Assembly (NCBI GenBank): GCA_038322625.1
Contig: JBBQGA010000015.1
Location: 60,339-124,338, forward strand
Source of the DNA: Chloroflexia bacterium
Lineage (GTDB): Bacteria > Chloroflexota > Chloroflexia > Chloroheliales > Chloroheliaceae
DNA length: 64,000 nucleotides
Reading direction: 5' to 3'
Positions 1 to 64,000 of the stretch are shown here, piece after piece; position 1 is the stretch's first letter, and each line of letters starts with the position of its first letter. The notes under the pieces were generated by a model. The model did no database searches and had not been told where the DNA came from. It was given only the letters and a program-made list of their open reading frames with translations. The position numbers were made by a program, and so were the translations under genes.

Positions 1-2
1 TT

Positions 3-293
3 CAGCAGGGTGAACGCGAAAGTATTTTTGCTGAACTGGTGGGCGACCAGTGGATTTTGGGCGTGATATTCAGTAAGCCGACCTTGCTGGGGATGGTCAA
101 AGTTATCAGCCACAAAGCCGTGATCGAGTTGACGAAGGTACTTCAACTGGTTAAAACCAATAGCCGCCAGCGCGACCGCTTTATTTCCGATAAGATGCGA
201 GACTCGTTAAGTTCGACCCTGGATTTGCTATTTGATGGGCTGGAAGGCGAAAAACCAACTGGCACCAGCGACATCTGGGAACGCGCCACTTAA
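3..293 (+). CDS. 3' end of a CDS that begins upstream of the window; hypothetical protein
   Basis: The reading frame is open from base 3 to the TAA at 291-293. No recognisable motif. Confidence 0.35.
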   Translation, partial: QQGERESIFAELVGDQWILGVIFSKPTLLGMVKVISHKAVIELTKVLQLVKTNSRQRDRFISDKMRDSLSSTLDLLFDGLEGEKPTGTSDIWERAT

Positions 294-297
294 GAAA

Positions 298-1146
298 TTA
301 TTTTGAGGCAGCGGTTAAGGCAGCGTAATCCTGGGCCAGTTTGCCGGCGATGCGGGAGGCGACCTCTTTGTTTTTCCAGTAACCGGCATGAGCGGCCAGC
401 GGCGAAGTACCGGTCTGGACCAGGTAATCGCTCACTTTGCCGGGATAGAGATTTTCGAGCGGATAGGCGATCAGGTCCTGGGCATCAAAAAAATTGTACC
501 AGGCCCCACCTTTAGCGACGAGTTGCATATCAGGTGGGTTGTTATAGCGGGTTTTGGCTGTAGCTTCCGCTTGCAAATCGAGGGTGAACAGGGCCAGCGG
601 GGACCCTATCGTAAAAAGATTGCTGAGAAAGAAATTGTAGCGTTGCCAGTAGGGGTCGTGAAAAGGATACCAATAGGCAACATCGAAGCTGACGACCGAC
701 CCCAAACTGTGACCCACCAGACTGATCGAGCGATGCCGGGGGATGGCGACCGTAACCAGGTCGGATACCATATCCCGGATTTTTGTTTTGCCGTAGTCCG
801 ACTCATAAATCAGAACACTTCCGCCGTTACCAATTACAAATTCCCGCAGCTTTCTGTATAACAGGGCGTCCAGGGTTTTGTCCAGCAAATTTTCAACCTG
901 GGCCGCTTTGGTAAGGTAAGCCTCGTAAACTTTCTGACGGGCGGCCACCCCCACCGTCGAATAATCGGCGTGGTCGAAGCTAATGATAGCCTCGACCTGA
1001 GCCGGGGTGGCGTTCTTGGGGATGATGTGATGGCGGTTGGTTAGCTCTTCCACGATGTTTTTATGCAGGTCCAGGCTGTAATCGATACCGGTTGGCAAGG
1101 CTTTATTGGTTACGCCGTGAATCGAGATAAGGTGCAAGACGCTCAT
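298..1146 (-). CDS. alpha/beta-hydrolase (lipase/esterase-like) protein
   Basis: 282-aa ORF with the nucleophile-elbow motif GHSLGS (VGHSLGSVVSF). Confidence 0.6.
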   Translation of the reverse strand: MSVLHLISIHGVTNKALPTGIDYSLDLHKNIVEELTNRHHIIPKNATPAQVEAIISFDHADYSTVGVAARQKVYEAYLTKAAQVENLLDKTLDALLYRKLREFVIGNGGSVLIYESDYGKTKIRDMVSDLVTVAIPRHRSISLVGHSLGSVVSFDVAYWYPFHDPYWQRYNFFLSNLFTIGSPLALFTLDLQAEATAKTRYNNPPDMQLVAKGGAWYNFFDAQDLIAYPLENLYPGKVSDYLVQTGTSPLAAHAGYWKNKEVASRIAGKLAQDYAALTAASK

Positions 1147-1197
1147 AAGTTACAATGTGCCTTTCTTACGCTTTAAGCTTTTTCTGCCCCGCTAAGG

Positions 1198-4188
1198 TTA
1201 TAACTGTTTATAACTGTCCATATCGCGCCAGTTCAGACCTACTTTGAGGTCGGCTTTTAGCGGCACCGAGAGTGGTTCCATAAAAGGCTGGACCTGCTCC
1301 ATGTTGCGCTTGACCAGTTCGGCCAGTACCGGCAGTTCGCCGCGTGTGGTCTCGAAAACCAGTTCGTCATGAACCTGCAAGAGCATTTTGCTTTTGAGCT
1401 TCTTTTCGATCATCTGATGATAAATGCGCAGCATAGCTTTTTTTACGATGTCGGCGGCGGTTCCCTGGACCGGCATATTGATGGCCTGGCGTTCGGCGGC
1501 CTGCCTGGCCTGGGCGTTGGCGTTGTTAAGGTCGGGCATATAGCGGCGGCGACCGTCCAGAGTCTCAACATAGCCTTTCTGACGGGCCACGCTGGGAGTC
1601 AGGTCGAGATAGGCTTTGATGGCCGGGTAGCGCAGGTTGTAGGTTTTGATAAAATCGCTGGCCTCTTTGTAAGAAAGCTCGGTGCGCTGGGCCAGACCGT
1701 GCGCACTGATACCGTAAATGATTCCAAAGTTGACCGTTTTTGCCAGGCGGCGCATACCAGGAGTTACCTGGTCTTCCGGCACCCCAAAGAGGTCAGCGGC
1801 GGTGGCGGCATGAATATCCTTGTCGTTCTGGAAAGCTTCAACTAACCGGGGGTCGTGGGTGAAGTGAGCCAGTAGACGGAGTTCGATCTGGGAATAGTCG
1901 GCGGCGAACAGGATAGCTTCCTCGTTGAACAGGCGGTGCGGAGAACTGTTATCGGCGATAAAGGCCCGGCGAACCTCGCTTCCGGCCTCGGTGCGGATCG
2001 GGATGTTTTGCAAATTCGGGTCGCTGGAAGATATACGCCCGGTGCTGGAGCCAATCTGGTTGAAAGAGGTATGGAGCCGCCCGGTGTCGGGGTTGATCAA
2101 TAGCGGCAAGCTATCGACATAGGTCGATTTTAGTTTACCAAGCTGGCGATATTCCAATACCTGACCGATAATCACGTGTTCGCCACGCAAGCCTTCCAGA
2201 ATTTCTTTGCTGGTGGAAAATTTCTTGGTAGCGGTTTTTTTGCCGCCCGGCAAACCCAGCTTACCAAACAGCACGTCGCCAAGCTGGTCGGGCGAGTTTA
2301 TATTAAAGGAATACCCGGTCTCGTCAAAGATTTCTTTTTCCAGGACTTGCAGTTTTTCATAAAGCTCGGTGGAGATTTGCTGCAAGTTTGGCACATCGAC
2401 CGCCACGCCGCACAGTTCCATCACGGCCAGGACCGGGACCAGGGGCATTTCCACCTCGTGAAAGAGCCGTTCCAGCCCGTCACGCGCGAGTTGAGGTTGT
2501 AGGTTATCCATGAGGCGCAAGGTCATATCGGCATCGGCACAGGCGTAAGGCGTAACCAGTTCGACCGCGATCTGATCCATTGTTTGCTGGCGTTTGCCGG
2601 TGCCGATTAGCTCCTCGATGTGGGTCATCTGGTGGCCGAGGCGATTAAAAGCTAAATCCTTCAGACCGGCTTTGAGCATACCGATTAGCTGGGCGGCCAA
2701 CTGGGTATCGAAGTCGATATTAATATGGCGTAAATCCAGCCCGGCCCGGTGGATGATTATCAGGTCGTAATTGGCGTTGTGGGCGATCTTGGCAATTTTC
2801 GGGTCGTAGAAGAAAGGTTCCAGGGCTTGCCGCACCTCGTCCCAGGGTAACTGGCCGACTTCGCGTTCGACGACAGCGTGGGTGGCTGCTCCCTCGACCG
2901 GCTTCATGTGGCCGACCGGGATGTAATAGGATTCGCCAGCTTCGGGCGAGAGGGACAGCCCGACTAGTTCGGCCCGCAGGGGGTCGAGAGCGGTGGTTTC
3001 GGTGTCGAAAGCAAAGCGGGTGGCGGTTTTAAGACGCTCGACCAGCTTTTTAAGATCGTCGGAAGTGCGAACAGCCTGATACCCTTCGATCAGGACCGGT
3101 TTAGGGCCAACTTTGACCAGGGCGGGGGCGGTGGGTTCGTCTGGTTCGGCTCCCCGGTCGAGGTCGAACATGGAAAGCTGACCTCCTTTGGCCGGTTTTT
3201 TGGCGGCTTTAGGCGGTAGCAGGCTGGCGGGAGAGGTTTCCTGGGCCGGTTGACCGGGTAATTTGTTGAGCTTGCCGACCAGCGAGTTAAATTCCAGTTC
3301 CTGAAAGATTTTTAGAACCCGATTACGGTCGATCTGACCGGCCCTGGCACTTTCGATGTCGAGTTTGAGCGGGACATCCAACACGATGGTGGCGATCCGT
3401 TTGCTCTGAATGACCTGGGCCTGGTGAGTTTGCAGGGCCTCTTTGACTCTGGGTTTTAGTTCGTCGAGATGGGCCAGGATGTTTTCGACGTGACCGTATT
3501 TGTTGATCAAATCGGTGGCGGTTTTGTCGCCAACGCCGGGCACATTGGGAATGTTGTCGCTTTTATCGCCAACGATAGCTTTGTAATCGGGGACAAATTC
3601 GGGACCAAAGCCAAACCGCTCGACGACCCCCGCCGGGTCGAAATAACGCGCATCCTGGAAACGGGCGCGCGGTCCGGCCCCTGGCAATACCGCGCGGGTG
3701 TGGTCGTTGACCAGTTGTAAAAGGTCGTTGTCGCCGGTAATGATCAAAGCTTCCAGTCCGCGTTCGTTGGCCTGTTTTGCCAATGTGCCGATTACGTCAT
3801 CGGCCTCGAAACCTTCCTGCGAATAAATGGTGATACCGAGGGCCTGAACCACTTCGGTAATGCGCCCGATCTGGCCCTGCAAATCTTCGGGCATTTCGGC
3901 TCGGTTGGCCTTGTATGCAACAAATTCTTCGTGGCGAAAGGTCTGGCCGCCTTCAAAAGCCATTATGATGTAATCAGGCGTGTCGCGGCGGAGGACTTCC
4001 AGCAACATGGAGGTGAACCCAAAAGTGGCGTTGGTAAGTTCGCCCTGGCTGGTGGCTAGCCCGGATTTGATAGCGTGATAGGCCCGGAAGATAATTCCAA
4101 AGCCGTCAATCAAGACCAGGCGACCTTGAATGGGTAGTTCTTCGCCGGTGGGGTCGGCTTGATTGGTCTGATTTTCAACCACTGCCAT
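1198..4188 (-). CDS. polA: DNA polymerase I
   Basis: Has a 5'-3' exonuclease N-terminus (LVLIDGFGIIFRAYHA), a 3'-5' exo motif (FAFDTETTALDP) and family-A polymerase motifs (DYSQIELRLLAH, QVHDELVFE). The start at 4188 (MAVVENQ) follows a GAGGAGG. The ORF is open to 4245. Confidence 0.95.
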   Translation of the reverse strand: MAVVENQTNQADPTGEELPIQGRLVLIDGFGIIFRAYHAIKSGLATSQGELTNATFGFTSMLLEVLRRDTPDYIIMAFEGGQTFRHEEFVAYKANRAEMPEDLQGQIGRITEVVQALGITIYSQEGFEADDVIGTLAKQANERGLEALIITGDNDLLQLVNDHTRAVLPGAGPRARFQDARYFDPAGVVERFGFGPEFVPDYKAIVGDKSDNIPNVPGVGDKTATDLINKYGHVENILAHLDELKPRVKEALQTHQAQVIQSKRIATIVLDVPLKLDIESARAGQIDRNRVLKIFQELEFNSLVGKLNKLPGQPAQETSPASLLPPKAAKKPAKGGQLSMFDLDRGAEPDEPTAPALVKVGPKPVLIEGYQAVRTSDDLKKLVERLKTATRFAFDTETTALDPLRAELVGLSLSPEAGESYYIPVGHMKPVEGAATHAVVEREVGQLPWDEVRQALEPFFYDPKIAKIAHNANYDLIIIHRAGLDLRHINIDFDTQLAAQLIGMLKAGLKDLAFNRLGHQMTHIEELIGTGKRQQTMDQIAVELVTPYACADADMTLRLMDNLQPQLARDGLERLFHEVEMPLVPVLAVMELCGVAVDVPNLQQISTELYEKLQVLEKEIFDETGYSFNINSPDQLGDVLFGKLGLPGGKKTATKKFSTSKEILEGLRGEHVIIGQVLEYRQLGKLKSTYVDSLPLLINPDTGRLHTSFNQIGSSTGRISSSDPNLQNIPIRTEAGSEVRRAFIADNSSPHRLFNEEAILFAADYSQIELRLLAHFTHDPRLVEAFQNDKDIHAATAADLFGVPEDQVTPGMRRLAKTVNFGIIYGISAHGLAQRTELSYKEASDFIKTYNLRYPAIKAYLDLTPSVARQKGYVETLDGRRRYMPDLNNANAQARQAAERQAINMPVQGTAADIVKKAMLRIYHQMIEKKLKSKMLLQVHDELVFETTRGELPVLAELVKRNMEQVQPFMEPLSVPLKADLKVGLNWRDMDSYKQL

Positions 4189-4475
4189 AATTGTTCGTTT
4201 GCCTCCTCTAGCTTGCTTATTCTCGGTAGACCCATTATACATCAAAATTTAGGGCCTTATTACTTATCCCCAAAGAAAGTAAATCGAGCTTCAGGCCAGG
4301 TAAACAGCCCTGCAATCAGGGAATACTCGACCACCGACCGCCGCTTAATTCCTAAAAACTGGGATACAAAAGGAGTAAAGTTTTAGACTTTTTGGATTGG
4401 CCGGGCTTAAAAAGATTTCCCTGTAAAGCGATCCCTGTTATAATGCCGGGGCCAGGTGTCAATTAAGGAGGTCTT

Positions 4476-5249
4476 TTGAGTTTGAAATTATCAAAAATTG
4501 GTTTGACATTAGTTGGTTTATTGATTTTCGGTCTGGTATTGGCCGGTTGTGGCGGGGAAAATACCAGTTCGACCCCTTCGGCATCGGCTGAAAGTACGCT
4601 GACCGCGACGGTTGGACCAACCGGCACCGGTGCGACAGCCGCAGGAACCAGCCCGGCGGTGGCTGCCACTACGAGCAGCCCGACCACAGCGGCGGGAGTA
4701 ACGCCTGACCCAACGACGGCGAAAGCCACGACGGTCTCAACCGGCGGTGGAATTACGCTTAAAGCGGCCTTTGCGGTGGTTGACCCGGCGGTACGAGCCT
4801 GGAAAAGTGATGCGGTATATGTGTCTGTCTTTAACCCGGAGGATAACAAAACCGGAATGGACGCGCAAGGCCGGGCGGGACAATGGTATTTTGAGGCGAT
4901 TTCACCGGCCAGTTTTCAGCACGCCTTCTGGCTGGTCAAGGTCGAAGCCGGTAATTCGCCGGTAGCCAGTAAAACCACCGAAGATACGCTTTCAAAAGTC
5001 AGAGGTCAGGCGGCGGTCGATCACAAGTTACCGCCGGTGACAGGTCTGATCGATACCGATCAACTAATGAAGGTGGCCCAGGAGAACGGCGGCAAAGCCA
5101 GCGACCGGCCTGTCGGGACGCGGTTGGCCCAACCGGCCAAAGATGGCGATCCGCTGGCGTTTGATGTATTATTTTATAATGGTAGTAATGTAGTCCGATT
5201 ACGAATTGATGCCCAGAGTGGCAAGCTGGTTGATAACGCGAAGGGTTAA
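4476..5249 (+). CDS. putative lipoprotein, Thr/Ala-rich linker, function unknown
   Basis: TTG start 7 nt after AAGGAGG. Signal peptide with lipobox LAGCGG. Confidence 0.6.
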   Translation: MSLKLSKIGLTLVGLLIFGLVLAGCGGENTSSTPSASAESTLTATVGPTGTGATAAGTSPAVAATTSSPTTAAGVTPDPTTAKATTVSTGGGITLKAAFAVVDPAVRAWKSDAVYVSVFNPEDNKTGMDAQGRAGQWYFEAISPASFQHAFWLVKVEAGNSPVASKTTEDTLSKVRGQAAVDHKLPPVTGLIDTDQLMKVAQENGGKASDRPVGTRLAQPAKDGDPLAFDVLFYNGSNVVRLRIDAQSGKLVDNAKG

Positions 5250-5277
5250 GCAAAAAGAAGTAAAAGGAGTAAATAAA

Positions 5278-5772
5278 ATGGCAAAGAAAGATAAAAAAGT
5301 CGAGATTATCGATAACGATAAAAAGGGTGGTCTGGACCTCGGACTGCTTTTAGAACTGGTCGGGGTGGTAGTGAACAGCACCAAGAATAAAGATGGTCAG
5401 AAGGGCATCAATATCGACACGAAAAAGCTGGCCTGGGGCGTGGCTGGGATTGCCGGTCAGCAAACTCTCAAAGGGATGGGCAACTGGAGGCAGCGTCGCC
5501 AGCTACGCAAGGAATTGAAAAGCGGCCTGATCGACCTGGAAGATTACCAGGCGGGCCGGTCGGCAGCCAGCAAGAAGCTCAAGAAAAACCGGTTAGGGCC
5601 GGGAATGCTCGTCGGTTCAGCCATCGGCGGAGCAGTTTATTTGCTGTCGATGCCACCGGAGGATCGGACTCGCTTCTTCAAGCAGTTGGATGAAGCCTTG
5701 AGCCAGGTGGCCGGTCTGGTTAACGAGTTGCAGGGCAAACCTTACAGCAAGGATTTTGAAGAAAAGAAGTAA
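5278..5772 (+). CDS. hypothetical lysine-rich protein with one hydrophobic segment
   Basis: ATG at 5278 is preceded by AAAGGAG. The longer ORF from 5206 overlaps the previous gene. Confidence 0.5.
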   Translation: MAKKDKKVEIIDNDKKGGLDLGLLLELVGVVVNSTKNKDGQKGINIDTKKLAWGVAGIAGQQTLKGMGNWRQRRQLRKELKSGLIDLEDYQAGRSAASKKLKKNRLGPGMLVGSAIGGAVYLLSMPPEDRTRFFKQLDEALSQVAGLVNELQGKPYSKDFEEKK

Positions 5773-5816
5773 GGATCGAAGCCCAGGGCCAAGCGTGGCC
5801 GCCGAACTAAAATTAA

Positions 5817-5858
5817 GAGCTATACTTTGGGTCTTTTCACCAAAGTATGGCTCTTTTT
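5817..5858. terminator. bidirectional intrinsic terminator between convergent genes
   Basis: 14-bp stem (GAGCTATACTTTGG / CCAAAGTATGGCTC, one G-U pair), 9-nt loop, followed by TTTTT. Confidence 0.6.
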
Positions 5859-7917
5859 ACTTTAAATTGATTTCAAGGCGGGGACTGTTCAGGTCGGCAG
5901 TAGAATAGAAGATTAGGCTGCGCGAATTATTTCGGCTGCTATTGCTGACCAGAAAATAAAGGGTGCCGGAAGTTTTGGTTTTGCCAGGGGCGGTTTTGGT
6001 CGGCGCAAAAGTTTTGGGATTAAATTTATCGGCGGCCTCGAATACAAGCGGCCCGACCGAGTAAAGGCGGTTATCGCTATCACGCAGGTAAAAAGGCATG
6101 GTGGACAGGTAATCGGCGACATCCTGGCCGCCAAGATTTTCAAGGCTGAGTTTGACCGTCTCGTAATGATAACCGGTCGGCAGGATTAAAGGAGGGGGTT
6201 TGAGCGTAGGCGAGACCACATAGGTGGTAACAGTTATAGCAAAGCTTTGAATAACTACCCGGCGGTTTAACTCACCCTGGACAGAGGGGGTCAAAGCCGG
6301 AGCAGCTGGGGTGGGTGAAGGTTCGAGGGTGGCTTCCGGCGTAGTAGTAATCTCAGCTGGGGTTGGCGTGACGGCCTCGGTCGGGGCCGGAGTAGCAGTT
6401 GGAACCGGTGGCGGCGTGGCGGTCGGTTCAGGCGGTAAAGCGGTCGATGGTACCACTACCGGTGCCGCATAAACGTTGGGTGAAGCGGCAGCCACTACCG
6501 GCGTAACAGTTGGAACCGGCGTGGCGGTCGGTTGGGGGGTAGCGGTCGGCAGGGGAGTAGCCGTTGGGACCGGGGTAGCGGTCGGTTTGGGGGTGGCAGT
6601 CGGTTTGGCGGTCGGTTTGGGAGAACTGGCCGGAGTGACCGCCGGTAAAGTCAAATTGACATCGACGCTGTTATTCTGGTCGGCGCGGGTAGTCGGAACG
6701 AAGGCCACCCGGCGCAAGGTGGTGCCGTCTTCTACTTCAAAAGTTAGCCAGGCCAGAAATTGTTCGCCCGGTTGCAAACGGGTCAGATCAAAGGCAGGTA
6801 CCCGGCCTCCCGGTGAAGGTTTGAGGGTGTTACCACGCCCATCGACCCCCTGGAACGTATCTGGCATGGACGGGACCACCTGGGAGCCAGTATTTTCCAG
6901 CCGCACGATTAAACCCTCGTAGTGAAAGCCGGTTTTGGGAGTACCGGCCCCGGCGAAAGAAAAATTGTTAGAGCGATTTTCATAATTACTAAAAGTAACG
7001 GCGTAGGAGCGCAAGCTGGCTCGCTCGTTGGGTGCCACGCTGAGTTTCAGGTTTGAAGGAGTGGGGGTAGCCGCAATGGTAGTAGGCAAAGCTGGAGCGA
7101 CGGTCGGCTGGTTGGCCGCGTCGGGCGTGTTTTGGAGGTTGGTGAAAGGCGCAATAGTCGGGCTAGGCTCCACCGCCAGCGATTGAGTCACCGTCACCGG
7201 GTCGGGCCGGTTGGTAGAGGAATTAAGCAGGAAAAAGTAAACCGCCGCCCCGGCAGCGATCAGCAATATTAATGGTAACGTCAACAGCCAGCGAAGACCA
7301 GGGCCACCTTTGCGCGGACTGAGATAAGGTTGAGAAAGTAAATTGCGTAGGGCCGGATCGCCCAGCCGCGTAGCAGCACTTTCATCAGGTAAGGAACTCA
7401 GGGTCGGATTACCTTCATCCTCCCCGCCAGGCTGGTCGAGTTGCTGGCTTGCCTGGTCGACTTCCAGGGGATGATACCCTCGCTCAAAAAAGATTGGTTC
7501 GCTAGCCGGTGCTTTGAGGGTTTCAACCATTTTAACGGTAGGTACATAGCGACTGGCAGGCTCGGAACCAAAAGCGGGTAATTCTTCAACAGTTGATTTA
7601 CCTGGGTTGAAATTGGACATACTGGACATAGAAGACGGGCTGGGATCAGATTGGCTAGGGGAGGCGGGGGCAGGCTTTTGGAGGGCGGCCAGGCCACGTT
7701 TGGCTTGCTGGTTGTTGGGGTTTAGCAGGAGAACCCGTTGGAGAGCAAGTTGAGCCTGCTGGGGTGGCAGTAGGGCGGCCAGGTAAACCCAGGCCTGTTC
7801 GTTGCGAGGGTCTTGCTGGACGGCTTCGGCCAGGTGTTGCCGAGCCTCACTGCGATTGCCAGCTTTTAGGGCCGCTATTCCACTTTCTACCAGGGCTTGA
7901 ATCTCGGTCTGCCTCAT
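5857..7917 (-). CDS. membrane-anchored TPR protein with Pro/Thr-rich linkers and two DUF4352-like beta-sandwich modules
   Basis: TPR-like N-terminus, a TM helix (LLTLPLILLIAAGAAVYFFLL), and two related modules (YEGLIVRLENTGSQV / YETVKLSLENLGGQDV) separated by a PTATPx repeat. Confidence 0.7.
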   Translation of the reverse strand: MRQTEIQALVESGIAALKAGNRSEARQHLAEAVQQDPRNEQAWVYLAALLPPQQAQLALQRVLLLNPNNQQAKRGLAALQKPAPASPSQSDPSPSSMSSMSNFNPGKSTVEELPAFGSEPASRYVPTVKMVETLKAPASEPIFFERGYHPLEVDQASQQLDQPGGEDEGNPTLSSLPDESAATRLGDPALRNLLSQPYLSPRKGGPGLRWLLTLPLILLIAAGAAVYFFLLNSSTNRPDPVTVTQSLAVEPSPTIAPFTNLQNTPDAANQPTVAPALPTTIAATPTPSNLKLSVAPNERASLRSYAVTFSNYENRSNNFSFAGAGTPKTGFHYEGLIVRLENTGSQVVPSMPDTFQGVDGRGNTLKPSPGGRVPAFDLTRLQPGEQFLAWLTFEVEDGTTLRRVAFVPTTRADQNNSVDVNLTLPAVTPASSPKPTAKPTATPKPTATPVPTATPLPTATPQPTATPVPTVTPVVAAASPNVYAAPVVVPSTALPPEPTATPPPVPTATPAPTEAVTPTPAEITTTPEATLEPSPTPAAPALTPSVQGELNRRVVIQSFAITVTTYVVSPTLKPPPLILPTGYHYETVKLSLENLGGQDVADYLSTMPFYLRDSDNRLYSVGPLVFEAADKFNPKTFAPTKTAPGKTKTSGTLYFLVSNSSRNNSRSLIFYSTADLNSPRLEINLK
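6490..6625 (-). repeat. in-frame 18-bp tandem repeat encoding (PTATPx)n linker
   Basis: Protein reads PKPTAKPTATPKPTATPVPTATPLPTATPQPTATPVPTVTP. The DNA shows periodic GGYRGTRGCGGTCGG units. Boundaries are approximate. Confidence 0.6.
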
Positions 7918-8207
7918 TTACGGCCCTTCACCTACTTGCCTATAACTTTGATTTTCGTGTTATGTTGACTCGATTATAACATCAGATCAGGGGCTATGCA
8001 AGAGGTATCATATCCCACGAATAACCTGTTTTACGCTGCTGAACGTTGGGGTTGGCCGTGTAAAGGTCATCTTTGAGGTAATTTTTAATGCGGGTCTAAC
8101 CTGGCAAGCTCAAAGTTTGTTTTATTTGGTCACAGGCTTGTGCTATAATTCCGAGACTATAGCGACTTTTAACAAGAAAATCTCAGGATAAGAGGGCTTT
8201 TTTTCTA

Positions 8208-9149
8208 ATGGCAAATCAAAATAAATCGAACCGTCCGACCGAAGCGAGCCGAAACGGGACTACCGGTGAGCAGGGGAATTTGAAAACGGCAAGCCGTCCG
8301 GCATCTTCGGCCAGTAGTGGCGCACCGAAACTGACCCCCCGCCAGCAAGCCGCCCGGCGACGTGCCCAGAAACGACGCAGAACCCAGTTGTTGATCACCG
8401 GTGGGATTATTGCGGTGATTGCGATAGCTCTGATTATTATCGGGATCAGTATTTCGCAGCCGGTCAATTTCGACGCTATCCCGGCAGCCGCTAACCTTGA
8501 CCAGCGACCTTTCGAGCTTGGCCCGGCGGACGCAAAAGTGACGGTCGAGGAATATGGCGATTTTCAATGTCCGGTCTGTAAAACCTGGCACGATAACAAC
8601 CAGACCAAGCTGGTTAGCGATTATATTACCAGTGGTAAAAGTGTAAAGTTTGTTTTCCGCGATTTTCCCTTTCTGGATAATAACTATGCCACGCGTGAGT
8701 CTCATTTGATGGCGGAGGCGGCTTATTGCGCAAGTGACCAGAAGCGTTCGTGGGATTTTTATAATGCCCTGTATGATAATCAGAAGCCGGAAAATAGCGG
8801 TTACTGGACCAGCGACCACTTGAAAGCCCTGGCAAAGAGTTTGAAACTGGATACCGGTACTTTCAACAGTTGTATGGATAGCAATAAGTACCGGTCTAAA
8901 GTTAACACCGATGCCACGACCGGCAACACTAAAGGGGTGCAGGGTACGCCGAGTTTTGCGATCAATGGGACCTTGCTGGACCTGAAAGATCCGAACGACT
9001 ACGCCAAGCTTTCGGAGGCGATCACCAATGCCTTGAACGGGACGACCCCCGGCGCAAATGGGACACCCGGCGCAGCAGTTACGGCGGCTCCGGCTACTAC
9101 TTCGGCAGCCACTACGACAACGGCTCCGGCGGCCACACCGACCAAGTAA
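8208..9149 (+). CDS. membrane-anchored DsbA-family thiol:disulfide oxidoreductase
   Basis: TM helix followed by a thioredoxin fold with the CPVC active site (FQCPVCKTWH). Ala/Thr-rich tail. Confidence 0.8.
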   Translation: MANQNKSNRPTEASRNGTTGEQGNLKTASRPASSASSGAPKLTPRQQAARRRAQKRRRTQLLITGGIIAVIAIALIIIGISISQPVNFDAIPAAANLDQRPFELGPADAKVTVEEYGDFQCPVCKTWHDNNQTKLVSDYITSGKSVKFVFRDFPFLDNNYATRESHLMAEAAYCASDQKRSWDFYNALYDNQKPENSGYWTSDHLKALAKSLKLDTGTFNSCMDSNKYRSKVNTDATTGNTKGVQGTPSFAINGTLLDLKDPNDYAKLSEAITNALNGTTPGANGTPGAAVTAAPATTSAATTTTAPAATPTK

Positions 9150-9231
9150 GTACAGTTACAAATTGCCCTGGTAGCCTAAAAATAGCGAAGGCCGGGGCAA
9201 TTTCGCCGTTAAGCCTATCTGAATTAGCCCT

Positions 9232-9795
9232 TTGAATGTCACAATGAGACGAGGTGTTATGAGCCAACCCGTAAAAACCGCCGGTAAGATGAACAGTAAC
9301 CCTACCGTCAAGGCAGTTAATCAGCCAGTGCCACTGAGTCGCAACCTGGGCAAACTGATGGAGCCGCTCTTTCTGGTTCTGATAGTGGTGGGGTTGGGTA
9401 TTTCGGGTTATCTGACCTGGACCCATTATACCGATACACCGATTCTATGTACCGCGGACCATAGCTGTGATACGGTCAACCGCAGTGCCTACGCATATTT
9501 CCCACCTAACAACAAAGGAATACCGGTGGCGGTGCTGGGGCTGGCGGGCTATCTGGTATTGCTGGTTGTGGCCGGGTTGCGCTACCGGCGGTTTCAGACT
9601 GGGAACCGGGTGAGTGGATTCGACCTGGCTTTGTTTATCGTGACAATCGGTGGGGTGATTTTTTCGGCTTACCTGACGGCGATGGAAATCTGGGTAATCC
9701 ATGCGATCTGCTGGTGGTGTGTCTCGTCGGCCCTGGTAATGACGGCCCTGCTGGCTATTTCGGTGATACGAATCTGGAATTCCGAGCCGGTTTAG
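9232..9795 (+). CDS. vitamin K epoxide reductase (VKOR) family protein
   Basis: Four or five TM helices, a loop cysteine pair (LCTADHSCD) and CWWC in the last helix region. An alternative start is at 9259. Confidence 0.8.
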   Translation: MNVTMRRGVMSQPVKTAGKMNSNPTVKAVNQPVPLSRNLGKLMEPLFLVLIVVGLGISGYLTWTHYTDTPILCTADHSCDTVNRSAYAYFPPNNKGIPVAVLGLAGYLVLLVVAGLRYRRFQTGNRVSGFDLALFIVTIGGVIFSAYLTAMEIWVIHAICWWCVSSALVMTALLAISVIRIWNSEPV

Positions 9796-9839
9796 CACTA
9801 ACCGGCTGGCCTGATCCCCAAGACGCTACCTCGCCCCAA

Positions 9840-11513
9840 TTATTTTTGCGGATAACGCCACAACCGGTAATGTAGCCCGACATTGCCCATTTCGACTTGC
9901 CAGCGAGCAGTGTTGGACGGGGTATAGGTCAGGACTCGCCGCTCAAAGACCTGGATCAACACATCTTTATCGACACCGCCGACTTTGACCCGGCTCCAGT
10001 AGGGTTCGGTGAGGGGTAAGCCGACGATAAAGACCCAATCGCGCGGCAAATCTTTGAAGGAGGCGACAAAGACCTGGGCGATATTGTGGCCGAGGGTCTT
10101 ATCGTAAAGGCCGTATTTTACATCGGCGGGTGGGGTAAGCTGGTTGACCTGACCGGCTACGCTCAGGCTTTCGTTGATGGCACGCCCGGTGCGGTCGTCG
10201 CTGCGGTGATCGTTGTGGAGCGAGGCGACGGAGGCAAAGCTGGCGTAAGTGGGAGCCTGCGGGTTGTCAAAGACATCACCGGCAACCGGGACGGTCGCAG
10301 GGCCGGGAGCGGGCTGAAACTGGTTATCGCCGGTTTGGATTTGCCCGCCGATCAATTCTTTGGGTAATAAGCCGCTGGTAACATACCACTCGCTGCCGGG
10401 GTCGACACCGGGATGAATGATTTCCAGGCGGGCTTTGTCGAAATACCAGACGTTGCGCTGCCCGTTGGGAGCCTCGACGTAAGGTTCGGTGAGGGTTTGA
10501 GAAATATCGGGGCCGTAGAGCCAGGTACGCTGGGTCTGGTTCTGGGCGACCGGGCCATCGACCTGACTCCAGAGGTTACGGATCGCCAGGGGTGATTTGA
10601 GCAAAGCCGGGGTCAGGGTCGGGCCGCCATAGAGGTGATCGCCGGTAGCAAAGCGGATGGTTCGGGTTTGCTTTTGGCCGTCAACTTTATAGACCATCGT
10701 AGCAGTATAGGTGTGGTCCGGGGCAAGTTTCTGGCGGGCGGCCAGGACAAAAGTGTTGCGAGTGGTATAAGTGCTGCCGGTACCGCTGACACTACCTACC
10801 AGGCTACCGTCCTGATCGGTCAGGTGAGTTTCAGCGTCGACCAGTTCCATTTTGCCGGGGCCGCGATAAGTCAAAGTCACCGGGTTGCCGATGGGGAAAC
10901 TAACACCACTAAAGATGTTTGGACTTTCACCCCAGAAGGTCGTACCAAAATTAAGGTAATCATTGGGCGGCCACTGGATAATGGGCGGATTGAACAGAAA
11001 ATCATGGTGGGTCGAGCCAAAGGAAACTACATCGGCGGCGTTTTTGCCAGTCGCCAGGCCGTAGCCAATGTCGGTATAGGCCGGTTCGAGGATCGGGGTG
11101 CGGTGCGAAACCGTGTTCATCAGGGAGTCAACGGCTCTAACCGGGTCGCCACTGGTGGTCATATCTTCGTTGACCTGGCCGGTATAGCCAAAGTGGGCAG
11201 CCCGGTCGGACATGGATGCGCCAGTGAAGCCATCCTTTTTAGCATCTTCGCCGTGTGGGTCGCCGGTCCAGCCATTTTTGCCGACATAGGCGGCGTGGCT
11301 ACTGGCCGATTGAGCCAGGGCCGGGTCGAGGCGGGCCGGTGGTACACCTGCCAGTGACCGGTAATAGTTTATCCGGTCGAGGGCGCGTTGTTGCTCCGGT
11401 GAAGGTGAAAAGCCCGCCGCGCCGACCGAATCGGGAGCCATATTCAGCAAAAGACCGGCCAGAAAGAGCGAAATCAATGACCCACGCTGAACCCAAACAA
11501 ATTTCTTACCCAA
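9840..11513 (-). CDS. secreted CAP/SCP/PR1-like domain protein with a conserved C-terminal module
   Basis: TTG start after AAGGGGA. Signal peptide. CAP-like motif (RINYYRSLAGVPPARLDPALAQSASSHAAY). The C-terminal ~250 aa are paralogous to the C-terminus of 18202..20049. Confidence 0.7.
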   Translation of the reverse strand: MGKKFVWVQRGSLISLFLAGLLLNMAPDSVGAAGFSPSPEQQRALDRINYYRSLAGVPPARLDPALAQSASSHAAYVGKNGWTGDPHGEDAKKDGFTGASMSDRAAHFGYTGQVNEDMTTSGDPVRAVDSLMNTVSHRTPILEPAYTDIGYGLATGKNAADVVSFGSTHHDFLFNPPIIQWPPNDYLNFGTTFWGESPNIFSGVSFPIGNPVTLTYRGPGKMELVDAETHLTDQDGSLVGSVSGTGSTYTTRNTFVLAARQKLAPDHTYTATMVYKVDGQKQTRTIRFATGDHLYGGPTLTPALLKSPLAIRNLWSQVDGPVAQNQTQRTWLYGPDISQTLTEPYVEAPNGQRNVWYFDKARLEIIHPGVDPGSEWYVTSGLLPKELIGGQIQTGDNQFQPAPGPATVPVAGDVFDNPQAPTYASFASVASLHNDHRSDDRTGRAINESLSVAGQVNQLTPPADVKYGLYDKTLGHNIAQVFVASFKDLPRDWVFIVGLPLTEPYWSRVKVGGVDKDVLIQVFERRVLTYTPSNTARWQVEMGNVGLHYRLWRYPQK

Positions 11514-11613
11514 AACAGTCCCCTTTGTATCGCAGAAATAATTTTAGAAAAATACGCTGTGAAAGCGACGGGTAAAGTTATCCCCGGCGATCTATGAGCT
11601 TAAAATACCTGAT

Positions 11614-12621
11614 GTGCCGAGTAGTGTCAAGCCGGGCATGACGGAAGGGGAGCCAGTAGTTTATAATAGGCCTATGATGCGTAAATTGATTTACAAGAAA
11701 ATAGGCGGCTGGCTCGGTTTGCTGCTGCTAAGTGGGCTATTGGCCGGTTGCGAGAGTAATCCTACCGCTCCCGTTGACACTTCGCCGAGTAAGACTACCG
11801 GTATTATCCAGGTGGGACCGACCACCGGGGGAGCGGTAGTAAGTACGGTCAGCCCGCTACAAACACTTCAGACAATGGGAGTAGTCAGTCCGGCAACCAC
11901 CGGGCAAGCAACGCCGACCGTTACGGTGCGGACAGTAGTCCCGATAACGGCTGGACCTGGCTCGGCACAGGCGCGGGACCGGGTAACTCAGGCGGTCGAG
12001 CAACTGACGGCTAATCAGACTTTCCGCTACAAACTGGTGCAAAGCGGCGAGCTAAAAAGCGGCACAAGCCTGACCCGCTTCGAGGCGCAGGGCGGCGGAG
12101 AATGGGAACTGCCGGCCTTTCACCAGTTGCTGACTTTTAGCCAGGGCGGCCAAACGCAAAAGCTGGAGGCTTACGGCACAGATAAACAACTTTTTCAGCG
12201 GGTGGTGTCGCTGGTAGCCTGGCGGCGGGTCACACCGCTGGTCGTTGGGCCTTTTCCCGACCTCAAACGGCTGGAGAGCGGTGCTAATTTTAAGGCGATG
12301 GGCCAGGAGAGTCTCAACGGGCAGTCGGCCCTGAAATTCGTTTGGGAAATGCCGGCCAGCGGGTTTTTCCCGGCGGCGGGTGGGCCGGAAAGTCTGGGCG
12401 CACTGACGGTCAGTAATTTATATCTGGCCTTCGACCCGGCCAAAGCTAGCCCTGCTCAGGCGACGATCTGGGTCAATCCGGCCAACAGCCAATTTTTGCG
12501 CTACCGGCTCGATGCAACCCTGACCAATGGTGATACAACCCTGGTCTATGGTGCAACCTATGATTATTATGATTTAAGTAGCCCTCTCAGCGTAACACCG
12601 CCCAACGATTTGCCCCGTTAA
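11614..12621 (+). CDS. putative lipoprotein, function unknown
   Basis: Lipobox LLAGCES. The true start is possibly ATG at 11674 (MMRKLIYKK). Confidence 0.55.
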   Translation: MPSSVKPGMTEGEPVVYNRPMMRKLIYKKIGGWLGLLLLSGLLAGCESNPTAPVDTSPSKTTGIIQVGPTTGGAVVSTVSPLQTLQTMGVVSPATTGQATPTVTVRTVVPITAGPGSAQARDRVTQAVEQLTANQTFRYKLVQSGELKSGTSLTRFEAQGGGEWELPAFHQLLTFSQGGQTQKLEAYGTDKQLFQRVVSLVAWRRVTPLVVGPFPDLKRLESGANFKAMGQESLNGQSALKFVWEMPASGFFPAAGGPESLGALTVSNLYLAFDPAKASPAQATIWVNPANSQFLRYRLDATLTNGDTTLVYGATYDYYDLSSPLSVTPPNDLPR

Positions 12622-12760
12622 ATTTTTGTTTGCCCGCTACAAACTACAAACCTTTCCGAGGCGGTTGATTACGCCCGCCGCCAGCCTTTTCGCCGCTTTG
12701 ATAAATCGAGACGTGCTATAATTATAACGAGACTGATAAAAAAAGAGGACGATACTTAAA

Positions 12761-15154
12761 ATGGATCATCAAAAATTAGCCGATATATTAGAGTCGGTTA
12801 GCGGTGAGGTTAAAGAACGCTGGCATAACGCCTGGCAAAGCCAGATTCAGGCGGCCCTGGCGATAGGTCGGACGGTTTACAATCCTTATACCGATGGCCG
12901 GGATGAGACGGAAGCCTTGCTCGGCTCCATCGCGGTCGTTCCATCGGTGGAACCGTCGGCGGAAGTCTGCCTGGACGCGTCGAAACTGAATGACCCGGCT
13001 GAAATGGAAGAACAGCCTCCAATGCGTTCGCCAATGGCGATCAGTGCCCATAATATTTACCCGGAATATTATTCCAGGTTGATCGAGAGTATTCGCAGTG
13101 AAGATTTAGGTGGCTTTTGCGAATTTATGACGGTAGAAGGAAGTAAATGGGCCTTAGTAGAAGTACCGGTCGATGAATTGGTTTCCCAGACGATGGCCTT
13201 TTGTCAGGAAGTGGTCGACGCGCTTTACAATACCACGACTTTGAAGTTGGAGCTGGAAGAACGCCGCCAGGTGGTGCGTCTGCTGGAAGGTCTGGAGCGG
13301 CAGGGAGCGGCGGCCATTATGAAAGGTTACGTCGATGGGCGGGACAGGCTGTTGATGCGGGCACTTTCCTCGAACCGGCCTACCAACGACAGCAGTAACC
13401 TGAGTCCGATTGTAAAAGGTACCGTGATGGGCGGCTTTGGCGAACAGGTACGCCGCTCGCTGGACGAACTGGAAGCTTTACATAAAGTAAATAGCGCGGT
13501 AAACAGTAGCCTGGACCTGGACTCGGTTCTAAACCTGACGGTTCAGGCGGTGGCCGAGGTGATGAACGTAGATGTCTGCGCGGTGTACGTCTTCGACCGA
13601 GAGCAAGAAAATCAGGAGTCGATGATTTTGCGGGCCGCCAGAGGCTTGAACCAGAAAGCCATCGGCAATGTGCGGGTTCATGTTGGCGAAGGCGTGACCG
13701 GGGCCAGCGCGAAAGAAGGCAAACCGATCTCGGTTTATGATATTTGGGCCGACAGTCGCTTCCGGTACGTGCCGACCCTCCACGAGGATTCGAGCCGCTC
13801 GATGTTGAGTGTGCCGGTTATCTTGTTTACTCGGGAAAAGCTGGTCGGCGTGATCAATGTGCAATCACGTTCGTACCGGAGCTGGACAACCGAAGAAATC
13901 CGGTTTCTGGAGATGGTAGCCGGGGAAATTGCGATGGCAATCGAGAACGCCCGGCTTTACCAGCAGACCGACGAGCGGTTGCGCCAAAAGGTGCAGGAGT
14001 TAACCACCCTTCAAACGGTCTCGAATATGGTAGTAGCTTCGCTAGACCTGAGCAAAGTGTTGCATTTGATCGTGGAACAGGCCAGTTTGTTGGTAGGGGC
14101 CGATATGTCCTCGATTTACGAATTGAAAGCCGATAGTGCCTACCTGACGATTATTGCCAATCACGGTCTGAGCGAAGAATATGTAAAGAATATGCGAGTG
14201 AAGCTGGGCGAGGGGCCGGTGGGCCGCTCGGCGGAGCTAAATCGCCCGGTAAACGTTTGGGATGCTCATTTTGAATTGCACGATGGGGAAAGTTATTATT
14301 TCAAAGACCAGTACCGCTCGGCGATGTGTGTACCGTTGGCCGGAGCGCGCGGGGTGCTGGGAGTGATTTGCCTGTATACACGGGCGCAACGCCATTTTAA
14401 CGATGAGCAGCTTCAGATAATTTCAGCCTTTGCCGACCAGGCCGCGATTGCGATTGAGAATGCCCGTCTGTACGAGGAGACCCGGCGGGGTCTTTCGATC
14501 AAATCGGCTTTGCTCCAGGAGATGCACCACCGGGTACGCAACAATTTGCAGACGGTCGCGGCCTTGCTATCGATGCAAATGCGGCGGACCCAAAACCTGG
14601 AAGTGGCGATTCCACTGGCCGAGAGTGTCGCCCGGATTCAGTCGATTGCGGCGATCCACGATTTACTAAGCCGGGAAGATGTGGGTGTGACGACGGTCGA
14701 GGCGGTCGCCAAAGAAATCACCGATATTGCCAGCGTGAGCCTGGTGCCGGGCGATAAACGCATCCGCTTCAAGATCGATGAAAGCCACGTGCCGGTCGCC
14801 AGCAAAGAGGCGACCCTGCTGGCTATTTTGATAATGGAACTCGTATCCAACGCGATCTTTCACGGCTTCGAGGATACTACCGAAGGTGAAATTCGGATCA
14901 GTGCTTTTATCGATGAAGGCCGGACTCAGATCGAGGTGCGCGATAATGGCCGGGGTTATCCGTCCGATTTCAACCTGGAAACCTCCAAAACCGGCCTGGG
15001 AATGCAGATCGTCAAGACATTGGTGACGACCGATTTACAGGGTAAATTCCGGGTCGAAAACATTAATAACTGGGCCACTGCGACCATTATCTTTAACAGC
15101 GTGTACGGCCAGACTACCGAAAGCGGTGTCGGCGATGAAATGCTGGCTTACTAG
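12761..15154 (+). CDS. GAF-domain sensor histidine kinase (HisKA_2 type)
   Basis: Two GAF-like regions. H-box HHRVRNNLQTVAALLSMQ, N-box ELVSNAIFHG, G-boxes DNGRGYP and GLGMQIV. Confidence 0.85.
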   Translation: MDHQKLADILESVSGEVKERWHNAWQSQIQAALAIGRTVYNPYTDGRDETEALLGSIAVVPSVEPSAEVCLDASKLNDPAEMEEQPPMRSPMAISAHNIYPEYYSRLIESIRSEDLGGFCEFMTVEGSKWALVEVPVDELVSQTMAFCQEVVDALYNTTTLKLELEERRQVVRLLEGLERQGAAAIMKGYVDGRDRLLMRALSSNRPTNDSSNLSPIVKGTVMGGFGEQVRRSLDELEALHKVNSAVNSSLDLDSVLNLTVQAVAEVMNVDVCAVYVFDREQENQESMILRAARGLNQKAIGNVRVHVGEGVTGASAKEGKPISVYDIWADSRFRYVPTLHEDSSRSMLSVPVILFTREKLVGVINVQSRSYRSWTTEEIRFLEMVAGEIAMAIENARLYQQTDERLRQKVQELTTLQTVSNMVVASLDLSKVLHLIVEQASLLVGADMSSIYELKADSAYLTIIANHGLSEEYVKNMRVKLGEGPVGRSAELNRPVNVWDAHFELHDGESYYFKDQYRSAMCVPLAGARGVLGVICLYTRAQRHFNDEQLQIISAFADQAAIAIENARLYEETRRGLSIKSALLQEMHHRVRNNLQTVAALLSMQMRRTQNLEVAIPLAESVARIQSIAAIHDLLSREDVGVTTVEAVAKEITDIASVSLVPGDKRIRFKIDESHVPVASKEATLLAILIMELVSNAIFHGFEDTTEGEIRISAFIDEGRTQIEVRDNGRGYPSDFNLETSKTGLGMQIVKTLVTTDLQGKFRVENINNWATATIIFNSVYGQTTESGVGDEMLAY

Positions 15155-15175
15155 CCGCTCATTGGTTAAAAATGA

Positions 15176-15366
15176 GTAACCACACCCCAACGCTCTGCAA
15201 AGGAAGGAAGCAGGGGTCGTGGGGGCCGGGTACCCACTGGGTGCCCTGCGGAGGGGTCATACAGGCGGGTACCCTCTGAGTGCCCCTGTAAACTATTTTT
15301 TCTTCTTCTTTTCCCCACACTCTGGAGTGCCTGGGGAGGGGTCCGGGGTGGAGCCTGAGTAGTTAC
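15176..15366 (-). mobile_element. MITE-like repeat, copy 1 (inverted relative to copies 2 and 3)
   Basis: Its reverse complement aligns along its length with 20059..20214 and 36455..36629. Termini are GTAACYAC...GTAGTTAC. Confidence 0.7.
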
Positions 15367-15425
15367 ATAAAAGTATCAATATTGGAAACCTACCCTGATC
15401 TTTTCAAAGGTTGAGAAGTAGAAAT

Positions 15426-15472
15426 AAAGAGAGAAACTTTGGTGAAATAGCTAAAGTTTTCTCTCTTTTTTT
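15426..15472 (+). terminator. intrinsic terminator downstream of the histidine kinase gene and MITE copy 1
   Basis: Stem AAAGAGAGAAACTTT / AAAGTTTTCTCTCTTT (one bulge) followed by TTTTTT. Confidence 0.6.
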
Positions 15473-15589
15473 ATGCTGCTAAAAATTCGATTTGTCCGGT
15501 TGTGAACTATGACCGTATCTTATATAGATGGTAATCGCAAGCCATCTGCGAAATTAGTGCAATTATAAAGGAGAAGGGATTACACACAA

Positions 15590-16207
15590 ATGGAATTAGA
15601 ACAGACCCCTGAATCAACCGGTGCAAACGTGGAGGATGGTACTTCTTTGCATCGCCGCCGGTTTGTTAAGAGAATGGCCTTCGCCGGATTAGGTCTTAGC
15701 TTTGGCTTGAGTGCCTGTGGCGACGCGACCAATACCCCCGCCGCCCCTGCTGCCGCTACCTCGGCTTCCACGACAGTGGTCGCCACGACCGCCGCCGCTA
15801 CTACGACTGTCGCCCCGGCTACCACGACCGCCGCAGTCACTACCGCTCCAGCTGCCAGCACCACCGCCAGTGGCGCGACTTCGGCTGCCGCTTCCGGTAA
15901 CGCTCCGGCTGGCTATACCCAGGTCGGTAAACTGACAGGCAGTGCCGTACCGGTCAGTTTTACGGTCGACGGCAAAAAGGGCTATATCTACGCCAAAAGC
16001 CCCACCGAGATAACCGTTTTCACCAGCAAATGTACGCATAAAGGCTGCGAAGTTCCTTACGTCGAGGCCGATAAGAAATTTGAGTGCCCCTGTCACGGTA
16101 GTCAATATGATCCCAGTGGCGAGGTTATCAAAGGGCCAGCTCCCGCCCGATTACCCCTCTTTGATAGCAAAGTTGTCGGAGAGATAGTATATGCTAAACT
16201 AAGTTAG
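15590..16207 (+). CDS. Tat-exported Rieske [2Fe-2S] domain protein
   Basis: Twin-arginine signal (RRRFVKRMAFAGLG). Rieske motifs CTHKGC ... CPCHGS. AAGGAG RBS. Confidence 0.85.
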   Translation: MELEQTPESTGANVEDGTSLHRRRFVKRMAFAGLGLSFGLSACGDATNTPAAPAAATSASTTVVATTAAATTTVAPATTTAAVTTAPAASTTASGATSAAASGNAPAGYTQVGKLTGSAVPVSFTVDGKKGYIYAKSPTEITVFTSKCTHKGCEVPYVEADKKFECPCHGSQYDPSGEVIKGPAPARLPLFDSKVVGEIVYAKLS

Positions 16208-16233
16208 GGAATTCGGCCAGGAGTGAAACAACC

Positions 16234-16872
16234 TTGAAAGGAACAGTTGTAATTAAAGATAAAACTGGACCGGCTAGTGAAGTCTTAATTTCTCAAGACC
16301 TGGAACAACTAAACGATATTCATTTAGTTGAAAAGATGCAACTTGGCGAGGTTGCCGCTTTCAGCACACTTTACGACCGTTATGGCGGGCAAGTTTATGC
16401 TTTCCTGCTAGGCAGGGTAGAAACCGGACTGGCCGAAGAACTACTTCAAGATATTTTTGTAACACTATGGCATAAAGCCGGTCAGTACGACCAGACGCGA
16501 GGCTCTTTCAAAGCCTGGTTTTTTACCCTCGTGCGCCACCGGCTTTATGATGCTTTACCGGCTTACCGGCGGCGACAGTTGGAAAAGTTGCTTTCGGAGC
16601 CAGTTTATAATGAGAAAGTAAGCGGGCTGGTGGACGAAGGCCAGAACGTGGAGGCTCAGACGCTAGCCCTTTTTAGAGATGAGGAAGTGCGTCAGGCCCT
16701 CTTATTTCTGCCAGCCGAGCAGCGTCAGATTATTTTTTTGTCATATTTTGTGGGTGTAAGCCAACGCGAAATTGCCCAACAGTTAAAATTACCCCTGACG
16801 ACCATCAAAGGACGGGCACGGCTGGGTTTACATGGGCTTCGACAGTTATTAAAAGTAGTAGAAACAGAGTAA
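16234..16872 (+). CDS. ECF-type RNA polymerase sigma-70 factor
   Basis: Region 2 (LVEKMQLGEVAAFSTLYDRYGGQVYAF ... WFFTLVRHRLYD) and a region 4 HTH (SQREIAQQLKLPLTTIKGRARLG). TTG start. Confidence 0.85.
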   Translation: MKGTVVIKDKTGPASEVLISQDLEQLNDIHLVEKMQLGEVAAFSTLYDRYGGQVYAFLLGRVETGLAEELLQDIFVTLWHKAGQYDQTRGSFKAWFFTLVRHRLYDALPAYRRRQLEKLLSEPVYNEKVSGLVDEGQNVEAQTLALFRDEEVRQALLFLPAEQRQIIFLSYFVGVSQREIAQQLKLPLTTIKGRARLGLHGLRQLLKVVETE

Positions 16873-16894
16873 ACAGTAGTTACAGGTAAGGGAC

Positions 16895-17734
16895 ATGTCA
16901 AATAAGAACCCAGAAAACCTCAACCCAATGACGTGTGAGGATATAAACGATATTGAAGAAGATTACCTGAACGGTGTTTTATCAGGCACGCCGGAGGAGG
17001 AACGAGTGACTCGGCACTTAAAAAGTTGCGCCGATTGTAGAAAAAAACTGTGGGCTTATCAGGAGTTGCTGGGCCGATTATTTGCCAGCCTCGAACCAGT
17101 ACCGCCGCCGCCTTACATCAAAACGGCCTTGCTCGATAAGCTAAATCCTTCAGCCGCTTCTGGCGAAACTCAGCCCGTGCCAACCCAACCCGGCAGTCGC
17201 CCGGTCAGGCCTGATCAGCCTCACTTGCGCCGGAAATGGTTACGCTGGCCTGTCCTGACCCAGGCTGTGACGGTGGCTCTGGTTATCGGGTTAGGTCTGT
17301 GGGTGTTTATGCTAAATCTGGAACTTCAAACTACCAGACTGCTGCAAAGTCAGAGCCAACAATTACTGACCCTGGCTGCCGCCCCGGACAGCGCAATCTG
17401 GGAAATGCGTACCGGTCAGGCCTATGACCCGACAGCACCCAGAGCACGAATGTACGTTCAGTCCGATACAAACTTCTATCTGGTAACTGCATCCAACTTC
17501 CAGCCCGCCCCGGTTGGTCAGGTTTATATGGTCTGGTACGTCCAGTCCGCTCAGGTACAATCGGGGGGTAAATTCATACCTAACGGCAAAGGACAGGTGG
17601 ACTTAAAAATAGTGCGCCCGGACCTGAACACAGCCAGGGCAGAAATTACAGCCTGTTTTATTACCCTCGAAAAGATTAACGGCTCAACCGAACAACCCAA
17701 TAACCCTCCCATAGTGCGCTGGAACAAAGGGTAA
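16895..17734 (+). CDS. anti-sigma factor (zf-HC2 N-terminus, one TM helix, RskA-like extracytoplasmic domain)
   Basis: HLKSCADCRKKL motif, a TM helix, and a position directly after the ECF sigma gene. Confidence 0.7.
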   Translation: MSNKNPENLNPMTCEDINDIEEDYLNGVLSGTPEEERVTRHLKSCADCRKKLWAYQELLGRLFASLEPVPPPPYIKTALLDKLNPSAASGETQPVPTQPGSRPVRPDQPHLRRKWLRWPVLTQAVTVALVIGLGLWVFMLNLELQTTRLLQSQSQQLLTLAAAPDSAIWEMRTGQAYDPTAPRARMYVQSDTNFYLVTASNFQPAPVGQVYMVWYVQSAQVQSGGKFIPNGKGQVDLKIVRPDLNTARAEITACFITLEKINGSTEQPNNPPIVRWNKG

Positions 17735-17777
17735 AATGCCCCACTGGTTGCACTTTTTCAAGCCTTTGAATGTTTAA

Positions 17778-18035
17778 TCAGTACCGAAAAGGTGCGCCAG
17801 GCCGTCGGCACGTTAGCAAATGATGTTGTGCCCCCAATAAAATTGAGAAATCAAAGCATTTCCACTCCAAGCGACCACGCACGGCCTCAGCTGCCTGGTG
17901 GTCGGTCAGACCCTCGGTGAATTGATTAATTGTGACCTGAGCTAATCGCCAGGGAGATAGAGCGGGTTGACCATGTGAAGGAAACAACTCACTAAAATCT
18001 TTATCTTGATAGAACACCCCTAATTCATCACGCAT
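17778..18035 (-). pseudogene. N-terminal remnant of an IS5/IS1182-family transposase (InsH-N-like domain)
   Basis: FPSHGQPALSPWRLAQVTINQFTEGLTDHQAAEAVRGRLEWK matches the conserved N-terminal transposase domain. Similarity is lost after about 60 aa. Confidence 0.6.
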
Positions 18036-18201
18036 CCCCCTGAATTCAGGAGGTATAGACGTAATAAGAATCCTGTTTCGCAGCTAATAATTGCTCTTGC
18101 CATATATTTACAAACACGTTACTGGCTTTTAACCCGCTTCCCCTCAACCTCTGGTATGCTCAAATCAAAGAGGATAAGCTCTTTTAGTATTAGTTTATCA
18201 A

Positions 18202-20049
18202 ATGTGTATATTTATGAAAGGAATTAATTTTATGTCCATGACTTATCCAGCCAAACCTTATACCCAACAGCTGGGAATGGCTTTTGTGCTTGTATTTACT
18301 ATGCTATTTATCGTATTAGGACAAACTATTGGACAAGTCCAGGCCGCCGGGCTAACTATTCGGAATGTGGCTCCTGCAACCACCGACCCTAATATAAATA
18401 ATTGGCTAAATGATCACATGGTTTATCTCGACCAATCCGTCGCGAGTAACCACCAATTATTTCTTTATTTAGGCGGTGGTAATAGCAAACCGAGCAACAC
18501 GACCTATATTCTCAAGCAAGCCGCCGCAGATGGCTACTATGCCATTAACCTGATGTACCCCAATACTCAAGAGCCTAATCCCCTATGTGGCAATGACCCA
18601 ACCACCGATTGTTTCGGCAAGCTGCGTATGGATATTCTGGACGGAGGTGGGCGTTTTCTAAACGGGAGCAATGGTACGGTTGAAGTTACGCCGGCTAACT
18701 CAATCTACAACCGTTTAACCAGGTTGTTGGACTATCTCAATAATACCTATCCTACCGAGGGTTGGGGACAATTCCTTGCTAATAACACTCCCGACTGGTC
18801 TAAAATCAGTTTAGCGGGTCATTCTCAGGGGGGTAATAACATTGCCGTGATTGCCAAAGAGAATGTAGTAGCACGGGTTGCCATGTTTGCGGCTCCTGAC
18901 GATTATTATCATCGCAATCAGCCGGATGCCCGCATTGCTAACTGGATCACCACTGGACACGTTACCCCAACTGAGCGTTACTTTGGCTTTATAAGTGATA
19001 AGCAGGGTAATTCTTCTAACGTATATAATGTTTGGAGCGCGCTGGGTATGCAAGGAGCAGTAGTCAACGTGGATACCACCAGCCCCCCCTATAATAACAG
19101 CCAGAGGTTAATGACGACGCATGAAAGTGCCCAGGCCGGGGAATATCATGGGAGTGTGGTGGTTGACCGTAATACGCCCCTTAATGCGGATGGCACGCCT
19201 GTTTTTGCCCCAGTTTGGCAGTATGTGGCCTTTGACCCTATTCATGCTAGCGTGAACCCATTTGCCGACCCCGCTTTTTATGCGGTTTGGCTTCGTACTG
19301 ACAAACCGGTTGCGGATAATGCAGTTTCCAGAAGTTGGTTATGGGGGCCGCAGCCTTTTGCTACAGTAGTAGAAGAGTATGCCGAAGGGGTTAGTGGTAC
19401 GCGGCTAGTGCAGTATTTTGACAAGAGCCGGATGGAACTAACCAATCCCGCTGGTGACAAAACCAGTCCTTACTATGTCACTAATGGTCTGTTAGCAGCA
19501 GAAATGATGAAAGGACAGTTGCAAATCGGTAACAATACTTTTGTCGACCGCGCTCCTGCCGAAATCGGCGTAGCAGGAGACCCTGATGACATGGGCGGTG
19601 CTACTTATGCGACACTGGGTAAAGTAATGGGAGCTACTTCGGTTTTGGTTGGTACACCTATTACAACCACTCTTGACCGGGCAGGCAACACCGCGCAAAA
19701 TCCTGCTCTGGCAGCCAAAAACGTGACAGCGGCTTACTCGGTAGCAGACACTAACCATACCATTGCAAAACCCTTCTGGGATTTTCTAAATTCTCAAGGT
19801 TTAGTTTACGATAACAATGGTCAATCTCAAACGGCAGCAATCTTCTCTCCCACTTTTTATGCCACTGGCTTCCCACTCACTGAAGCTTATTGGACAACCG
19901 TAAAGGTCGGCGGAATATATAAAGATGTGCTGGTACAAGCTTTTGAGCGACGAATTCTCACTTATACCCCAGGTAATCCAGCTGGTTTTCAAGTAGAGAT
20001 GGGTAATGTTGGCCGTCATTACTATTCATGGAGGTACAACATTAAATAA
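18202..20049 (+). CDS. secreted alpha/beta-hydrolase-like protein with the same C-terminal module as 9840..11513
   Basis: Signal peptide. Nucleophile elbow LAGHSQGG. The C-terminal ~255 aa align with the CAP protein (e.g. VKVGGIYKDVLVQAFERRILTYTPGNPAGFQVEMGNVGRHYYSWRY). Confidence 0.7.
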   Translation: MCIFMKGINFMSMTYPAKPYTQQLGMAFVLVFTMLFIVLGQTIGQVQAAGLTIRNVAPATTDPNINNWLNDHMVYLDQSVASNHQLFLYLGGGNSKPSNTTYILKQAAADGYYAINLMYPNTQEPNPLCGNDPTTDCFGKLRMDILDGGGRFLNGSNGTVEVTPANSIYNRLTRLLDYLNNTYPTEGWGQFLANNTPDWSKISLAGHSQGGNNIAVIAKENVVARVAMFAAPDDYYHRNQPDARIANWITTGHVTPTERYFGFISDKQGNSSNVYNVWSALGMQGAVVNVDTTSPPYNNSQRLMTTHESAQAGEYHGSVVVDRNTPLNADGTPVFAPVWQYVAFDPIHASVNPFADPAFYAVWLRTDKPVADNAVSRSWLWGPQPFATVVEEYAEGVSGTRLVQYFDKSRMELTNPAGDKTSPYYVTNGLLAAEMMKGQLQIGNNTFVDRAPAEIGVAGDPDDMGGATYATLGKVMGATSVLVGTPITTTLDRAGNTAQNPALAAKNVTAAYSVADTNHTIAKPFWDFLNSQGLVYDNNGQSQTAAIFSPTFYATGFPLTEAYWTTVKVGGIYKDVLVQAFERRILTYTPGNPAGFQVEMGNVGRHYYSWRYNIK

Positions 20050-20058
20050 TAAGATAAT

Positions 20059-20214
20059 GTAACTACTCAGACCCTACCTCAGGGCGGGGAAAAGAAGAAG
20101 AAAAGAGAGTGTACAGGGGCACCCAGCGGGTACCCGCCTGTATTACTCCCCCGCATGGGCTACGCCCCCAGTACCCCCGCTTCGATCCTTTACAGTGGTT
20201 TGGTGTGTAGTTAC
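20059..20214 (+). mobile_element. MITE-like repeat, copy 2 (shorter, internal deletion)
   Basis: Starts 10 nt after the stop of 18202..20049. Termini are GTAACTAC...GTAGTTAC. It shares blocks with copy 3: GGGGAAAAGAAGAAGAAAAGAG, ACAGGGGCACCCA and GCTTCGATCCTTTAC. Confidence 0.7.
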
Positions 20215-20298
20215 AATATTTTTTTAACAATAACCCGCTTCAACTGGATGACGAATTGATTGGTTCAAGGCAACTCAAAAACTTTTGAGGGAAACAAG

Positions 20299-20472
20299 AT
20301 GCAAGTGGTGTTTGAGCGGTGTTGCGGAATTGATGTACATAAGAAGATGGTGGTAGCCTGTGTGATGGTGGTCGGTGCCAGTGGTAAGCTGAGTAAGCAA
20401 ATACATAGTTTTAGCACTATGACGGCTGACCTTTTAGAGCTGGCAGACTGGCTTCTTGAACAGGCAGGATGA
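20299..20472 (+). pseudogene. N-terminal fragment of an IS110-family transposase
   Basis: MQVVFERCCGIDVHKKMVVACV... is the DEDD N-terminal signature. It is truncated after ~57 aa. Confidence 0.65.
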
Positions 20473-20520
20473 AGAAGGATGCAAATCTACGCCCGTCAGG
20501 GTTTTTGGTTCAACGTCTTT

Positions 20521-21411
20521 TCAGGTCAGCGCGAAGATGATCGGTTTCTTTTCATCTTGCAGAAGAAGTTTGATTACCGGTTCCACCAGACAAAAGGCCC
20601 GGATAATCAAGATCGCATCATCGACCGAGCCATCCGATTTCCCGACAAAGTTTAGATTGTTCCGTATCTGGAAGCAGTGCCATTTTAAGACGCTGCGATA
20701 TTTCTCAGCACTGAAATCGCTGTCCGGGTCAATCGGCTGCCCGGCACTATCCCGCGCTTTCACCACCCAGGTATTGGTCTGGCTGACTGGTTGCCAATCA
20801 CAACTGGCGGTCTGATTTTCGGTTATTTCGACGACCCCCTGCAAGAAAGCGTCCATATCGGTCAGCGTCTGGTCGTAACCCACTCCGTAAATCTCCTTGA
20901 GTTCCCGGCTGCTGCGGTTAACCATCCGGTTTAGACCGCTATTCACCGGTTCGCCGTTACGCAAAAGAGTTATTTTTGCCAGATCGATGTCGGTGAGGAT
21001 CGGCGAATGTAGCACCCGCTCGATTTTGGTGCGTTCTTCTTCCAGGGTATCGTGTTCGGGGCCATCGGTTGCAAAAGCGGTATAGGAGGCCGCCGTATAA
21101 ATGTGATTAAAGGCTTCCCACAGGATCGAGTACGCTATAAAAAGCTGGACATTGCGGTTAGCCAGCGCAAACGGGGCTTTATGCGCCACCATTTTTTGAT
21201 TCTGCACGCCCAGGCTATCGTAAATATAAATGGCCGACTTATAATATTCGTTAGCCGTAACCCAATACTGGCGGCGGATTTCGTCCAGATTGGCCTTCTG
21301 GTCGAGCGGGGCGGCCTGACCTAACCAGTGCTTTTGGGCAGTGGCGCGAACCCGTTCTTTGATCGTGCGGGTTACAGGGGTCTTATTGGAATTGGTTGTC
21401 GCATCAGACAT
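20521..21411 (-). CDS. hypothetical protein (296 aa)
   Basis: Long ORF with no overlapping alternative and no motif I can assign with confidence. The C-terminal QIRNNLNFVGKS is reminiscent of a degenerate HEPN Rx4-6H motif. Confidence 0.5.
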   Translation of the reverse strand: MSDATTNSNKTPVTRTIKERVRATAQKHWLGQAAPLDQKANLDEIRRQYWVTANEYYKSAIYIYDSLGVQNQKMVAHKAPFALANRNVQLFIAYSILWEAFNHIYTAASYTAFATDGPEHDTLEEERTKIERVLHSPILTDIDLAKITLLRNGEPVNSGLNRMVNRSSRELKEIYGVGYDQTLTDMDAFLQGVVEITENQTASCDWQPVSQTNTWVVKARDSAGQPIDPDSDFSAEKYRSVLKWHCFQIRNNLNFVGKSDGSVDDAILIIRAFCLVEPVIKLLLQDEKKPIIFALT

Positions 21412-21436
21412 TTAGGAAATACTCCACACTGATCTT

Positions 21437-22444
21437 CTAATGGTGCAAAACTTGCGCCAGAAAGCCGAGGGCGATAATTGCCGCCAGAATCACCAGGATA
21501 AGCAAGGCAATTTGCCATACCACCAGCCCCAGCGGATTATCTTCGTTTGCCCGACCCGTCCGGCGGGGGGCGTGTAGTTCGACTTCCTCGCGTTCGGCTT
21601 TAAGGGCTGCTACATCGATTTTGTCGGGTTGTTCCAGTGCCCCGGCAAAGGCTTCCATGCTGGACCAGCGGTTGACCGGTTCGCGCCGGATCGCCTTCAT
21701 AATGACTTCTTCCAGGTCCGTCGAAATATGTTTGTTAAAACGATGCAAAGGCGGAGGATACAAGGTCACGTGCTGATTCATAATAACCAGCGCGTTATCG
21801 CCCTGGAAAGGCGGTCGCCCGGCCAGAAATTCATAAACCATTATACCCAGGGCGTAAATATCGGTGCGGACATCTCCCCGACTGCCTTTGACCTGTTCGG
21901 GAGCCATATAATCCGGCGTACCGATCTGTGAGGATAAACGGCCCCAGGTTATGCGTCGGGCACCCTCGACAAAAGCGATCCCGAAATCCATTACTTTTGC
22001 CTGGCCTTCGGCTGTAACAATAATATTTTCCGGCTTCAGGTCACGGTGAAAGACGTGGTTCGCGTGGGCGTACCCCAACGCTCTGGCGATCTGAACCCCC
22101 AGCGCAACCGCTTTTGCAGATGGAAGGAGGGCTTCTTTATCCAGCAATTCGCGCAGGGTGCAACCTTTTACATACTCCAGCACCAGGTAGGGGTTCATTT
22201 TTTCACCGGCTACCTCGTAAAGTTTCTGGATATTAGGATGGTTGAGCAAAGTTCCAATTTTAATTTCACGGGTGAACCGTTCATAACTGGCCGGGTCGCC
22301 CATCAGATTGTCGTGTGGAAATTTTAATACCACCTCGCGCTGGTTTTTCTCATCGCGGGCAAGAAAAACCTCGCTCATGCCTCCACTACCGAGTTTATTT
22401 AACAAAACGTACTGGTCGATCTGGCCGCCAACTTGTAAATTCAT
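21437..22444 (-). CDS. Hanks-type serine/threonine protein kinase, C-terminal TM anchor
   Basis: GSGGMSEV glycine loop, VLK lysine, HRDLKPENI, DFG and APE motifs. C-terminal hydrophobic helix. Confidence 0.9.
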   Translation of the reverse strand: MNLQVGGQIDQYVLLNKLGSGGMSEVFLARDEKNQREVVLKFPHDNLMGDPASYERFTREIKIGTLLNHPNIQKLYEVAGEKMNPYLVLEYVKGCTLRELLDKEALLPSAKAVALGVQIARALGYAHANHVFHRDLKPENIIVTAEGQAKVMDFGIAFVEGARRITWGRLSSQIGTPDYMAPEQVKGSRGDVRTDIYALGIMVYEFLAGRPPFQGDNALVIMNQHVTLYPPPLHRFNKHISTDLEEVIMKAIRREPVNRWSSMEAFAGALEQPDKIDVAALKAEREEVELHAPRRTGRANEDNPLGLVVWQIALLILVILAAIIALGFLAQVLHH

Positions 22445-22630
22445 TTCTTCTTTTACTCTATTAGACCGGTGCTATTGAGTTATTGCGGCGGTCTGCTTGC
22501 TATGCCTGGTTTTTAGTCTTTTTTGCTGATCCGGGCGAAAATCCTGAACGTTAAACCACCTGCCTGGCCCAGTGCCGGATTTGCCCCGATATTATAAGCC
22601 TATTATACCTTTAAACTCAAAATGATGTTG

Positions 22631-23440
22631 CTACGCTCCCAAAAAGCGCAAAGTCCGCTTCAACAAGCCATTTTTGGCCGGTTCGGACGGCTCACCCAAT
22701 TTGCGCAATTTTATTACTTGAACCGAAATGTTGTCGGAGGCTCCCTGCTCCAGAGCCTGTCGGATCAGACAGCGGCAGGCATCTTCCGGGGTGTTCCGGC
22801 TGACAGCACTCAGGATTTCGTTATCTTCGACCGGTTCCCACAACCCATCGGTACACATCACAAAAATATCGTCTACCAGGAGCGGTTCGACCCTGAAATC
22901 GGCCTGGATCAGCAACTCACTGCCCAGGCTCCGGGTAATTACATTGCGGCGCGGGTGATGGCGAGCTTCTTCCGGGGTAATCAGGCGCATCCTCATAAGC
23001 TCGCCGACCTCGGAGTGGTCGTTGGTAAGCTGGCGAATCTCGCCCTGGCGGATTCGATATATGCGGCTATCCCCGATATGACCGATAATGGCTTCCTGAC
23101 CGACCAGGCTCAGGGCCGACAAGGTTGTTTCCATCCGGCGGTATTCCGGCCTGGAATGACCCATGTCACAAACCTTTAAATTGGCATAATTAAAGCTTTC
23201 TTTGAGGGCACGGTCCGGTTTGCGGTTAATCTGGTAGTAACGTTCGATGAGGTGCTGGCTGGCTTGCTGGCTGGCAACCTCACCGGCCCGGTTGCCGCCC
23301 ACACCATCGGCTATCACAAAAAGACAACCCTTACTATCCCCAATTTCGGGGTCTTCCGGGCTGTAAAATGCCATAAAATCTTCATTGTTTTCGCGCTCCG
23401 GACCCTGGTCGCTCAACCGGGCGTGTTCAAGTTCAAGCAT
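22631..23440 (-). CDS. PP2C-family serine/threonine phosphatase
   Basis: NEDF, ADGVGG, DGLW and DNIS motifs. Lies upstream of, and co-oriented with, the kinase gene. Confidence 0.9.
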   Translation of the reverse strand: MLELEHARLSDQGPERENNEDFMAFYSPEDPEIGDSKGCLFVIADGVGGNRAGEVASQQASQHLIERYYQINRKPDRALKESFNYANLKVCDMGHSRPEYRRMETTLSALSLVGQEAIIGHIGDSRIYRIRQGEIRQLTNDHSEVGELMRMRLITPEEARHHPRRNVITRSLGSELLIQADFRVEPLLVDDIFVMCTDGLWEPVEDNEILSAVSRNTPEDACRCLIRQALEQGASDNISVQVIKLRKLGEPSEPAKNGLLKRTLRFLGA

Positions 23441-23649
23441 GAGTGATTTGAGATTTCAGCCTATCCAGGTTTGCTACCCTGTCTACATTATTAGCGTTCC
23501 CGGATTTTGTTATAGAGCCGGGAACCCTGTGAATGGCGAGAACACCTCGCCATGTATTACACAAACAAATTTTATCACTTTTATGAAAGTGATAAACCGG
23601 CCTGAACTTCTAATAATTCAGACCTGTATACTTACTTATTCGGGAAAAC

Positions 23650-25299
23650 TTAGGCCTGGGAAATCGCTTCCTCTTTTTTGTAGTTTTCCGGGTGGATCAA
23701 GTTCCGACCGTTGCGGGCATTGTTGATAACCAGGTAAACTATGCTCAGGATAGCCCAACCGGCAGCAAAGCCAATGGCGATCAAACCTTCGGTCGAGCTA
23801 TTGCCCCCAGCAGCGAAAGCCAAATAGAAGATGGTGGCGATCATCAGGATGTTGGCAATCAGGCCCAGCACTGGAATTACTACGTGTAAAAAGATGTTGC
23901 GATCTGGCCGACCGGCGAAGGCAATGATAGTCCAGACGCAAATCAGGCTGTAGAGGATAAAGGTACCCAGGTTGCTGGCAATCCCAATGCCGGTCTGCGC
24001 CACCACACTGATAACCCCAATCGCGCCGATGACGGCGGACACCGCGACCAAAATCCAGGTTCCGGCGACCGGTGTAGCGAACCGCCCGTGCATCAGACCC
24101 ATAATTTCAGGCATTTCTTTGTCTTTCGCCATCGCGTAGCTAACCCGGACCCCCGTATTGATGCAGGAAAGGGTGGTGCCCAGGATAGCCAGGGCGACCG
24201 TAATAGCCATCGTAACGGCCAGACCAAAACCCAGTCCGCCCAGAAGACTATCGCCCATCAAACGCATTAGATCGCCGATAGGGGCCTGCGATTGAGCGGC
24301 AGCGGCTATCCCTTGATAGGTCACAGCCTTACCGGTAGCGTCCGTTCCGGCATAGGTCAGTTTGTCCGATAGGGCCATATTAGCCGCAAAATACTCCAGC
24401 AAATAGGCGAACAAACCCTGAATAATCAGCGAGTACAAAACGCCACGTGGTACGCTGTGCTTGGGGTCTTTGGCATCCGAGCCAAGCGCGGTGCAGCTTT
24501 CAAAACCCACCAAAATCAAGATCGCTATAGTGGATTGGAACAACACGCTCGTCAGCGAGTGAGGGACAATCACCGAACTTGCCCCGGCGTGGCCGACCTG
24601 TGAACCGTCACTACCAGTTACAAAGTTAGCTTTATCCGGGTTGACAATTCGGTAGACAATCGCCACCACAGAGAAGAACACCAGCGTTACGAGTTGGATT
24701 ACATTTACAATCCAACTGGTCAGGGTTGAGCCACTGATACCGCGCATCGCTATCAGGCCCACCAAACCGCAGAAAGCAACTGCCACTATAACGTTAACAA
24801 AGAGTGGCAAACCGGGATTACCATTGCCGTCGGTAGCCCCAAACAAACCGGCAATATAGCTGATCAAAATTGCCATAAAGGTGACCATTACACCGGGATA
24901 AACCCAGTAAAACAGGTGAGCGGCCCAACCGGTTACCAGCTTGGAAATACGCGCCCAGCGGTAGTGTTTATGCTCCTCTTTGTCCATAAAGGTTTTTTCG
25001 GCAAAGTAGTAGGAACTGCCATAACCGGCTTCAGGGTAAATTTTAGCCATCTGCGAGTAAGAAATAGCAGTCAGAAAGGCCAGGATCAAAGCAAATACGA
25101 TACCCTGCCACATATCGAACCCGGTGGTAACACCGTCCGGCCCGGATTGAGCAGCCTGAAGTTGGAAAGTAATCCACAAAAAGGCCCCTGGGGCAATCAG
25201 GGCCATCGCGTTAATTGTCACCCCGGTTACACCGAGCGTCTTTTTGGGTCCTGTATCTGTTCCATGTAAAGAAACTATATTTTCGGTAGGCGCACTCAT
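23650..25299 (-). CDS. APC-superfamily amino acid/amine permease
   Basis: About 12-14 TM helices. The start at 25299 (MSAPTEN) follows GGGAGGA. Confidence 0.75.
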   Translation of the reverse strand: MSAPTENIVSLHGTDTGPKKTLGVTGVTINAMALIAPGAFLWITFQLQAAQSGPDGVTTGFDMWQGIVFALILAFLTAISYSQMAKIYPEAGYGSSYYFAEKTFMDKEEHKHYRWARISKLVTGWAAHLFYWVYPGVMVTFMAILISYIAGLFGATDGNGNPGLPLFVNVIVAVAFCGLVGLIAMRGISGSTLTSWIVNVIQLVTLVFFSVVAIVYRIVNPDKANFVTGSDGSQVGHAGASSVIVPHSLTSVLFQSTIAILILVGFESCTALGSDAKDPKHSVPRGVLYSLIIQGLFAYLLEYFAANMALSDKLTYAGTDATGKAVTYQGIAAAAQSQAPIGDLMRLMGDSLLGGLGFGLAVTMAITVALAILGTTLSCINTGVRVSYAMAKDKEMPEIMGLMHGRFATPVAGTWILVAVSAVIGAIGVISVVAQTGIGIASNLGTFILYSLICVWTIIAFAGRPDRNIFLHVVIPVLGLIANILMIATIFYLAFAAGGNSSTEGLIAIGFAAGWAILSIVYLVINNARNGRNLIHPENYKKEEAISQA

Positions 25300-25503
25300 T
25301 TCGTATCCTCCCAATTAGTCCAACCCCTGACCCGGCAAATTACATCTGGTTTGCCCAAAATTGGTCTTTTGTAGTTTAGGCCGGGGTTTGGTTGAATCCT
25401 CTTGTATTTTCTGGCTTACCTCTTATAAGGTAATTGCGGTATCAAACTCTGCAAGCAATATTTGTAACAATCTTTTGAGAAGTAATGATAGTGAATTTTT
25501 ACA

Positions 25504-25517
25504 TTTTGTGCAAAAAG
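25504..25517. promoter_or_regulatory. TTTTGTGCAAAAAG box upstream of the permease gene, identical to the box at 29349
   Basis: Exact 14-nt match to the first 14 nt of the repeat at 29349..29369. Confidence 0.35.
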
Positions 25518-25650
25518 ATGCAATATATTAGCTGAACAATTTGTAACCCCTATTTATTGGGCAATTTGTACATACTCTGCCTGCAAACATTACCTGCCTC
25601 ATTGGGCAGTTAGCCTAGATAAAACCTTTTTGCTCAACAGACCCTATAAA

Positions 25651-25705
25651 ACTCTTTTCTTTTCCACTCTCTGAAGCGGGGTTAGGGGTGGGGTCTGCAC
25701 AGCTA
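25651..25705 (-). repeat. possible degenerate fragment of the MITE-like repeat
   Basis: CTCTTTTCTTTTCCACTCTCTGAAGCGGGGTTAGGGGTGGGGTCTG resembles the TTCTTCTTTTCCCCACACTCTGGAGTGCCTGGGGAGGGGTCCGGGGTGGAGCCTG part of copy 1. Confidence 0.3.
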
Positions 25706-25711
25706 TAATTT

Positions 25712-25756
25712 TTAATAAAAATCGCCCACCTCTGATAAAACTAGGAGAGGTGGGCG
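25712..25756 (-). terminator. intrinsic terminator of the 25789..27192 permease gene
   Basis: Perfect 11-bp stem CGCCCACCTCT / AGAGGTGGGCG. On the minus strand it is followed by ATTTTTATTAAAAATT. Confidence 0.7.
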
Positions 25757-25788
25757 AGTGGGTTATTCTCTAAAGAAACTGGCAAAGT

Positions 25789-27192
25789 CTATGGGAGAGG
25801 TTCGGTGAGCGGTTCCGACCCCCGGCGGCTAGACCACAGGACCCAGCCCAGTCCGACAGCCATGTAGGCCAGGAACAGGTAAGGCAGCAGGTTATACGGC
25901 TCGACTGGAACCGGGTAAATGCTGCCGATCAGGGGCACTGCCATAACCAGAACCGCCAATACGGAAACAATGACGTGCCAGGTTTTTAATTCATTACGGC
26001 TTTTTAGGTACAAGGGCGCGGCCACCGCGATCAGGATGTAAGCTATAATAAAGCCGTAAGTAGCAATCGTTCCGGTATAGCCGTAAGCGTCCAGTAAAGC
26101 CACGCCAAACAGGCTAAAGAGAGCCGGGACAATCAATAGCGAAGCAGCCGAGATGGCCGCCGCAATGTGGGGTGTTTCGTTTGTAGTGTGCGTACTCCCC
26201 ATCGAGGTGTGAATAATACCGTCCCGGCCCATTGAAAAAAGAATGCGGGACACGGCATTGACACAGGCCAGGGCACAGGCAAAAAAGCTGATCATGGCTC
26301 CAATTGAGGTTAAGGTCCCAAAAATTGAAACGCCCTGGATTTCCGCCAGGTCGGTCAGTGGGGCCGAACTTTTGTCGAGCGGGCTTTTGTAACCGGCAAA
26401 ACCGGATACTTCAACATACGACATAAGGATAAAAAAGAGGCCGACCAGTACCGTACTGCCGACTACGGCTCTCGGAATATTAGTCAGCGGCTTTTTAGCT
26501 TCTGCGCCCAGGGTAGTCGCGCTTTCAAACCCGACATAGCTAAACACAGCCAGCACCAGGCCCAGGCGTAAGCCGTCGAAGGAAACGCCATCCAGCGTGA
26601 ATTGGCTTGAATCAAAGCTAAAACCCTTGCCAAATAGCACTATCGCGCTCAGGATCAAAATCACACTTACCGAGAGTAATTCGAGCGTAAGCATAAGTTT
26701 TGAGGAAAGTTGAATATCCTTGTAGGCAAAAAACCAGACCAGACCCGCCGCAACCAGGTATAACAGGTAGGTAGGCAAGGTAAAACCCAGTTTACTGAGC
26801 AGGTCGTTCGCAAAGATCGTAAAACCAAAAACCACCGCGATCCCGGTCGCTAGGTAAGCCAGGATTAACCCCCAGCCGGAAACAAAGCCGACCGTCTTGC
26901 CCAGACCCCTGGTGGTATAAGCATACAGTGAACCGGGAGTGGCCGACCGTTGGGCAAACTGATTGATACAAAGTCCGACTAGCACCAGCCCGACCGTCGC
27001 AAACAGATATGTCAGCCAGGTTCCTTTTCCAGCACTGGCAAACACCAGGGGAATCGTCAGGGCCGGTGTAGCGGTCGGCGCAATATTGGCAAACGACTGA
27101 GCAATCGTTTCCAGGAAAGGTAAAGCATCGTGGCGTAATCCTGCCGTAGCGTGTGATGCCGCCTTTGTTTCCATTTTTTCTGCTTCTATCAC
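25789..27192 (-). CDS. APC-family amino acid/amine permease
   Basis: 12-TM profile. GTG start 8 nt after AAGGAG. Directly downstream of the amine oxidase gene. Confidence 0.8.
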   Translation of the reverse strand: MIEAEKMETKAASHATAGLRHDALPFLETIAQSFANIAPTATPALTIPLVFASAGKGTWLTYLFATVGLVLVGLCINQFAQRSATPGSLYAYTTRGLGKTVGFVSGWGLILAYLATGIAVVFGFTIFANDLLSKLGFTLPTYLLYLVAAGLVWFFAYKDIQLSSKLMLTLELLSVSVILILSAIVLFGKGFSFDSSQFTLDGVSFDGLRLGLVLAVFSYVGFESATTLGAEAKKPLTNIPRAVVGSTVLVGLFFILMSYVEVSGFAGYKSPLDKSSAPLTDLAEIQGVSIFGTLTSIGAMISFFACALACVNAVSRILFSMGRDGIIHTSMGSTHTTNETPHIAAAISAASLLIVPALFSLFGVALLDAYGYTGTIATYGFIIAYILIAVAAPLYLKSRNELKTWHVIVSVLAVLVMAVPLIGSIYPVPVEPYNLLPYLFLAYMAVGLGWVLWSSRRGSEPLTEPLP

Positions 27193-27247
27193 CTTTTTTT
27201 CTCCTTATATCTCCCTTATATCTCCTTGATCCTTTAGCCGGTTCTAA

Positions 27248-29227
27248 TCAGGAACACTCGCATCCGCCGGACGAGGTGTGACAGTGTTTGGCCGGGCTGG
27301 GCGGTACATCCAGGGCCGGACTGCGGTCAAAGAAACCAACTGGTTTGAGCATAAACCCGATATAGGAAACCGGCATTACCGGCCAGTCTTCGGGGCGGGG
27401 AATGTGTAAATGGCCGAGTGTGTACCAGACCACGATATTGGTATTCTCAATTTCACGGTCGGCAGCGGTCCATTCCGGTAGGCCAGCGTCACCGGGATGC
27501 TGGTTGGGATAGTCCCCCGCCGCGAATTTCTCAGCCGGGTCATAGGGTGTTACCCACAGGTGTTTAGTCATAAAATTCGCCCGGTGATAGATACTGGCCT
27601 CCGGTTGAGCAAACGGCATCACGTTTTCGCCGTGAACCAACTTGTAGCCGACCGGCTGACCGAGGCTGTTGGTAACGTTTGGGTTAACAATTTTCCAGTA
27701 ACGACCTTTAAGCGGATCGATCAATTGTTGGGCTTCTTTCTCGCTTTTGAGCAGGGTGTTTTTGGCATAAAAAGCGTTGCCGTAGGGATTTTCCGGGCCA
27801 GAAGGTTCGGCCTCGGCGTGAACCTCATAAATCGAATTCGTGGGGCCGTCCACCATCATATCCATCCGAACGTTAAAGAAATGCTGGTGATTGGGGGCGT
27901 AAAGTTGCGGAGCGACCAGCGTCCCGTATTTGCGGGTTTCTCCGGCGGGCAAAGCAGCCGTATTCATGATACCGGTCAGTTTTACTTCGTATTGAAGGCT
28001 ACCGTCCTGGTAGAAATACCAGAAAAAGCCGTACTCGTAGTTACCGACCGTCGAAATAAAAGAAACCACCAGTCGGCGCGACCGGCGAACCTCGGTCTGG
28101 TTGGTACGCCAGTCGACGTGTTTCCACAAAATGCCGTAATCTTCTTCGTGCATACAAATCGCGTTTTTGATCTGCATTACTTCGCCCCGGCTGGTGGACA
28201 TAAAGGCGTCAAAATACTGTATTTCGCCCAGACAATCACAGCCCAGTTCCAGCGAGTTAGCTAGATTTCCGATGCCATATTCTCCTACATCAAAGGCGTT
28301 TTTGCGGTAATTGTTGGGGTGCGGATCGCCATAAGGGACGATCATTTCCGAAAGCGAGGCCCGGTAAATCAAAGGCCGCACCTGGCCGCCATCCTCGTAG
28401 CCAATAGTATACAAAACCAGACCTTCACGAGGGGTAAAGCCTAGCCGAAAACTCCATTTCTGCCACTGAACTTCCTGGCCGTTTACCGCAAAGCTGACAC
28501 CTTCTGGCTGGTTAATTTCCAGCGGTTTTGGGCTGTTCCGAAAGTCTTTAACGTAATCCTGGCTGTAATTTCCGGCGGTCGGCGGCATCGGCACCACGCC
28601 GTTATCGTCAACCCGAATCACCTTCATGGTATTGAGGTCGACCAGTACCATCAAGCCGTCAATGGGCCGGGCATAGCCGTTATCACTCTTTTCGGAACGG
28701 AGCCAGCACAGCGCACGGGAAAGCCGCATGGTTTGTTCTTCCGGCGCACCATAATTTCCGGCGGACCAGGGATCGACCATTACCAGATCGACATCGGTAA
28801 TCCCCCGTTTTGCGAGAGCTTCCCGGAAACCTGGGTCATTCTTTACGGCTTCCTCGCACTCAAAAAACTCATCAAGCATAATCAGCGGCTGCACACCCGG
28901 AATGTGTTTCCATTCGCTGATAGCTTCGCCGGTCAGCGAAACGACCGCCTCGTAGGTGGAACCGTCCTTGTTGTCCAGAATTATCACGAAAGCTTCACGG
29001 GTAATCAACTCGCCCGGCTTGAAGCCCAGCACGATTTCTTTAGAGGGTTCGTGCAGCACTACAGTGGCGTACCGGCATTTTTCGTCAACCCGGCCACTGG
29101 CTTTAAGTATCGCAACCGCTTTGAGAATTTCCGCAGGGGTCAGTGGGTCGAGGGGATGGTGACTAGCCTGGGCCGCACTATCGGTTTCCTTCAATGCCAA
29201 ATTAATTGTCATTGTCTTCTTCTCCAC
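27248..29227 (-). CDS. copper-containing primary amine oxidase (topaquinone enzyme)
   Basis: TPQ consensus TVGNYEYGFFWYF. Conserved His ligands region (HQHFF, HIPRPEDWPVMP). Length is typical at ~650 aa. Confidence 0.9.
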   Translation of the reverse strand: MEKKTMTINLALKETDSAAQASHHPLDPLTPAEILKAVAILKASGRVDEKCRYATVVLHEPSKEIVLGFKPGELITREAFVIILDNKDGSTYEAVVSLTGEAISEWKHIPGVQPLIMLDEFFECEEAVKNDPGFREALAKRGITDVDLVMVDPWSAGNYGAPEEQTMRLSRALCWLRSEKSDNGYARPIDGLMVLVDLNTMKVIRVDDNGVVPMPPTAGNYSQDYVKDFRNSPKPLEINQPEGVSFAVNGQEVQWQKWSFRLGFTPREGLVLYTIGYEDGGQVRPLIYRASLSEMIVPYGDPHPNNYRKNAFDVGEYGIGNLANSLELGCDCLGEIQYFDAFMSTSRGEVMQIKNAICMHEEDYGILWKHVDWRTNQTEVRRSRRLVVSFISTVGNYEYGFFWYFYQDGSLQYEVKLTGIMNTAALPAGETRKYGTLVAPQLYAPNHQHFFNVRMDMMVDGPTNSIYEVHAEAEPSGPENPYGNAFYAKNTLLKSEKEAQQLIDPLKGRYWKIVNPNVTNSLGQPVGYKLVHGENVMPFAQPEASIYHRANFMTKHLWVTPYDPAEKFAAGDYPNQHPGDAGLPEWTAADREIENTNIVVWYTLGHLHIPRPEDWPVMPVSYIGFMLKPVGFFDRSPALDVPPSPAKHCHTSSGGCECS

Positions 29228-29324
29228 TTTGCACTTGTTATTTGGTTTTAAGGTGTTTGGACAAATGTTGAACAGAACCTGATAAAGATAAGTATGTTAT
29301 AACTTGCTCAATAAAGCTAGAGCA

Positions 29325-29369
29325 TTTTGTACAAAAAGTAGAATAAATTTTTGTGCAAAAAGTAGAATA
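29325..29369. promoter_or_regulatory. two 21-bp direct repeats (TTTTGTRCAAAAAGTAGAATA) upstream of the amine oxidase operon
   Basis: 29325..29345 and 29349..29369 differ at one base and lie 24 bp apart. Each contains the palindromic core TTGTACAA/TTGTGCAA. A perfect 12-bp tandem ATAAGTGATATA x2 lies at 29429..29452. Confidence 0.45.
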
Positions 29370-29487
29370 GTGATTTGCATAACAAAAATGAGCAATTCAA
29401 GGTATGCAAAATCAACAATTTGATTTAAATAAGTGATATAATAAGTGATATAAAGAAGCTTCCGCCCTAATGAGCTTTTAAGACCGG

Positions 29488-29784
29488 TTACCGCCATTCC
29501 TGCGGTATAGAATGAGCTAGCCCAGACTCTTCGGACGGGATTATCTCGTGGCCGATGACCGGGACGTTAGCATCTTCCGAACGCTCGGCCCCTTCCAGTT
29601 CAATTGTCTCACCGGGCGTTCGTAGCGATGCTTCATAATCCCATTTTGTCCAGCCGTACCCTACAAAAACAACTTCGCCTAAATCGTGGCTAGCTCCATC
29701 GATGACTTCGGTCAATACCAGCCTGGTGCGCACCGACGGCGGTCTGGCCGGGATGACCTCTTTGATAGTCCCTCTATATTTCAT
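29488..29784 (-). CDS. hypothetical small protein (98 aa)
   Basis: ATG at 29784 lies 5 nt after AAGGAG. No recognisable motif. Confidence 0.45.
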   Translation of the reverse strand: MKYRGTIKEVIPARPPSVRTRLVLTEVIDGASHDLGEVVFVGYGWTKWDYEASLRTPGETIELEGAERSEDANVPVIGHEIIPSEESGLAHSIPQEWR

Positions 29785-29973
29785 AAATGCTCCTTGCCTT
29801 ACCGGTTGGCTGGTAGATGTTACGCTGAATAAAGTGAAAAATTCCAACCGGCTAGCTAAGGTTAGCAAACTGAACCGGATTGAGCCAGATACAGAACAAC
29901 TAAAATTCGCCCGGCATTTTTATTCATTTTGTCTAACCATAATTACTTTAACCATAATTATTGAGGATCACAA

Positions 29974-30018
29974 AAAGTCTATCCATAAAAATTTTACAAA
30001 ACTTTACGGATAGACTTT
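29974..30018 (-). terminator. possible terminator after the Rad52-like gene
   Basis: 11-bp perfect inverted repeat AAAGTCTATCC / GGATAGACTTT with a 23-nt loop. The minus strand continues with TTTTTGTG. Confidence 0.35.
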
Positions 30019-30057
30019 ATATGATTTAAAACTTAGTTTGCCGCTTTATTGGCTGGT

Positions 30058-30864
30058 TCAGGCGGCGATGTTGTTCAGATAGGTAATAAAGTCGCGGGCG
30101 TCGGCATCGGTCAGGTTTTGCAAACTGGTACCATAGCGGGTCATGAGTTCGGCTTCCAACCGTTGTTCGCTAATTTTCCGGCTGGCCGCAATCTTGCGAA
30201 TGCCGTTGATTTGCTGGTCGCTCGCCAGGACCACGCCGTTACCGGCGACGGCTGCCGGGCGTGGGGCCGGGCGACTGGCGGCGACGGGAGCCGGTACGTT
30301 AGCTGGGGGCGGAACCGGCGCAGGAGTTAGAGCCGCTGCCGGAGGAGCCGGGCGCCGAATTGCTTCGGGAGCGGGCATATTATTGGGCCGGGCCGGGCGA
30401 GCCTGATTACGGGGTTGGCCGTCCACCAGGTCGCTATCGTAAAGGCTGTTACCGAACTGATTACCAAAGCAACGTAAGGCTCGTTTCAAAGCATCGGTGA
30501 TCGCCCCTTTGCGGGACATATCATGTGCGTCGATCCGGGCGCGAGGGTTGCGCCCTTCCGAGACTGCGCACACGCCTTCTTCGGTGATCGGCACACAACC
30601 GGCGACCGTCACCCTGATGCGCGCTGCGTAGTAGCTACCGACTATCTCGCCTTTTTCGTCGCTCACCGTGTTCAATTCCACCCCTAACAAGTCATAACCC
30701 CAGTTGCCAAACCCAAATACGTGGTTGGCGGTATTGATTACGTCGTGACCTTCGATGTAGGACAGTTGAACCCCACCACCGCCCGGTCGATGCTTTACTC
30801 GCTTGGCATCCAACGGCTGATTTAAGATGTCGAGTTGTTCCTGACTAAAAGGTGACTGGCCCAT
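30058..30864 (-). CDS. Rad52/Rad22-family single-strand annealing protein
   Basis: N-terminal domain: LDAKRVKHRPGGGGVQLSYIEGHDVINTANHVFGFGNWGYD ... AITDALKRALRCFGNQFGNSLYD. This is followed by a Pro/Ala-rich linker and a small C-terminal helical domain. Confidence 0.8.
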   Translation of the reverse strand: MGQSPFSQEQLDILNQPLDAKRVKHRPGGGGVQLSYIEGHDVINTANHVFGFGNWGYDLLGVELNTVSDEKGEIVGSYYAARIRVTVAGCVPITEEGVCAVSEGRNPRARIDAHDMSRKGAITDALKRALRCFGNQFGNSLYDSDLVDGQPRNQARPARPNNMPAPEAIRRPAPPAAALTPAPVPPPANVPAPVAASRPAPRPAAVAGNGVVLASDQQINGIRKIAASRKISEQRLEAELMTRYGTSLQNLTDADARDFITYLNNIAA

Positions 30865-30988
30865 AATAATACTCCTTGCCTGAACTCAGGCTAACTTTAT
30901 GTTCTTTCTTTCCCCTACGAACATAATCGCTAAAGTATAATAAAAGAGCCAAAAAATTACAAATCTTTGGCCTTTTAACATATTGAGA

Positions 30989-32620
30989 TCAAATGATTTG
31001 CTGAACCAGCACATTTTTGGCGACCTTGCCGAATTTCGATAAAGGAAACTCGGTCATAATCTCCTGGCGTTCCGGTAGTTTGAATTTGGCAATCCCGGTC
31101 CCCAGCAGAAACTGGCAGAGGTCGGCGAGAATCAGGCTTTGAGCCGGTTTTAGGATCACACAGGCGCAGATGCGCTCACCCAGAATCGGATCGGGGACGG
31201 GGATACAGGCCACGTTAAAGACCGCCGGATGGGTCAGGATCAGATTCTCGATTTCTTCGGCACTGATTTTCTCGCCGCCCCGGTTGATCAAATCTTTTTT
31301 GCGGCCTTCCACAATGTAGTTACCGCTGGGGTGACGGCGCATCAGGTCGCCGGAACGGTAGAAGCCGTTGGGGGTAAAGGCCCGCGCGTTGTATTCGGGC
31401 ACTCGGAAATAGCCGCGCAAGGTATACGGCCCGCGCACATACAGTTCGCCGATTTCACCATCCGGTACCGGATTGCCTTCATCATCCAGCAAAAGTATTT
31501 CGTCGGAAGCCGAGACCGGTCGACCTACCGTTTCATAACGCACCGCCGCCGGGTCCTCCAGCCGCCCGTAACATAGCAAACCCTCGGCCATACCAAAGAC
31601 CTCTTGAACCACACAATTCGGGATCATTTCCTCGGCTTGCCGTTTGATCTCGGATTGCAGCTTCTGGCCGCCCGAATTAATTATGCGTAAACTGCTCAGG
31701 TCGAAATCGGCCAGGGCCGGTTCGTTTACCAGCCGGATAATCAGGGTCGGTACCAGTTCCAGGTGCGTCACCCGCTCTTGTTGGATCAGGGCCAGCAAAT
31801 CGGTGGGGCGAGTGGAATTAGACAGGACTACTCGCGCCCCGTGCATCAGAAAGCCCAGCATACCGGGACAGGCCAGCGGGAAGTTATGGCTCATCGGCAG
31901 TGCTACCAGCAGCCTATCGTCAGGCCGGATGTCGGTGACGGCGGCAGAGGCCCGGACATTGTAAAGATAATCGTTGTGGGTACGCGGGATCAGTTTTGGT
32001 ACGCCGGTGGTGCCGCCCGAAAGCTGAAACAGGGCCGGTTCGAGGGGGTCTACCTCGCTACCGTCGAGAGCAGGACCGGTAGCCTCACCATTATCGGCCA
32101 GCAGTTGGTCCAGGCTGATCGCCCCTTCAAGGCTATTCGCGCCGGATACCAGCAAATATTTCAGGCGGGGGTTTTCAGCCTTTACCTGCTCGGCCAAATT
32201 CTTAAACTCGAAATCGCCGCTATGGTCGGGGAAGGCATAACCCCGCGCCTCGCTCAATCGCAAAAAGTGGCTGATCTCGGTGTAGCGATGGCTCACCAGG
32301 GCCATCACCGGGATAACGCCAAGCTTTTGAAGGGCGAAAAAAAGATAAATAAAGGCCGGTTCGTTGGGCAACTGCATTACAAACCGGTCGCCGGGTTTTA
32401 ACCCGAATTTTAACAATTGAGCGGCCAACCGTTCGACCTGGCGGCTCATTTCGGCATAGCTGACCGGCTGGGATTTTGCGACAATCGCGGTTCGACCGGT
32501 GTAACGCTGGCAAATATCGTCAAAAAACTGACCCAAAGTGCGATCTTCCCAGTAGCCGGCCTGCCTGTAACGTTCGATAAATTCAGCCGGATATGGCGTT
32601 ACTCCTTCAAGCGGGGACAT
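30989..32620 (-). CDS. aryl-acid (salicylate/2,3-dihydroxybenzoate type) AMP ligase
   Basis: EntE/DhbE-like N-terminus (YPAEFIERYRQAGYWEDRTLGQFFD). Adenylation motifs LSGGTTGVPKLIP, YRSGD and GRKKDLINRGGEKI. Confidence 0.85.
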   Translation of the reverse strand: MSPLEGVTPYPAEFIERYRQAGYWEDRTLGQFFDDICQRYTGRTAIVAKSQPVSYAEMSRQVERLAAQLLKFGLKPGDRFVMQLPNEPAFIYLFFALQKLGVIPVMALVSHRYTEISHFLRLSEARGYAFPDHSGDFEFKNLAEQVKAENPRLKYLLVSGANSLEGAISLDQLLADNGEATGPALDGSEVDPLEPALFQLSGGTTGVPKLIPRTHNDYLYNVRASAAVTDIRPDDRLLVALPMSHNFPLACPGMLGFLMHGARVVLSNSTRPTDLLALIQQERVTHLELVPTLIIRLVNEPALADFDLSSLRIINSGGQKLQSEIKRQAEEMIPNCVVQEVFGMAEGLLCYGRLEDPAAVRYETVGRPVSASDEILLLDDEGNPVPDGEIGELYVRGPYTLRGYFRVPEYNARAFTPNGFYRSGDLMRRHPSGNYIVEGRKKDLINRGGEKISAEEIENLILTHPAVFNVACIPVPDPILGERICACVILKPAQSLILADLCQFLLGTGIAKFKLPERQEIMTEFPLSKFGKVAKNVLVQQII

Positions 32621-32655
32621 AGTAATAATATCTCCTTTGGTTAGCTTTTTTCGGG

Positions 32656-33828
32656 TTAGCTATTTTCGGAAACGGACGAGTGCTGCCCGGCACTATAAGT
32701 CTGGTAAATTGCGGCGAAGTGGGGGGCGCGTTTGCGGAGCATTTCAAGCTCGATCCGGCCACTACGCATCAGATAGTCGTAGGCCAGTGGAATGGCCGTC
32801 AGGTGCATTTTCTGGTCGAAAGTTTCGTACCAATCGTAGCTGTGCCGGGCGATTTCCAGCATTTTTTCGACGTTTGGGCGGTGAGTTTGCTCGAAGGTTG
32901 CCAGGGCTTGCGGGACAGCCGAGGCAACCTGACAGGCATTGTAAAGGGCAATTACATCTTCGAGGGCCATGCGGGTACCCGACCCAATCGAAAAATGGAC
33001 ACTACGCAGGGCATCCCCGACCAGCACGGTATTACCGTACCACCAGCACCGGTTGGTCACCACGTTAAAATTGAGCCAGCTAGATTTGTTGGTCAGCAAG
33101 GGGTGCCCTTTCAGGTCCTCTTTAAAAATCTCCTGACACAGCCGGACACTCTCGGCCTCGCTCATCTGCCCGAACCCGGCTTGCTGCCAGGTTTGGGCGT
33201 CGCACTCCACGATAAAGGTGCTGTGGGTCGGGCTATAGCGATAACAGTGCGCCACATACGAGCCGCCCTGGTAGCTCCGAAAGATCAGCGACAGGGTATC
33301 AAAAAGCTGGGTAGTGCCGTACCAGATATATTTATTGGTTAGCTGGCTGGCATCGAAGTGGAAAACACCGGGGTAACTGCGGCGGGTTACACTGTTCACG
33401 CCATCGGCTCCCACAATCAGATCGTAGCCGTCGAAAAGCGACAGGTCGTTCAATCGCTGGTCAAAGCATATATTTACGCCTTGTCTGCGGCAATGCTCTT
33501 GCAGGATTGTCAGGAGAGTCAGGCGGGAAATTCCACTGTAGCGGCTGCCATCGATCCGCACTTGCTCACTCTCGCGGGCGATGGTCAGGTCGTCCCAGAC
33601 TTCCATCTGGCTCTCGATCTCGGCGTAGGCTGCCGGGTCGGTATCGCGCAAGAAACCCAACGCCCGGCCTGAGAAAACAACGCCCCAACCGTAGGTCGCC
33701 CCGGCAGGATTTTGCTCGACAATCGTGATTTCGTGAGCCGGGTTACTTTTCTTCATCAGCAGGGCAAAATATAATCCGGCTGGCCCGGCCCCGACGATGC
33801 TAATTCGCAACGCTTTATCCAAAATCAA
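32656..33828 (-). CDS. FAD-dependent aromatic monooxygenase, salicylyl-CoA 5-hydroxylase-like
   Basis: GAGPAGLYFALLMKK dinucleotide fold followed by TYGWGVVFSGRAL. This resembles the N-terminal half of bifunctional salicylyl-CoA 5-hydroxylases. Its start overlaps the stop of the upstream ABC ATPase gene by 4 nt. Confidence 0.7.
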   Translation of the reverse strand: MILDKALRISIVGAGPAGLYFALLMKKSNPAHEITIVEQNPAGATYGWGVVFSGRALGFLRDTDPAAYAEIESQMEVWDDLTIARESEQVRIDGSRYSGISRLTLLTILQEHCRRQGVNICFDQRLNDLSLFDGYDLIVGADGVNSVTRRSYPGVFHFDASQLTNKYIWYGTTQLFDTLSLIFRSYQGGSYVAHCYRYSPTHSTFIVECDAQTWQQAGFGQMSEAESVRLCQEIFKEDLKGHPLLTNKSSWLNFNVVTNRCWWYGNTVLVGDALRSVHFSIGSGTRMALEDVIALYNACQVASAVPQALATFEQTHRPNVEKMLEIARHSYDWYETFDQKMHLTAIPLAYDYLMRSGRIELEMLRKRAPHFAAIYQTYSAGQHSSVSENS

Positions 33829-34520
33829 ACTCCTAGATGCTGATGTTTCAGGCTCTCGTCAGCTTCCAGCACCGCCGAGGCTCCTTCCCAGACGATCCGG
33901 CCTTTGTTCATTACATAGACCCGGCTGGCAATATCAAAGGCCATCTTGATGTTTTGCTCCACCAGCAGGATGGAAAGATCGCGTTCGCGTAGCTGGCAGG
34001 TAATTTGAATAATATCGTGCAACACCATCGGGGCCAGCCCGTCCGAGGGTTCGTCCATCAACAAAAGCCGGGGGTTGGTCATCAAAGCTCGTCCAATTGC
34101 CAGCATCATCTGTTCGCCGCCGGATAGCTGACTGCCCAGGTTGCGTTCGCGTTCCTTTAGCCGGGGGAAAACCCGGTAAATTTCGGGGAGCGACCAGCCG
34201 CCTTTGACCGGGTTACGGGCGGCCACGGTCAGGTTTTCGCGCACGGTCAGATTTGGGAAAATCCGGCGGCCTTGCGGCACCAGCCCCACCCCAAGCCGGG
34301 CAATCGAAGCCGCTTTGAGTTTTTGTAAAGGCTGATGGTGGAAAAGCACCTGCCCTCGCCTGGGCGGCGTAAAGCCGATGATGCTGCGAATGGTGGTGGT
34401 TTTGCCGACCCCGTTACGACCGAGCAAAGCTACCGCTTCGCCTTTGTCCACTCGCAAGGAAACACCCTGCAAAACGTAGCTTTCGCCGTAGTAAGTATGA
34501 ATGTCTCGCAATTCCAGCAT
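33825..34520 (-). CDS. ABC transporter ATP-binding protein, LivF-like
   Basis: MLELRDIHTYYG..., Walker A GRNGVGKTT, signature LSGGEQ, Walker B LLLMDEPS. The start at 34520 was chosen over the 34646 ORF start, which overlaps the upstream gene. Confidence 0.85.
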   Translation of the reverse strand: MLELRDIHTYYGESYVLQGVSLRVDKGEAVALLGRNGVGKTTTIRSIIGFTPPRRGQVLFHHQPLQKLKAASIARLGVGLVPQGRRIFPNLTVRENLTVAARNPVKGGWSLPEIYRVFPRLKERERNLGSQLSGGEQMMLAIGRALMTNPRLLLMDEPSDGLAPMVLHDIIQITCQLRERDLSILLVEQNIKMAFDIASRVYVMNKGRIVWEGASAVLEADESLKHQHLGV

Positions 34521-34527
34521 ACTTTTT

Positions 34528-35283
34528 TTAGTCTCCAAAATAAACCTGACGCACCCGCTCGTCAGCCCGGATAGCCTGGGCGGTGCCTTCGGTGAGGACC
34601 TGCCCCAGGTGCAAAACCGTGATCCGGTCGGCAATTGAAAACACAACTTCCATATCGTGTTCGACCAGCAGCAGTGTCAGGCTGGGCGGTAACTGTTTGA
34701 TCAGATCGATCATGCGGCCTGTTTCGGCCACCGACATCCCGGCGGTCGGCTCATCCAGCAGCAAAATCGAGGGTTCGGTAGCCAGGGCCAGGGCGATTTC
34801 AAGCTGGCGTTGCTCGCCATAAGACAGGCTGGCAACCACCGTCTGGGAACGCCGGGCCAGCCCGACCTGTATTAGAACCTGTTCGACCCGTTCGTTGAGT
34901 TGCCGCCGGGCTTTGCCGGCTGACCATAAATTATAGCTTAACGAGTGCTGACGTTGGACCGCCAGCCGGACATTCTCAAAGGTGGTCAGGCTGGTAAAAA
35001 GATTGTTGCGCTGAAAAGTCCGCGACAGACCGCGCCGGACCCGCTTCCAATCGGGTAAGCCCGTGACGTTGTGGCCTTCAAACTCAATAGTTCCGGCGGT
35101 AGGCTTCAAGGCTCCGCTGATCAGATTAAAAAAGGTAGTTTTACCGGCCCCGTTTGGCCCGATCACGGCGCGTCGTTCGCTTCTGGCTACACTCAAACTG
35201 ACCCCACCGACCGCTTTTAACTCGCCAAAAGTTTTTTGCAGATCGGTAACGCGCAGGGCTTCGCCGCTGAATGGGGTTGTCAT
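34528..35283 (-). CDS. ABC transporter ATP-binding protein, LivG-like
   Basis: Walker A GPNGAGKTT, signature LSYGEQ, Walker B LLLDEPTAG. Confidence 0.85.
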   Translation of the reverse strand: MTTPFSGEALRVTDLQKTFGELKAVGGVSLSVARSERRAVIGPNGAGKTTFFNLISGALKPTAGTIEFEGHNVTGLPDWKRVRRGLSRTFQRNNLFTSLTTFENVRLAVQRQHSLSYNLWSAGKARRQLNERVEQVLIQVGLARRSQTVVASLSYGEQRQLEIALALATEPSILLLDEPTAGMSVAETGRMIDLIKQLPPSLTLLLVEHDMEVVFSIADRITVLHLGQVLTEGTAQAIRADERVRQVYFGD

Positions 35284-36413
35284 TTTTGCTTCCCCCTGAC
35301 GCTCAACCGTTCAGTTCCCCACCGCCACAGGCTGCGGCCAATCCCGACTATACCGGAAGGTGCGAACAGCACAAACACCACCAGGATTGCTCCTAATACC
35401 ATTAGCCAACGTTCGGCCATCAGGAAACTACCCAGCGTAAATTTTTGACCCTGGATAAACTGCTCGGCGTACCGTACAAAAAAGGCCCCCAGCACCGGCC
35501 CGATCAAGGTACCTTTGCCACCCAGCAGCACCATGACCATTACCAGGCCACTATTGGTCCAGTACAAATCGTCCGCCGAGGCAAAGCCGTTGTGGTAGAC
35601 GTTTAAAACTCCGGCCAGTCCGGCCAGTGCCCCGGCAATCACGAAGGCCGCCAGTTTGAAATTGCGGGTTTGATAACCCAATGCCGCCATGCGTTCCTCG
35701 TTATCCCGGATACCGACCAGAGTATGACCGAAGGGCGAGCGTATCACCTGCCGGATTACCAGAAAGCCGATAACAAACAGGGCCAGGGTGACAAAGTAAT
35801 AAGCTGCCGGGTCGGTCAGGTCGATTTGCCAGCCAAACAGAATCAGTTCAGGTTTTAGTACCGGCAAGCCGTTCGAGCCGCCGGTTAGATCGTTCCACTT
35901 GAAGGCGATAGCATAAAGCATCTGAGAAAAGGCCAGCGTCAGCACCAGAAAATATATGCCGGAGGTTCTGATCGATAAATAACCCAGTCCGAGGGCGGCT
36001 ACCCCGGCTACCACCACTCCTACCAGCAGACCCAGCAAGAAGCTGGCATTTTTAATCTGGGCCGTAAAGACTCCGGCGGCGTAAACCCCCAGTCCAAAAT
36101 AGGCCGCGTGTCCAAAAGACACCAGCCCGGTGTAACCGAGCAACAGATTCAAACTGAGCGCGAACAGGGCGTAAATCAAAACTTCGGTCAGCAGATTGAC
36201 CCCAAAATTGTCGCCGTTGCTCAAGGCCGGGAAAGCCGCCAATAGCAGTACCGCCAGCCCACCGGATAGCCATTTAGCCGGACCTAGCCAGGGCAGCGAA
36301 GGCCTGACGGCGTAATTACCACTGTCATCCTCCTTGTCAGGCGAGGCGACCGGACCGGCCTCTATATCCTTACTGACTTCCTCAAGACTCATGCTGACCT
36401 CGAAAACTCTCAC
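35280..36413 (-). CDS. branched-chain-type ABC permease, LivM-like
   Basis: Multi-TM protein whose stop overlaps the start of the LivG-like gene. Liv-type gene order. Confidence 0.8.
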   Translation of the reverse strand: MRVFEVSMSLEEVSKDIEAGPVASPDKEDDSGNYAVRPSLPWLGPAKWLSGGLAVLLLAAFPALSNGDNFGVNLLTEVLIYALFALSLNLLLGYTGLVSFGHAAYFGLGVYAAGVFTAQIKNASFLLGLLVGVVVAGVAALGLGYLSIRTSGIYFLVLTLAFSQMLYAIAFKWNDLTGGSNGLPVLKPELILFGWQIDLTDPAAYYFVTLALFVIGFLVIRQVIRSPFGHTLVGIRDNEERMAALGYQTRNFKLAAFVIAGALAGLAGVLNVYHNGFASADDLYWTNSGLVMVMVLLGGKGTLIGPVLGAFFVRYAEQFIQGQKFTLGSFLMAERWLMVLGAILVVFVLFAPSGIVGIGRSLWRWGTERLSVRGKQK

Positions 36414-36454
36414 CGGTAAAATTTTGGTAAGCTGGGAAAATATTCTTAGAAAAA

Positions 36455-36629
36455 GTAACTACTCAGACCCCACCCCTGACCCCTCCCCAGGGCCACCAGT
36501 GGACGGGGAAAGAAGAAGAAAAGAGTATTAACAGGGGCACCCATAGGGTACCGCCTGTATGACCCCCCGCAGGGGTCGCCCCCCACGACCCCTGCTTCGA
36601 TCCTTTACGTCGGTTTGGTGTGTAGTTAC
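36455..36629 (+). mobile_element. MITE-like repeat, copy 3, between the two permease genes of the ABC operon
   Basis: Full-length alignment with copies 1 and 2. Termini are GTAACTAC...GTAGTTAC. Confidence 0.75.
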
Positions 36630-36655
36630 TAGAAAAATAAGCGTCTATCTTAATC

Positions 36656-37540
36656 TTATACACTGGCCCGGCTGAATAACCCGGTTGGTTTGGTCAGCAG
36701 CACCAGTGCCATAACCGCATAAATCACAAACTGAGCATAATCCGGGAAAAAAACCTTGCCAAAAGTATCGGCCAGCCCCAGCACCAATGCCCCGTAAAAG
36801 GCCCCCGACAGAGTACCCAACCCGCCGACTACTACCACGATCAACGCTAAAATCAGCGTGTCAAAGTCGGCTCCCGGCCCAAAGCTCTGATAAGGCCCGG
36901 CAATAACGCCGCTCAAGGCGGCCAGGGCCGCCCCAAAAGCAAAGATCAGGCTGAAGATCAGCCGGACATTGATCCCCAGGCCCCCGGCCATCTCTTTGTC
37001 CGAAACCCCGGCCCGGATTATCGCTCCCAGCCGGGTCCGGTCGATCAACAGCCACAGGCCCAGCGCGATCAGCAAGCCGATTGCCATTACAAACAGCCGG
37101 TAAACGGGGAACTGTTTGCCTAGAATCTGGACAAAACCATCGAAGGGAGCCGGTGAAACCAGCGATTGAGGATTACCACCCCAAATCCAGTGGATCGCGT
37201 CTGATAGCACGTATGCCACCCCGAAGGTCAAAATCACCTGGTTCAGGTGATCGCTTTTGTAGAGCCAGCGCAACAAACCGGCCTCGATCACCAGACCCAA
37301 CAACCCGACTCCGACCGGAGCCAGCACTACCGCCAACCAGAAATTGCCGGTCCAATTGACCACTGAGAAACCAAAATAAGCCCCCAGCAGATAAAAGGCC
37401 CCGTGCGACAGATTTATGACGTTCATCAGGCCGAATATCAGAGAGAGGCCCGCCGCCAGCAGGAATAGCAACATACTCAGCGACAGGCCATTTAAAAGCT
37501 GGATCACCATCGAATCAAAGCTCAGGTTGTTAAGCTTCAT
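36656..37540 (-). CDS. branched-chain-type ABC permease, LivH-like
   Basis: 294-aa multi-TM protein placed between the binding-protein gene and the LivM-like gene. Confidence 0.8.
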   Translation of the reverse strand: MKLNNLSFDSMVIQLLNGLSLSMLLFLLAAGLSLIFGLMNVINLSHGAFYLLGAYFGFSVVNWTGNFWLAVVLAPVGVGLLGLVIEAGLLRWLYKSDHLNQVILTFGVAYVLSDAIHWIWGGNPQSLVSPAPFDGFVQILGKQFPVYRLFVMAIGLLIALGLWLLIDRTRLGAIIRAGVSDKEMAGGLGINVRLIFSLIFAFGAALAALSGVIAGPYQSFGPGADFDTLILALIVVVVGGLGTLSGAFYGALVLGLADTFGKVFFPDYAQFVIYAVMALVLLTKPTGLFSRASV

Positions 37541-37586
37541 AATTTACCGTTTACATTTATCGTACAAACCGTCTCAATCAATCCGG

Positions 37587-38966
37587 TTAGCCTTTGAGAA
37601 GGGTGTTGATGTCCTTGATTTTCTCAAAGGTCTGGAGCACCTTGTTCATCGGTTTGCCATCCGGTCCGGCCACGCAATCCCGCAGATACATATTTTGAGT
37701 AAGACCGTGATTGGTCGGGTCGAGTTCAAATGGACCACGCGGACCGGTAAACTTGACCGCTTCCAGGGCTTTGATCAGGTTGTCTTTGTTGGTAGTGTCA
37801 CCGTTGACCGCCTTGACCCCCTCGGCAATAAAGCGGGCGGTATCGAAGCCTTGCAGGGCGAAGGTGCTGGGGTTGCGGTTATACTTGGCCTTGAAATCGC
37901 TGACAAACTTTTTGTTTTCAGGGGTATCCAGGCTCAGGGCGTAATGCAGGGAAGTTTTTACCCCTAACGCGCTGTTACCCTGGGCACCCAGCGTGTCTTC
38001 CTCGATCAAAAAACCGGCCCCGATCAGCGGAATGTCTTTCTTGAGGCCAAATTGGTCGTACTGTTTGACAAAGTTTACCGCCTCCGAGCCGGAGTAAAAG
38101 GCATATACGGCGTCCGGTTTGGCTTGCTGAATCTGGGTCAGGAAAGGGGCGTAATCGCTGGTTTTGCCAAAGGGCGGGTATAGTTCCCCGGCGATGGTGC
38201 CCCCGGCTTTGGTAAAAGTGTTCTTGAAAGCGTCCGAGCTTTCGTGTCCGGCGGAGTAGTCCGGGGCGGTGACGAATATCTTTTTGCCGACGTTACTATA
38301 AGCCCAGGTGCCGAGCGGCCAGGGCACCTGACCATTCGAGAAGGAGGTGCGGAAAATATACTTGCTATAGCGGGCACCGGTCAGGGCGTTGGCTCCGGCG
38401 TTGGCAATTACCAGCACCATTTTGGACTGATCGACCACATCGCGCAGGGCCAGGGCGACCGCACTCGACACGATCCCGGCCATGATGTCCACTTTGTCGC
38501 TCTGGATCAGTTTGTTGGTTTTGCGCAGACTGGCTTGCGGGTCATTTTCCTCGTCTTCCTTGAGAAGTTCTACCTTGCGACCGGCGACGACTCCGCCCAC
38601 GCTATCAAAGTACAAATTCATACCGTCGATGATGTCTGGTCCAAGCTGGGCGTAGACACCGGAAAGGGGCACTACCAGACCAACTTTGAGGTTTGCGCCG
38701 GTTGCGGCGACAACCGCTCCAGCAGCCGTCGTAGCGGGCGCGGCGGCAATCGTGGTGGCACTGGCTGCCACCGAGGTTGCGGCACTGGCGGCGGTGGTAG
38801 CACTGGCCCCGGCGGTCGGCGTAGCGGCATCGCCACAGGCCGCCAAAAGGCTGCTGCTGAGGGTAGTTCCGGCGGCTACCAGCGCAGTATTTTTTATGAA
38901 ACGGCGGCGACTTAGCCTGTCGGCGGGCGATTGGCCTTCAGAATTAGAATTAGACTGGTCATTCAT
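37587..38966 (-). CDS. Tat/lipobox-signalled periplasmic-binding-protein type I (LivK-like) substrate-binding protein
   Basis: Start MNDQ at 38966 follows GAGGAGG. RRRFIKNTALVAAG twin-arginine motif, LLAACG lipobox, Ala/Thr linker. Confidence 0.8.
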   Translation of the reverse strand: MNDQSNSNSEGQSPADRLSRRRFIKNTALVAAGTTLSSSLLAACGDAATPTAGASATTAASAATSVAASATTIAAAPATTAAGAVVAATGANLKVGLVVPLSGVYAQLGPDIIDGMNLYFDSVGGVVAGRKVELLKEDEENDPQASLRKTNKLIQSDKVDIMAGIVSSAVALALRDVVDQSKMVLVIANAGANALTGARYSKYIFRTSFSNGQVPWPLGTWAYSNVGKKIFVTAPDYSAGHESSDAFKNTFTKAGGTIAGELYPPFGKTSDYAPFLTQIQQAKPDAVYAFYSGSEAVNFVKQYDQFGLKKDIPLIGAGFLIEEDTLGAQGNSALGVKTSLHYALSLDTPENKKFVSDFKAKYNRNPSTFALQGFDTARFIAEGVKAVNGDTTNKDNLIKALEAVKFTGPRGPFELDPTNHGLTQNMYLRDCVAGPDGKPMNKVLQTFEKIKDINTLLKG

Positions 38967-39271
38967 TCCTGGAATCCTCCTCGATTCTCCGATTTTACCT
39001 GTATTTAAATTACGAAACGGGCGAGTTATGTAGTTTTCCGATAAAAAAGCCGGTCTGCCCTGGTTGCGGGTGGGCAATCTTTCAAAAATCTAGCTGATAC
39101 TCTGGCGTTTAACGGATATTATTAAGATACAAAATTAGCTGGCGTATTGTCAAATCGTATGGGTGCCTTCCGATCCTGTTCAGGCGGGTTCTCATCTATA
39201 AGCGAGAGCCGCTATATTCTCAAATAAGCTTTAGACTTTTTATTTGACATAATATTAGGTCAGCGGGCTAG

Positions 39272-40714
39272 CTACAGGTCAGTTTTGGTCGGGTAAAAAA
39301 TACGGTCGACCTCGCTGATTTTCAGGGCCAGTTGTAAATTAAAACAGGCATCCGGGTCGTTCAGACTAAAATTGCCGACCTCCTGTAACCGCCCTAAGCG
39401 GTACTTCAGGGCACTGAGATGTATCTGGCAGGCCTGGGCAGTTTCTTTGAGCCGCATAGAGTGAGCAAAATAAATTCGGAGGGTTTCGAGCAAACCGGCC
39501 CGGTGGGTTTTGTCATATTCCTGCAAACTTTTCAACTGGGCGGCGGCAAAATCGAACAAGGGTTGCTTATTTTGCCGGTCCAGCAAAAGGCTATACAGGC
39601 CGAGGTCGGCATAATTTACGGTTTGACCGCTCCGGCCCAGCATTTTTAATAATTCCTGGCAACGCTGCGCCCGCCGGGCCGCCGACGGGAAATCTTCGAG
39701 CGACCGGCAAACGCCACCGATCCCGATTGAAAGGGTGAAAGGCTTTTCATCCCGGCCAGTAACCCGGTTCAGGCTTTGCCGGATCGCCTGATCAAGCAAG
39801 CGGGTTTGTTCGGCCTCGTGGGTATCTTTTGAAAGAGGAGCCAGAATAGTCAGGGTTGGCCCTTTGCCGGAAAGCAAGCTATCCGGGGCCAGGTTGCGAA
39901 CGGCCCGGCTCATTTCGTTGGTCAGGTGGCGCAAAAAGGAGCGGCTAAAGCCTTCGTCCCAGTTCAGCTTTTCGCTTTGTGTCTCAAAATCGTCCAGTTC
40001 TACCAGCAAAAAAAGGTAGGCTGCTGCCCGGTTAAACCCGAAATAACGACCTCGCCGCAGCAAATTCGCCTGGTCAAGCCCGGCCTGACCGGAGATCAAA
40101 TCCTCGATAAAATCGGCCCTCAACCGTTGCTCGGTCTGGGCTTCGCTCTTTTCCTTCATCATCAGCAAAGCATAAATCAGGGCGGCGTGTTCGAGAGCCT
40201 GGATTACCCGTTCGCTAAAGCCGCCCCGCCGGTCGAGCAATATGACGTAACCCAATAGTTCCTGCTCGACCATGACCGGCGCGACCAAACGCAAACGGGT
40301 CTGGCCGCGTTCCGGTTGCGGTTCGGCGATGCGGTAGGGCAGTTCCGAACCAGGTCGCTGGTACGAAATTATCGCCTGAAAAGTTTGTTCAATTAGGATT
40401 GGTTCGCCCAAAAGTTCGACAGACAGATGCCCGGCAAATGCCGCCGCCCGGTCCAGGTGCAACTGGTCGGCACTGGCGGGCCGGGTATAAACTCCCAGCA
40501 GATTATGAAAGCGATCCTCGATTTCGACGCTATGCTGGATCAATTCGCCAAAGTGTGCGGTTATTTCGCTCAAACCCTGGCCGTTCAGAACCATACGGGT
40601 CAGGCTATCGTGAGCCTGTAAAAAGCTTTCCATGCGGCTACGGTCGGCCTCAAGCTGTTTTACGCGCTCCTCGGCTGCGGTTAAACTATTCATATCGGAT
40701 TTATTTTTGGTCAT
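39272..40714 (-). CDS. PucR/CdaR-family transcriptional regulator
   Basis: C-terminal PucR-type HTH (LKETAQACQIHLSALKYRLGRLQEV) with a large N-terminal sensor region. Confidence 0.75.
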   Translation of the reverse strand: MTKNKSDMNSLTAAEERVKQLEADRSRMESFLQAHDSLTRMVLNGQGLSEITAHFGELIQHSVEIEDRFHNLLGVYTRPASADQLHLDRAAAFAGHLSVELLGEPILIEQTFQAIISYQRPGSELPYRIAEPQPERGQTRLRLVAPVMVEQELLGYVILLDRRGGFSERVIQALEHAALIYALLMMKEKSEAQTEQRLRADFIEDLISGQAGLDQANLLRRGRYFGFNRAAAYLFLLVELDDFETQSEKLNWDEGFSRSFLRHLTNEMSRAVRNLAPDSLLSGKGPTLTILAPLSKDTHEAEQTRLLDQAIRQSLNRVTGRDEKPFTLSIGIGGVCRSLEDFPSAARRAQRCQELLKMLGRSGQTVNYADLGLYSLLLDRQNKQPLFDFAAAQLKSLQEYDKTHRAGLLETLRIYFAHSMRLKETAQACQIHLSALKYRLGRLQEVGNFSLNDPDACFNLQLALKISEVDRIFYPTKTDL

Positions 40715-40914
40715 AAAATTTCTTACTTCTAAACCTAATGATTTTCTGGTTAGTCTAATCTAACTAATAAACATTTACAAATTAGTCCGATTGGTACTAG
40801 AAAACCAGCTTGCCTTCGGATAAAATGAATGTAGAACTTAATTCGCTTAAATCTTTTCAGTTTCAATATTTACGCAAAATCTTCAAAACAACTTTACATA
40901 ATCAGGAGTACCGA

Positions 40915-41841
40915 TTGCAGCCTCAATTTGCGGGCAAAGTAGCCCTCGTAACCGGTGCCGGTCAGGGAATTGGCCGGGCTATCGCGCTTTATCTGGCCCA
41001 GCAAGGAGCGCGGGTGGTCGTCAACGATGCCAATCTGAACTCGGATGGCACCCCCGATGAAAGCGGTCAAGATTTGGCGGCCCAGGTGGCGGTGGAAATC
41101 CAACAGGCCGGGGGCGTAGCGGTTGCCAGCACGGACAGAGTGGGTAGTTTTGAAACCGGTACCCGATTGGTTCAACTGGCGTTGGATAGCTTTGGACAGC
41201 TCGATTTTGTAGTTAATAACGCCGCAATTCTGCGTGACCGCATGATTTTTAATATGAGCGAGGACGAGTGGAACGCCGTTATCGGGGTGAACCTGACCGG
41301 CACCTTTGCCGTTATCCGGGCGTCCTTGCCGCACTTCAAGGAGCGTAAGACCGGACGGATCGTAAATATTGTGTCGACTGCCGGTATCATGGGTAACGTC
41401 GGACAGGCCAACTATGCCGCCAGCAAGGGTGGCATTATGTCGCTCACGCGGGTCTGTGCGATGGATATGGCCCGCTACAACGTAACCGCCAACTGTATCG
41501 CTCCTTTTGCATACTCCCGGATCACCGATAAAATCAAACCGACCACCCCCGAACTGGCCGCTTACGTTGAGGGTGCCCGCAAAGTCCTGCCCGAACACGT
41601 GGCCCCACTGGTGGCTTACCTGTGTAGCGACCAGGCTCAGGCCCTGAGTGGACAAATCCTGGGGGTGCGGGGTAAAGAAGTGTTTCTGTTCAACCAGCCG
41701 GAACCGGTGCGCTCCCTGGTCAGTCAGGCAGGCTGGACGGTCGATAGCCTGGCGAAAGCCGTTGAGAATAGCTGGCTCGGCAAAAGCCTGACCCCTCTTA
41801 AAACCGACCTGGAAATCTTTAACTATCCGCCTTTTGTCTGA
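40915..41841 (+). CDS. short-chain dehydrogenase/reductase (hydroxyacyl-CoA dehydrogenase-like, extended C-terminus)
   Basis: TGAGQGIGRAIA cofactor motif, NNAA, and catalytic YAASK. The TTG at 40915, 5 nt after AGGAG, is preferred. The ORF is open from 40810. Confidence 0.75.
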   Translation: MQPQFAGKVALVTGAGQGIGRAIALYLAQQGARVVVNDANLNSDGTPDESGQDLAAQVAVEIQQAGGVAVASTDRVGSFETGTRLVQLALDSFGQLDFVVNNAAILRDRMIFNMSEDEWNAVIGVNLTGTFAVIRASLPHFKERKTGRIVNIVSTAGIMGNVGQANYAASKGGIMSLTRVCAMDMARYNVTANCIAPFAYSRITDKIKPTTPELAAYVEGARKVLPEHVAPLVAYLCSDQAQALSGQILGVRGKEVFLFNQPEPVRSLVSQAGWTVDSLAKAVENSWLGKSLTPLKTDLEIFNYPPFV

Positions 41842-41923
41842 TTAAAACCGGCCTTTTGAGGGCCTTATTAAAACTTTTTGTAAAAGCTATTTTTGTAAAA
41901 ACTATTAAGGAAGAAAAAGACAA

Positions 41924-42640
41924 ATGTTTACTGAGAATTTCGAGAATGGTATATTTACCGGCACCGTCAAAGAGGTAGCCGAACTCGACCAGTTACCGGA
42001 GGAATACCGGATCGCGCTGGGCAAAATTGTCGCCAGCCACGTGGTTAACGAAATCACCGGCGCGCAGCGGTTTGATGAGCCGTCGATTGCGCTGGCACCC
42101 GGTCCCAAAGAGAAGTTCCTGGCCTGCCGGATCGCGATGGAGGAATACGGCCATCACCTGAAATTTTACCGGTTGGCCGTCGAAATGAACCTCGATCCGG
42201 CCACCCTCGACCACAACGCCCGCCACAACTCCATTTTTGAAAACAGTCTGCAAAACTGGCAAGAATTCCTGGTCTTCAAGGCTATCTGCGACCTGGCCGA
42301 GATTATTCAGGTCGAAGACCTGGCCGAAAGTACTTTCCTGCCGTTAAGAAAGCTGGCCCTTTCGACTATGCCGGAAGAACGTTTTCACGCCGGGTTTGGC
42401 CGCAGCCACACCATCGAGCTATGCGCCACCGAAGATGGCCGGGCAATCGCGCAGAATACACTTGACTGGCTATACCCGGTAATGTTACCCTTCTTTGGTA
42501 GCCCTAATTCCAAAAATAACGAGATTTATCGTCGCTGGGGCATCAAGAAGCGCACAAACCAAGAAATGCGCCAGGAATACACCAACCGGGTTACGGCCCT
42601 GGTTAACGAATTTGGACTGGTAATGCCCCAGGCGGCCTAA
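41924..42640 (+). CDS. PaaA/PaaC-family ferritin-like diiron protein
   Basis: Apparent E...ExxH...E...ExxH ligand set: NEITG, MEEYGHH, QVEDL, EERFHAG. Confidence 0.6.
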   Translation: MFTENFENGIFTGTVKEVAELDQLPEEYRIALGKIVASHVVNEITGAQRFDEPSIALAPGPKEKFLACRIAMEEYGHHLKFYRLAVEMNLDPATLDHNARHNSIFENSLQNWQEFLVFKAICDLAEIIQVEDLAESTFLPLRKLALSTMPEERFHAGFGRSHTIELCATEDGRAIAQNTLDWLYPVMLPFFGSPNSKNNEIYRRWGIKKRTNQEMRQEYTNRVTALVNEFGLVMPQAA

Positions 42641-42688
42641 AACCTGACCCTGGTTTAACAAGTTTTCGCGCTCAAAGGAGAGATAACT

Positions 42689-43807
42689 ATGGCAATGACC
42701 GAACAGGCGACTCCTCATCCGGCTATGACCGAAACTACTCTGGAGGAGTTTTACGCCGATATAGAAGGGGCTTATCTGCCGCCCCTGTGGAAGTATCTGA
42801 GCAACCTTGTCACTCCTCAGCCGGTGATAGAGGCGATCCCTTACAAGTGGACCTGGGACGAGATTTATCCCCGGATTATCAAAGCAGGCGAAATCCCAAT
42901 CGAGCGCGGAGGCGAACGGCGCGTTTTGATTTTGAATAATCCCGGCTTGAGCCACCTGAAAACCGCCACCCGGAATATTTATGCCGGGGTGCAAATGGTC
43001 AAGCCCGGCGAAGTCGCCCCGGCCCACCGCCACACCCAGAGCGCGATCCGGTTTATCCTACAGGGGAGCGGCGGCTATACCTCGGTCGAAGGCGAACGCT
43101 GCTTTATGGAGCAATATGACCTGATTCTGACCCCGCCCTGGCAATGGCACGATCACGGCAACGAGACCAGTGAACCGGTGATCTGGATGGATGGACTTGA
43201 CATAAATCTGTTGAAGTCGCTGGGTACCAGCTTTTTCGAGCCTTTCCCTGATCATAAACAGCCGTTGACGCTGCCCGACAACTATCATACCAAAAAGTAT
43301 GGCGGCGGCAACCTGGTCCCGGCCTGGCGTACTCCCGACACCCGTTATAATGCCGAAAAGGTTTCGCCGTTGCTGGTCTACCGCTGGGCCAAAACCTATG
43401 ACGCTCTACGTGACCTGGCCGAGGTCGACGCCAGCCCTTACGATGATGTGGCCCTGACCTATACCAACCCCAAGACCGGCGGCCCGGTCTTGCCGACGCT
43501 GAGTTGTACCGCCCAGATGTTGCGCCCCGGCATCCATACCAAAGCGCACCGGCATACCACTAGCGCGGTTTATCAGGTGGTCGATGGCAGAGGTTATACC
43601 ATCATTGATGGTATGCGCTTCGACTGGAAGAAGGGCGACTTCCTGGTGCTGCCGCCCTGGACATGGCACGAGCATGGCAACACCAGCGCAACCTCGGAAG
43701 CGATCTTGTTCTCGGTGACTGACACGCCGGTATTTGAGGCCCTGGGTTTGTACCGCGAAGAAGCTTACACCGAAAATGGCGGTTATCAGAAAGAACTGTC
43801 TAAATAG
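42689..43807 (+). CDS. gentisate 1,2-dioxygenase (bicupin)
   Basis: Conserved N-terminus (FYADIEGAYLPPLWKYL). Cupin His motifs PGEVAPAHRHTQSAIRFIL and PGIHTKAHRHTTSAVYQVV, plus WHDHGN and WHEHGN. Confidence 0.85.
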   Translation: MAMTEQATPHPAMTETTLEEFYADIEGAYLPPLWKYLSNLVTPQPVIEAIPYKWTWDEIYPRIIKAGEIPIERGGERRVLILNNPGLSHLKTATRNIYAGVQMVKPGEVAPAHRHTQSAIRFILQGSGGYTSVEGERCFMEQYDLILTPPWQWHDHGNETSEPVIWMDGLDINLLKSLGTSFFEPFPDHKQPLTLPDNYHTKKYGGGNLVPAWRTPDTRYNAEKVSPLLVYRWAKTYDALRDLAEVDASPYDDVALTYTNPKTGGPVLPTLSCTAQMLRPGIHTKAHRHTTSAVYQVVDGRGYTIIDGMRFDWKKGDFLVLPPWTWHEHGNTSATSEAILFSVTDTPVFEALGLYREEAYTENGGYQKELSK

Positions 43808-43886
43808 CCAATTTTAGGACTTTCGCTCGAAACAATATCTCAGGTTCAAGAGCGAAAGTCGTGAATTTACATGGAGTGCTACCCGT

Positions 43887-45176
43887 ATGCTTGCAGCCAA
43901 CGCCATCGATTTAGAATACGGCAATTCCGGCCAGATCGAAAGCCACCAGATTGAACGGCTCCGGGTGTTGTTATCTTTTCTAAAAAACGACAGCCAGAAC
44001 CACTTTTATAAGGAAAAACTGGCCGCCTTCGAGCCGGACGGACTGCAATCATTAGCTGACCTGGCAAAAATCCCCTTCACCCTCAAATCGGAACTGGTTG
44101 CCGAACAAGACTTATATCCGCCTTATGGCCGCAATATGTCCTATCCCGAAGAAGCCTATATAAAGTTGCACCAGACTTCCGGTACAACTGGTCGGCCCTT
44201 GAAGGTGCTGGATACGGTTGCGAGCTGGAACTGGTGGGCGCAATGCTGGGCGCGGGTGTACAAAGCGGCGGGTGTAACCAGTGCCGACCGGGTCTTTATG
44301 GCGTTTTCGTTTGGACCATTTATCGGCTTCTGGGCGGCCTACGAAGGTGCTCATTTGGTGGGAGCGTTGGCGATACCGGGCGGTGGCATGGATACCGAGC
44401 AGCGTATCGCGGCAATCCTGGAAAGTAAGGCAACCGTCCTTTGTTGTACCCCAACTTATGCCCTGCACATGGCCGAGGTAGCTGCCCAGAAGGGGATCGA
44501 CCTGGCGGAGTCTTCTATTAGAATAGCCATTCACGCCGGTGAACCGGGAGCGGGTATCCCTAGCGTCCGTAAGCGGATTGAACAGGCCTGGGGTGCCACC
44601 TGCCACGACCACGCCGGGGGTTCGGAAGTCGGAGCCTATGGTTATAGCTGCTCGGCTCAAAACGGTTTGCACGTAAACGAGGCCGAATTTATCGCCGAAA
44701 TCCTCGACCCGACCACCGGCCAGCCGGTCGCGCCCGGTCAAAGCGGCGAACTGGTTATCACCAACCTCGGTCGCTGGGGTTATCCAGTCATCCGCTACCG
44801 GACGGGTGACGCCGTAAAACTGGCCGACCGACCCTGCGAGTGTGGCCGGACCTTTATGAGCCTGGAAGGCGGCATCACCGGGCGGATCGATAATATGCTG
44901 ATTGTGCGCGGTATCAATATTTACCCTTCCTCGGTGGAAGCCATTATCCGCGAGGTGTTTGAGGCCAACGAATTTCGGATCATCTTTTTCCGCGAAAACG
45001 ATATGGACGAAATCGCGGTCGAGTTAGAGCTAGCCGAAGTCGAAAAAGATAAACTGGCTATTCTAAACTCTTTGCTGCGCCAGCGACTGGCCCTGCGCGT
45101 ACCGGTCAAAGGTGTGCCGGTCGATTCGCTGCCTCGGTTCCAGCTAAAAGCCCGCCGGGTGGTCGATAACCGCTAA
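43887..45176 (+). CDS. phenylacetate-CoA ligase (PaaK) family adenylating enzyme
   Basis: HQTSGTTGRPLKV AMP-binding motif, YRTGD. Length and layout are typical of PaaK/F390-synthetase proteins. Confidence 0.8.
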   Translation: MLAANAIDLEYGNSGQIESHQIERLRVLLSFLKNDSQNHFYKEKLAAFEPDGLQSLADLAKIPFTLKSELVAEQDLYPPYGRNMSYPEEAYIKLHQTSGTTGRPLKVLDTVASWNWWAQCWARVYKAAGVTSADRVFMAFSFGPFIGFWAAYEGAHLVGALAIPGGGMDTEQRIAAILESKATVLCCTPTYALHMAEVAAQKGIDLAESSIRIAIHAGEPGAGIPSVRKRIEQAWGATCHDHAGGSEVGAYGYSCSAQNGLHVNEAEFIAEILDPTTGQPVAPGQSGELVITNLGRWGYPVIRYRTGDAVKLADRPCECGRTFMSLEGGITGRIDNMLIVRGINIYPSSVEAIIREVFEANEFRIIFFRENDMDEIAVELELAEVEKDKLAILNSLLRQRLALRVPVKGVPVDSLPRFQLKARRVVDNR

Positions 45177-45209
45177 AGCCGAACGAGTAATCCAGGGATC
45201 ATATTAGGC

Positions 45210-45238
45210 TTGACAGGTGGACCTTTTTTTATTATAAT
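45210..45238 (+). promoter_or_regulatory. consensus sigma-70 promoter upstream of the recombinase gene
   Basis: TTGACA (45210..45215), exactly 17 nt, then TATAAT (45233..45238). Confidence 0.65.
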
Positions 45239-45268
45239 GGATCGTATAACACCTATTATACGATCCAT
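45237..45268. promoter_or_regulatory. perfect 13-6-13 inverted repeat (ATGGATCGTATAA CACCTA TTATACGATCCAT) overlapping the -10 and transcription start region
   Basis: Read directly from the sequence. No T-tract follows on either strand. Confidence 0.6.
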
Positions 45269-45333
45269 AAAAAGGAATTTGGTAATAAGGATTTGTAGCC
45301 ATTCTGGCCTAAGATTTAGGGTAAAAATATAAA

Positions 45334-46689
45334 GTGAAAACCGGCGATACTATAATTTCAGCGATTGAAAATGTCTCAAAAGATAAATCAGCCAAAGGCA
45401 TTAGTCTTTCACAGGCCCTGGCCGACTTCCTGGCTGACGTAAAAAATAGCCAGTCCCCGGCTACCGAGCGCACTTACCGTTTTGTGTTAAATAGATTCTG
45501 CCGCTTTTTGTTGCTCGCTGACCTGATTAACCCGACCGGTATTTCTCAATCAGATTTAACTGCCGCCACGCCGGACGAAGTAACCCTCACCACAAAACCC
45601 CTTGCTGAGGATGAGGAAGATTTGCCCCTCCTAGAGTTAAAACCTTTGGAGGAAATAGCGCTTAACCGGTTGCAGACCGATTGGGCGATAGCCTTTATGC
45701 GCCAGCTTGCCGGTGGTGGTGTAATGTTACCAAAACCGGCCACTACCCCTACTGCTACAGCCGTCCATAAAAAGGCCACCGCTAGCGGGGCGGAGGCTCG
45801 ACCGGCCTCGAAAGCAACCCTGGCGATCACGGCTGCCGCTCTGCTGAGGTTTTACCGATGGTGTAGCGTCGAACGGTTGCTATTGATCCCCTCGGACGAA
45901 TTTGAACGGTTAACGATCCGGTTGCGCCAGTTGCGCGGAAAACCCAGCCGAACGATCATTGATAAAGTTCCCTCAGATGAGGTGGTTGAAACCCTGCTCC
46001 AGGCGGCGCGTTCACGAATTGACCACACTGCCCCTGCTTCGCCTGGACAAACCGCCGGTCTGGCACAGTATGATGCCGAACGTCATTGTATAGGAGCTTT
46101 GCGAAACCTGGCCCTGCTGGAAACTTTGCGTTCGACCGGAGCCAGAGTGAGTGAGATTTGTACGCTAACCGGCGGCGACCTCGACCATATCAACAAGCGG
46201 GCGCGAGTGGTTGGCAAAGGTAACAAAGAACGCTGGGTTTACTTTAGCAGCGAAGCCTGGCAAACTTTACAGGCTTATTTGCAAGCCCGCGCCCGGTTTT
46301 TGCAACAGGCCAGAGAAGAAAAAAAGCCTGAGACGGCACAAACGCCTGTCCCAACCCGTCGAAAAAGCGCGCGGTGGCGGGCTGGGGAACTGGCGGCCCA
46401 ACCGGTTTTTGCTCGTCACGACCGGGGGGCCGGTTTGAAAGAAATAAAGCCTTTGACCCCCCGGACTATTCAGAAAATGCTGTGGGAACTGGTCGAGGAA
46501 GCCGAGGTGTACGTCCAGATCACCCCCCATAAATTTCGACACTGGTTTGCAACCAAAATGCTGGCCGGTACCGGCGATCTGGCCGTAACCCAGGATTTGC
46601 TGGGCCATGCCAACCCGGCAACCACCCGCATATATGCCCAGGTCAGCGAAACCAAAAAACAGTCCGCACATAAAGACGTTTTTAAATAA
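45334..46689 (+). CDS. tyrosine recombinase / phage-integrase family protein
   Basis: Catalytic signature RSTGARVSEIC ... HKFRHWFAT ... LGHANPATTRIYAQV. SAM-like N-terminal domain with an Ala/Pro-rich insertion. GTG start. Confidence 0.85.
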   Translation: MKTGDTIISAIENVSKDKSAKGISLSQALADFLADVKNSQSPATERTYRFVLNRFCRFLLLADLINPTGISQSDLTAATPDEVTLTTKPLAEDEEDLPLLELKPLEEIALNRLQTDWAIAFMRQLAGGGVMLPKPATTPTATAVHKKATASGAEARPASKATLAITAAALLRFYRWCSVERLLLIPSDEFERLTIRLRQLRGKPSRTIIDKVPSDEVVETLLQAARSRIDHTAPASPGQTAGLAQYDAERHCIGALRNLALLETLRSTGARVSEICTLTGGDLDHINKRARVVGKGNKERWVYFSSEAWQTLQAYLQARARFLQQAREEKKPETAQTPVPTRRKSARWRAGELAAQPVFARHDRGAGLKEIKPLTPRTIQKMLWELVEEAEVYVQITPHKFRHWFATKMLAGTGDLAVTQDLLGHANPATTRIYAQVSETKKQSAHKDVFK

Positions 46690-46829
46690 ACCGGCTTATT
46701 CAGTCCAAATCAGTTTATGGTCTGGGTCTTTTCAAATGTGATAAAGTAGGGTACATCAGAATAATAAGCATAAGCACAAGTACAAAACAAAACTTTACCG
46801 GTTTTAATACGAACTAAAAGGATATAATA

Positions 46830-47252
46830 ATGCCACTTGCTGTAACTGAACAGGAATTACAACAACTGTTAAGCGAGTCTGAATTTATAAAGATGTACGG
46901 CTTTGAGCTTTATTCATTTGAGGAAGGGAAATGCACGATAAAAATTCCTTTTCGCAGGGAATTTGAGCGACCGGGTGGGGTAGTCAATGGTCCGGTTTAC
47001 ATGGCTGCCGCCGACCTGGCTATCTGGTTCGCCCTGATAACCGGTATCGGACGGCAGGAGGGTGATATGACTGTCACCAACGAACTTAATACCGCTTTTC
47101 TAGGTGGAGGCCGCACCGATATATTATGTAAAGCTGAGATACTAAAGTTTGGCCGTCGTCTGATCTATGGTACCGCCGAATGTCTGGACCAGCAGGGTAA
47201 ACGGCTTACTCACCACACCGCCACCTATATTCGACCGGTCAGTTACAATTAA
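46830..47252 (+). CDS. PaaI/hotdog-fold acyl-CoA thioesterase
   Basis: 140 aa. GGVVNGPVYMAAADLAIWFAL is typical of the PaaI thioesterase family. Confidence 0.75.
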   Translation: MPLAVTEQELQQLLSESEFIKMYGFELYSFEEGKCTIKIPFRREFERPGGVVNGPVYMAAADLAIWFALITGIGRQEGDMTVTNELNTAFLGGGRTDILCKAEILKFGRRLIYGTAECLDQQGKRLTHHTATYIRPVSYN

Positions 47253-47405
47253 TATAAAACGCTTACACCAAAGTTCAAACCGAATATTCAGGGCCGGAAG
47301 CTGCTTATTTAGGCCGTGACTCGTCCCAACCGGCGGAAGACTACGACCACAATTTATGCATTCTAAAGAATATCAACCAGCAAACCAACCGCATGAATAC
47401 CTTGA

Positions 47406-47633
47406 TTAACGAATTGCTGGATGAATCATGAAAGACAAGGCGGTAAGGGGTAAATCGTGTGGTAACAAACGCCAAACGCAACCTGAACACACGATGTAAA
47501 AGTTGGCGTTAAGGATTTCACGTATCGAGTATTTAATTTTGCGACCGAGTTCTTTTGGCACCGGTAAGAGCGGCTCAATTATTTGCCACTCATTGTCACT
47601 TAAATTCGTTGGATAAATTTGTCGGTTATTCAT
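47406..47633 (-). pseudogene. N-terminal fragment of an IS5-family (DUF4096-type) transposase
   Basis: YPTNLSDNEWQIIEPLLPVPKELGRKIKYSIREILNANFYIVCSGCVWRLLPHDLP matches the conserved N-domain. Similarity ends near 47450. Confidence 0.7.
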
Positions 47634-47777
47634 GTCATACTTTTTAACCGATTTTAGCTGGCTGGCCGCTTTTTTAGACTAGCTCTGAAAGAATGTGAAC
47701 AAATGAAATAGCTCTTATTGCCGAACTGAACCGGTTAATTGAACTTTATTTAAAAGAAAAACAAGAACTTTTCAGGT

Positions 47778-49290
47778 TTTGACGTTTAGATAAAAAATTA
47801 AAGGGCCAGCCGCTTTGCAGTAACTCGCCCAAACGAGTAATGTTTCTTTCGACCAAAAAAGAAAGGAGATTACTCACATGAACCTTAATATACTTCAACA
47901 ATTTCGGCAGGCCCTCTACGAATGTTTTGAGCAAAGCCGGGATGCTTTGTTCAACCTGGCCGATGCCCTCTTGAGTGAAACTCAGGCTCATTCGGTAATT
48001 GAACTCTCGCTCTCGCCCCACTTTGAGCGTCACCCAAAGGGTAGGTGGCCCAGCTTGTATGCCGCACTCAAACTCGGTAAACTTAACCAGGCTCGTTTTG
48101 AACAAACCCTGGTAAACTTTGCTCCTAAACCTGCTCCCGGCCAAAGAGTGCTACTGGCAGTAGATGCCTCCAATATTGAACGGCCTTTCAGTGAGACCTC
48201 GAGAGACCGGGGCTACCTTTATGCTCACAACCTGCCTGAATGTGATAAGCCGGTTACAGTTGGTTGGCAATTCTCGGTGGTGGTGGTGCCCGCCCAGGCC
48301 AGCAGTCACACTTACATTGTTAGTAATCGCCGCATTCCAACCGCCCAAACTCCGGCCACCGTAGCGGCTACTCAACTTAAAGAGCTCCGAGCTTACTTTG
48401 AACAGCGCCCCATAAATTTGGGCGACCGGTACTATCCGACCAAAGATTTCCTGGTGGAGGTCAGCCCCGATTATGACTTGTTGGTGCGGCTCAAGGCTAA
48501 TCGGGTCTTCTATCGGCCAGCCCCGAGCAGTGGCGGTTGGCGAGCGGCGACGAGGAGCACCTAGCAAACACGGTCCACGCTTTCAGTGTAACAATGTGGC
48601 TACGCACGGCCAACCCGACCAACAATGGATAGGCGTAGACGATAGTGGGGGTAAGATAGTGGTGAGCCAATGGCAGGGTTTGCATCTGCGCGAAGCAGTG
48701 AAAATGAATTTGAGTGTATTTCGAGTGCAGCGTTTTGGAGCCAGTGGGAAACGGCGTGACCCACTGGAAAGCTGGTTCGTATGGTCGGGGCAAAGTGAGC
48801 TTGAACTCAGCGAAGTGTGGGCCACTTACAAAAGGCGTTTCTCCATAGAACACGGCTTCCGCTTCGATAAACAAGATTTGTTCTGGACGCAGCCTCGCTT
48901 GCGGGAGCCAAGTCAATTCGAGTTGTGGACCGCCTTGGTCAGTATGGTCCACGACGAAATGAACGTCGCCGAAAGTTTGGGGGTGGGAATATTGCGACCA
49001 TGGGAAAATCACCAGCGACCACTCAGCCCTCAACAAATCCGGCGAGGGCTGGGGGCAATAATGAGCGAGTTGGGAAGCCTCGCCCGAGTGTCGCAAAGTC
49101 GAGGAAAAGGCATTGGACGGGTCTTTGGGGCAAAAATTGAGCCAGCCATGCGTTACAAAGTGGTTAGAAAGACCCCTAAAAAGGTCAAAAGAGCCTAATT
49201 TTACTGGGTTTAGCTCGAGTTTTAGCATTTTGTTTCACAGCACCTCGAAAGGGGGCTAATTTTCATTGCTTATTAAATCTAAACGTCAAA
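47778..49290 (+). mobile_element. IS element (~1.5 kb, IS701/IS4-like DDE transposase) with 14-bp terminal inverted repeats
   Basis: TTTGACGTTTAGAT at 47778..47791 is the exact reverse complement of ATCTAAACGTCAAA at 49277..49290. The repeats bracket the transposase reading frames. No clear target-site duplication was seen. Confidence 0.7.
47878..49198 (+). pseudogene. DDE transposase interrupted by a frameshift (ORFs 47878..48564 and 48473..49198)
   Basis: The N-terminal part ends ...LVRLKANRVFYRPAP. The +1 frame continues GERRRGAPSKHGPRF...YKRRFSIEHGFRFDKQDL. Together they resemble one IS701-like protein. Confidence 0.65.
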
Positions 49291-49418
49291 GGATAAGAGA
49301 GCCTAAATTTACTTTACATTATGATTACTGGCCCTCTTTGAAATACTGTTTGGTGACAAAAGAATATAGAAAGTGAAATCTAATAAAAATTATCAATTTA
49401 CTGTTAAATTATAGACTC

Positions 49419-49447
49419 TTGTATTAGTGGTAAATTAATGCTATATA
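49419..49447 (+). promoter_or_regulatory. candidate promoter of the helicase/nuclease operon
   Basis: TTGTAT, 17 nt, then TG-n-TATATA (extended -10), ~150 nt upstream of 49599. The context is AT-rich, so a chance match is possible. Confidence 0.3.
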
Positions 49448-49598
49448 TAATTATATAGGCTTTCAATTTCCTATTATTCTTGAGTTCATCGAATTCAATT
49501 ATACAGTCATTTTTAGAACTTAATCTTAAATTCGCTTACGACGCTTCTTTTTACTCATGGGAGCCGCAAAAGCCTTTAATTGGTAAAGGTACGGTTAG

Positions 49599-52500
49599 AT
49601 GCAACTTACTCCCAGCCAATCATTTGAACATATTACAGAATCAGTTATCCAGTACCTCGAAACGGCATACAAAATAAGTCATCCTTTGATTTTCGAAGAA
49701 CGAAGCAGTCTATTGCGGCAGCCAGGAATAATTGCTCGTTATCCATTCATTGAATCAACACCTGCTTTTCCAGCAAGCCGTAGATTGCAAGAGTTGGAAG
49801 CAACCTATCCAGAGTTTATACCAACTGGGCTAAGTGATCTGGTTAAACACGGAATTTCTGTAGATCGATTTCCACTTTATCTTCATCAAGAAATCTCTCT
49901 GCTGGCAGCAAGGAAAGATCAAAAGAGCTTAATTGTTGCAACTGGAACTGGTTCCGGAAAGACCGAAAGTTTTTTATTACCCATTATGGCGGACTTAATT
50001 AATGAAGCCGTTAATTGGGAACCCACCGCCGGTCATACTGGACGCGGTAGATTTGATGAAAACAGCCAGAATTGGCTGCATTCCCGACAGCATGAAAAGC
50101 GACCAGCGGCTTTGAGGGCTATTATCCTCTATCCCATGAATGCTTTGGTAAATGACCAATTAGGAAGGTTGCGCCGTATCCTGGCAAGTAGTTCTTCCCA
50201 AGCATGGCAGCACGCCCACCTCAAAGGAAATCAACTTTATTTTGGAATGTACACAAGTCTTGCTCAGCCTACCGGTAGTTGGAAAACCCCTGGTAAACGA
50301 AAGCAGTTCGAAGAATACTACCGTGAGCTAGAGCAAGATTGGGAGAAATTGCCATCTGCCCTTAGAGAAACTGGTAGTTGGCCGCGCCCGAATAGTCCCG
50401 AAATGCTTTGCCGGTGGGATATTCAAGAAGCTCCGCCTGATATATTGGTTACTAATTATTCTATGCTGGAATATATGTTAGTCAGACCAATTGAGACCGA
50501 TATTTTTGAGCGGACCAGGCATTGGTTAGAAACTTCTCCCGGTGCCCACCTGACTCTGGTATTAGATGAAGCTCATACTTACAGCGGAGCTAAAGGTACT
50601 GAAGTGGCCTACCTAGTACGCCGTCTTAAAGAACGACTTGGTCTGGACTCAGGTTCTGGCAAATTTAGAGCCATCGCTACAACCGCTTCTGTCCCGTCGG
50701 GCGATGATCAAAAAATATTAAAGTTTGCCTCTGATTTATTCTGCGAGCCAACTGAGCGGTTCAAACTCGTGCGGACGGAGCCTACTCAAACCAAGCTTTT
50801 AGAGCGCCATGCAACATCTCGTGCTTTAAAGGAATTTGCAACTTTCTACGAGAATTTTGATCTCCAAAACCCGGTTGCCGCCATCCATAATCTCGCCTCT
50901 GGATTGAACCTGGTGTTGCCGCCTTCATATGATCAACTCCCACCTTCCGTTTTACTTCACTATATTCTTCAACAAAATAATGAAATAGAATGGGTGCGTT
51001 GGCGCACTGCAAGAAATGCTACTCAATTGGATATTCTGGCCGAAGAATGTTGGTCAGGCTTGGGAAGTTTAGAAGCACGTGATAAAGCTACCGCGGGAAT
51101 TTTGGCGGCTGGCAGTTTTGCCCGACACTCTGATTCGGCAGATATTGCCCCTATGCTTTCAATGCGCATTCACGCCTTTACCAGGGGATTACCTGGTCTA
51201 TGGGGATGCCTTAATCAGCAATGCCCGGAAGTTTCAGCCGAACTTAGCCTCCCGGATTATCCACGTCCGGTGGGTAAATTATATCCTGAACCTCGTATCT
51301 GGTGTAGCCCTCGATGTGGCTCCCGTGTTCTTGAGCTATTCTCCTGTCGTAAATGCGGTTTGCTTTTCATGGGCGGTATTCCAGAAGAGCAAGAAGGAAG
51401 CTTATGGCCCTGGAGTGATGATCTGGATGGTGAAAAACAGGACCTAAAACGTTATAAGATTTTTGGACTAGAAGCCCCAGCAGTAGAAGTAACTCCAACA
51501 TACCGGTCCATTCGCACTACCCTGGAATCCCATCCAAAGGATATTTATTCTCGACCGGTTTATGAAATTGCCCCAGATACAAAAAGTGATAGTAAATCAA
51601 CCAGCCCTTTTCCTCAACGCTGTCCCCGTTGCCAAAATTCACGTTCTCCTGGTCAAAGTCCCCGTGAAATTATCGAGCCTTTTCGAACTAGAACCTCACG
51701 CGCATTTTCGGTAATGGCAGATGCAAGTTTTAGGGTGCAAATGCCTTCTACCAGCGGCGATAAACCTAACTATGGGCGTAAAGCTTTACTCTTTTCCGAC
51801 TCACGGATGGAAGCGGCCCAATTGGCGGCTGATTTGCGAAATGACCATCACGCTGACTTATTCCGCCAGATGCTCTATCGTGCGATCTATTGCTGTGTTG
51901 AGTGTGATGGTCATGGAGAGATCGAGGAGGAAGATTCATTCGTTATTGGGCAAACAATAAGTAGACAGAAGGTAAAATGCCAGAGTTGTGGCGGGAGCGG
52001 TCTTAATATTCCAACTGGAGGAACACCCCAGCCGCTTGGCTTCACTGATTTGCGGCGAAAAGTAATTGATTTGCAAATCGCCGTGGGTATTAATCCAACA
52101 AACGGTCGGGAAAAACGATTTTTTCAGCTTTATCAGGATAACAATCCAGACTGGTCAAACTTTGCTGAAGAAGCCTTTAATGCAGGATTGCGTAGAGAAT
52201 TGTCCGAAGATGAATTTGCGCTTGAACCGATGGGACTTGCCCGTTGGAGAGTAAAATTGCCAGCCACCTCTTTTGGCCGTTTTGACCCTTTAACCGAGGA
52301 GGAAAGCCGCCTACTTATTCAACTGGTAAGCCGCATACTGGCCTCTGAGGATATTTTGCTTCCCCCCCAACCTCTTAAACCGTGGGAGTGGAACTCGGAG
52401 TTAGTCGAAAAGTACGAGCGGCGGGTTCTTATAAGAGCTAGGGCCATAGTTGAAAGTGACCTGCAAACAGGAGTACCCTATAATTTTAACCCGTATCGCA

Positions 52501-55061
52501 AATTAGGCCGTTATATTAAAGCTCTGGCGAGTAAACTGGTGAGAGATGGTCGTCTGGCAAACGCTGATAAATGGCTTGGTGTGATGGAAAGCCAATTATG
52601 GGATGCCCTGACCAATAAAACTCTTAATATTCTAGTTCCGGCAGGTTCGGCGATCCGTGAACAAACTCCACGCGGTATCCGGCTGGATATGTTCGAATTA
52701 CACCCAGTAAATAATCTCATTGAGGAATGCCAATCCTGTGCTCTATTAATGGGCGATACAGTGGCGTCAGTATGTTTGCGGTGTGGTCAGGAAACCAAAC
52801 CCATCGAAGTTACTAAACTTCGAAAGAATTTCTTTAGGCAGGCTGCCTATTACGCCTTACCCGGGTCCGGATTTCATGACCCCTACCCCCTACGTTCTAT
52901 TGAGCATTCCGCTCAAATTTCAGGTAAAGAAACCCGCAATTACGAACGCTGGTTTCAAGATATGTTTCAGGAAAACCAGCAGCCTCTTGATTCAAGGATT
53001 GATATTCTTTCGGTGACTACAACCATGGAAATGGGTATTGATATTGGCAGTTTGCTAAGTGTGGCTTTAAGTAATGTTCCACCATCGGTTGCCAATTACC
53101 AGCAGCGGGCCGGTAGAGCTGGGCGGCGGGGAAGTGCTCTCGCAACTGTGATGACTAGTGCTCTTTTACGCAGCCACGACCAATATTACTTTGATCGACC
53201 ACCGGAAATTGTCAGTGGTACCCCTCGTGTACCAGTGCTTTATCTGAATAATGAGGTAATTGTTCATCGTCATGTTCGCTCTGTATTGTTACAAAGTTTC
53301 TTTTTTCAAAAATACAAATTTGCTACTTCCTCAAATCTTTTACAGGCTTGGGGTCTGGTAGAAGAATATACGAGCCAAAAAACTGCAGTGAAACTGGCTG
53401 ACTTTCTTGAAGCAAATTCGGGGCATCTCATTGAACGGTGTACTCATATAGTGCCGGCAAATTTTCAATCAAGACTGTCTGATTGGTTGAATGCCCTTAG
53501 AATGGAAATTGATAAAGTTGTGGCTGGTTGTGATGACCAGATTGGTCTTTTAGAAGCTCTTATTAATGGGGGGTTGCTGCCAAAATACGCTTTTCCAGTG
53601 GATGTTGTGCGGCTTAATATCCCAACCCCTCGTGATGAAAATAACCCGGAACGCTTCGAGTCAGCTGAAGGGGAGGGAATGCAGCGTGATCTTAAAATTG
53701 CCCTGGCCGAATATGTTCCGGGAGCAGAAGTTTTGCGAGGCGATTTCCCGAACACTTATGTATACCAGAGTGCTGGTTTATACGACCCTTTTAATGATAC
53801 TCCCGATTATCACGCGCATGGCCAATTGGTGGAATGTTCCGATTGTCAATCGGTTCAGTTAATCGGGCAGGACGAAACTTCCCCTGATGAATGCGCACAA
53901 TGTAATGGGCTTAATCTAATAACCTTGCCCTATTTAAGACCGCCAGGCTTCACTGTGGATTGGGCTAAACCAGATGCAGGCCGGGAGTTATATAAGGGTG
54001 GCGGGCGCGAACGATCCGGAACGGTACTTCCAGCTCGGTTGTTGATTGGTGAAACGGTATTTAATAGTGGTCATGCTTTCTCGCCGGTTGCTCCAAGCTT
54101 ATTCATTCAAACTCGTAATGATAACCTGTTTTGCTGTAATAAAGGTCCTGACCAGCGTTGGCCCGGTTTTAGGATTTGTGCAAGTTGTGGACGGTACTTT
54201 TCAGGGAACGAAAAGCCTGGTAAACATCGGTACCCGGCCAATATTCCTCCTAACCGAGGTTATTTAAAAGGCCCTCGTGCTGGGGCTTTTTGTGTTAATA
54301 CAACCGATTTGCAAAATCAGGTAGTTCTTGGTTACCCTTTTCGCTCTGATTTAATTTTAATGGGAGTGAATTTACCACCGGAATTAGACGCGCCTATCAA
54401 TCAACCCTTTGGGCGGGCTATCTGGTACTCCTTTGGCACGCTTTTAGTTAATGCTGCTTCTCTGATCTTACAGGTTGATGCGGGCGAATTGAAAGTAGGA
54501 GTGAGAGCTATTAACCGTGGACCTGGACGTTTACATGGGGAAGTCTTTATTTATGATGATGTGCCTGGCGGTGCAGGCTACGCCAATGCTATAGCCGATA
54601 ATCTGGAAGAAATCTTATTTAAAGCCCTGAAACTGGGTAGGAATTGCACCAATCCTCAATGCATCGGAGCTTGCTACCACTGCGTACTTGATTATCGCAA
54701 TCAGTTACTTCATCCTATTCTGGATAGAGAATTAGGCACCGCTTTACTGGAATATATTCTGAGTGGAAAATGCCCCCAACCCGATCCAATCAAGATTGGA
54801 ACGTATGTAGCAGGACTTGAACAATATACGCGCTTAAATTCAGAAATGAAACCAGGCCGCAAAGTAGAAGGGCTGGAGCTCGCAGCAATCTTCCAAAAGA
54901 AAGGTGGTAGCCAGGTAGGTTTGCACGTTATTCATCCGCTGGAAAGCGCACCTGGTAAATCCTTACTCAGAAACATTTTCATTCAGCATAAAATCAAATG
55001 TGTAACCCATACGCTTTTTGACCTGGAGCGTAGACCCTTTTGGGTGAGTCGCAATATCTAA
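49599..55061 (+). CDS. 1820-aa SF2 (DEAH) helicase fused to a DUF1998/MrfA-type zinc-binding C-terminal module; DruE / DrmA+DrmB-like
   Basis: Motif I VATGTGSGKTESFLLP, motif II LVLDEAHTYSG plus TNYSMLEYMLVRP, motif VI YQQRAGRAGRRG. C-terminal LLPKYAFPVDVV, DDVPGGAGYANAI and CYHCVLDYRNQ. Several Cys4 ribbons. Confidence 0.85.
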   Translation: MQLTPSQSFEHITESVIQYLETAYKISHPLIFEERSSLLRQPGIIARYPFIESTPAFPASRRLQELEATYPEFIPTGLSDLVKHGISVDRFPLYLHQEISLLAARKDQKSLIVATGTGSGKTESFLLPIMADLINEAVNWEPTAGHTGRGRFDENSQNWLHSRQHEKRPAALRAIILYPMNALVNDQLGRLRRILASSSSQAWQHAHLKGNQLYFGMYTSLAQPTGSWKTPGKRKQFEEYYRELEQDWEKLPSALRETGSWPRPNSPEMLCRWDIQEAPPDILVTNYSMLEYMLVRPIETDIFERTRHWLETSPGAHLTLVLDEAHTYSGAKGTEVAYLVRRLKERLGLDSGSGKFRAIATTASVPSGDDQKILKFASDLFCEPTERFKLVRTEPTQTKLLERHATSRALKEFATFYENFDLQNPVAAIHNLASGLNLVLPPSYDQLPPSVLLHYILQQNNEIEWVRWRTARNATQLDILAEECWSGLGSLEARDKATAGILAAGSFARHSDSADIAPMLSMRIHAFTRGLPGLWGCLNQQCPEVSAELSLPDYPRPVGKLYPEPRIWCSPRCGSRVLELFSCRKCGLLFMGGIPEEQEGSLWPWSDDLDGEKQDLKRYKIFGLEAPAVEVTPTYRSIRTTLESHPKDIYSRPVYEIAPDTKSDSKSTSPFPQRCPRCQNSRSPGQSPREIIEPFRTRTSRAFSVMADASFRVQMPSTSGDKPNYGRKALLFSDSRMEAAQLAADLRNDHHADLFRQMLYRAIYCCVECDGHGEIEEEDSFVIGQTISRQKVKCQSCGGSGLNIPTGGTPQPLGFTDLRRKVIDLQIAVGINPTNGREKRFFQLYQDNNPDWSNFAEEAFNAGLRRELSEDEFALEPMGLARWRVKLPATSFGRFDPLTEEESRLLIQLVSRILASEDILLPPQPLKPWEWNSELVEKYERRVLIRARAIVESDLQTGVPYNFNPYRKLGRYIKALASKLVRDGRLANADKWLGVMESQLWDALTNKTLNILVPAGSAIREQTPRGIRLDMFELHPVNNLIEECQSCALLMGDTVASVCLRCGQETKPIEVTKLRKNFFRQAAYYALPGSGFHDPYPLRSIEHSAQISGKETRNYERWFQDMFQENQQPLDSRIDILSVTTTMEMGIDIGSLLSVALSNVPPSVANYQQRAGRAGRRGSALATVMTSALLRSHDQYYFDRPPEIVSGTPRVPVLYLNNEVIVHRHVRSVLLQSFFFQKYKFATSSNLLQAWGLVEEYTSQKTAVKLADFLEANSGHLIERCTHIVPANFQSRLSDWLNALRMEIDKVVAGCDDQIGLLEALINGGLLPKYAFPVDVVRLNIPTPRDENNPERFESAEGEGMQRDLKIALAEYVPGAEVLRGDFPNTYVYQSAGLYDPFNDTPDYHAHGQLVECSDCQSVQLIGQDETSPDECAQCNGLNLITLPYLRPPGFTVDWAKPDAGRELYKGGGRERSGTVLPARLLIGETVFNSGHAFSPVAPSLFIQTRNDNLFCCNKGPDQRWPGFRICASCGRYFSGNEKPGKHRYPANIPPNRGYLKGPRAGAFCVNTTDLQNQVVLGYPFRSDLILMGVNLPPELDAPINQPFGRAIWYSFGTLLVNAASLILQVDAGELKVGVRAINRGPGRLHGEVFIYDDVPGGAGYANAIADNLEEILFKALKLGRNCTNPQCIGACYHCVLDYRNQLLHPILDRELGTALLEYILSGKCPQPDPIKIGTYVAGLEQYTRLNSEMKPGRKVEGLELAAIFQKKGGSQVGLHVIHPLESAPGKSLLRNIFIQHKIKCVTHTLFDLERRPFWVSRNI

Positions 55062-55069
55062 GGAGCTGC

Positions 55070-56242
55070 ATGCATCAAGAATTTAGTTGGGTTGTAAGAG
55101 AAAACCAAAAATGGCCTCCACAAAAACGGCCCGATGCGCCTTATGGTGTTACTACTTTGCACACCCTCAAATCTTGTTCTCTAAAAGCGTGTTTTGAAGC
55201 TTCCAGCGGTAATTATACGCGAAGAAAGTCTTTTCCGGCCAGAATAGGCTTGGCCTATCATCGAACTATGCAGTATATTTCTGAAAACATAAGGTCGATG
55301 CAATCCCCTGAGAAAGCAGCTGAACTGGCAATTAGCTATTTTGAACAAGAATTGGATCGTGAAAGAGCGGGCAAAGCTTCAAACCCGCGAGAGTGTCGTT
55401 TACTGGAAGATGAAAACCGGGTGGAAATGGCTGTATTAGCGATAATTGCAGAAGCACAGAATGCAGTTGAGACTTCCGGTGCAACTGAATTAAGGGATGT
55501 CAACTTTCCAGCTCAGAACCGGGAATGGTCGCCCGTTCGTGTTGATCATTCAAAGTCAGGTCTGGTAGAGCCGGAAGTACCAGTAGCCTCTCAGGATGAA
55601 CTTATAATTGGGCGGATTGACCGAGCTGAACATAGTGTCAACGGAGTACGTTTAATCGATTTTAAATTGGGCTTAAGCGATGATGTACCTGAACAATACC
55701 AACGGCAATTACAACTTTATGCCTATTTATGGCAGCAGAGTCGGGGGGAATGGCCTTTTGAAGCTAGTTTAATTTACTCCTTAACCGGTAAAGAACATTC
55801 TGTTCAAATTACCCCTGAAATATGTCTGGCAGTCGCGCGAGATTATCGAAAAGTAATCGCCAGAATTGAAAAAGAAACCCGATTTGAAAAACTAGCCAAG
55901 CCAGGTGAAGTATGCAAATTTTGTGAATTTAGACCATGGTGCAAGCCCTTCTGGAGTTGGCAAGCAAGTGAAACCGACGATAAAACCATGCTTGAACGGG
56001 CTTTCTGGGGATTCGAAGGCAAAGTCAATAGTATAATATTGCTAAATGGATACTGGAAGGTTGAACTACAATGGCACGATTTAGTAGTTAGCTTAACCGT
56101 TCATGAAGAACGATTTCCTCAATTACACCACGCCCAGTCAGGCTCATTGTTGAGGTTGTTAGAAATAAGATTACATGGCAACCCGTTCCGACCCAATGGA
56201 CAAGTCAGGGAATCAAGTGAAATCTTCATTGTGGAAGAATAA
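55070..56242 (+). CDS. Cas4/AddB-like PD-(D/E)xK nuclease with Fe-S cluster cysteines
   Basis: GRIDRAE ... LIDFKLG (D...DxK), QLQLYAYLW (QxxxY), and CKFCEFRPWC (CX2CX5C) plus N-terminal Cys (LKSCSLKAC). ATG at 55070 lies 4 nt after AGGAG. Confidence 0.75.
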   Translation: MHQEFSWVVRENQKWPPQKRPDAPYGVTTLHTLKSCSLKACFEASSGNYTRRKSFPARIGLAYHRTMQYISENIRSMQSPEKAAELAISYFEQELDRERAGKASNPRECRLLEDENRVEMAVLAIIAEAQNAVETSGATELRDVNFPAQNREWSPVRVDHSKSGLVEPEVPVASQDELIIGRIDRAEHSVNGVRLIDFKLGLSDDVPEQYQRQLQLYAYLWQQSRGEWPFEASLIYSLTGKEHSVQITPEICLAVARDYRKVIARIEKETRFEKLAKPGEVCKFCEFRPWCKPFWSWQASETDDKTMLERAFWGFEGKVNSIILLNGYWKVELQWHDLVVSLTVHEERFPQLHHAQSGSLLRLLEIRLHGNPFRPNGQVRESSEIFIVEE

Positions 56243-56245
56243 ATA

Positions 56246-59200
56246 ATGACACAACAAATAACCAAACCTCATGTCAGTGTCGGTGGGTTTGTAATCGGAA
56301 TGTACGTCCGGGCGGCTACTGACTATCCTGCTTCCCAAAGTTTTAATTATCGGATTGTTCGAATAGCTCAGCTTAATCCTGCCGCAAATCGAGCCAGAGT
56401 TACTTTTTACCAGCCGGATAAACCTGCTCAGGATCGAAAATATCCACTTGATGCTTTGACCCGCTGCGAGGTTTTACCCGATACTTCAATTATTATGATT
56501 CCCAACCGGGAAAGAGGTCGGGTTTTGCTGGCAGTTCAAGATGGTTGGCAAACCAACCTGCCAAAACAATATTATGTTCAACTTAAGGGCAGTCCTGAAA
56601 TACAAATAGCTAGTGAAACAGAATTTGAGATAGAGAGCCACCGGCAGAATCCTTCCCCCATGGATCAGTTGAAACAATTAGAATTTTATGACCCTCGTTT
56701 AAAAAACGCCCGTGACCAGGTGGTGGAAATGTACTATCCCCTACGTAATTCAACACCTGGGCTAGATGATTTAGTTGGCTCCAGAGTTATGCTGCTTCCT
56801 CACCAGGCTTCAGTTGTTACAAAGGTTGTGAACGATCCACGATGTCGTTATTTATTGGCCGATGAAGTAGGTTTAGGTAAGACGATTGAAGCCTGTGTCA
56901 TACTTAAAAGCTTGTTACGCCACAACCCCACTATGCGTGTTCTTGTGGTTGCTCCACTTTCACTGGTGCAACAATGGTATCATGAACTGAACACCCGGTT
57001 CTGGTTGGACTTTAAAATTGTCGGCACTATTCAGGAAGCCAGAACTCGACTTCCTCAATATAACCTATTTATTGTTGGCATCGAAGACTTAGACGAGGAA
57101 ATGGGGATTTGGTCTAAGATTGGTTTCCAAAAATGGGACATGATAATTGCAGACGAAGTACACCAATTAGGTAAAGCGGATTTGCTCTACGGACGCATTC
57201 AAATGTTAAGCCGAGATGCGCGACGACTGCTGTTAATTTCAGCCACACCTATACAGCATTATGCTGCTGAATATCTCAAACTGATGGCCTTACTTGATCC
57301 CGAACGCTATGATCATGAAAATCTGGAAAGTTTTAAAGTTACTTTATCTTTACAAGAAAATGTAAGGCCAGCTTTAAATAAGCTTGACCGCTTGATTCAT
57401 GCAGAGGAAATTGACTCAGAAGAGGCTGAAGAAGAAATAGAAAAAGTTAGGAAGCTTTTTCCGAATGACCTAAAATTGAAAAATTTACTCAACGCTATTT
57501 TGAGGCAACTTAGCAACTCAGCCAGTGCTAGTTCGGCGGCTAATGAGGCTTGGGCCTACCTTACTGAAAACTACCGGATGGAAACCCGAGTTATTCGGAA
57601 CCGGCGTAAGCGGGTTGAGGGTATGATTACTCTGCCACAGCGGCAGTTAGAAACGACTTACTGCTATAACCCCGGCGAGCGCGAAACGTTAGTATTGCAG
57701 TATTTGCACGAATACATTGACTTTTATTTGTCCGAAACAGGCGAAGATGTTTTCTGCCTGGAATATACTCGCTTGCTTCTTTATGCGGCTTTCAGCAGCC
57801 CTCATGCCCTTCTAGATTTATTAGAAAAGCGGTTGAAGGCTGCCCGTTTATCGGCAATTTTACCGCGTGTGCGGATGACTAACCGTCTGATTCCGGCCCA
57901 GCCGCGAAAAGAGCAAGAGCGGGTGGAGTATATAGTCAAACTTGCGACCCCACTACCACAGGAACCTGAAAAGCTCGAAAAACTTTGTTCACAAGTACAG
58001 CGTTGGAAAACTGAAACTGAGGAAGCCTTACAAGCTGTGTGCGCTCGACCAGCCCTGCTTGCCTTACCCAGTTGCCACCGGCTGGTGCAGATATTGCGGA
58101 TACTCTATAAAGAACCTACGGCCCGCTCGCTCCTATTTTGTGGTTGGCGTGAAACTCTTAATATTTTAATTCCTTATCTAAATCAACTTTTCCGGGGGGA
58201 AATCGCCGAATTTAGTTGCCGAGTTAACGAAAACGTATTGCAGGATCAAGCTAACCGCTTTCAGCGTGGGAACTGCCACATTCTGGTCTGCGATGAGCTG
58301 GGAGGTGAAGGCCGTAATTTTCAAATTGCCGATCAAATTATCCACCTTGACCTTCCATGGACACCTGCTCAGATTGAGCAACGGATTGGAAGAGTAGACA
58401 GAATTGGTCGAAAGGGCCAGGTGCTTTCAATTGTACCGTTCGCCGTGGATTTTGCCGAGCACGATTTATTCCGGATTTGGAACGAGGCTTTCAATTTATT
58501 TACCCGATCTATGAGTGGTATGGAAATCGCCCTTGAAAAAGTCCAACTTCGGCTTGTAAAAGCTTTGTTATCTCCCGAGGGTTCTCAGTATGGCCTCAAA
58601 GAATCTCTGAAACCGTTTGTGAAAGAGGCTGAAGACATAAGCAATAAGATTGAAAGGGAGCGTTACCAGGAAGAAGATACCGATAAACGGTTGCATCGCG
58701 AATTCCAGAATGTTATTCGCCGGTATGAAGACGGTGCTCTTTTGCGGAATGCTTTATTGGGTTGGATTAAAGTTGCTTCTTTACCGGGCAGTTATAACGC
58801 GGCTACGGATACTGTGCGGGTTAAAATTGACCAGTTCAGTACCGAGACATTGGCACAATACCGTTTTTATAATTTGGCTGAAGTGCGGGAGACACTCCGT
58901 CGGGCTGAGCGACTCCAGGGTAAAAACAACGAATTTGAAGGTACGTTTAACCGGCAGCGGGCGGTCCAGCGTGAAGATTTAGTCTTTTTTGTGCCTGGTA
59001 GCGATCCCTGGACTGAAAAGATTATTGCACACGCCCTCGAGGCTGACCGAGGACGCTGCACAGGTATTTTACGGGCAAAAACTAAACTTGGCAAAGATTA
59101 TCATATCTTTGAGTTTCTCTATACTATTATGGTGGATCCCCGTCCGCTCTATGCTCTGGGTTATGATTCCGGGCAGCTTTCATTGGCCACCGGTTATATT

Positions 59201-59653
59201 CCTCTCGCTACAAAACGTTTACTAATAACACATAGTGGGCAGAATGTTCCAGAAGGTCACGCTGTTTGGGAGACCATTATCGGACGGCCCTTTGATCCTT
59301 CAAATGGAGATAAACGTTTCCGTGATCCAAAAGAGCCACAATATTTCGATTTATTAAAGAAAATTTACTCTGCTGAAAAATGGGAAGTGACTCTGGACCG
59401 GGTGAAACAGACAGCCCAACAAAAGCTCGAATCCCAACTAGTTAATCAACCGCACGTTTTGCAACCTGCTCGAATTGAACTTGAACAGCGTGCATTTGGA
59501 CAAAGAACTCTTCGCAAGAATTTGGGTGCATCTAATCTTGAGTCCGATTTGCACAATCAGTTTATTACAAACGCTTTAATTGAAGGTTTGGAAAAGCCCC
59601 TATTCCAGTTAGAGTCGATTTGTTTTTGGATTTTGGCCGGGAAAAATAAATGA
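56246..59653 (+). CDS. SNF2-family (RapA/HepA- or DrmD-like) ATPase, 1135 aa
   Basis: LLADEVGLGKTIEA, IIADEVHQLG, LLISATPIQH and CDELGGEGRNFQ...HLDLPWTPAQIEQRIGRVDRIGRKG. The start lies 4 nt after the previous stop. Confidence 0.85.
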   Translation: MTQQITKPHVSVGGFVIGMYVRAATDYPASQSFNYRIVRIAQLNPAANRARVTFYQPDKPAQDRKYPLDALTRCEVLPDTSIIMIPNRERGRVLLAVQDGWQTNLPKQYYVQLKGSPEIQIASETEFEIESHRQNPSPMDQLKQLEFYDPRLKNARDQVVEMYYPLRNSTPGLDDLVGSRVMLLPHQASVVTKVVNDPRCRYLLADEVGLGKTIEACVILKSLLRHNPTMRVLVVAPLSLVQQWYHELNTRFWLDFKIVGTIQEARTRLPQYNLFIVGIEDLDEEMGIWSKIGFQKWDMIIADEVHQLGKADLLYGRIQMLSRDARRLLLISATPIQHYAAEYLKLMALLDPERYDHENLESFKVTLSLQENVRPALNKLDRLIHAEEIDSEEAEEEIEKVRKLFPNDLKLKNLLNAILRQLSNSASASSAANEAWAYLTENYRMETRVIRNRRKRVEGMITLPQRQLETTYCYNPGERETLVLQYLHEYIDFYLSETGEDVFCLEYTRLLLYAAFSSPHALLDLLEKRLKAARLSAILPRVRMTNRLIPAQPRKEQERVEYIVKLATPLPQEPEKLEKLCSQVQRWKTETEEALQAVCARPALLALPSCHRLVQILRILYKEPTARSLLFCGWRETLNILIPYLNQLFRGEIAEFSCRVNENVLQDQANRFQRGNCHILVCDELGGEGRNFQIADQIIHLDLPWTPAQIEQRIGRVDRIGRKGQVLSIVPFAVDFAEHDLFRIWNEAFNLFTRSMSGMEIALEKVQLRLVKALLSPEGSQYGLKESLKPFVKEAEDISNKIERERYQEEDTDKRLHREFQNVIRRYEDGALLRNALLGWIKVASLPGSYNAATDTVRVKIDQFSTETLAQYRFYNLAEVRETLRRAERLQGKNNEFEGTFNRQRAVQREDLVFFVPGSDPWTEKIIAHALEADRGRCTGILRAKTKLGKDYHIFEFLYTIMVDPRPLYALGYDSGQLSLATGYIPLATKRLLITHSGQNVPEGHAVWETIIGRPFDPSNGDKRFRDPKEPQYFDLLKKIYSAEKWEVTLDRVKQTAQQKLESQLVNQPHVLQPARIELEQRAFGQRTLRKNLGASNLESDLHNQFITNALIEGLEKPLFQLESICFWILAGKNK

Positions 59654-61545
59654 TTGAATTATTCGATCAACTTGAAGTAATTTTATCTGCTCCAAATCCC
59701 AATTTTGATAATTTTACTCATAATCTGATTACTGTGCAACCAGAACTGTCGCCGTGGGAGCTCGCCAGGAGCAATGTTTTACTTCGTCTTGTCGCTGTGT
59801 TGCAAAATTATGAGGCTGGACAGACAAGCTTGGTGGATCTTGCCGTATTGCTCCGTCAGGCTTTACGGATCTATCACCGCCGTTTAATAATTACCCACCG
59901 ACTATGGGAGGCTCTAAGTCCAATTGCTTCCAAATTTGGACTTCAGGCTACTAGGGATGCTGAAAGTGGAGGTACACTCCTCAGTGCCGAACCCTGGAAA
60001 CCTTACTGGTTAGCCGCTACCATAGCCATTGACCGGCTTGAAATGCGCCGAAACGATCCGCTTGTGATAGGCGATGGTTTGCTTTACGCCACGAGTCAAA
60101 CATTAACGTATAAATCAGAGGCGCAAAAATCGGCGGTGCAAGCTTGCCTTTTCGGCTCTCCCGGTTCTACAACTTTAGTCACCTTACCCACCGGGGCAGG
60201 AAAAAGTATGTGTATTTTGTTACCGGCATGGCAAGCTTCGCAGGGCGGTGTGATAAAAGGTGGGACCACACTGGTGGTCGTGCCTACCGTGTCTTTGGCA
60301 CTCGATCAAATGGAACGGGCTAAAACCTATTTTGGTTCTGCCAAAAATGAGGCTTATGAACCGCACGCCCTGGTGGGTGGGACGTCAGAGGAAGAGAAAG
60401 AAATTATTTTTCGAGGTCTGTTAAACGGAACATTGCCGGTTCTATACACTTCCCCGGAAAGTTTGCTCAACTCCCGTCTTTATACAACATGTCTAATTGC
60501 TGCTGAAAATGGCCTTATCAACCGGCTTGTGATTGATGAAGCGCACATAGTAGAAACATGGGGAGCCGGTTTCCGAACCGAGTTCCAATTACTGGGAGCT
60601 TACCAGAAACTTTTGCTTGAAAAAAGTCAGGGCCAATTGCGAACTGTTTTATTATCTGCTACCGTATCTGAAAAGTGTGATAGCCTCTTGGAACTGCTTT
60701 TTGCGCCCGCTACCGGCCTAAACCGTGTTCAATCCAACCGCTTGCGGCCAGAACCTTCTTATTGGTTTAGTTATTGTAAACGAGAGGAGGAACGTCAGCG
60801 AAGAGTATTGGAAGCTTTTTACTACCTTCCGCGTCCAATAATTCTGTATGTTACTCAACCTGAAAAGGCTAATGAATGGTCGGAAAGGTTGAGTAAATCC
60901 GGTTTCAATCGCCTGGCTACCTATACCGGTGAGACCAATGATACTGACCGCCGGGCGATACTCGAAAAATGGCAAGCAAACCAGCTTGATATAATCGTGG
61001 CAACCTCGGCTTTTGGACTTGGGGTGGATAAAGGAGATATACGAACCATTATCCATGCCTGTTTGCCAGAGAATCTGGGCCGGTTTTACCAGGAGATTGG
61101 GCGTGGTGGGCGGGATGGTTGTAGTTCGATTAGCCTGACTTGCGTTACCTACGATGACAGAAATTTAGCTTTCACGATGACTCGCACGAGCGTCATTACT
61201 CCTGACCGGGCCGCAGACCGTTGGAAATCGCTCTGGAAGAACAGGCAGGGCGAAGGTAAATTATGGTCAGTGGATATAAACAACACGCCAAAAGATCTGG
61301 TTAAGCGGGGCCAATTGCCGCCCAGCGAAGCCAACCGGGAGTGGAATGAGCATATCTTGCTACTTATGCAGCGAGCCGGAATTATACGTATACTCGACTC
61401 AAAGGATAAAAACCTTCAGACTTATGCCAACCGGCTCAAACCGGGCGTAGAAGAATCACTGTGGCTGCCTTTGGAATTACTTAAGCCTGAAATCCTGAAT
61501 GATCGTATGGCTTTCAAAAATTTAATTACACCTTTACGAGAATAG
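59650..61545 (+). CDS. RecQ-like SF2 helicase (N-terminal 631 aa, ends at an in-frame TAG)
   Basis: LPTGAGKSMCILLPA, VIDEAHIVETWGAGFRTEF, LLSATVSE, VATSAFGLGVDKGDIRTIIH and YQEIGRGGRDG. ATGA overlap with the previous gene. Confidence 0.8.
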   Translation: MIELFDQLEVILSAPNPNFDNFTHNLITVQPELSPWELARSNVLLRLVAVLQNYEAGQTSLVDLAVLLRQALRIYHRRLIITHRLWEALSPIASKFGLQATRDAESGGTLLSAEPWKPYWLAATIAIDRLEMRRNDPLVIGDGLLYATSQTLTYKSEAQKSAVQACLFGSPGSTTLVTLPTGAGKSMCILLPAWQASQGGVIKGGTTLVVVPTVSLALDQMERAKTYFGSAKNEAYEPHALVGGTSEEEKEIIFRGLLNGTLPVLYTSPESLLNSRLYTTCLIAAENGLINRLVIDEAHIVETWGAGFRTEFQLLGAYQKLLLEKSQGQLRTVLLSATVSEKCDSLLELLFAPATGLNRVQSNRLRPEPSYWFSYCKREEERQRRVLEAFYYLPRPIILYVTQPEKANEWSERLSKSGFNRLATYTGETNDTDRRAILEKWQANQLDIIVATSAFGLGVDKGDIRTIIHACLPENLGRFYQEIGRGGRDGCSSISLTCVTYDDRNLAFTMTRTSVITPDRAADRWKSLWKNRQGEGKLWSVDINNTPKDLVKRGQLPPSEANREWNEHILLLMQRAGIIRILDSKDKNLQTYANRLKPGVEESLWLPLELLKPEILNDRMAFKNLITPLRE

Positions 61546-61578
61546 GAAAGAACTAGAATCGAGCAAGCTCTCGACAAA

Positions 61579-62259
61579 ATGCGGACTTTAATAAGTAACT
61601 ATTCCAGTCGCGAGATTGACCGTTGCATAGCATATCCGTTAGGGAAACTTTACCCGGCTTGTGCTCTGGCATGTGGAGGCTGTCCGGCTTGCCGGAACCA
61701 GGGCCGCCCCGCCTATTGTGAGAAATACCAGCTAGAAATTCAGATGACTCCGATGCCTACCTCTTATACTCTTCGAGGGGAACTTGCTGCCCGTCTGGCC
61801 CACAACACCACGCTTAACCTTTATTGGGAGGGTCAGCATGAACTGAACAAAATACAAGACTTAGAAGATTTCTTGGTCAACCTGGTAAATTCAGGGTTTC
61901 GGCAGCTTATTTTGCCGCATACGCTACTGAATGACTCGGTCTGGGCGGCGACCCTAGTGAAGAAGTTGTCTTATCTTGAACAACCAGTTCCACATTTAAT
62001 CGTAGGTGAAGATTGGCCGGGCCGTCTGCCACTTTATCCGGTTCCAACGGCCTTGATCTATCCTTCAGAAAACGCCGAGGCCGATAGTCTTTTCCGGAGT
62101 TGGAAGGTAGCCCGCCGGAACTGGCCCGCCCTGCCGACGATAAATGTTATTAACCGCAATCTTTACCTGGAAAGTGAACACGGCTATTTTACTGACCGGG
62201 TAGAGGGCAGTGTCGAAAAGCTGGACCAGTTGCAGATTGACCTGGCCCTCGATTATTAG
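61579..62259 (+). CDS. 226-aa Cys-rich protein in the same frame as the RecQ-like gene; probably its detached C-terminal part
   Basis: Same reading frame as 59650..61545, separated by only one TAG and 11 sense codons. No SD precedes the ATG. CALACGGCPACRNQG resembles a RecQ-type zinc motif. Confidence 0.55.
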   Translation: MRTLISNYSSREIDRCIAYPLGKLYPACALACGGCPACRNQGRPAYCEKYQLEIQMTPMPTSYTLRGELAARLAHNTTLNLYWEGQHELNKIQDLEDFLVNLVNSGFRQLILPHTLLNDSVWAATLVKKLSYLEQPVPHLIVGEDWPGRLPLYPVPTALIYPSENAEADSLFRSWKVARRNWPALPTINVINRNLYLESEHGYFTDRVEGSVEKLDQLQIDLALDY

Positions 62260-62278
62260 GTATTAGGAGAACTGAAGC

Positions 62279-63154
62279 ATGGCTTACGAAATCTTGGACA
62301 AAGACACAGTGACCCCTCACCGTTTGTATGCGTTGGTCCGGTTGGTGCCTCGCTTGGATGCACCAAAGCGCAAAGATATTATGGATTTATTGCAGCCATC
62401 CGAACTTGGCCTAAACCAGGATACCGCTTCAGATGTTTATTTAGCTGCCAAACATTGTAATTTATTCAACGAAGGTACGGATGGAGTTATGACACTTACA
62501 GTACCTACGAACCAATTTGATACCATAGAAGCCTTCCGTAATTTACTATGCAAATTATTACTTGGGATAAAAGAAGAGGGATATAATAACTATAATTTAA
62601 ATCTGTTTACAGCATGGTATTGTATTCAGGATAACAAAGTATTCAGTCAATTTGAGACCGGTTTTGACTATGCGGCTGCATTTAATTCTCAACTTTTACC
62701 AAACTTAAACATCCCCAAGTTTGAACAACGGAAGATTAATGCCTGGAGAGAATGGGCCGCATTTCTAGGGTTTGGCTGGCTGTTGCGTTCCGGTTCCAGA
62801 AATAGCCGGTCTATTCTTGTACCGGATGCATACGTGCGGCTTGAGGCGGTATTGGATGAGTTACTTGTTCGCGGGCCCGCGGTAAAGTTTGGCGAATTTA
62901 TCGAGCGACTGGGCCAACGCTGCCCTGAATTGGATGGGGGAAGTTTGTTTGAATATTGCTGGAAAGTCTGCAATCCGGGAGAGCGTAGGTCTAACACGCT
63001 GAGCCTTATGCTCTCTAACGCCCTCTACCAGCTACACGCCGAGAAGAAAATCGTTTTACAACGGAGCGGTGACGCATTGGATAACTGGCAGCTTTTCCCG
63101 GCAGCCGGTCAGTCCATGGGACAGGTTTCCCATATATCCCGAGGAGAGAACTAA
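62279..63154 (+). CDS. hypothetical protein (291 aa), last large gene of the operon
   Basis: ATG lies 8 nt after AGGAG. No motif recognised. Confidence 0.6.
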   Translation: MAYEILDKDTVTPHRLYALVRLVPRLDAPKRKDIMDLLQPSELGLNQDTASDVYLAAKHCNLFNEGTDGVMTLTVPTNQFDTIEAFRNLLCKLLLGIKEEGYNNYNLNLFTAWYCIQDNKVFSQFETGFDYAAAFNSQLLPNLNIPKFEQRKINAWREWAAFLGFGWLLRSGSRNSRSILVPDAYVRLEAVLDELLVRGPAVKFGEFIERLGQRCPELDGGSLFEYCWKVCNPGERRSNTLSLMLSNALYQLHAEKKIVLQRSGDALDNWQLFPAAGQSMGQVSHISRGEN

Positions 63155-63252
63155 TGGCGGCTACTTTTGAAGCTTTCCAGTGCTGGAAGGACGAACGTGT
63201 TTACCAAGTCGTAAATACGGTAATTCGGTACGATGGGATACGGTGTTTTTAA
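63154..63252 (+). CDS. possible 32-aa coupled mini-ORF (MAATFEAFQCWKDERVYQVVNTVIRYDGIRCF)
   Basis: TAATG stop/start overlap with the previous gene. There is no independent support, and it could be a remnant of a truncated gene. Confidence 0.2.
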   Translation: MAATFEAFQCWKDERVYQVVNTVIRYDGIRCF

Positions 63253-63280
63253 GAGAAGCGGGTCTTTTTAAACCAGGCAG

Positions 63281-64000
63281 TTAATCCGGCTGGTGTAGCC
63301 AGCCTTTTTCAAAGACCCAGGTTGCCAGTTGGATGCGCGAGTTGAAATCTAACTTGGAAAAAATATGGTCAAGGTAACTTTCGACCGTCCGTTTGTTCAA
63401 GACCAACGTTTCGGCAATCTCGCGGTTCGTTTTACCCTGGGCCACCAGCAAAGCGACCTCCCGTTCGCGTTCAGTCAGACCAGCCCAGGCTTTTTTGGCC
63501 GCCTGGCGTTCCGATGGGGCCGGGACAGCCGGAACCTCGGCTTGGGCCTGGCGCTGAAAATGAGCTTGTAAAACCGGGTCGTCAAGCTCGGCGGCAATTT
63601 CAGCAATAAGGGATTGAGCGGTTCGGATTGCCCCGGTAGCCGCTTCGGGGCGTTTCAGTTTTAAAAACAGCCCGGCCAGGGCCAGGTTGACCCGCCAGAG
63701 CAAAGGGCGTACCTCCTGGGTCTCGAGAGCCGCTTTGAATGTTAGCAAGATTGTCTCGGCTTCCTGGTTGCGATTCAGGGCCATTAAAATCCGGGCCTGT
63801 AGCAGCGTCGGAAGGACCGGTTGAACCGGAAGACCCAGGATATTGACCGGGCTAAAAGCTTGCATCCTGTTGGCAATATCAAGGGCCTTTACATGCTGAC
63901 CCTGAGCAAAGGCCAGTTCGGCCTGGGCCTGCCAGGCGGTACGCTGGCCAAGGGTTTGAGTGAGGGTATCCGGGGCCAGTATTGCCTGCAAAGTTTCTTC
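63281..64000 (-). CDS. 3' part of a LuxR/LAL-type transcriptional regulator (continues beyond the window)
   Basis: C-terminal GerE/LuxR HTH (LTEREREVALLVAQGKTNREIAETLVLNKRTVESYLDHIFSKL) preceded by TPR-like helices. The frame is open to base 64000. Confidence 0.75.
   Translation of the reverse strand, partial: EETLQAILAPDTLTQTLGQRTAWQAQAELAFAQGQHVKALDIANRMQAFSPVNILGLPVQPVLPTLLQARILMALNRNQEAETILLTFKAALETQEVRPLLWRVNLALAGLFLKLKRPEAATGAIRTAQSLIAEIAAELDDPVLQAHFQRQAQAEVPAVPAPSERQAAKKAWAGLTEREREVALLVAQGKTNREIAETLVLNKRTVESYLDHIFSKLDFNSRIQLATWVFEKGWLHQPD

Follow-up and report, generated by a model that had tools for sequence, protein, structure and literature searches.

A partly decayed operon of a Chloroflexia bacterium that is probably a chimera of the Druantia and Dpd defence systems

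The Dpd system (dpdA-K) is a 7-deazaguanine restriction-modification system (Thiaville 2016; PMC10164549) in which DpdD-K confer the restriction phenotype (PMC10164549). Druantia systems share the signature helicase DruE. In types I and II the C-terminal nuclease of DruE is inactivated (10.1101/2025.09.15.676423), the type III enzyme acts at junctions between single- and double-stranded DNA (10.64898/2026.05.13.724313; 10.64898/2026.05.12.722862), and the type IV defined in PADLOC consists of DruE, DruF and DruL (PMC8565338). Hybrids that join helicases of the ARMADA/Druantia branch of the YprA family to Dpd-like proteins have been described as BRIGADE; they have been reported from haloarchaea only, keep genes for 7-deazaguanine biosynthesis and usually have two YprA helicases (Bell et al. 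2025, 10.1101/2025.09.15.676423). Here we describe an operon from a Chloroflexia bacterium in which a DruE-type helicase and a nuclease stand next to Dpd genes. This gene combination is new to described systems, and every component belongs to a known defence family.

The stretch of DNA analysed, which is 64 kb long and is referred to as the window, contains six tightly spaced plus-strand genes (A to F) that span positions 49599-63154. ORF calls and a check of the junctions reproduced the positions given in an earlier note on this DNA, as well as the 3-nt spacing between genes B and C, the ATGA overlap of C and D and the TAATG overlap at 63154. Most junctions in the operon are overlaps or spacings of 3-8 nt, and 19 nt precede gene F. 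The AT-rich character of the block, reported in the same note, is apparent in 2-kb windows, where GC is 0.44-0.48 in the block and 0.52-0.57 in the flanks. The IS debris and recombinase gene that had been placed upstream are also there. A tyrosine recombinase or integrase of 451 amino acids (45334..46689, plus strand), which has matches to NCBIfam XerC, XerD and integron-integrase models at E-values of about 1e-41, is a possible mobility gene of the island. An IS701-family transposase (47878..49198, plus strand; NF041680) is divided by a frameshift into two ORFs that cover positions 1-216 and 218-438 of the 439-position model. The composition profile has a GC content of 0.31 in the stretch just 5' of the operon (49200..49598, plus strand), which is presumed to be the promoter region; a promoter scan found sigma-70-like matches 5' of gene A that were weak and not above those in shuffled sequence. 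Direct repeats resembling att sites around the island were short and at chance level. The block had no megablast match in 5,426 E. coli genomes, and a scan of viral contigs with the gene B nuclease family also returned no match.

Gene A (49599..55061, plus strand; 1820 amino acids) is intact and encodes DruE, a DEAH helicase of the YprA family. The best PADLOC model is DruE1, which matches over its full length in two stretches (3.3e-286, 951 bits), as against 1.7e-19 for DpdJ, the YprA helicase of Dpd. The NCBIfam DpdJ model, whose cutoff is 800 bits, gives 58, and identity to canonical DpdJ is 29% across 276 amino acids. The protein has DEAD and Helicase_C domains, many CxxC zinc modules (10 CxxC motifs) and a C-terminal MZB/DUF1998 domain; the helicase motifs GSGKT and DEAH are present. 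Its nearest solved structures are the large helicases 9wae (3e-105) and 9tu7. Walker A and DExH motifs are intact in all three ATPases of the operon (A, C and D). In a Pfam scan, the C-terminal tail of gene A had no Vsr, PLD or other nuclease domain at the sequence level. The best PADLOC model and the association of its relatives with DruA suggest that this DruE is like that of Druantia type I.

Gene B is intact and encodes a Cas4/Dna2/AddB-like Fe-S PD-(D/E)xK nuclease (55070..56242, plus strand). The ORF can be opened at 55040 or 55070, and the ATG at 55070 is most likely the start, given a GGAG 4 nt upstream and agreement with the 390-amino-acid NCBI protein P0001. The sequence matches Pfam PDDEXK_1 (9e-18) and the PADLOC models for DruK (2e-16) and Cas4 (6e-11), and carries a C-x2-C-x5-C motif. 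Residues D184, D197-x-K199, Q213, Y217, C282, C285 and C291 are invariant in 28 homologues. Foldseek searches with an AF2 model (pLDDT 88) returned Dna2 (3e-7), ACE1 (8e-7), AdnAB, Cas4, Exo5 and AddB, and residues 315-389, a C-terminal beta domain of OB/HIN-like type, returned HIN, OB and RPA folds. The predicted fold matches helicase-coupled nucleases that act on single-stranded DNA. A CRISPR-associated Cas4 was considered and rejected: the score against the Cas4 equivalog TIGR00372 is 40 bits (cutoff 65), the neighbours are DruE and DpdE, and there are no cas1, cas2 or CRISPR elements. On the model, the likeness to Cas4 is at the level of the superfamily.

The next genes are those of a Dpd restriction core. 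Gene C (56246..59653, plus strand; 1135 amino acids) is an intact SNF2/RapA/BrxHII-like ATPase, with SNF2 and RapA_C domains and RapA as its nearest solved structure, and corresponds to DpdE. It matches the PADLOC DpdE model at 1.8e-99, scores 464.8 bits with the NCBIfam model, slightly below the cutoff of 500, and is 40% identical over its full length to DpdE of the canonical locus L020. Genes D (59650-61545, plus strand; 631 amino acids) and E (61579-62259, plus strand; 226 amino acids) form one pseudogene of DpdF (59650..62259, plus strand), a RecQ-like helicase of the DEAH type whose C-terminal part is rich in Cys. DpdF is matched in PADLOC (2e-153) and NCBIfam (623.8 bits, over the cutoff of 550), with fragment E aligned to profile positions 635-743. 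That D and E are a single helicase gene with a TAG in it had been proposed before. The in-frame stop is at 61543-61545 (codon 632), the matching codon in the related locus L003 is CAA (Gln), and uninterrupted orthologues of 879 amino acids occur in L003, L019 and L091. A sequencing error may account for the amber codon. The domain calls made earlier, a DEAH helicase with DUF1998 in A, a Cas4-like B, an SNF2/RapA-like C and a RecQ-like D, all agree with the PADLOC, Pfam and NCBIfam results.

Gene F (62279..63154, plus strand; 291 amino acids), in which no motif had been recognized, is an intact DpdG. The evidence is a PADLOC match (1.1e-13), an NCBIfam DpdG score of 70.8 bits, slightly below the cutoff of 80, the Pfam domain PF28110 (DpdG), which is present in all 113 clusters of gene F homologues, and 47% identity to DpdG of L020. 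Its AF2 model has a pLDDT of 94.7, and a fold search against the PDB gave nothing significant, only a weak resemblance to winged-helix and Type IIS recognition domains. The ORF that begins at 63154, at one time a possible seventh gene, is a stub of 32 codons and a remnant of DpdH. Its first 21 or so codons (63154..63219, plus strand) correspond to the DpdH N-terminus; over 21 amino acids they share 81% identity with the same end of the L003 protein called DpdH by PADLOC (1.9e-75). The similarity ends at about 63220, which places a deletion breakpoint at about 63218-63220, and the TAATG overlap is in the position of the G/H junction of L003 and L019, in both of which the final DpdG base is also the first base of DpdH. 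DpdI is absent from the window. With Gln632 of DpdF changed to an amber codon, only about 21 codons of DpdH left and DpdI lost, this copy of the operon is, as judged from the sequence, most likely non-functional as a unit; DruE, nuclease B, DpdE and DpdG are still intact.

The earlier suggestion that the gene combination would be conserved elsewhere holds for loci L003, L019 and L091 plus L092. The gene order of the window is repeated in L003 (60-77% identity), in L019 (47-57%) and in L091 plus L092, so that the unit is found in three diverged lineages (the window, L003, and L019 with L091 plus L092), all except the window from metagenome contigs. In these relatives the complete unit consists of seven genes: DruE, nuclease, DpdE, DpdF, DpdG, DpdH and DpdI, the last two both present in the intact hybrid loci. 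The nuclease and DpdE genes overlap or are at most 7 nt apart, and in L019 and L091 the operon stops after DpdI, where genes on the opposite strand adjoin. A tyrosine integrase lies directly upstream of DruE in L092, with no detectable similarity to the integrase in the window. The hybrid lineages form a single clade, at about 50% identity, in each of three simple neighbour-joining trees built without support values (DpdG, the nuclease, and the C-terminal half of DruE), which points to a single origin followed by co-divergence.

The two halves of the operon also occur separately. The window DpdE, DpdF and DpdG are full-length matches to canonical Chloroflexota orthologues (40-47% identity), and the hybrid Dpd genes are nested inside the Chloroflexota Dpd radiation. 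Canonical Chloroflexota Dpd loci, about 30 of which are long enough to judge, have the order DpdE-F-G-H-I-J-K-D, some with TGT/DpdA upstream; all of those about 30 DpdG loci with sufficient downstream sequence run into DpdJ, and most also into DpdK and DpdD. That count leaves out L045, L051 and L059, which extend well beyond DpdH or DpdI and have no detectable DpdJ. Neither DruE nor a B-type nuclease was found at any of 71 canonical DpdG loci. Conversely, in all 16 other loci of the gene B family for which flanking sequence is available, DruE directly precedes the nuclease gene and Dpd genes are lacking; DruA adjoins or lies near DruE in most of them, including close relatives of the DruE-nuclease pair (PADLOC DruA1, 4e-144). 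The named relatives are all bacterial, chiefly from Chloroflexota.

The sequence comparisons above, with family assignments from two independent curated libraries (PADLOC and NCBIfam), make it likely that the block represents, in a partly decayed state, an anti-phage operon of seven genes that is rare but conserved and is a chimera of Druantia and Dpd. From the canonical Dpd gene order and the constant position of B-type nucleases after DruE, it appears that DruE and the nuclease have replaced DpdJ and DpdK in the Dpd core. The restriction core, DpdE to DpdI, would have lost DpdJ, DpdK, DpdD and the 7-deazaguanine genes DpdA, B and C, and would have gained at its 5' end a Druantia type-I-like DruE and the Fe-S nuclease that always follows such a DruE. 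The description of the block as an undescribed system stands for the combination of genes and not for the kind of system: C, D+E and F are DpdE, DpdF and DpdG, and with every gene in a described family the operon combines parts of two systems that are already known. Existing models do assign each gene to a known family, but to two different systems.

We propose that DpdE (an SNF2 translocase), DpdF (a RecQ-like helicase), DpdG, DpdH (a P-loop ATPase) and DpdI would engage and recognize foreign DNA. DruE may then unwind this DNA from single-strand/duplex junctions and thread one strand into nuclease B, whose OB-like domain could hold the single strand as in AddAB or Dna2. The adjacency of their genes is what suggests that DruE and nuclease B interact physically, and the inactivated nuclease of the Druantia I and II DruE proteins fits with the provision of a nuclease in trans. 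Discrimination of self from non-self probably does not depend on a modification encoded in cis. 7-Deazaguanine bases in phage genomes are a known phage counter-defence, and the DpdE-I module might still read 7-deazaguanine with the opposite sign, so that in a Type IV-like manner DruE and the nuclease would be directed against phages that carry it. We regard this as improbable. In a weaker version, base modification would play no part at all in the action of the Dpd core.

The operon could instead be a modification-dependent, Dpd-like restriction system, in which self DNA is marked by DpdA/B/C (together with preQ0 synthesis) from genes at other places in the genome, and DruE and the nuclease replace DpdJ/K as the cutter. 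This is possible but on balance unlikely. The hybrid DpdE to DpdI are full-length orthologues (31-47% identity) of modification-linked proteins, canonical Dpd with TGT/DpdA is common within the same phylum, and Dpd modification and restriction genes form separate operons (10.1101/2025.02.24.639861). However, tblastn with a Chloroflexota DpdA query found no TGT/DpdA across the 64-kb window, the operon and flanking proteins gave no PADLOC or NCBIfam matches to DpdA/B/C, and TGT and modification genes are absent from the hybrid loci L003, L019, L091 and L092. No modification component is known for Druantia, the partner system. Moreover, the position of the integrase in L092 indicates that the cassette may be independently mobile, and a restriction module that needs modification would, on arriving alone, attack its new host.

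Two readings would remove the functional unit or its role in defence. That a Druantia-like helicase-nuclease pair and the remnant of an orphan Dpd cluster are unlinked neighbours in a defence island would agree with the frequent clustering and recombination of defence genes, with the visible decay of the window copy and with the many genomes that carry the DruE-nuclease pair without Dpd genes. We give this little credence, since chance neighbours would not persist with the same order and tight spacing across three lineages at about 50% identity that form one clade in all three trees; the short junctions noted above and the reciprocal losses, of DruA on one side and DpdJ/K/D on the other, also argue against it. 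A DNA repair or recombination operon, composed of a YprA/MrfA-type helicase, a RecQ-like helicase, an AddB/Dna2-like nuclease and an SNF2 remodeller, is highly improbable. YprA/MrfA, RecQ, AddB/Dna2 and RapA are indeed the nearest characterized housekeeping relatives, but gene A scores 951 bits to DruE and 51 bits to YprA, and gene D exceeds the DpdF cutoff and falls far under those for RecQ. The distribution is patchy, the AT-rich block has an integrase and an IS as neighbours, and defence genes such as those for TIR, PLD-SNF2, Type IIG R-M and HEPN proteins lie beside related loci.

If the operon is the Druantia-Dpd chimera that we favour, it points to interchangeable parts, with DruE and a Cas4-like nuclease standing in for DpdJ/K, and DpdE-I for DruA. 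It would support a modular view in which an effector helicase-nuclease pair is joined to a sensing or translocating module, and it provides a case in which to ask whether restriction by the Dpd core requires 7-deazaguanine modification. This is relevant to the roles of DpdD-K and to the working of Druantia types other than III. The practical importance for this genome is low, as its copy is broken.

We found no published system definition that covers the whole gene set. Compared with Dpd, the hybrid has full-length orthologues of DpdE, DpdF and DpdG (with DpdH and DpdI in the intact relatives) in the same order, and shares the association of an SNF2 ATPase, a second helicase, a P-loop ATPase and a YprA helicase with nuclease. 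It differs in lacking the DpdA/B/C modification module and DpdD, in having a helicase of the DruE type where Dpd has DpdJ, in having a Cas4-like PD-(D/E)xK nuclease where Dpd has the PLD enzyme DpdK, and in carrying the helicase-nuclease pair 5' and not 3'; neither DpdK nor DpdD was matched in the window or the hybrid loci. The hybrid shares with Druantia, especially type I (DruA-E), the signature helicase, whereas its accessory genes are Dpd proteins and its dedicated Cas4-like nuclease has no counterpart in published types I-IV (PMC8565338; 10.64898/2026.05.13.724313).

As the earlier note had held, the block lacks the defining features of DISARM and of every named Druantia type. Type I was rejected with no DruA in the window by tblastn and no DruA-D match among the operon proteins in PADLOC (DruA, B, C and D are also absent from the hybrid relatives), type III (DruH, and a DruE with C-terminal PLD nuclease domains) with no DruH match and no PLD in the gene A tail, and type IV with none of the six operon proteins matching DruF or DruL. 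Also in accordance with the note, PADLOC and Pfam found no methyltransferase or PLD nuclease in this defence-type operon. ARMADA type I and class 1 DISARM resemble it in that a BrxHII/RapA-like SNF2 ATPase comes after a YprA helicase, but the operon is without a PglX-type or other methyltransferase and without the PLD nuclease DrmC, and its YprA gene is unsplit, unlike the DrmA/DrmB pair of DISARM. ARMADA (YprA, a BrxHII-like helicase and a PglX-like methyltransferase) was excluded with no methyltransferase in the operon, the scanned flanks or the hybrid relatives. DISARM (DrmA and DrmB, DrmC, and DrmMI or DrmMII) was excluded on the same absence of methyltransferase and PLD genes and on matches to DrmA (4e-11) and DrmD (2e-38) that are far weaker than those to DruE and DpdE.

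Nuclease B shares its Fe-S PD-(D/E)xK fold, catalytic motifs, OB-like DNA-binding domain and adjoining helicase gene with AddAB, AdnAB, Dna2 and Cas4, and differs from AddAB, AdnAB and Dna2 as a separate polypeptide within a defence operon. BRIGADE itself was rejected on the single YprA, the lack of que/TGT genes and the bacterial relatives. Both are nevertheless hybrids of an ARMADA/Druantia-branch YprA helicase with Dpd-like proteins (DpdG and DpdHI/BrxC in BRIGADE), and in both a PD-(D/E)xK nuclease replaces the PLD enzyme, sometimes in the case of BRIGADE. The present system, which is bacterial, has one YprA helicase, keeps DpdE and DpdF and is without modification genes, would be the bacterial counterpart of these haloarchaeal hybrids.

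On the plus strand of the window, a compact block comprises genes A (49599-55061), B (ending at 56242), C (56246-59653), D (59650-61545), E (61579-62259) and F (62279-63154). The ORF list reproduces the gene set and coordinates of the earlier note, and the junctions it described are correct: B and C are 3 nt apart, C and D overlap by ATGA, and TAATG lies at 63154. Gene B probably starts at the ATG at 55070, because GGAG lies just upstream and the product is then the 390-aa NCBI protein P0001. GC content in 2-kb windows is 0.44-0.48 across the block and 0.52-0.57 in the flanks, which confirms the AT-rich character first judged by eye. The recombinase and IS debris described 5' of the block were also found, as a tyrosine recombinase gene and an IS701-family transposase gene (47878-49198). 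The latter is split by a frameshift into two overlapping ORFs (profile positions 1-216 and 218-438) and directly abuts the operon's AT-rich leader on its upstream side. The gene for the 451-aa recombinase (within 45232-46689) has paa-like aromatic-acid genes (40.8-45.2 kb) on one side and a hotdog thioesterase gene (46830-47252) on the other, with an 18-nt near-perfect palindrome at 45232-45273 ahead of it. The remaining window is ordinary chromosome, with genes for DNA polymerase I, transporters and aromatic-acid catabolism. The recombinase and defence block may have inserted into the aromatic-acid catabolic cluster; a search for att repeats around them gave none.

PADLOC, NCBIfam and Pfam give concordant assignments for the block proteins, and the defence reading is sound. 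Protein A is DruE (PADLOC DruE1, 3.3e-286; DpdJ scores just 58 bits against a cutoff of 800), with ten CxxC motifs and no detectable nuclease domain. B is a PD-(D/E)xK Cas4-like nuclease that also matches PADLOC 'DruK' weakly. C is DpdE (464.8 bits, cutoff 500), D is DpdF (623.8 bits, cutoff 550), and E aligns to that DpdF profile towards its C-terminal end. F, in which no motif had been recognised, is DpdG (70.8 bits, cutoff 80), and Pfam PF28110 is present in all 113 of 113 homologue clusters. The Walker A and DExH motifs are unbroken in A, C and D.

The window copy is degraded, through a DpdF amber codon, truncation of DpdH and loss of DpdI. Judged by sequence, D and E are a single DpdF gene, as their earlier description as one RecQ-like gene anticipated, interrupted by an in-frame TAG at 61543; the orthologue in locus L003, the closest relative, has CAA (Gln) at this position. 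The possible seventh gene at 63154 proved to be an ORF of just 32 codons, the start of a lost DpdH. Its first 21 residues share 81% identity with the start of the gene after DpdG in L003, identified by PADLOC as DpdH (1.9e-75), and DNA similarity to L003 then stops at about 63218-63220, indicating that the window has lost most of DpdH and all genes beyond. Host-like GC-rich DNA follows at once past the breakpoint, with a LuxR-type regulator gene (63281-63991, minus strand). A terminator-like GC hairpin and T-run at the 3' end of this gene (63288-63304), just beyond the breakpoint, may now also terminate transcription of the truncated operon.

We compared DpdG-family loci in L020, L021 and 69 metagenome loci, about 30 of which have enough downstream sequence. 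In these, DpdE-F-G-H-(I) runs on into DpdJ, and in most also into DpdK (PLD) and DpdD; a TGT/DpdA gene lies upstream in some. DpdJ went undetected in L045, L051 and L059, where the sequence reaches beyond H or I. Neither DruE nor a B-type nuclease was found in L020, L021 or the 69 metagenome loci. L021 (Ktedonobacter sp. SOSP1-52) is a further Dpd locus with signs of disruption: its canonical DpdJ is in two ORFs of 376 and 1184 aa (14805-19468), and IS605- and IS4-type transposase genes (708-3431) separate the TGT gene from DpdE.

Among the loci compared, the DruE-nuclease pair and Dpd genes occur together only in the window, L003, L019 and L091+L092, the last being about 90% identical to L019 and from a different sample. 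In full, the operon runs DruE, nuclease, DpdE, DpdF, DpdG, DpdH (~1066 aa) and DpdI (229 aa), after which it stops. A tyrosine integrase gene lies upstream of it in L092, and L019 has as a neighbour a 1122-aa HEPN_Swt1+DUF499 protein (14762-20353). Protein identity to the window copy is 60-77% for L003 and 47-57% for L019. Neighbour-joining trees were built for DpdG, the nuclease and the DruE C-terminal half; every tree unites the hybrid loci in one clade, which in the DpdG tree sits within the canonical Chloroflexota Dpd radiation. The losses are complementary: the Dpd side is missing the YprA helicase, PLD nuclease and DpdD that belong to it, and the Druantia side is missing DruA. A single fusion event, after which all parts diverged together to about 50% identity while tight spacing was kept throughout, is the pattern that a functional unit under selection would show.

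The B family comprises 77 clusters, most of them 38-47% identical to B, and its named genome relatives are mostly Chloroflexota. Flanking sequence is available for 16 other loci; in all 16 the nuclease gene is directly 3' of a ~1800-aa DruE, and no Dpd genes were found; DruA usually adjoins the pair, and is a few genes off in L006. The compact trio of DruE, Cas4-like Fe-S nuclease and DruA recurs in Chloroflexota MAGs (L001, L002, L004-L015 and L017), in most with DruE at ~4500-10000 and the nuclease at ~10001-11200. On a Meiothermus taiwanensis plasmid (L093:6569-14394) it lies between IS copies, and NCBI annotates DruA. Lacking DruB, C and D, the trio fits no published Druantia type I-IV, and could represent a separate Druantia variant that has no name yet; no description of it was found in the searchable literature. 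Like the L019 operon, it has other defence-type genes as neighbours, among them a PLD-SNF2 protein, a PIN gene and a Type IIG Eco57I-like enzyme (L004:1-4452), a Multi_ubiq/ThiF/BubE-like set and a TIR protein (L006:1173-3071 and 17742-18467), and, beside DruA, a Dam-like methyltransferase and an AAA_15/AAA_21 ATPase (L001:12555-16359).

The Fe-S cysteines and the catalytic D, D-x-K and Q/Y residues of B do not vary across 28 homologues. The AF2 model of B (pLDDT 88) matches Dna2, AdnAB, Cas4, Exo5, AddB and ACE1, an Argonaute-associated Cas4-family protein, and for its C-terminal β domain the matches are HIN/OB/RPA DNA-binding folds. The fold relatives of B are helicase-fed nucleases that act on ssDNA ends. 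The closest solved structures to DruE are two helicases of ~2000 aa. Druantia III DruE loads at duplex/ssDNA junctions and degrades DNA via its own PLD domain (10.64898/2026.05.13.724313; 10.64898/2026.05.12.722862), and the nuclease domain of type I/II DruE is reported to be inactivated (Bell et al., 10.1101/2025.09.15.676423). The absence of a detectable nuclease domain in A fits a nuclease B working in trans. By homology, DpdE is predicted to be an SNF2/RapA/BrxHII-like translocase and DpdF a RecQ-like helicase, the remaining DpdE-I parts being a putative P-loop ATPase and two small proteins. The AlphaFold model of DpdG (62279-63154; pLDDT 94.7, pTM 0.91) has no significant fold match among solved structures; weak partial matches are to winged-helix domains and the N.BspD6I and FokI DNA-recognition domains. 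We suggest that DpdE-I would sense and engage, and that DruE and B would form the degrading module in place of DpdJ/K. We favour self/non-self discrimination independent of cis-encoded modification, given that all four loci carry the cassette without modification genes and that an integrase lies beside one of them. Possibly, the hybrid instead depends on dpdABC located elsewhere in the genome.

The earlier note had proposed an undescribed defence system. We found no description of the hybrid arrangement in the searchable literature, and the published dpd survey, which took only loci anchored by dpdAB, would have missed it, but the kind of system, built from Druantia and Dpd families, is already known. 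The hybrid is a rare, new chimeric variant of the two. It bears on how YprA-based defence systems exchange modules and on whether the Dpd core requires DNA hypermodification. From Dpd itself the window set differs by the absence of DpdA, DpdB, DpdC, DpdD, DpdJ and DpdK, and from ARMADA by the absence of PglX; defining features that were checked for Druantia I, III and IV, BRIGADE, DISARM and CRISPR-Cas4 are likewise lacking. Closest in concept is BRIGADE, which combines a Druantia/ARMADA-branch YprA helicase with Dpd-like proteins, although BRIGADE is haloarchaeal and includes 7-deazaguanine genes and two YprA genes.
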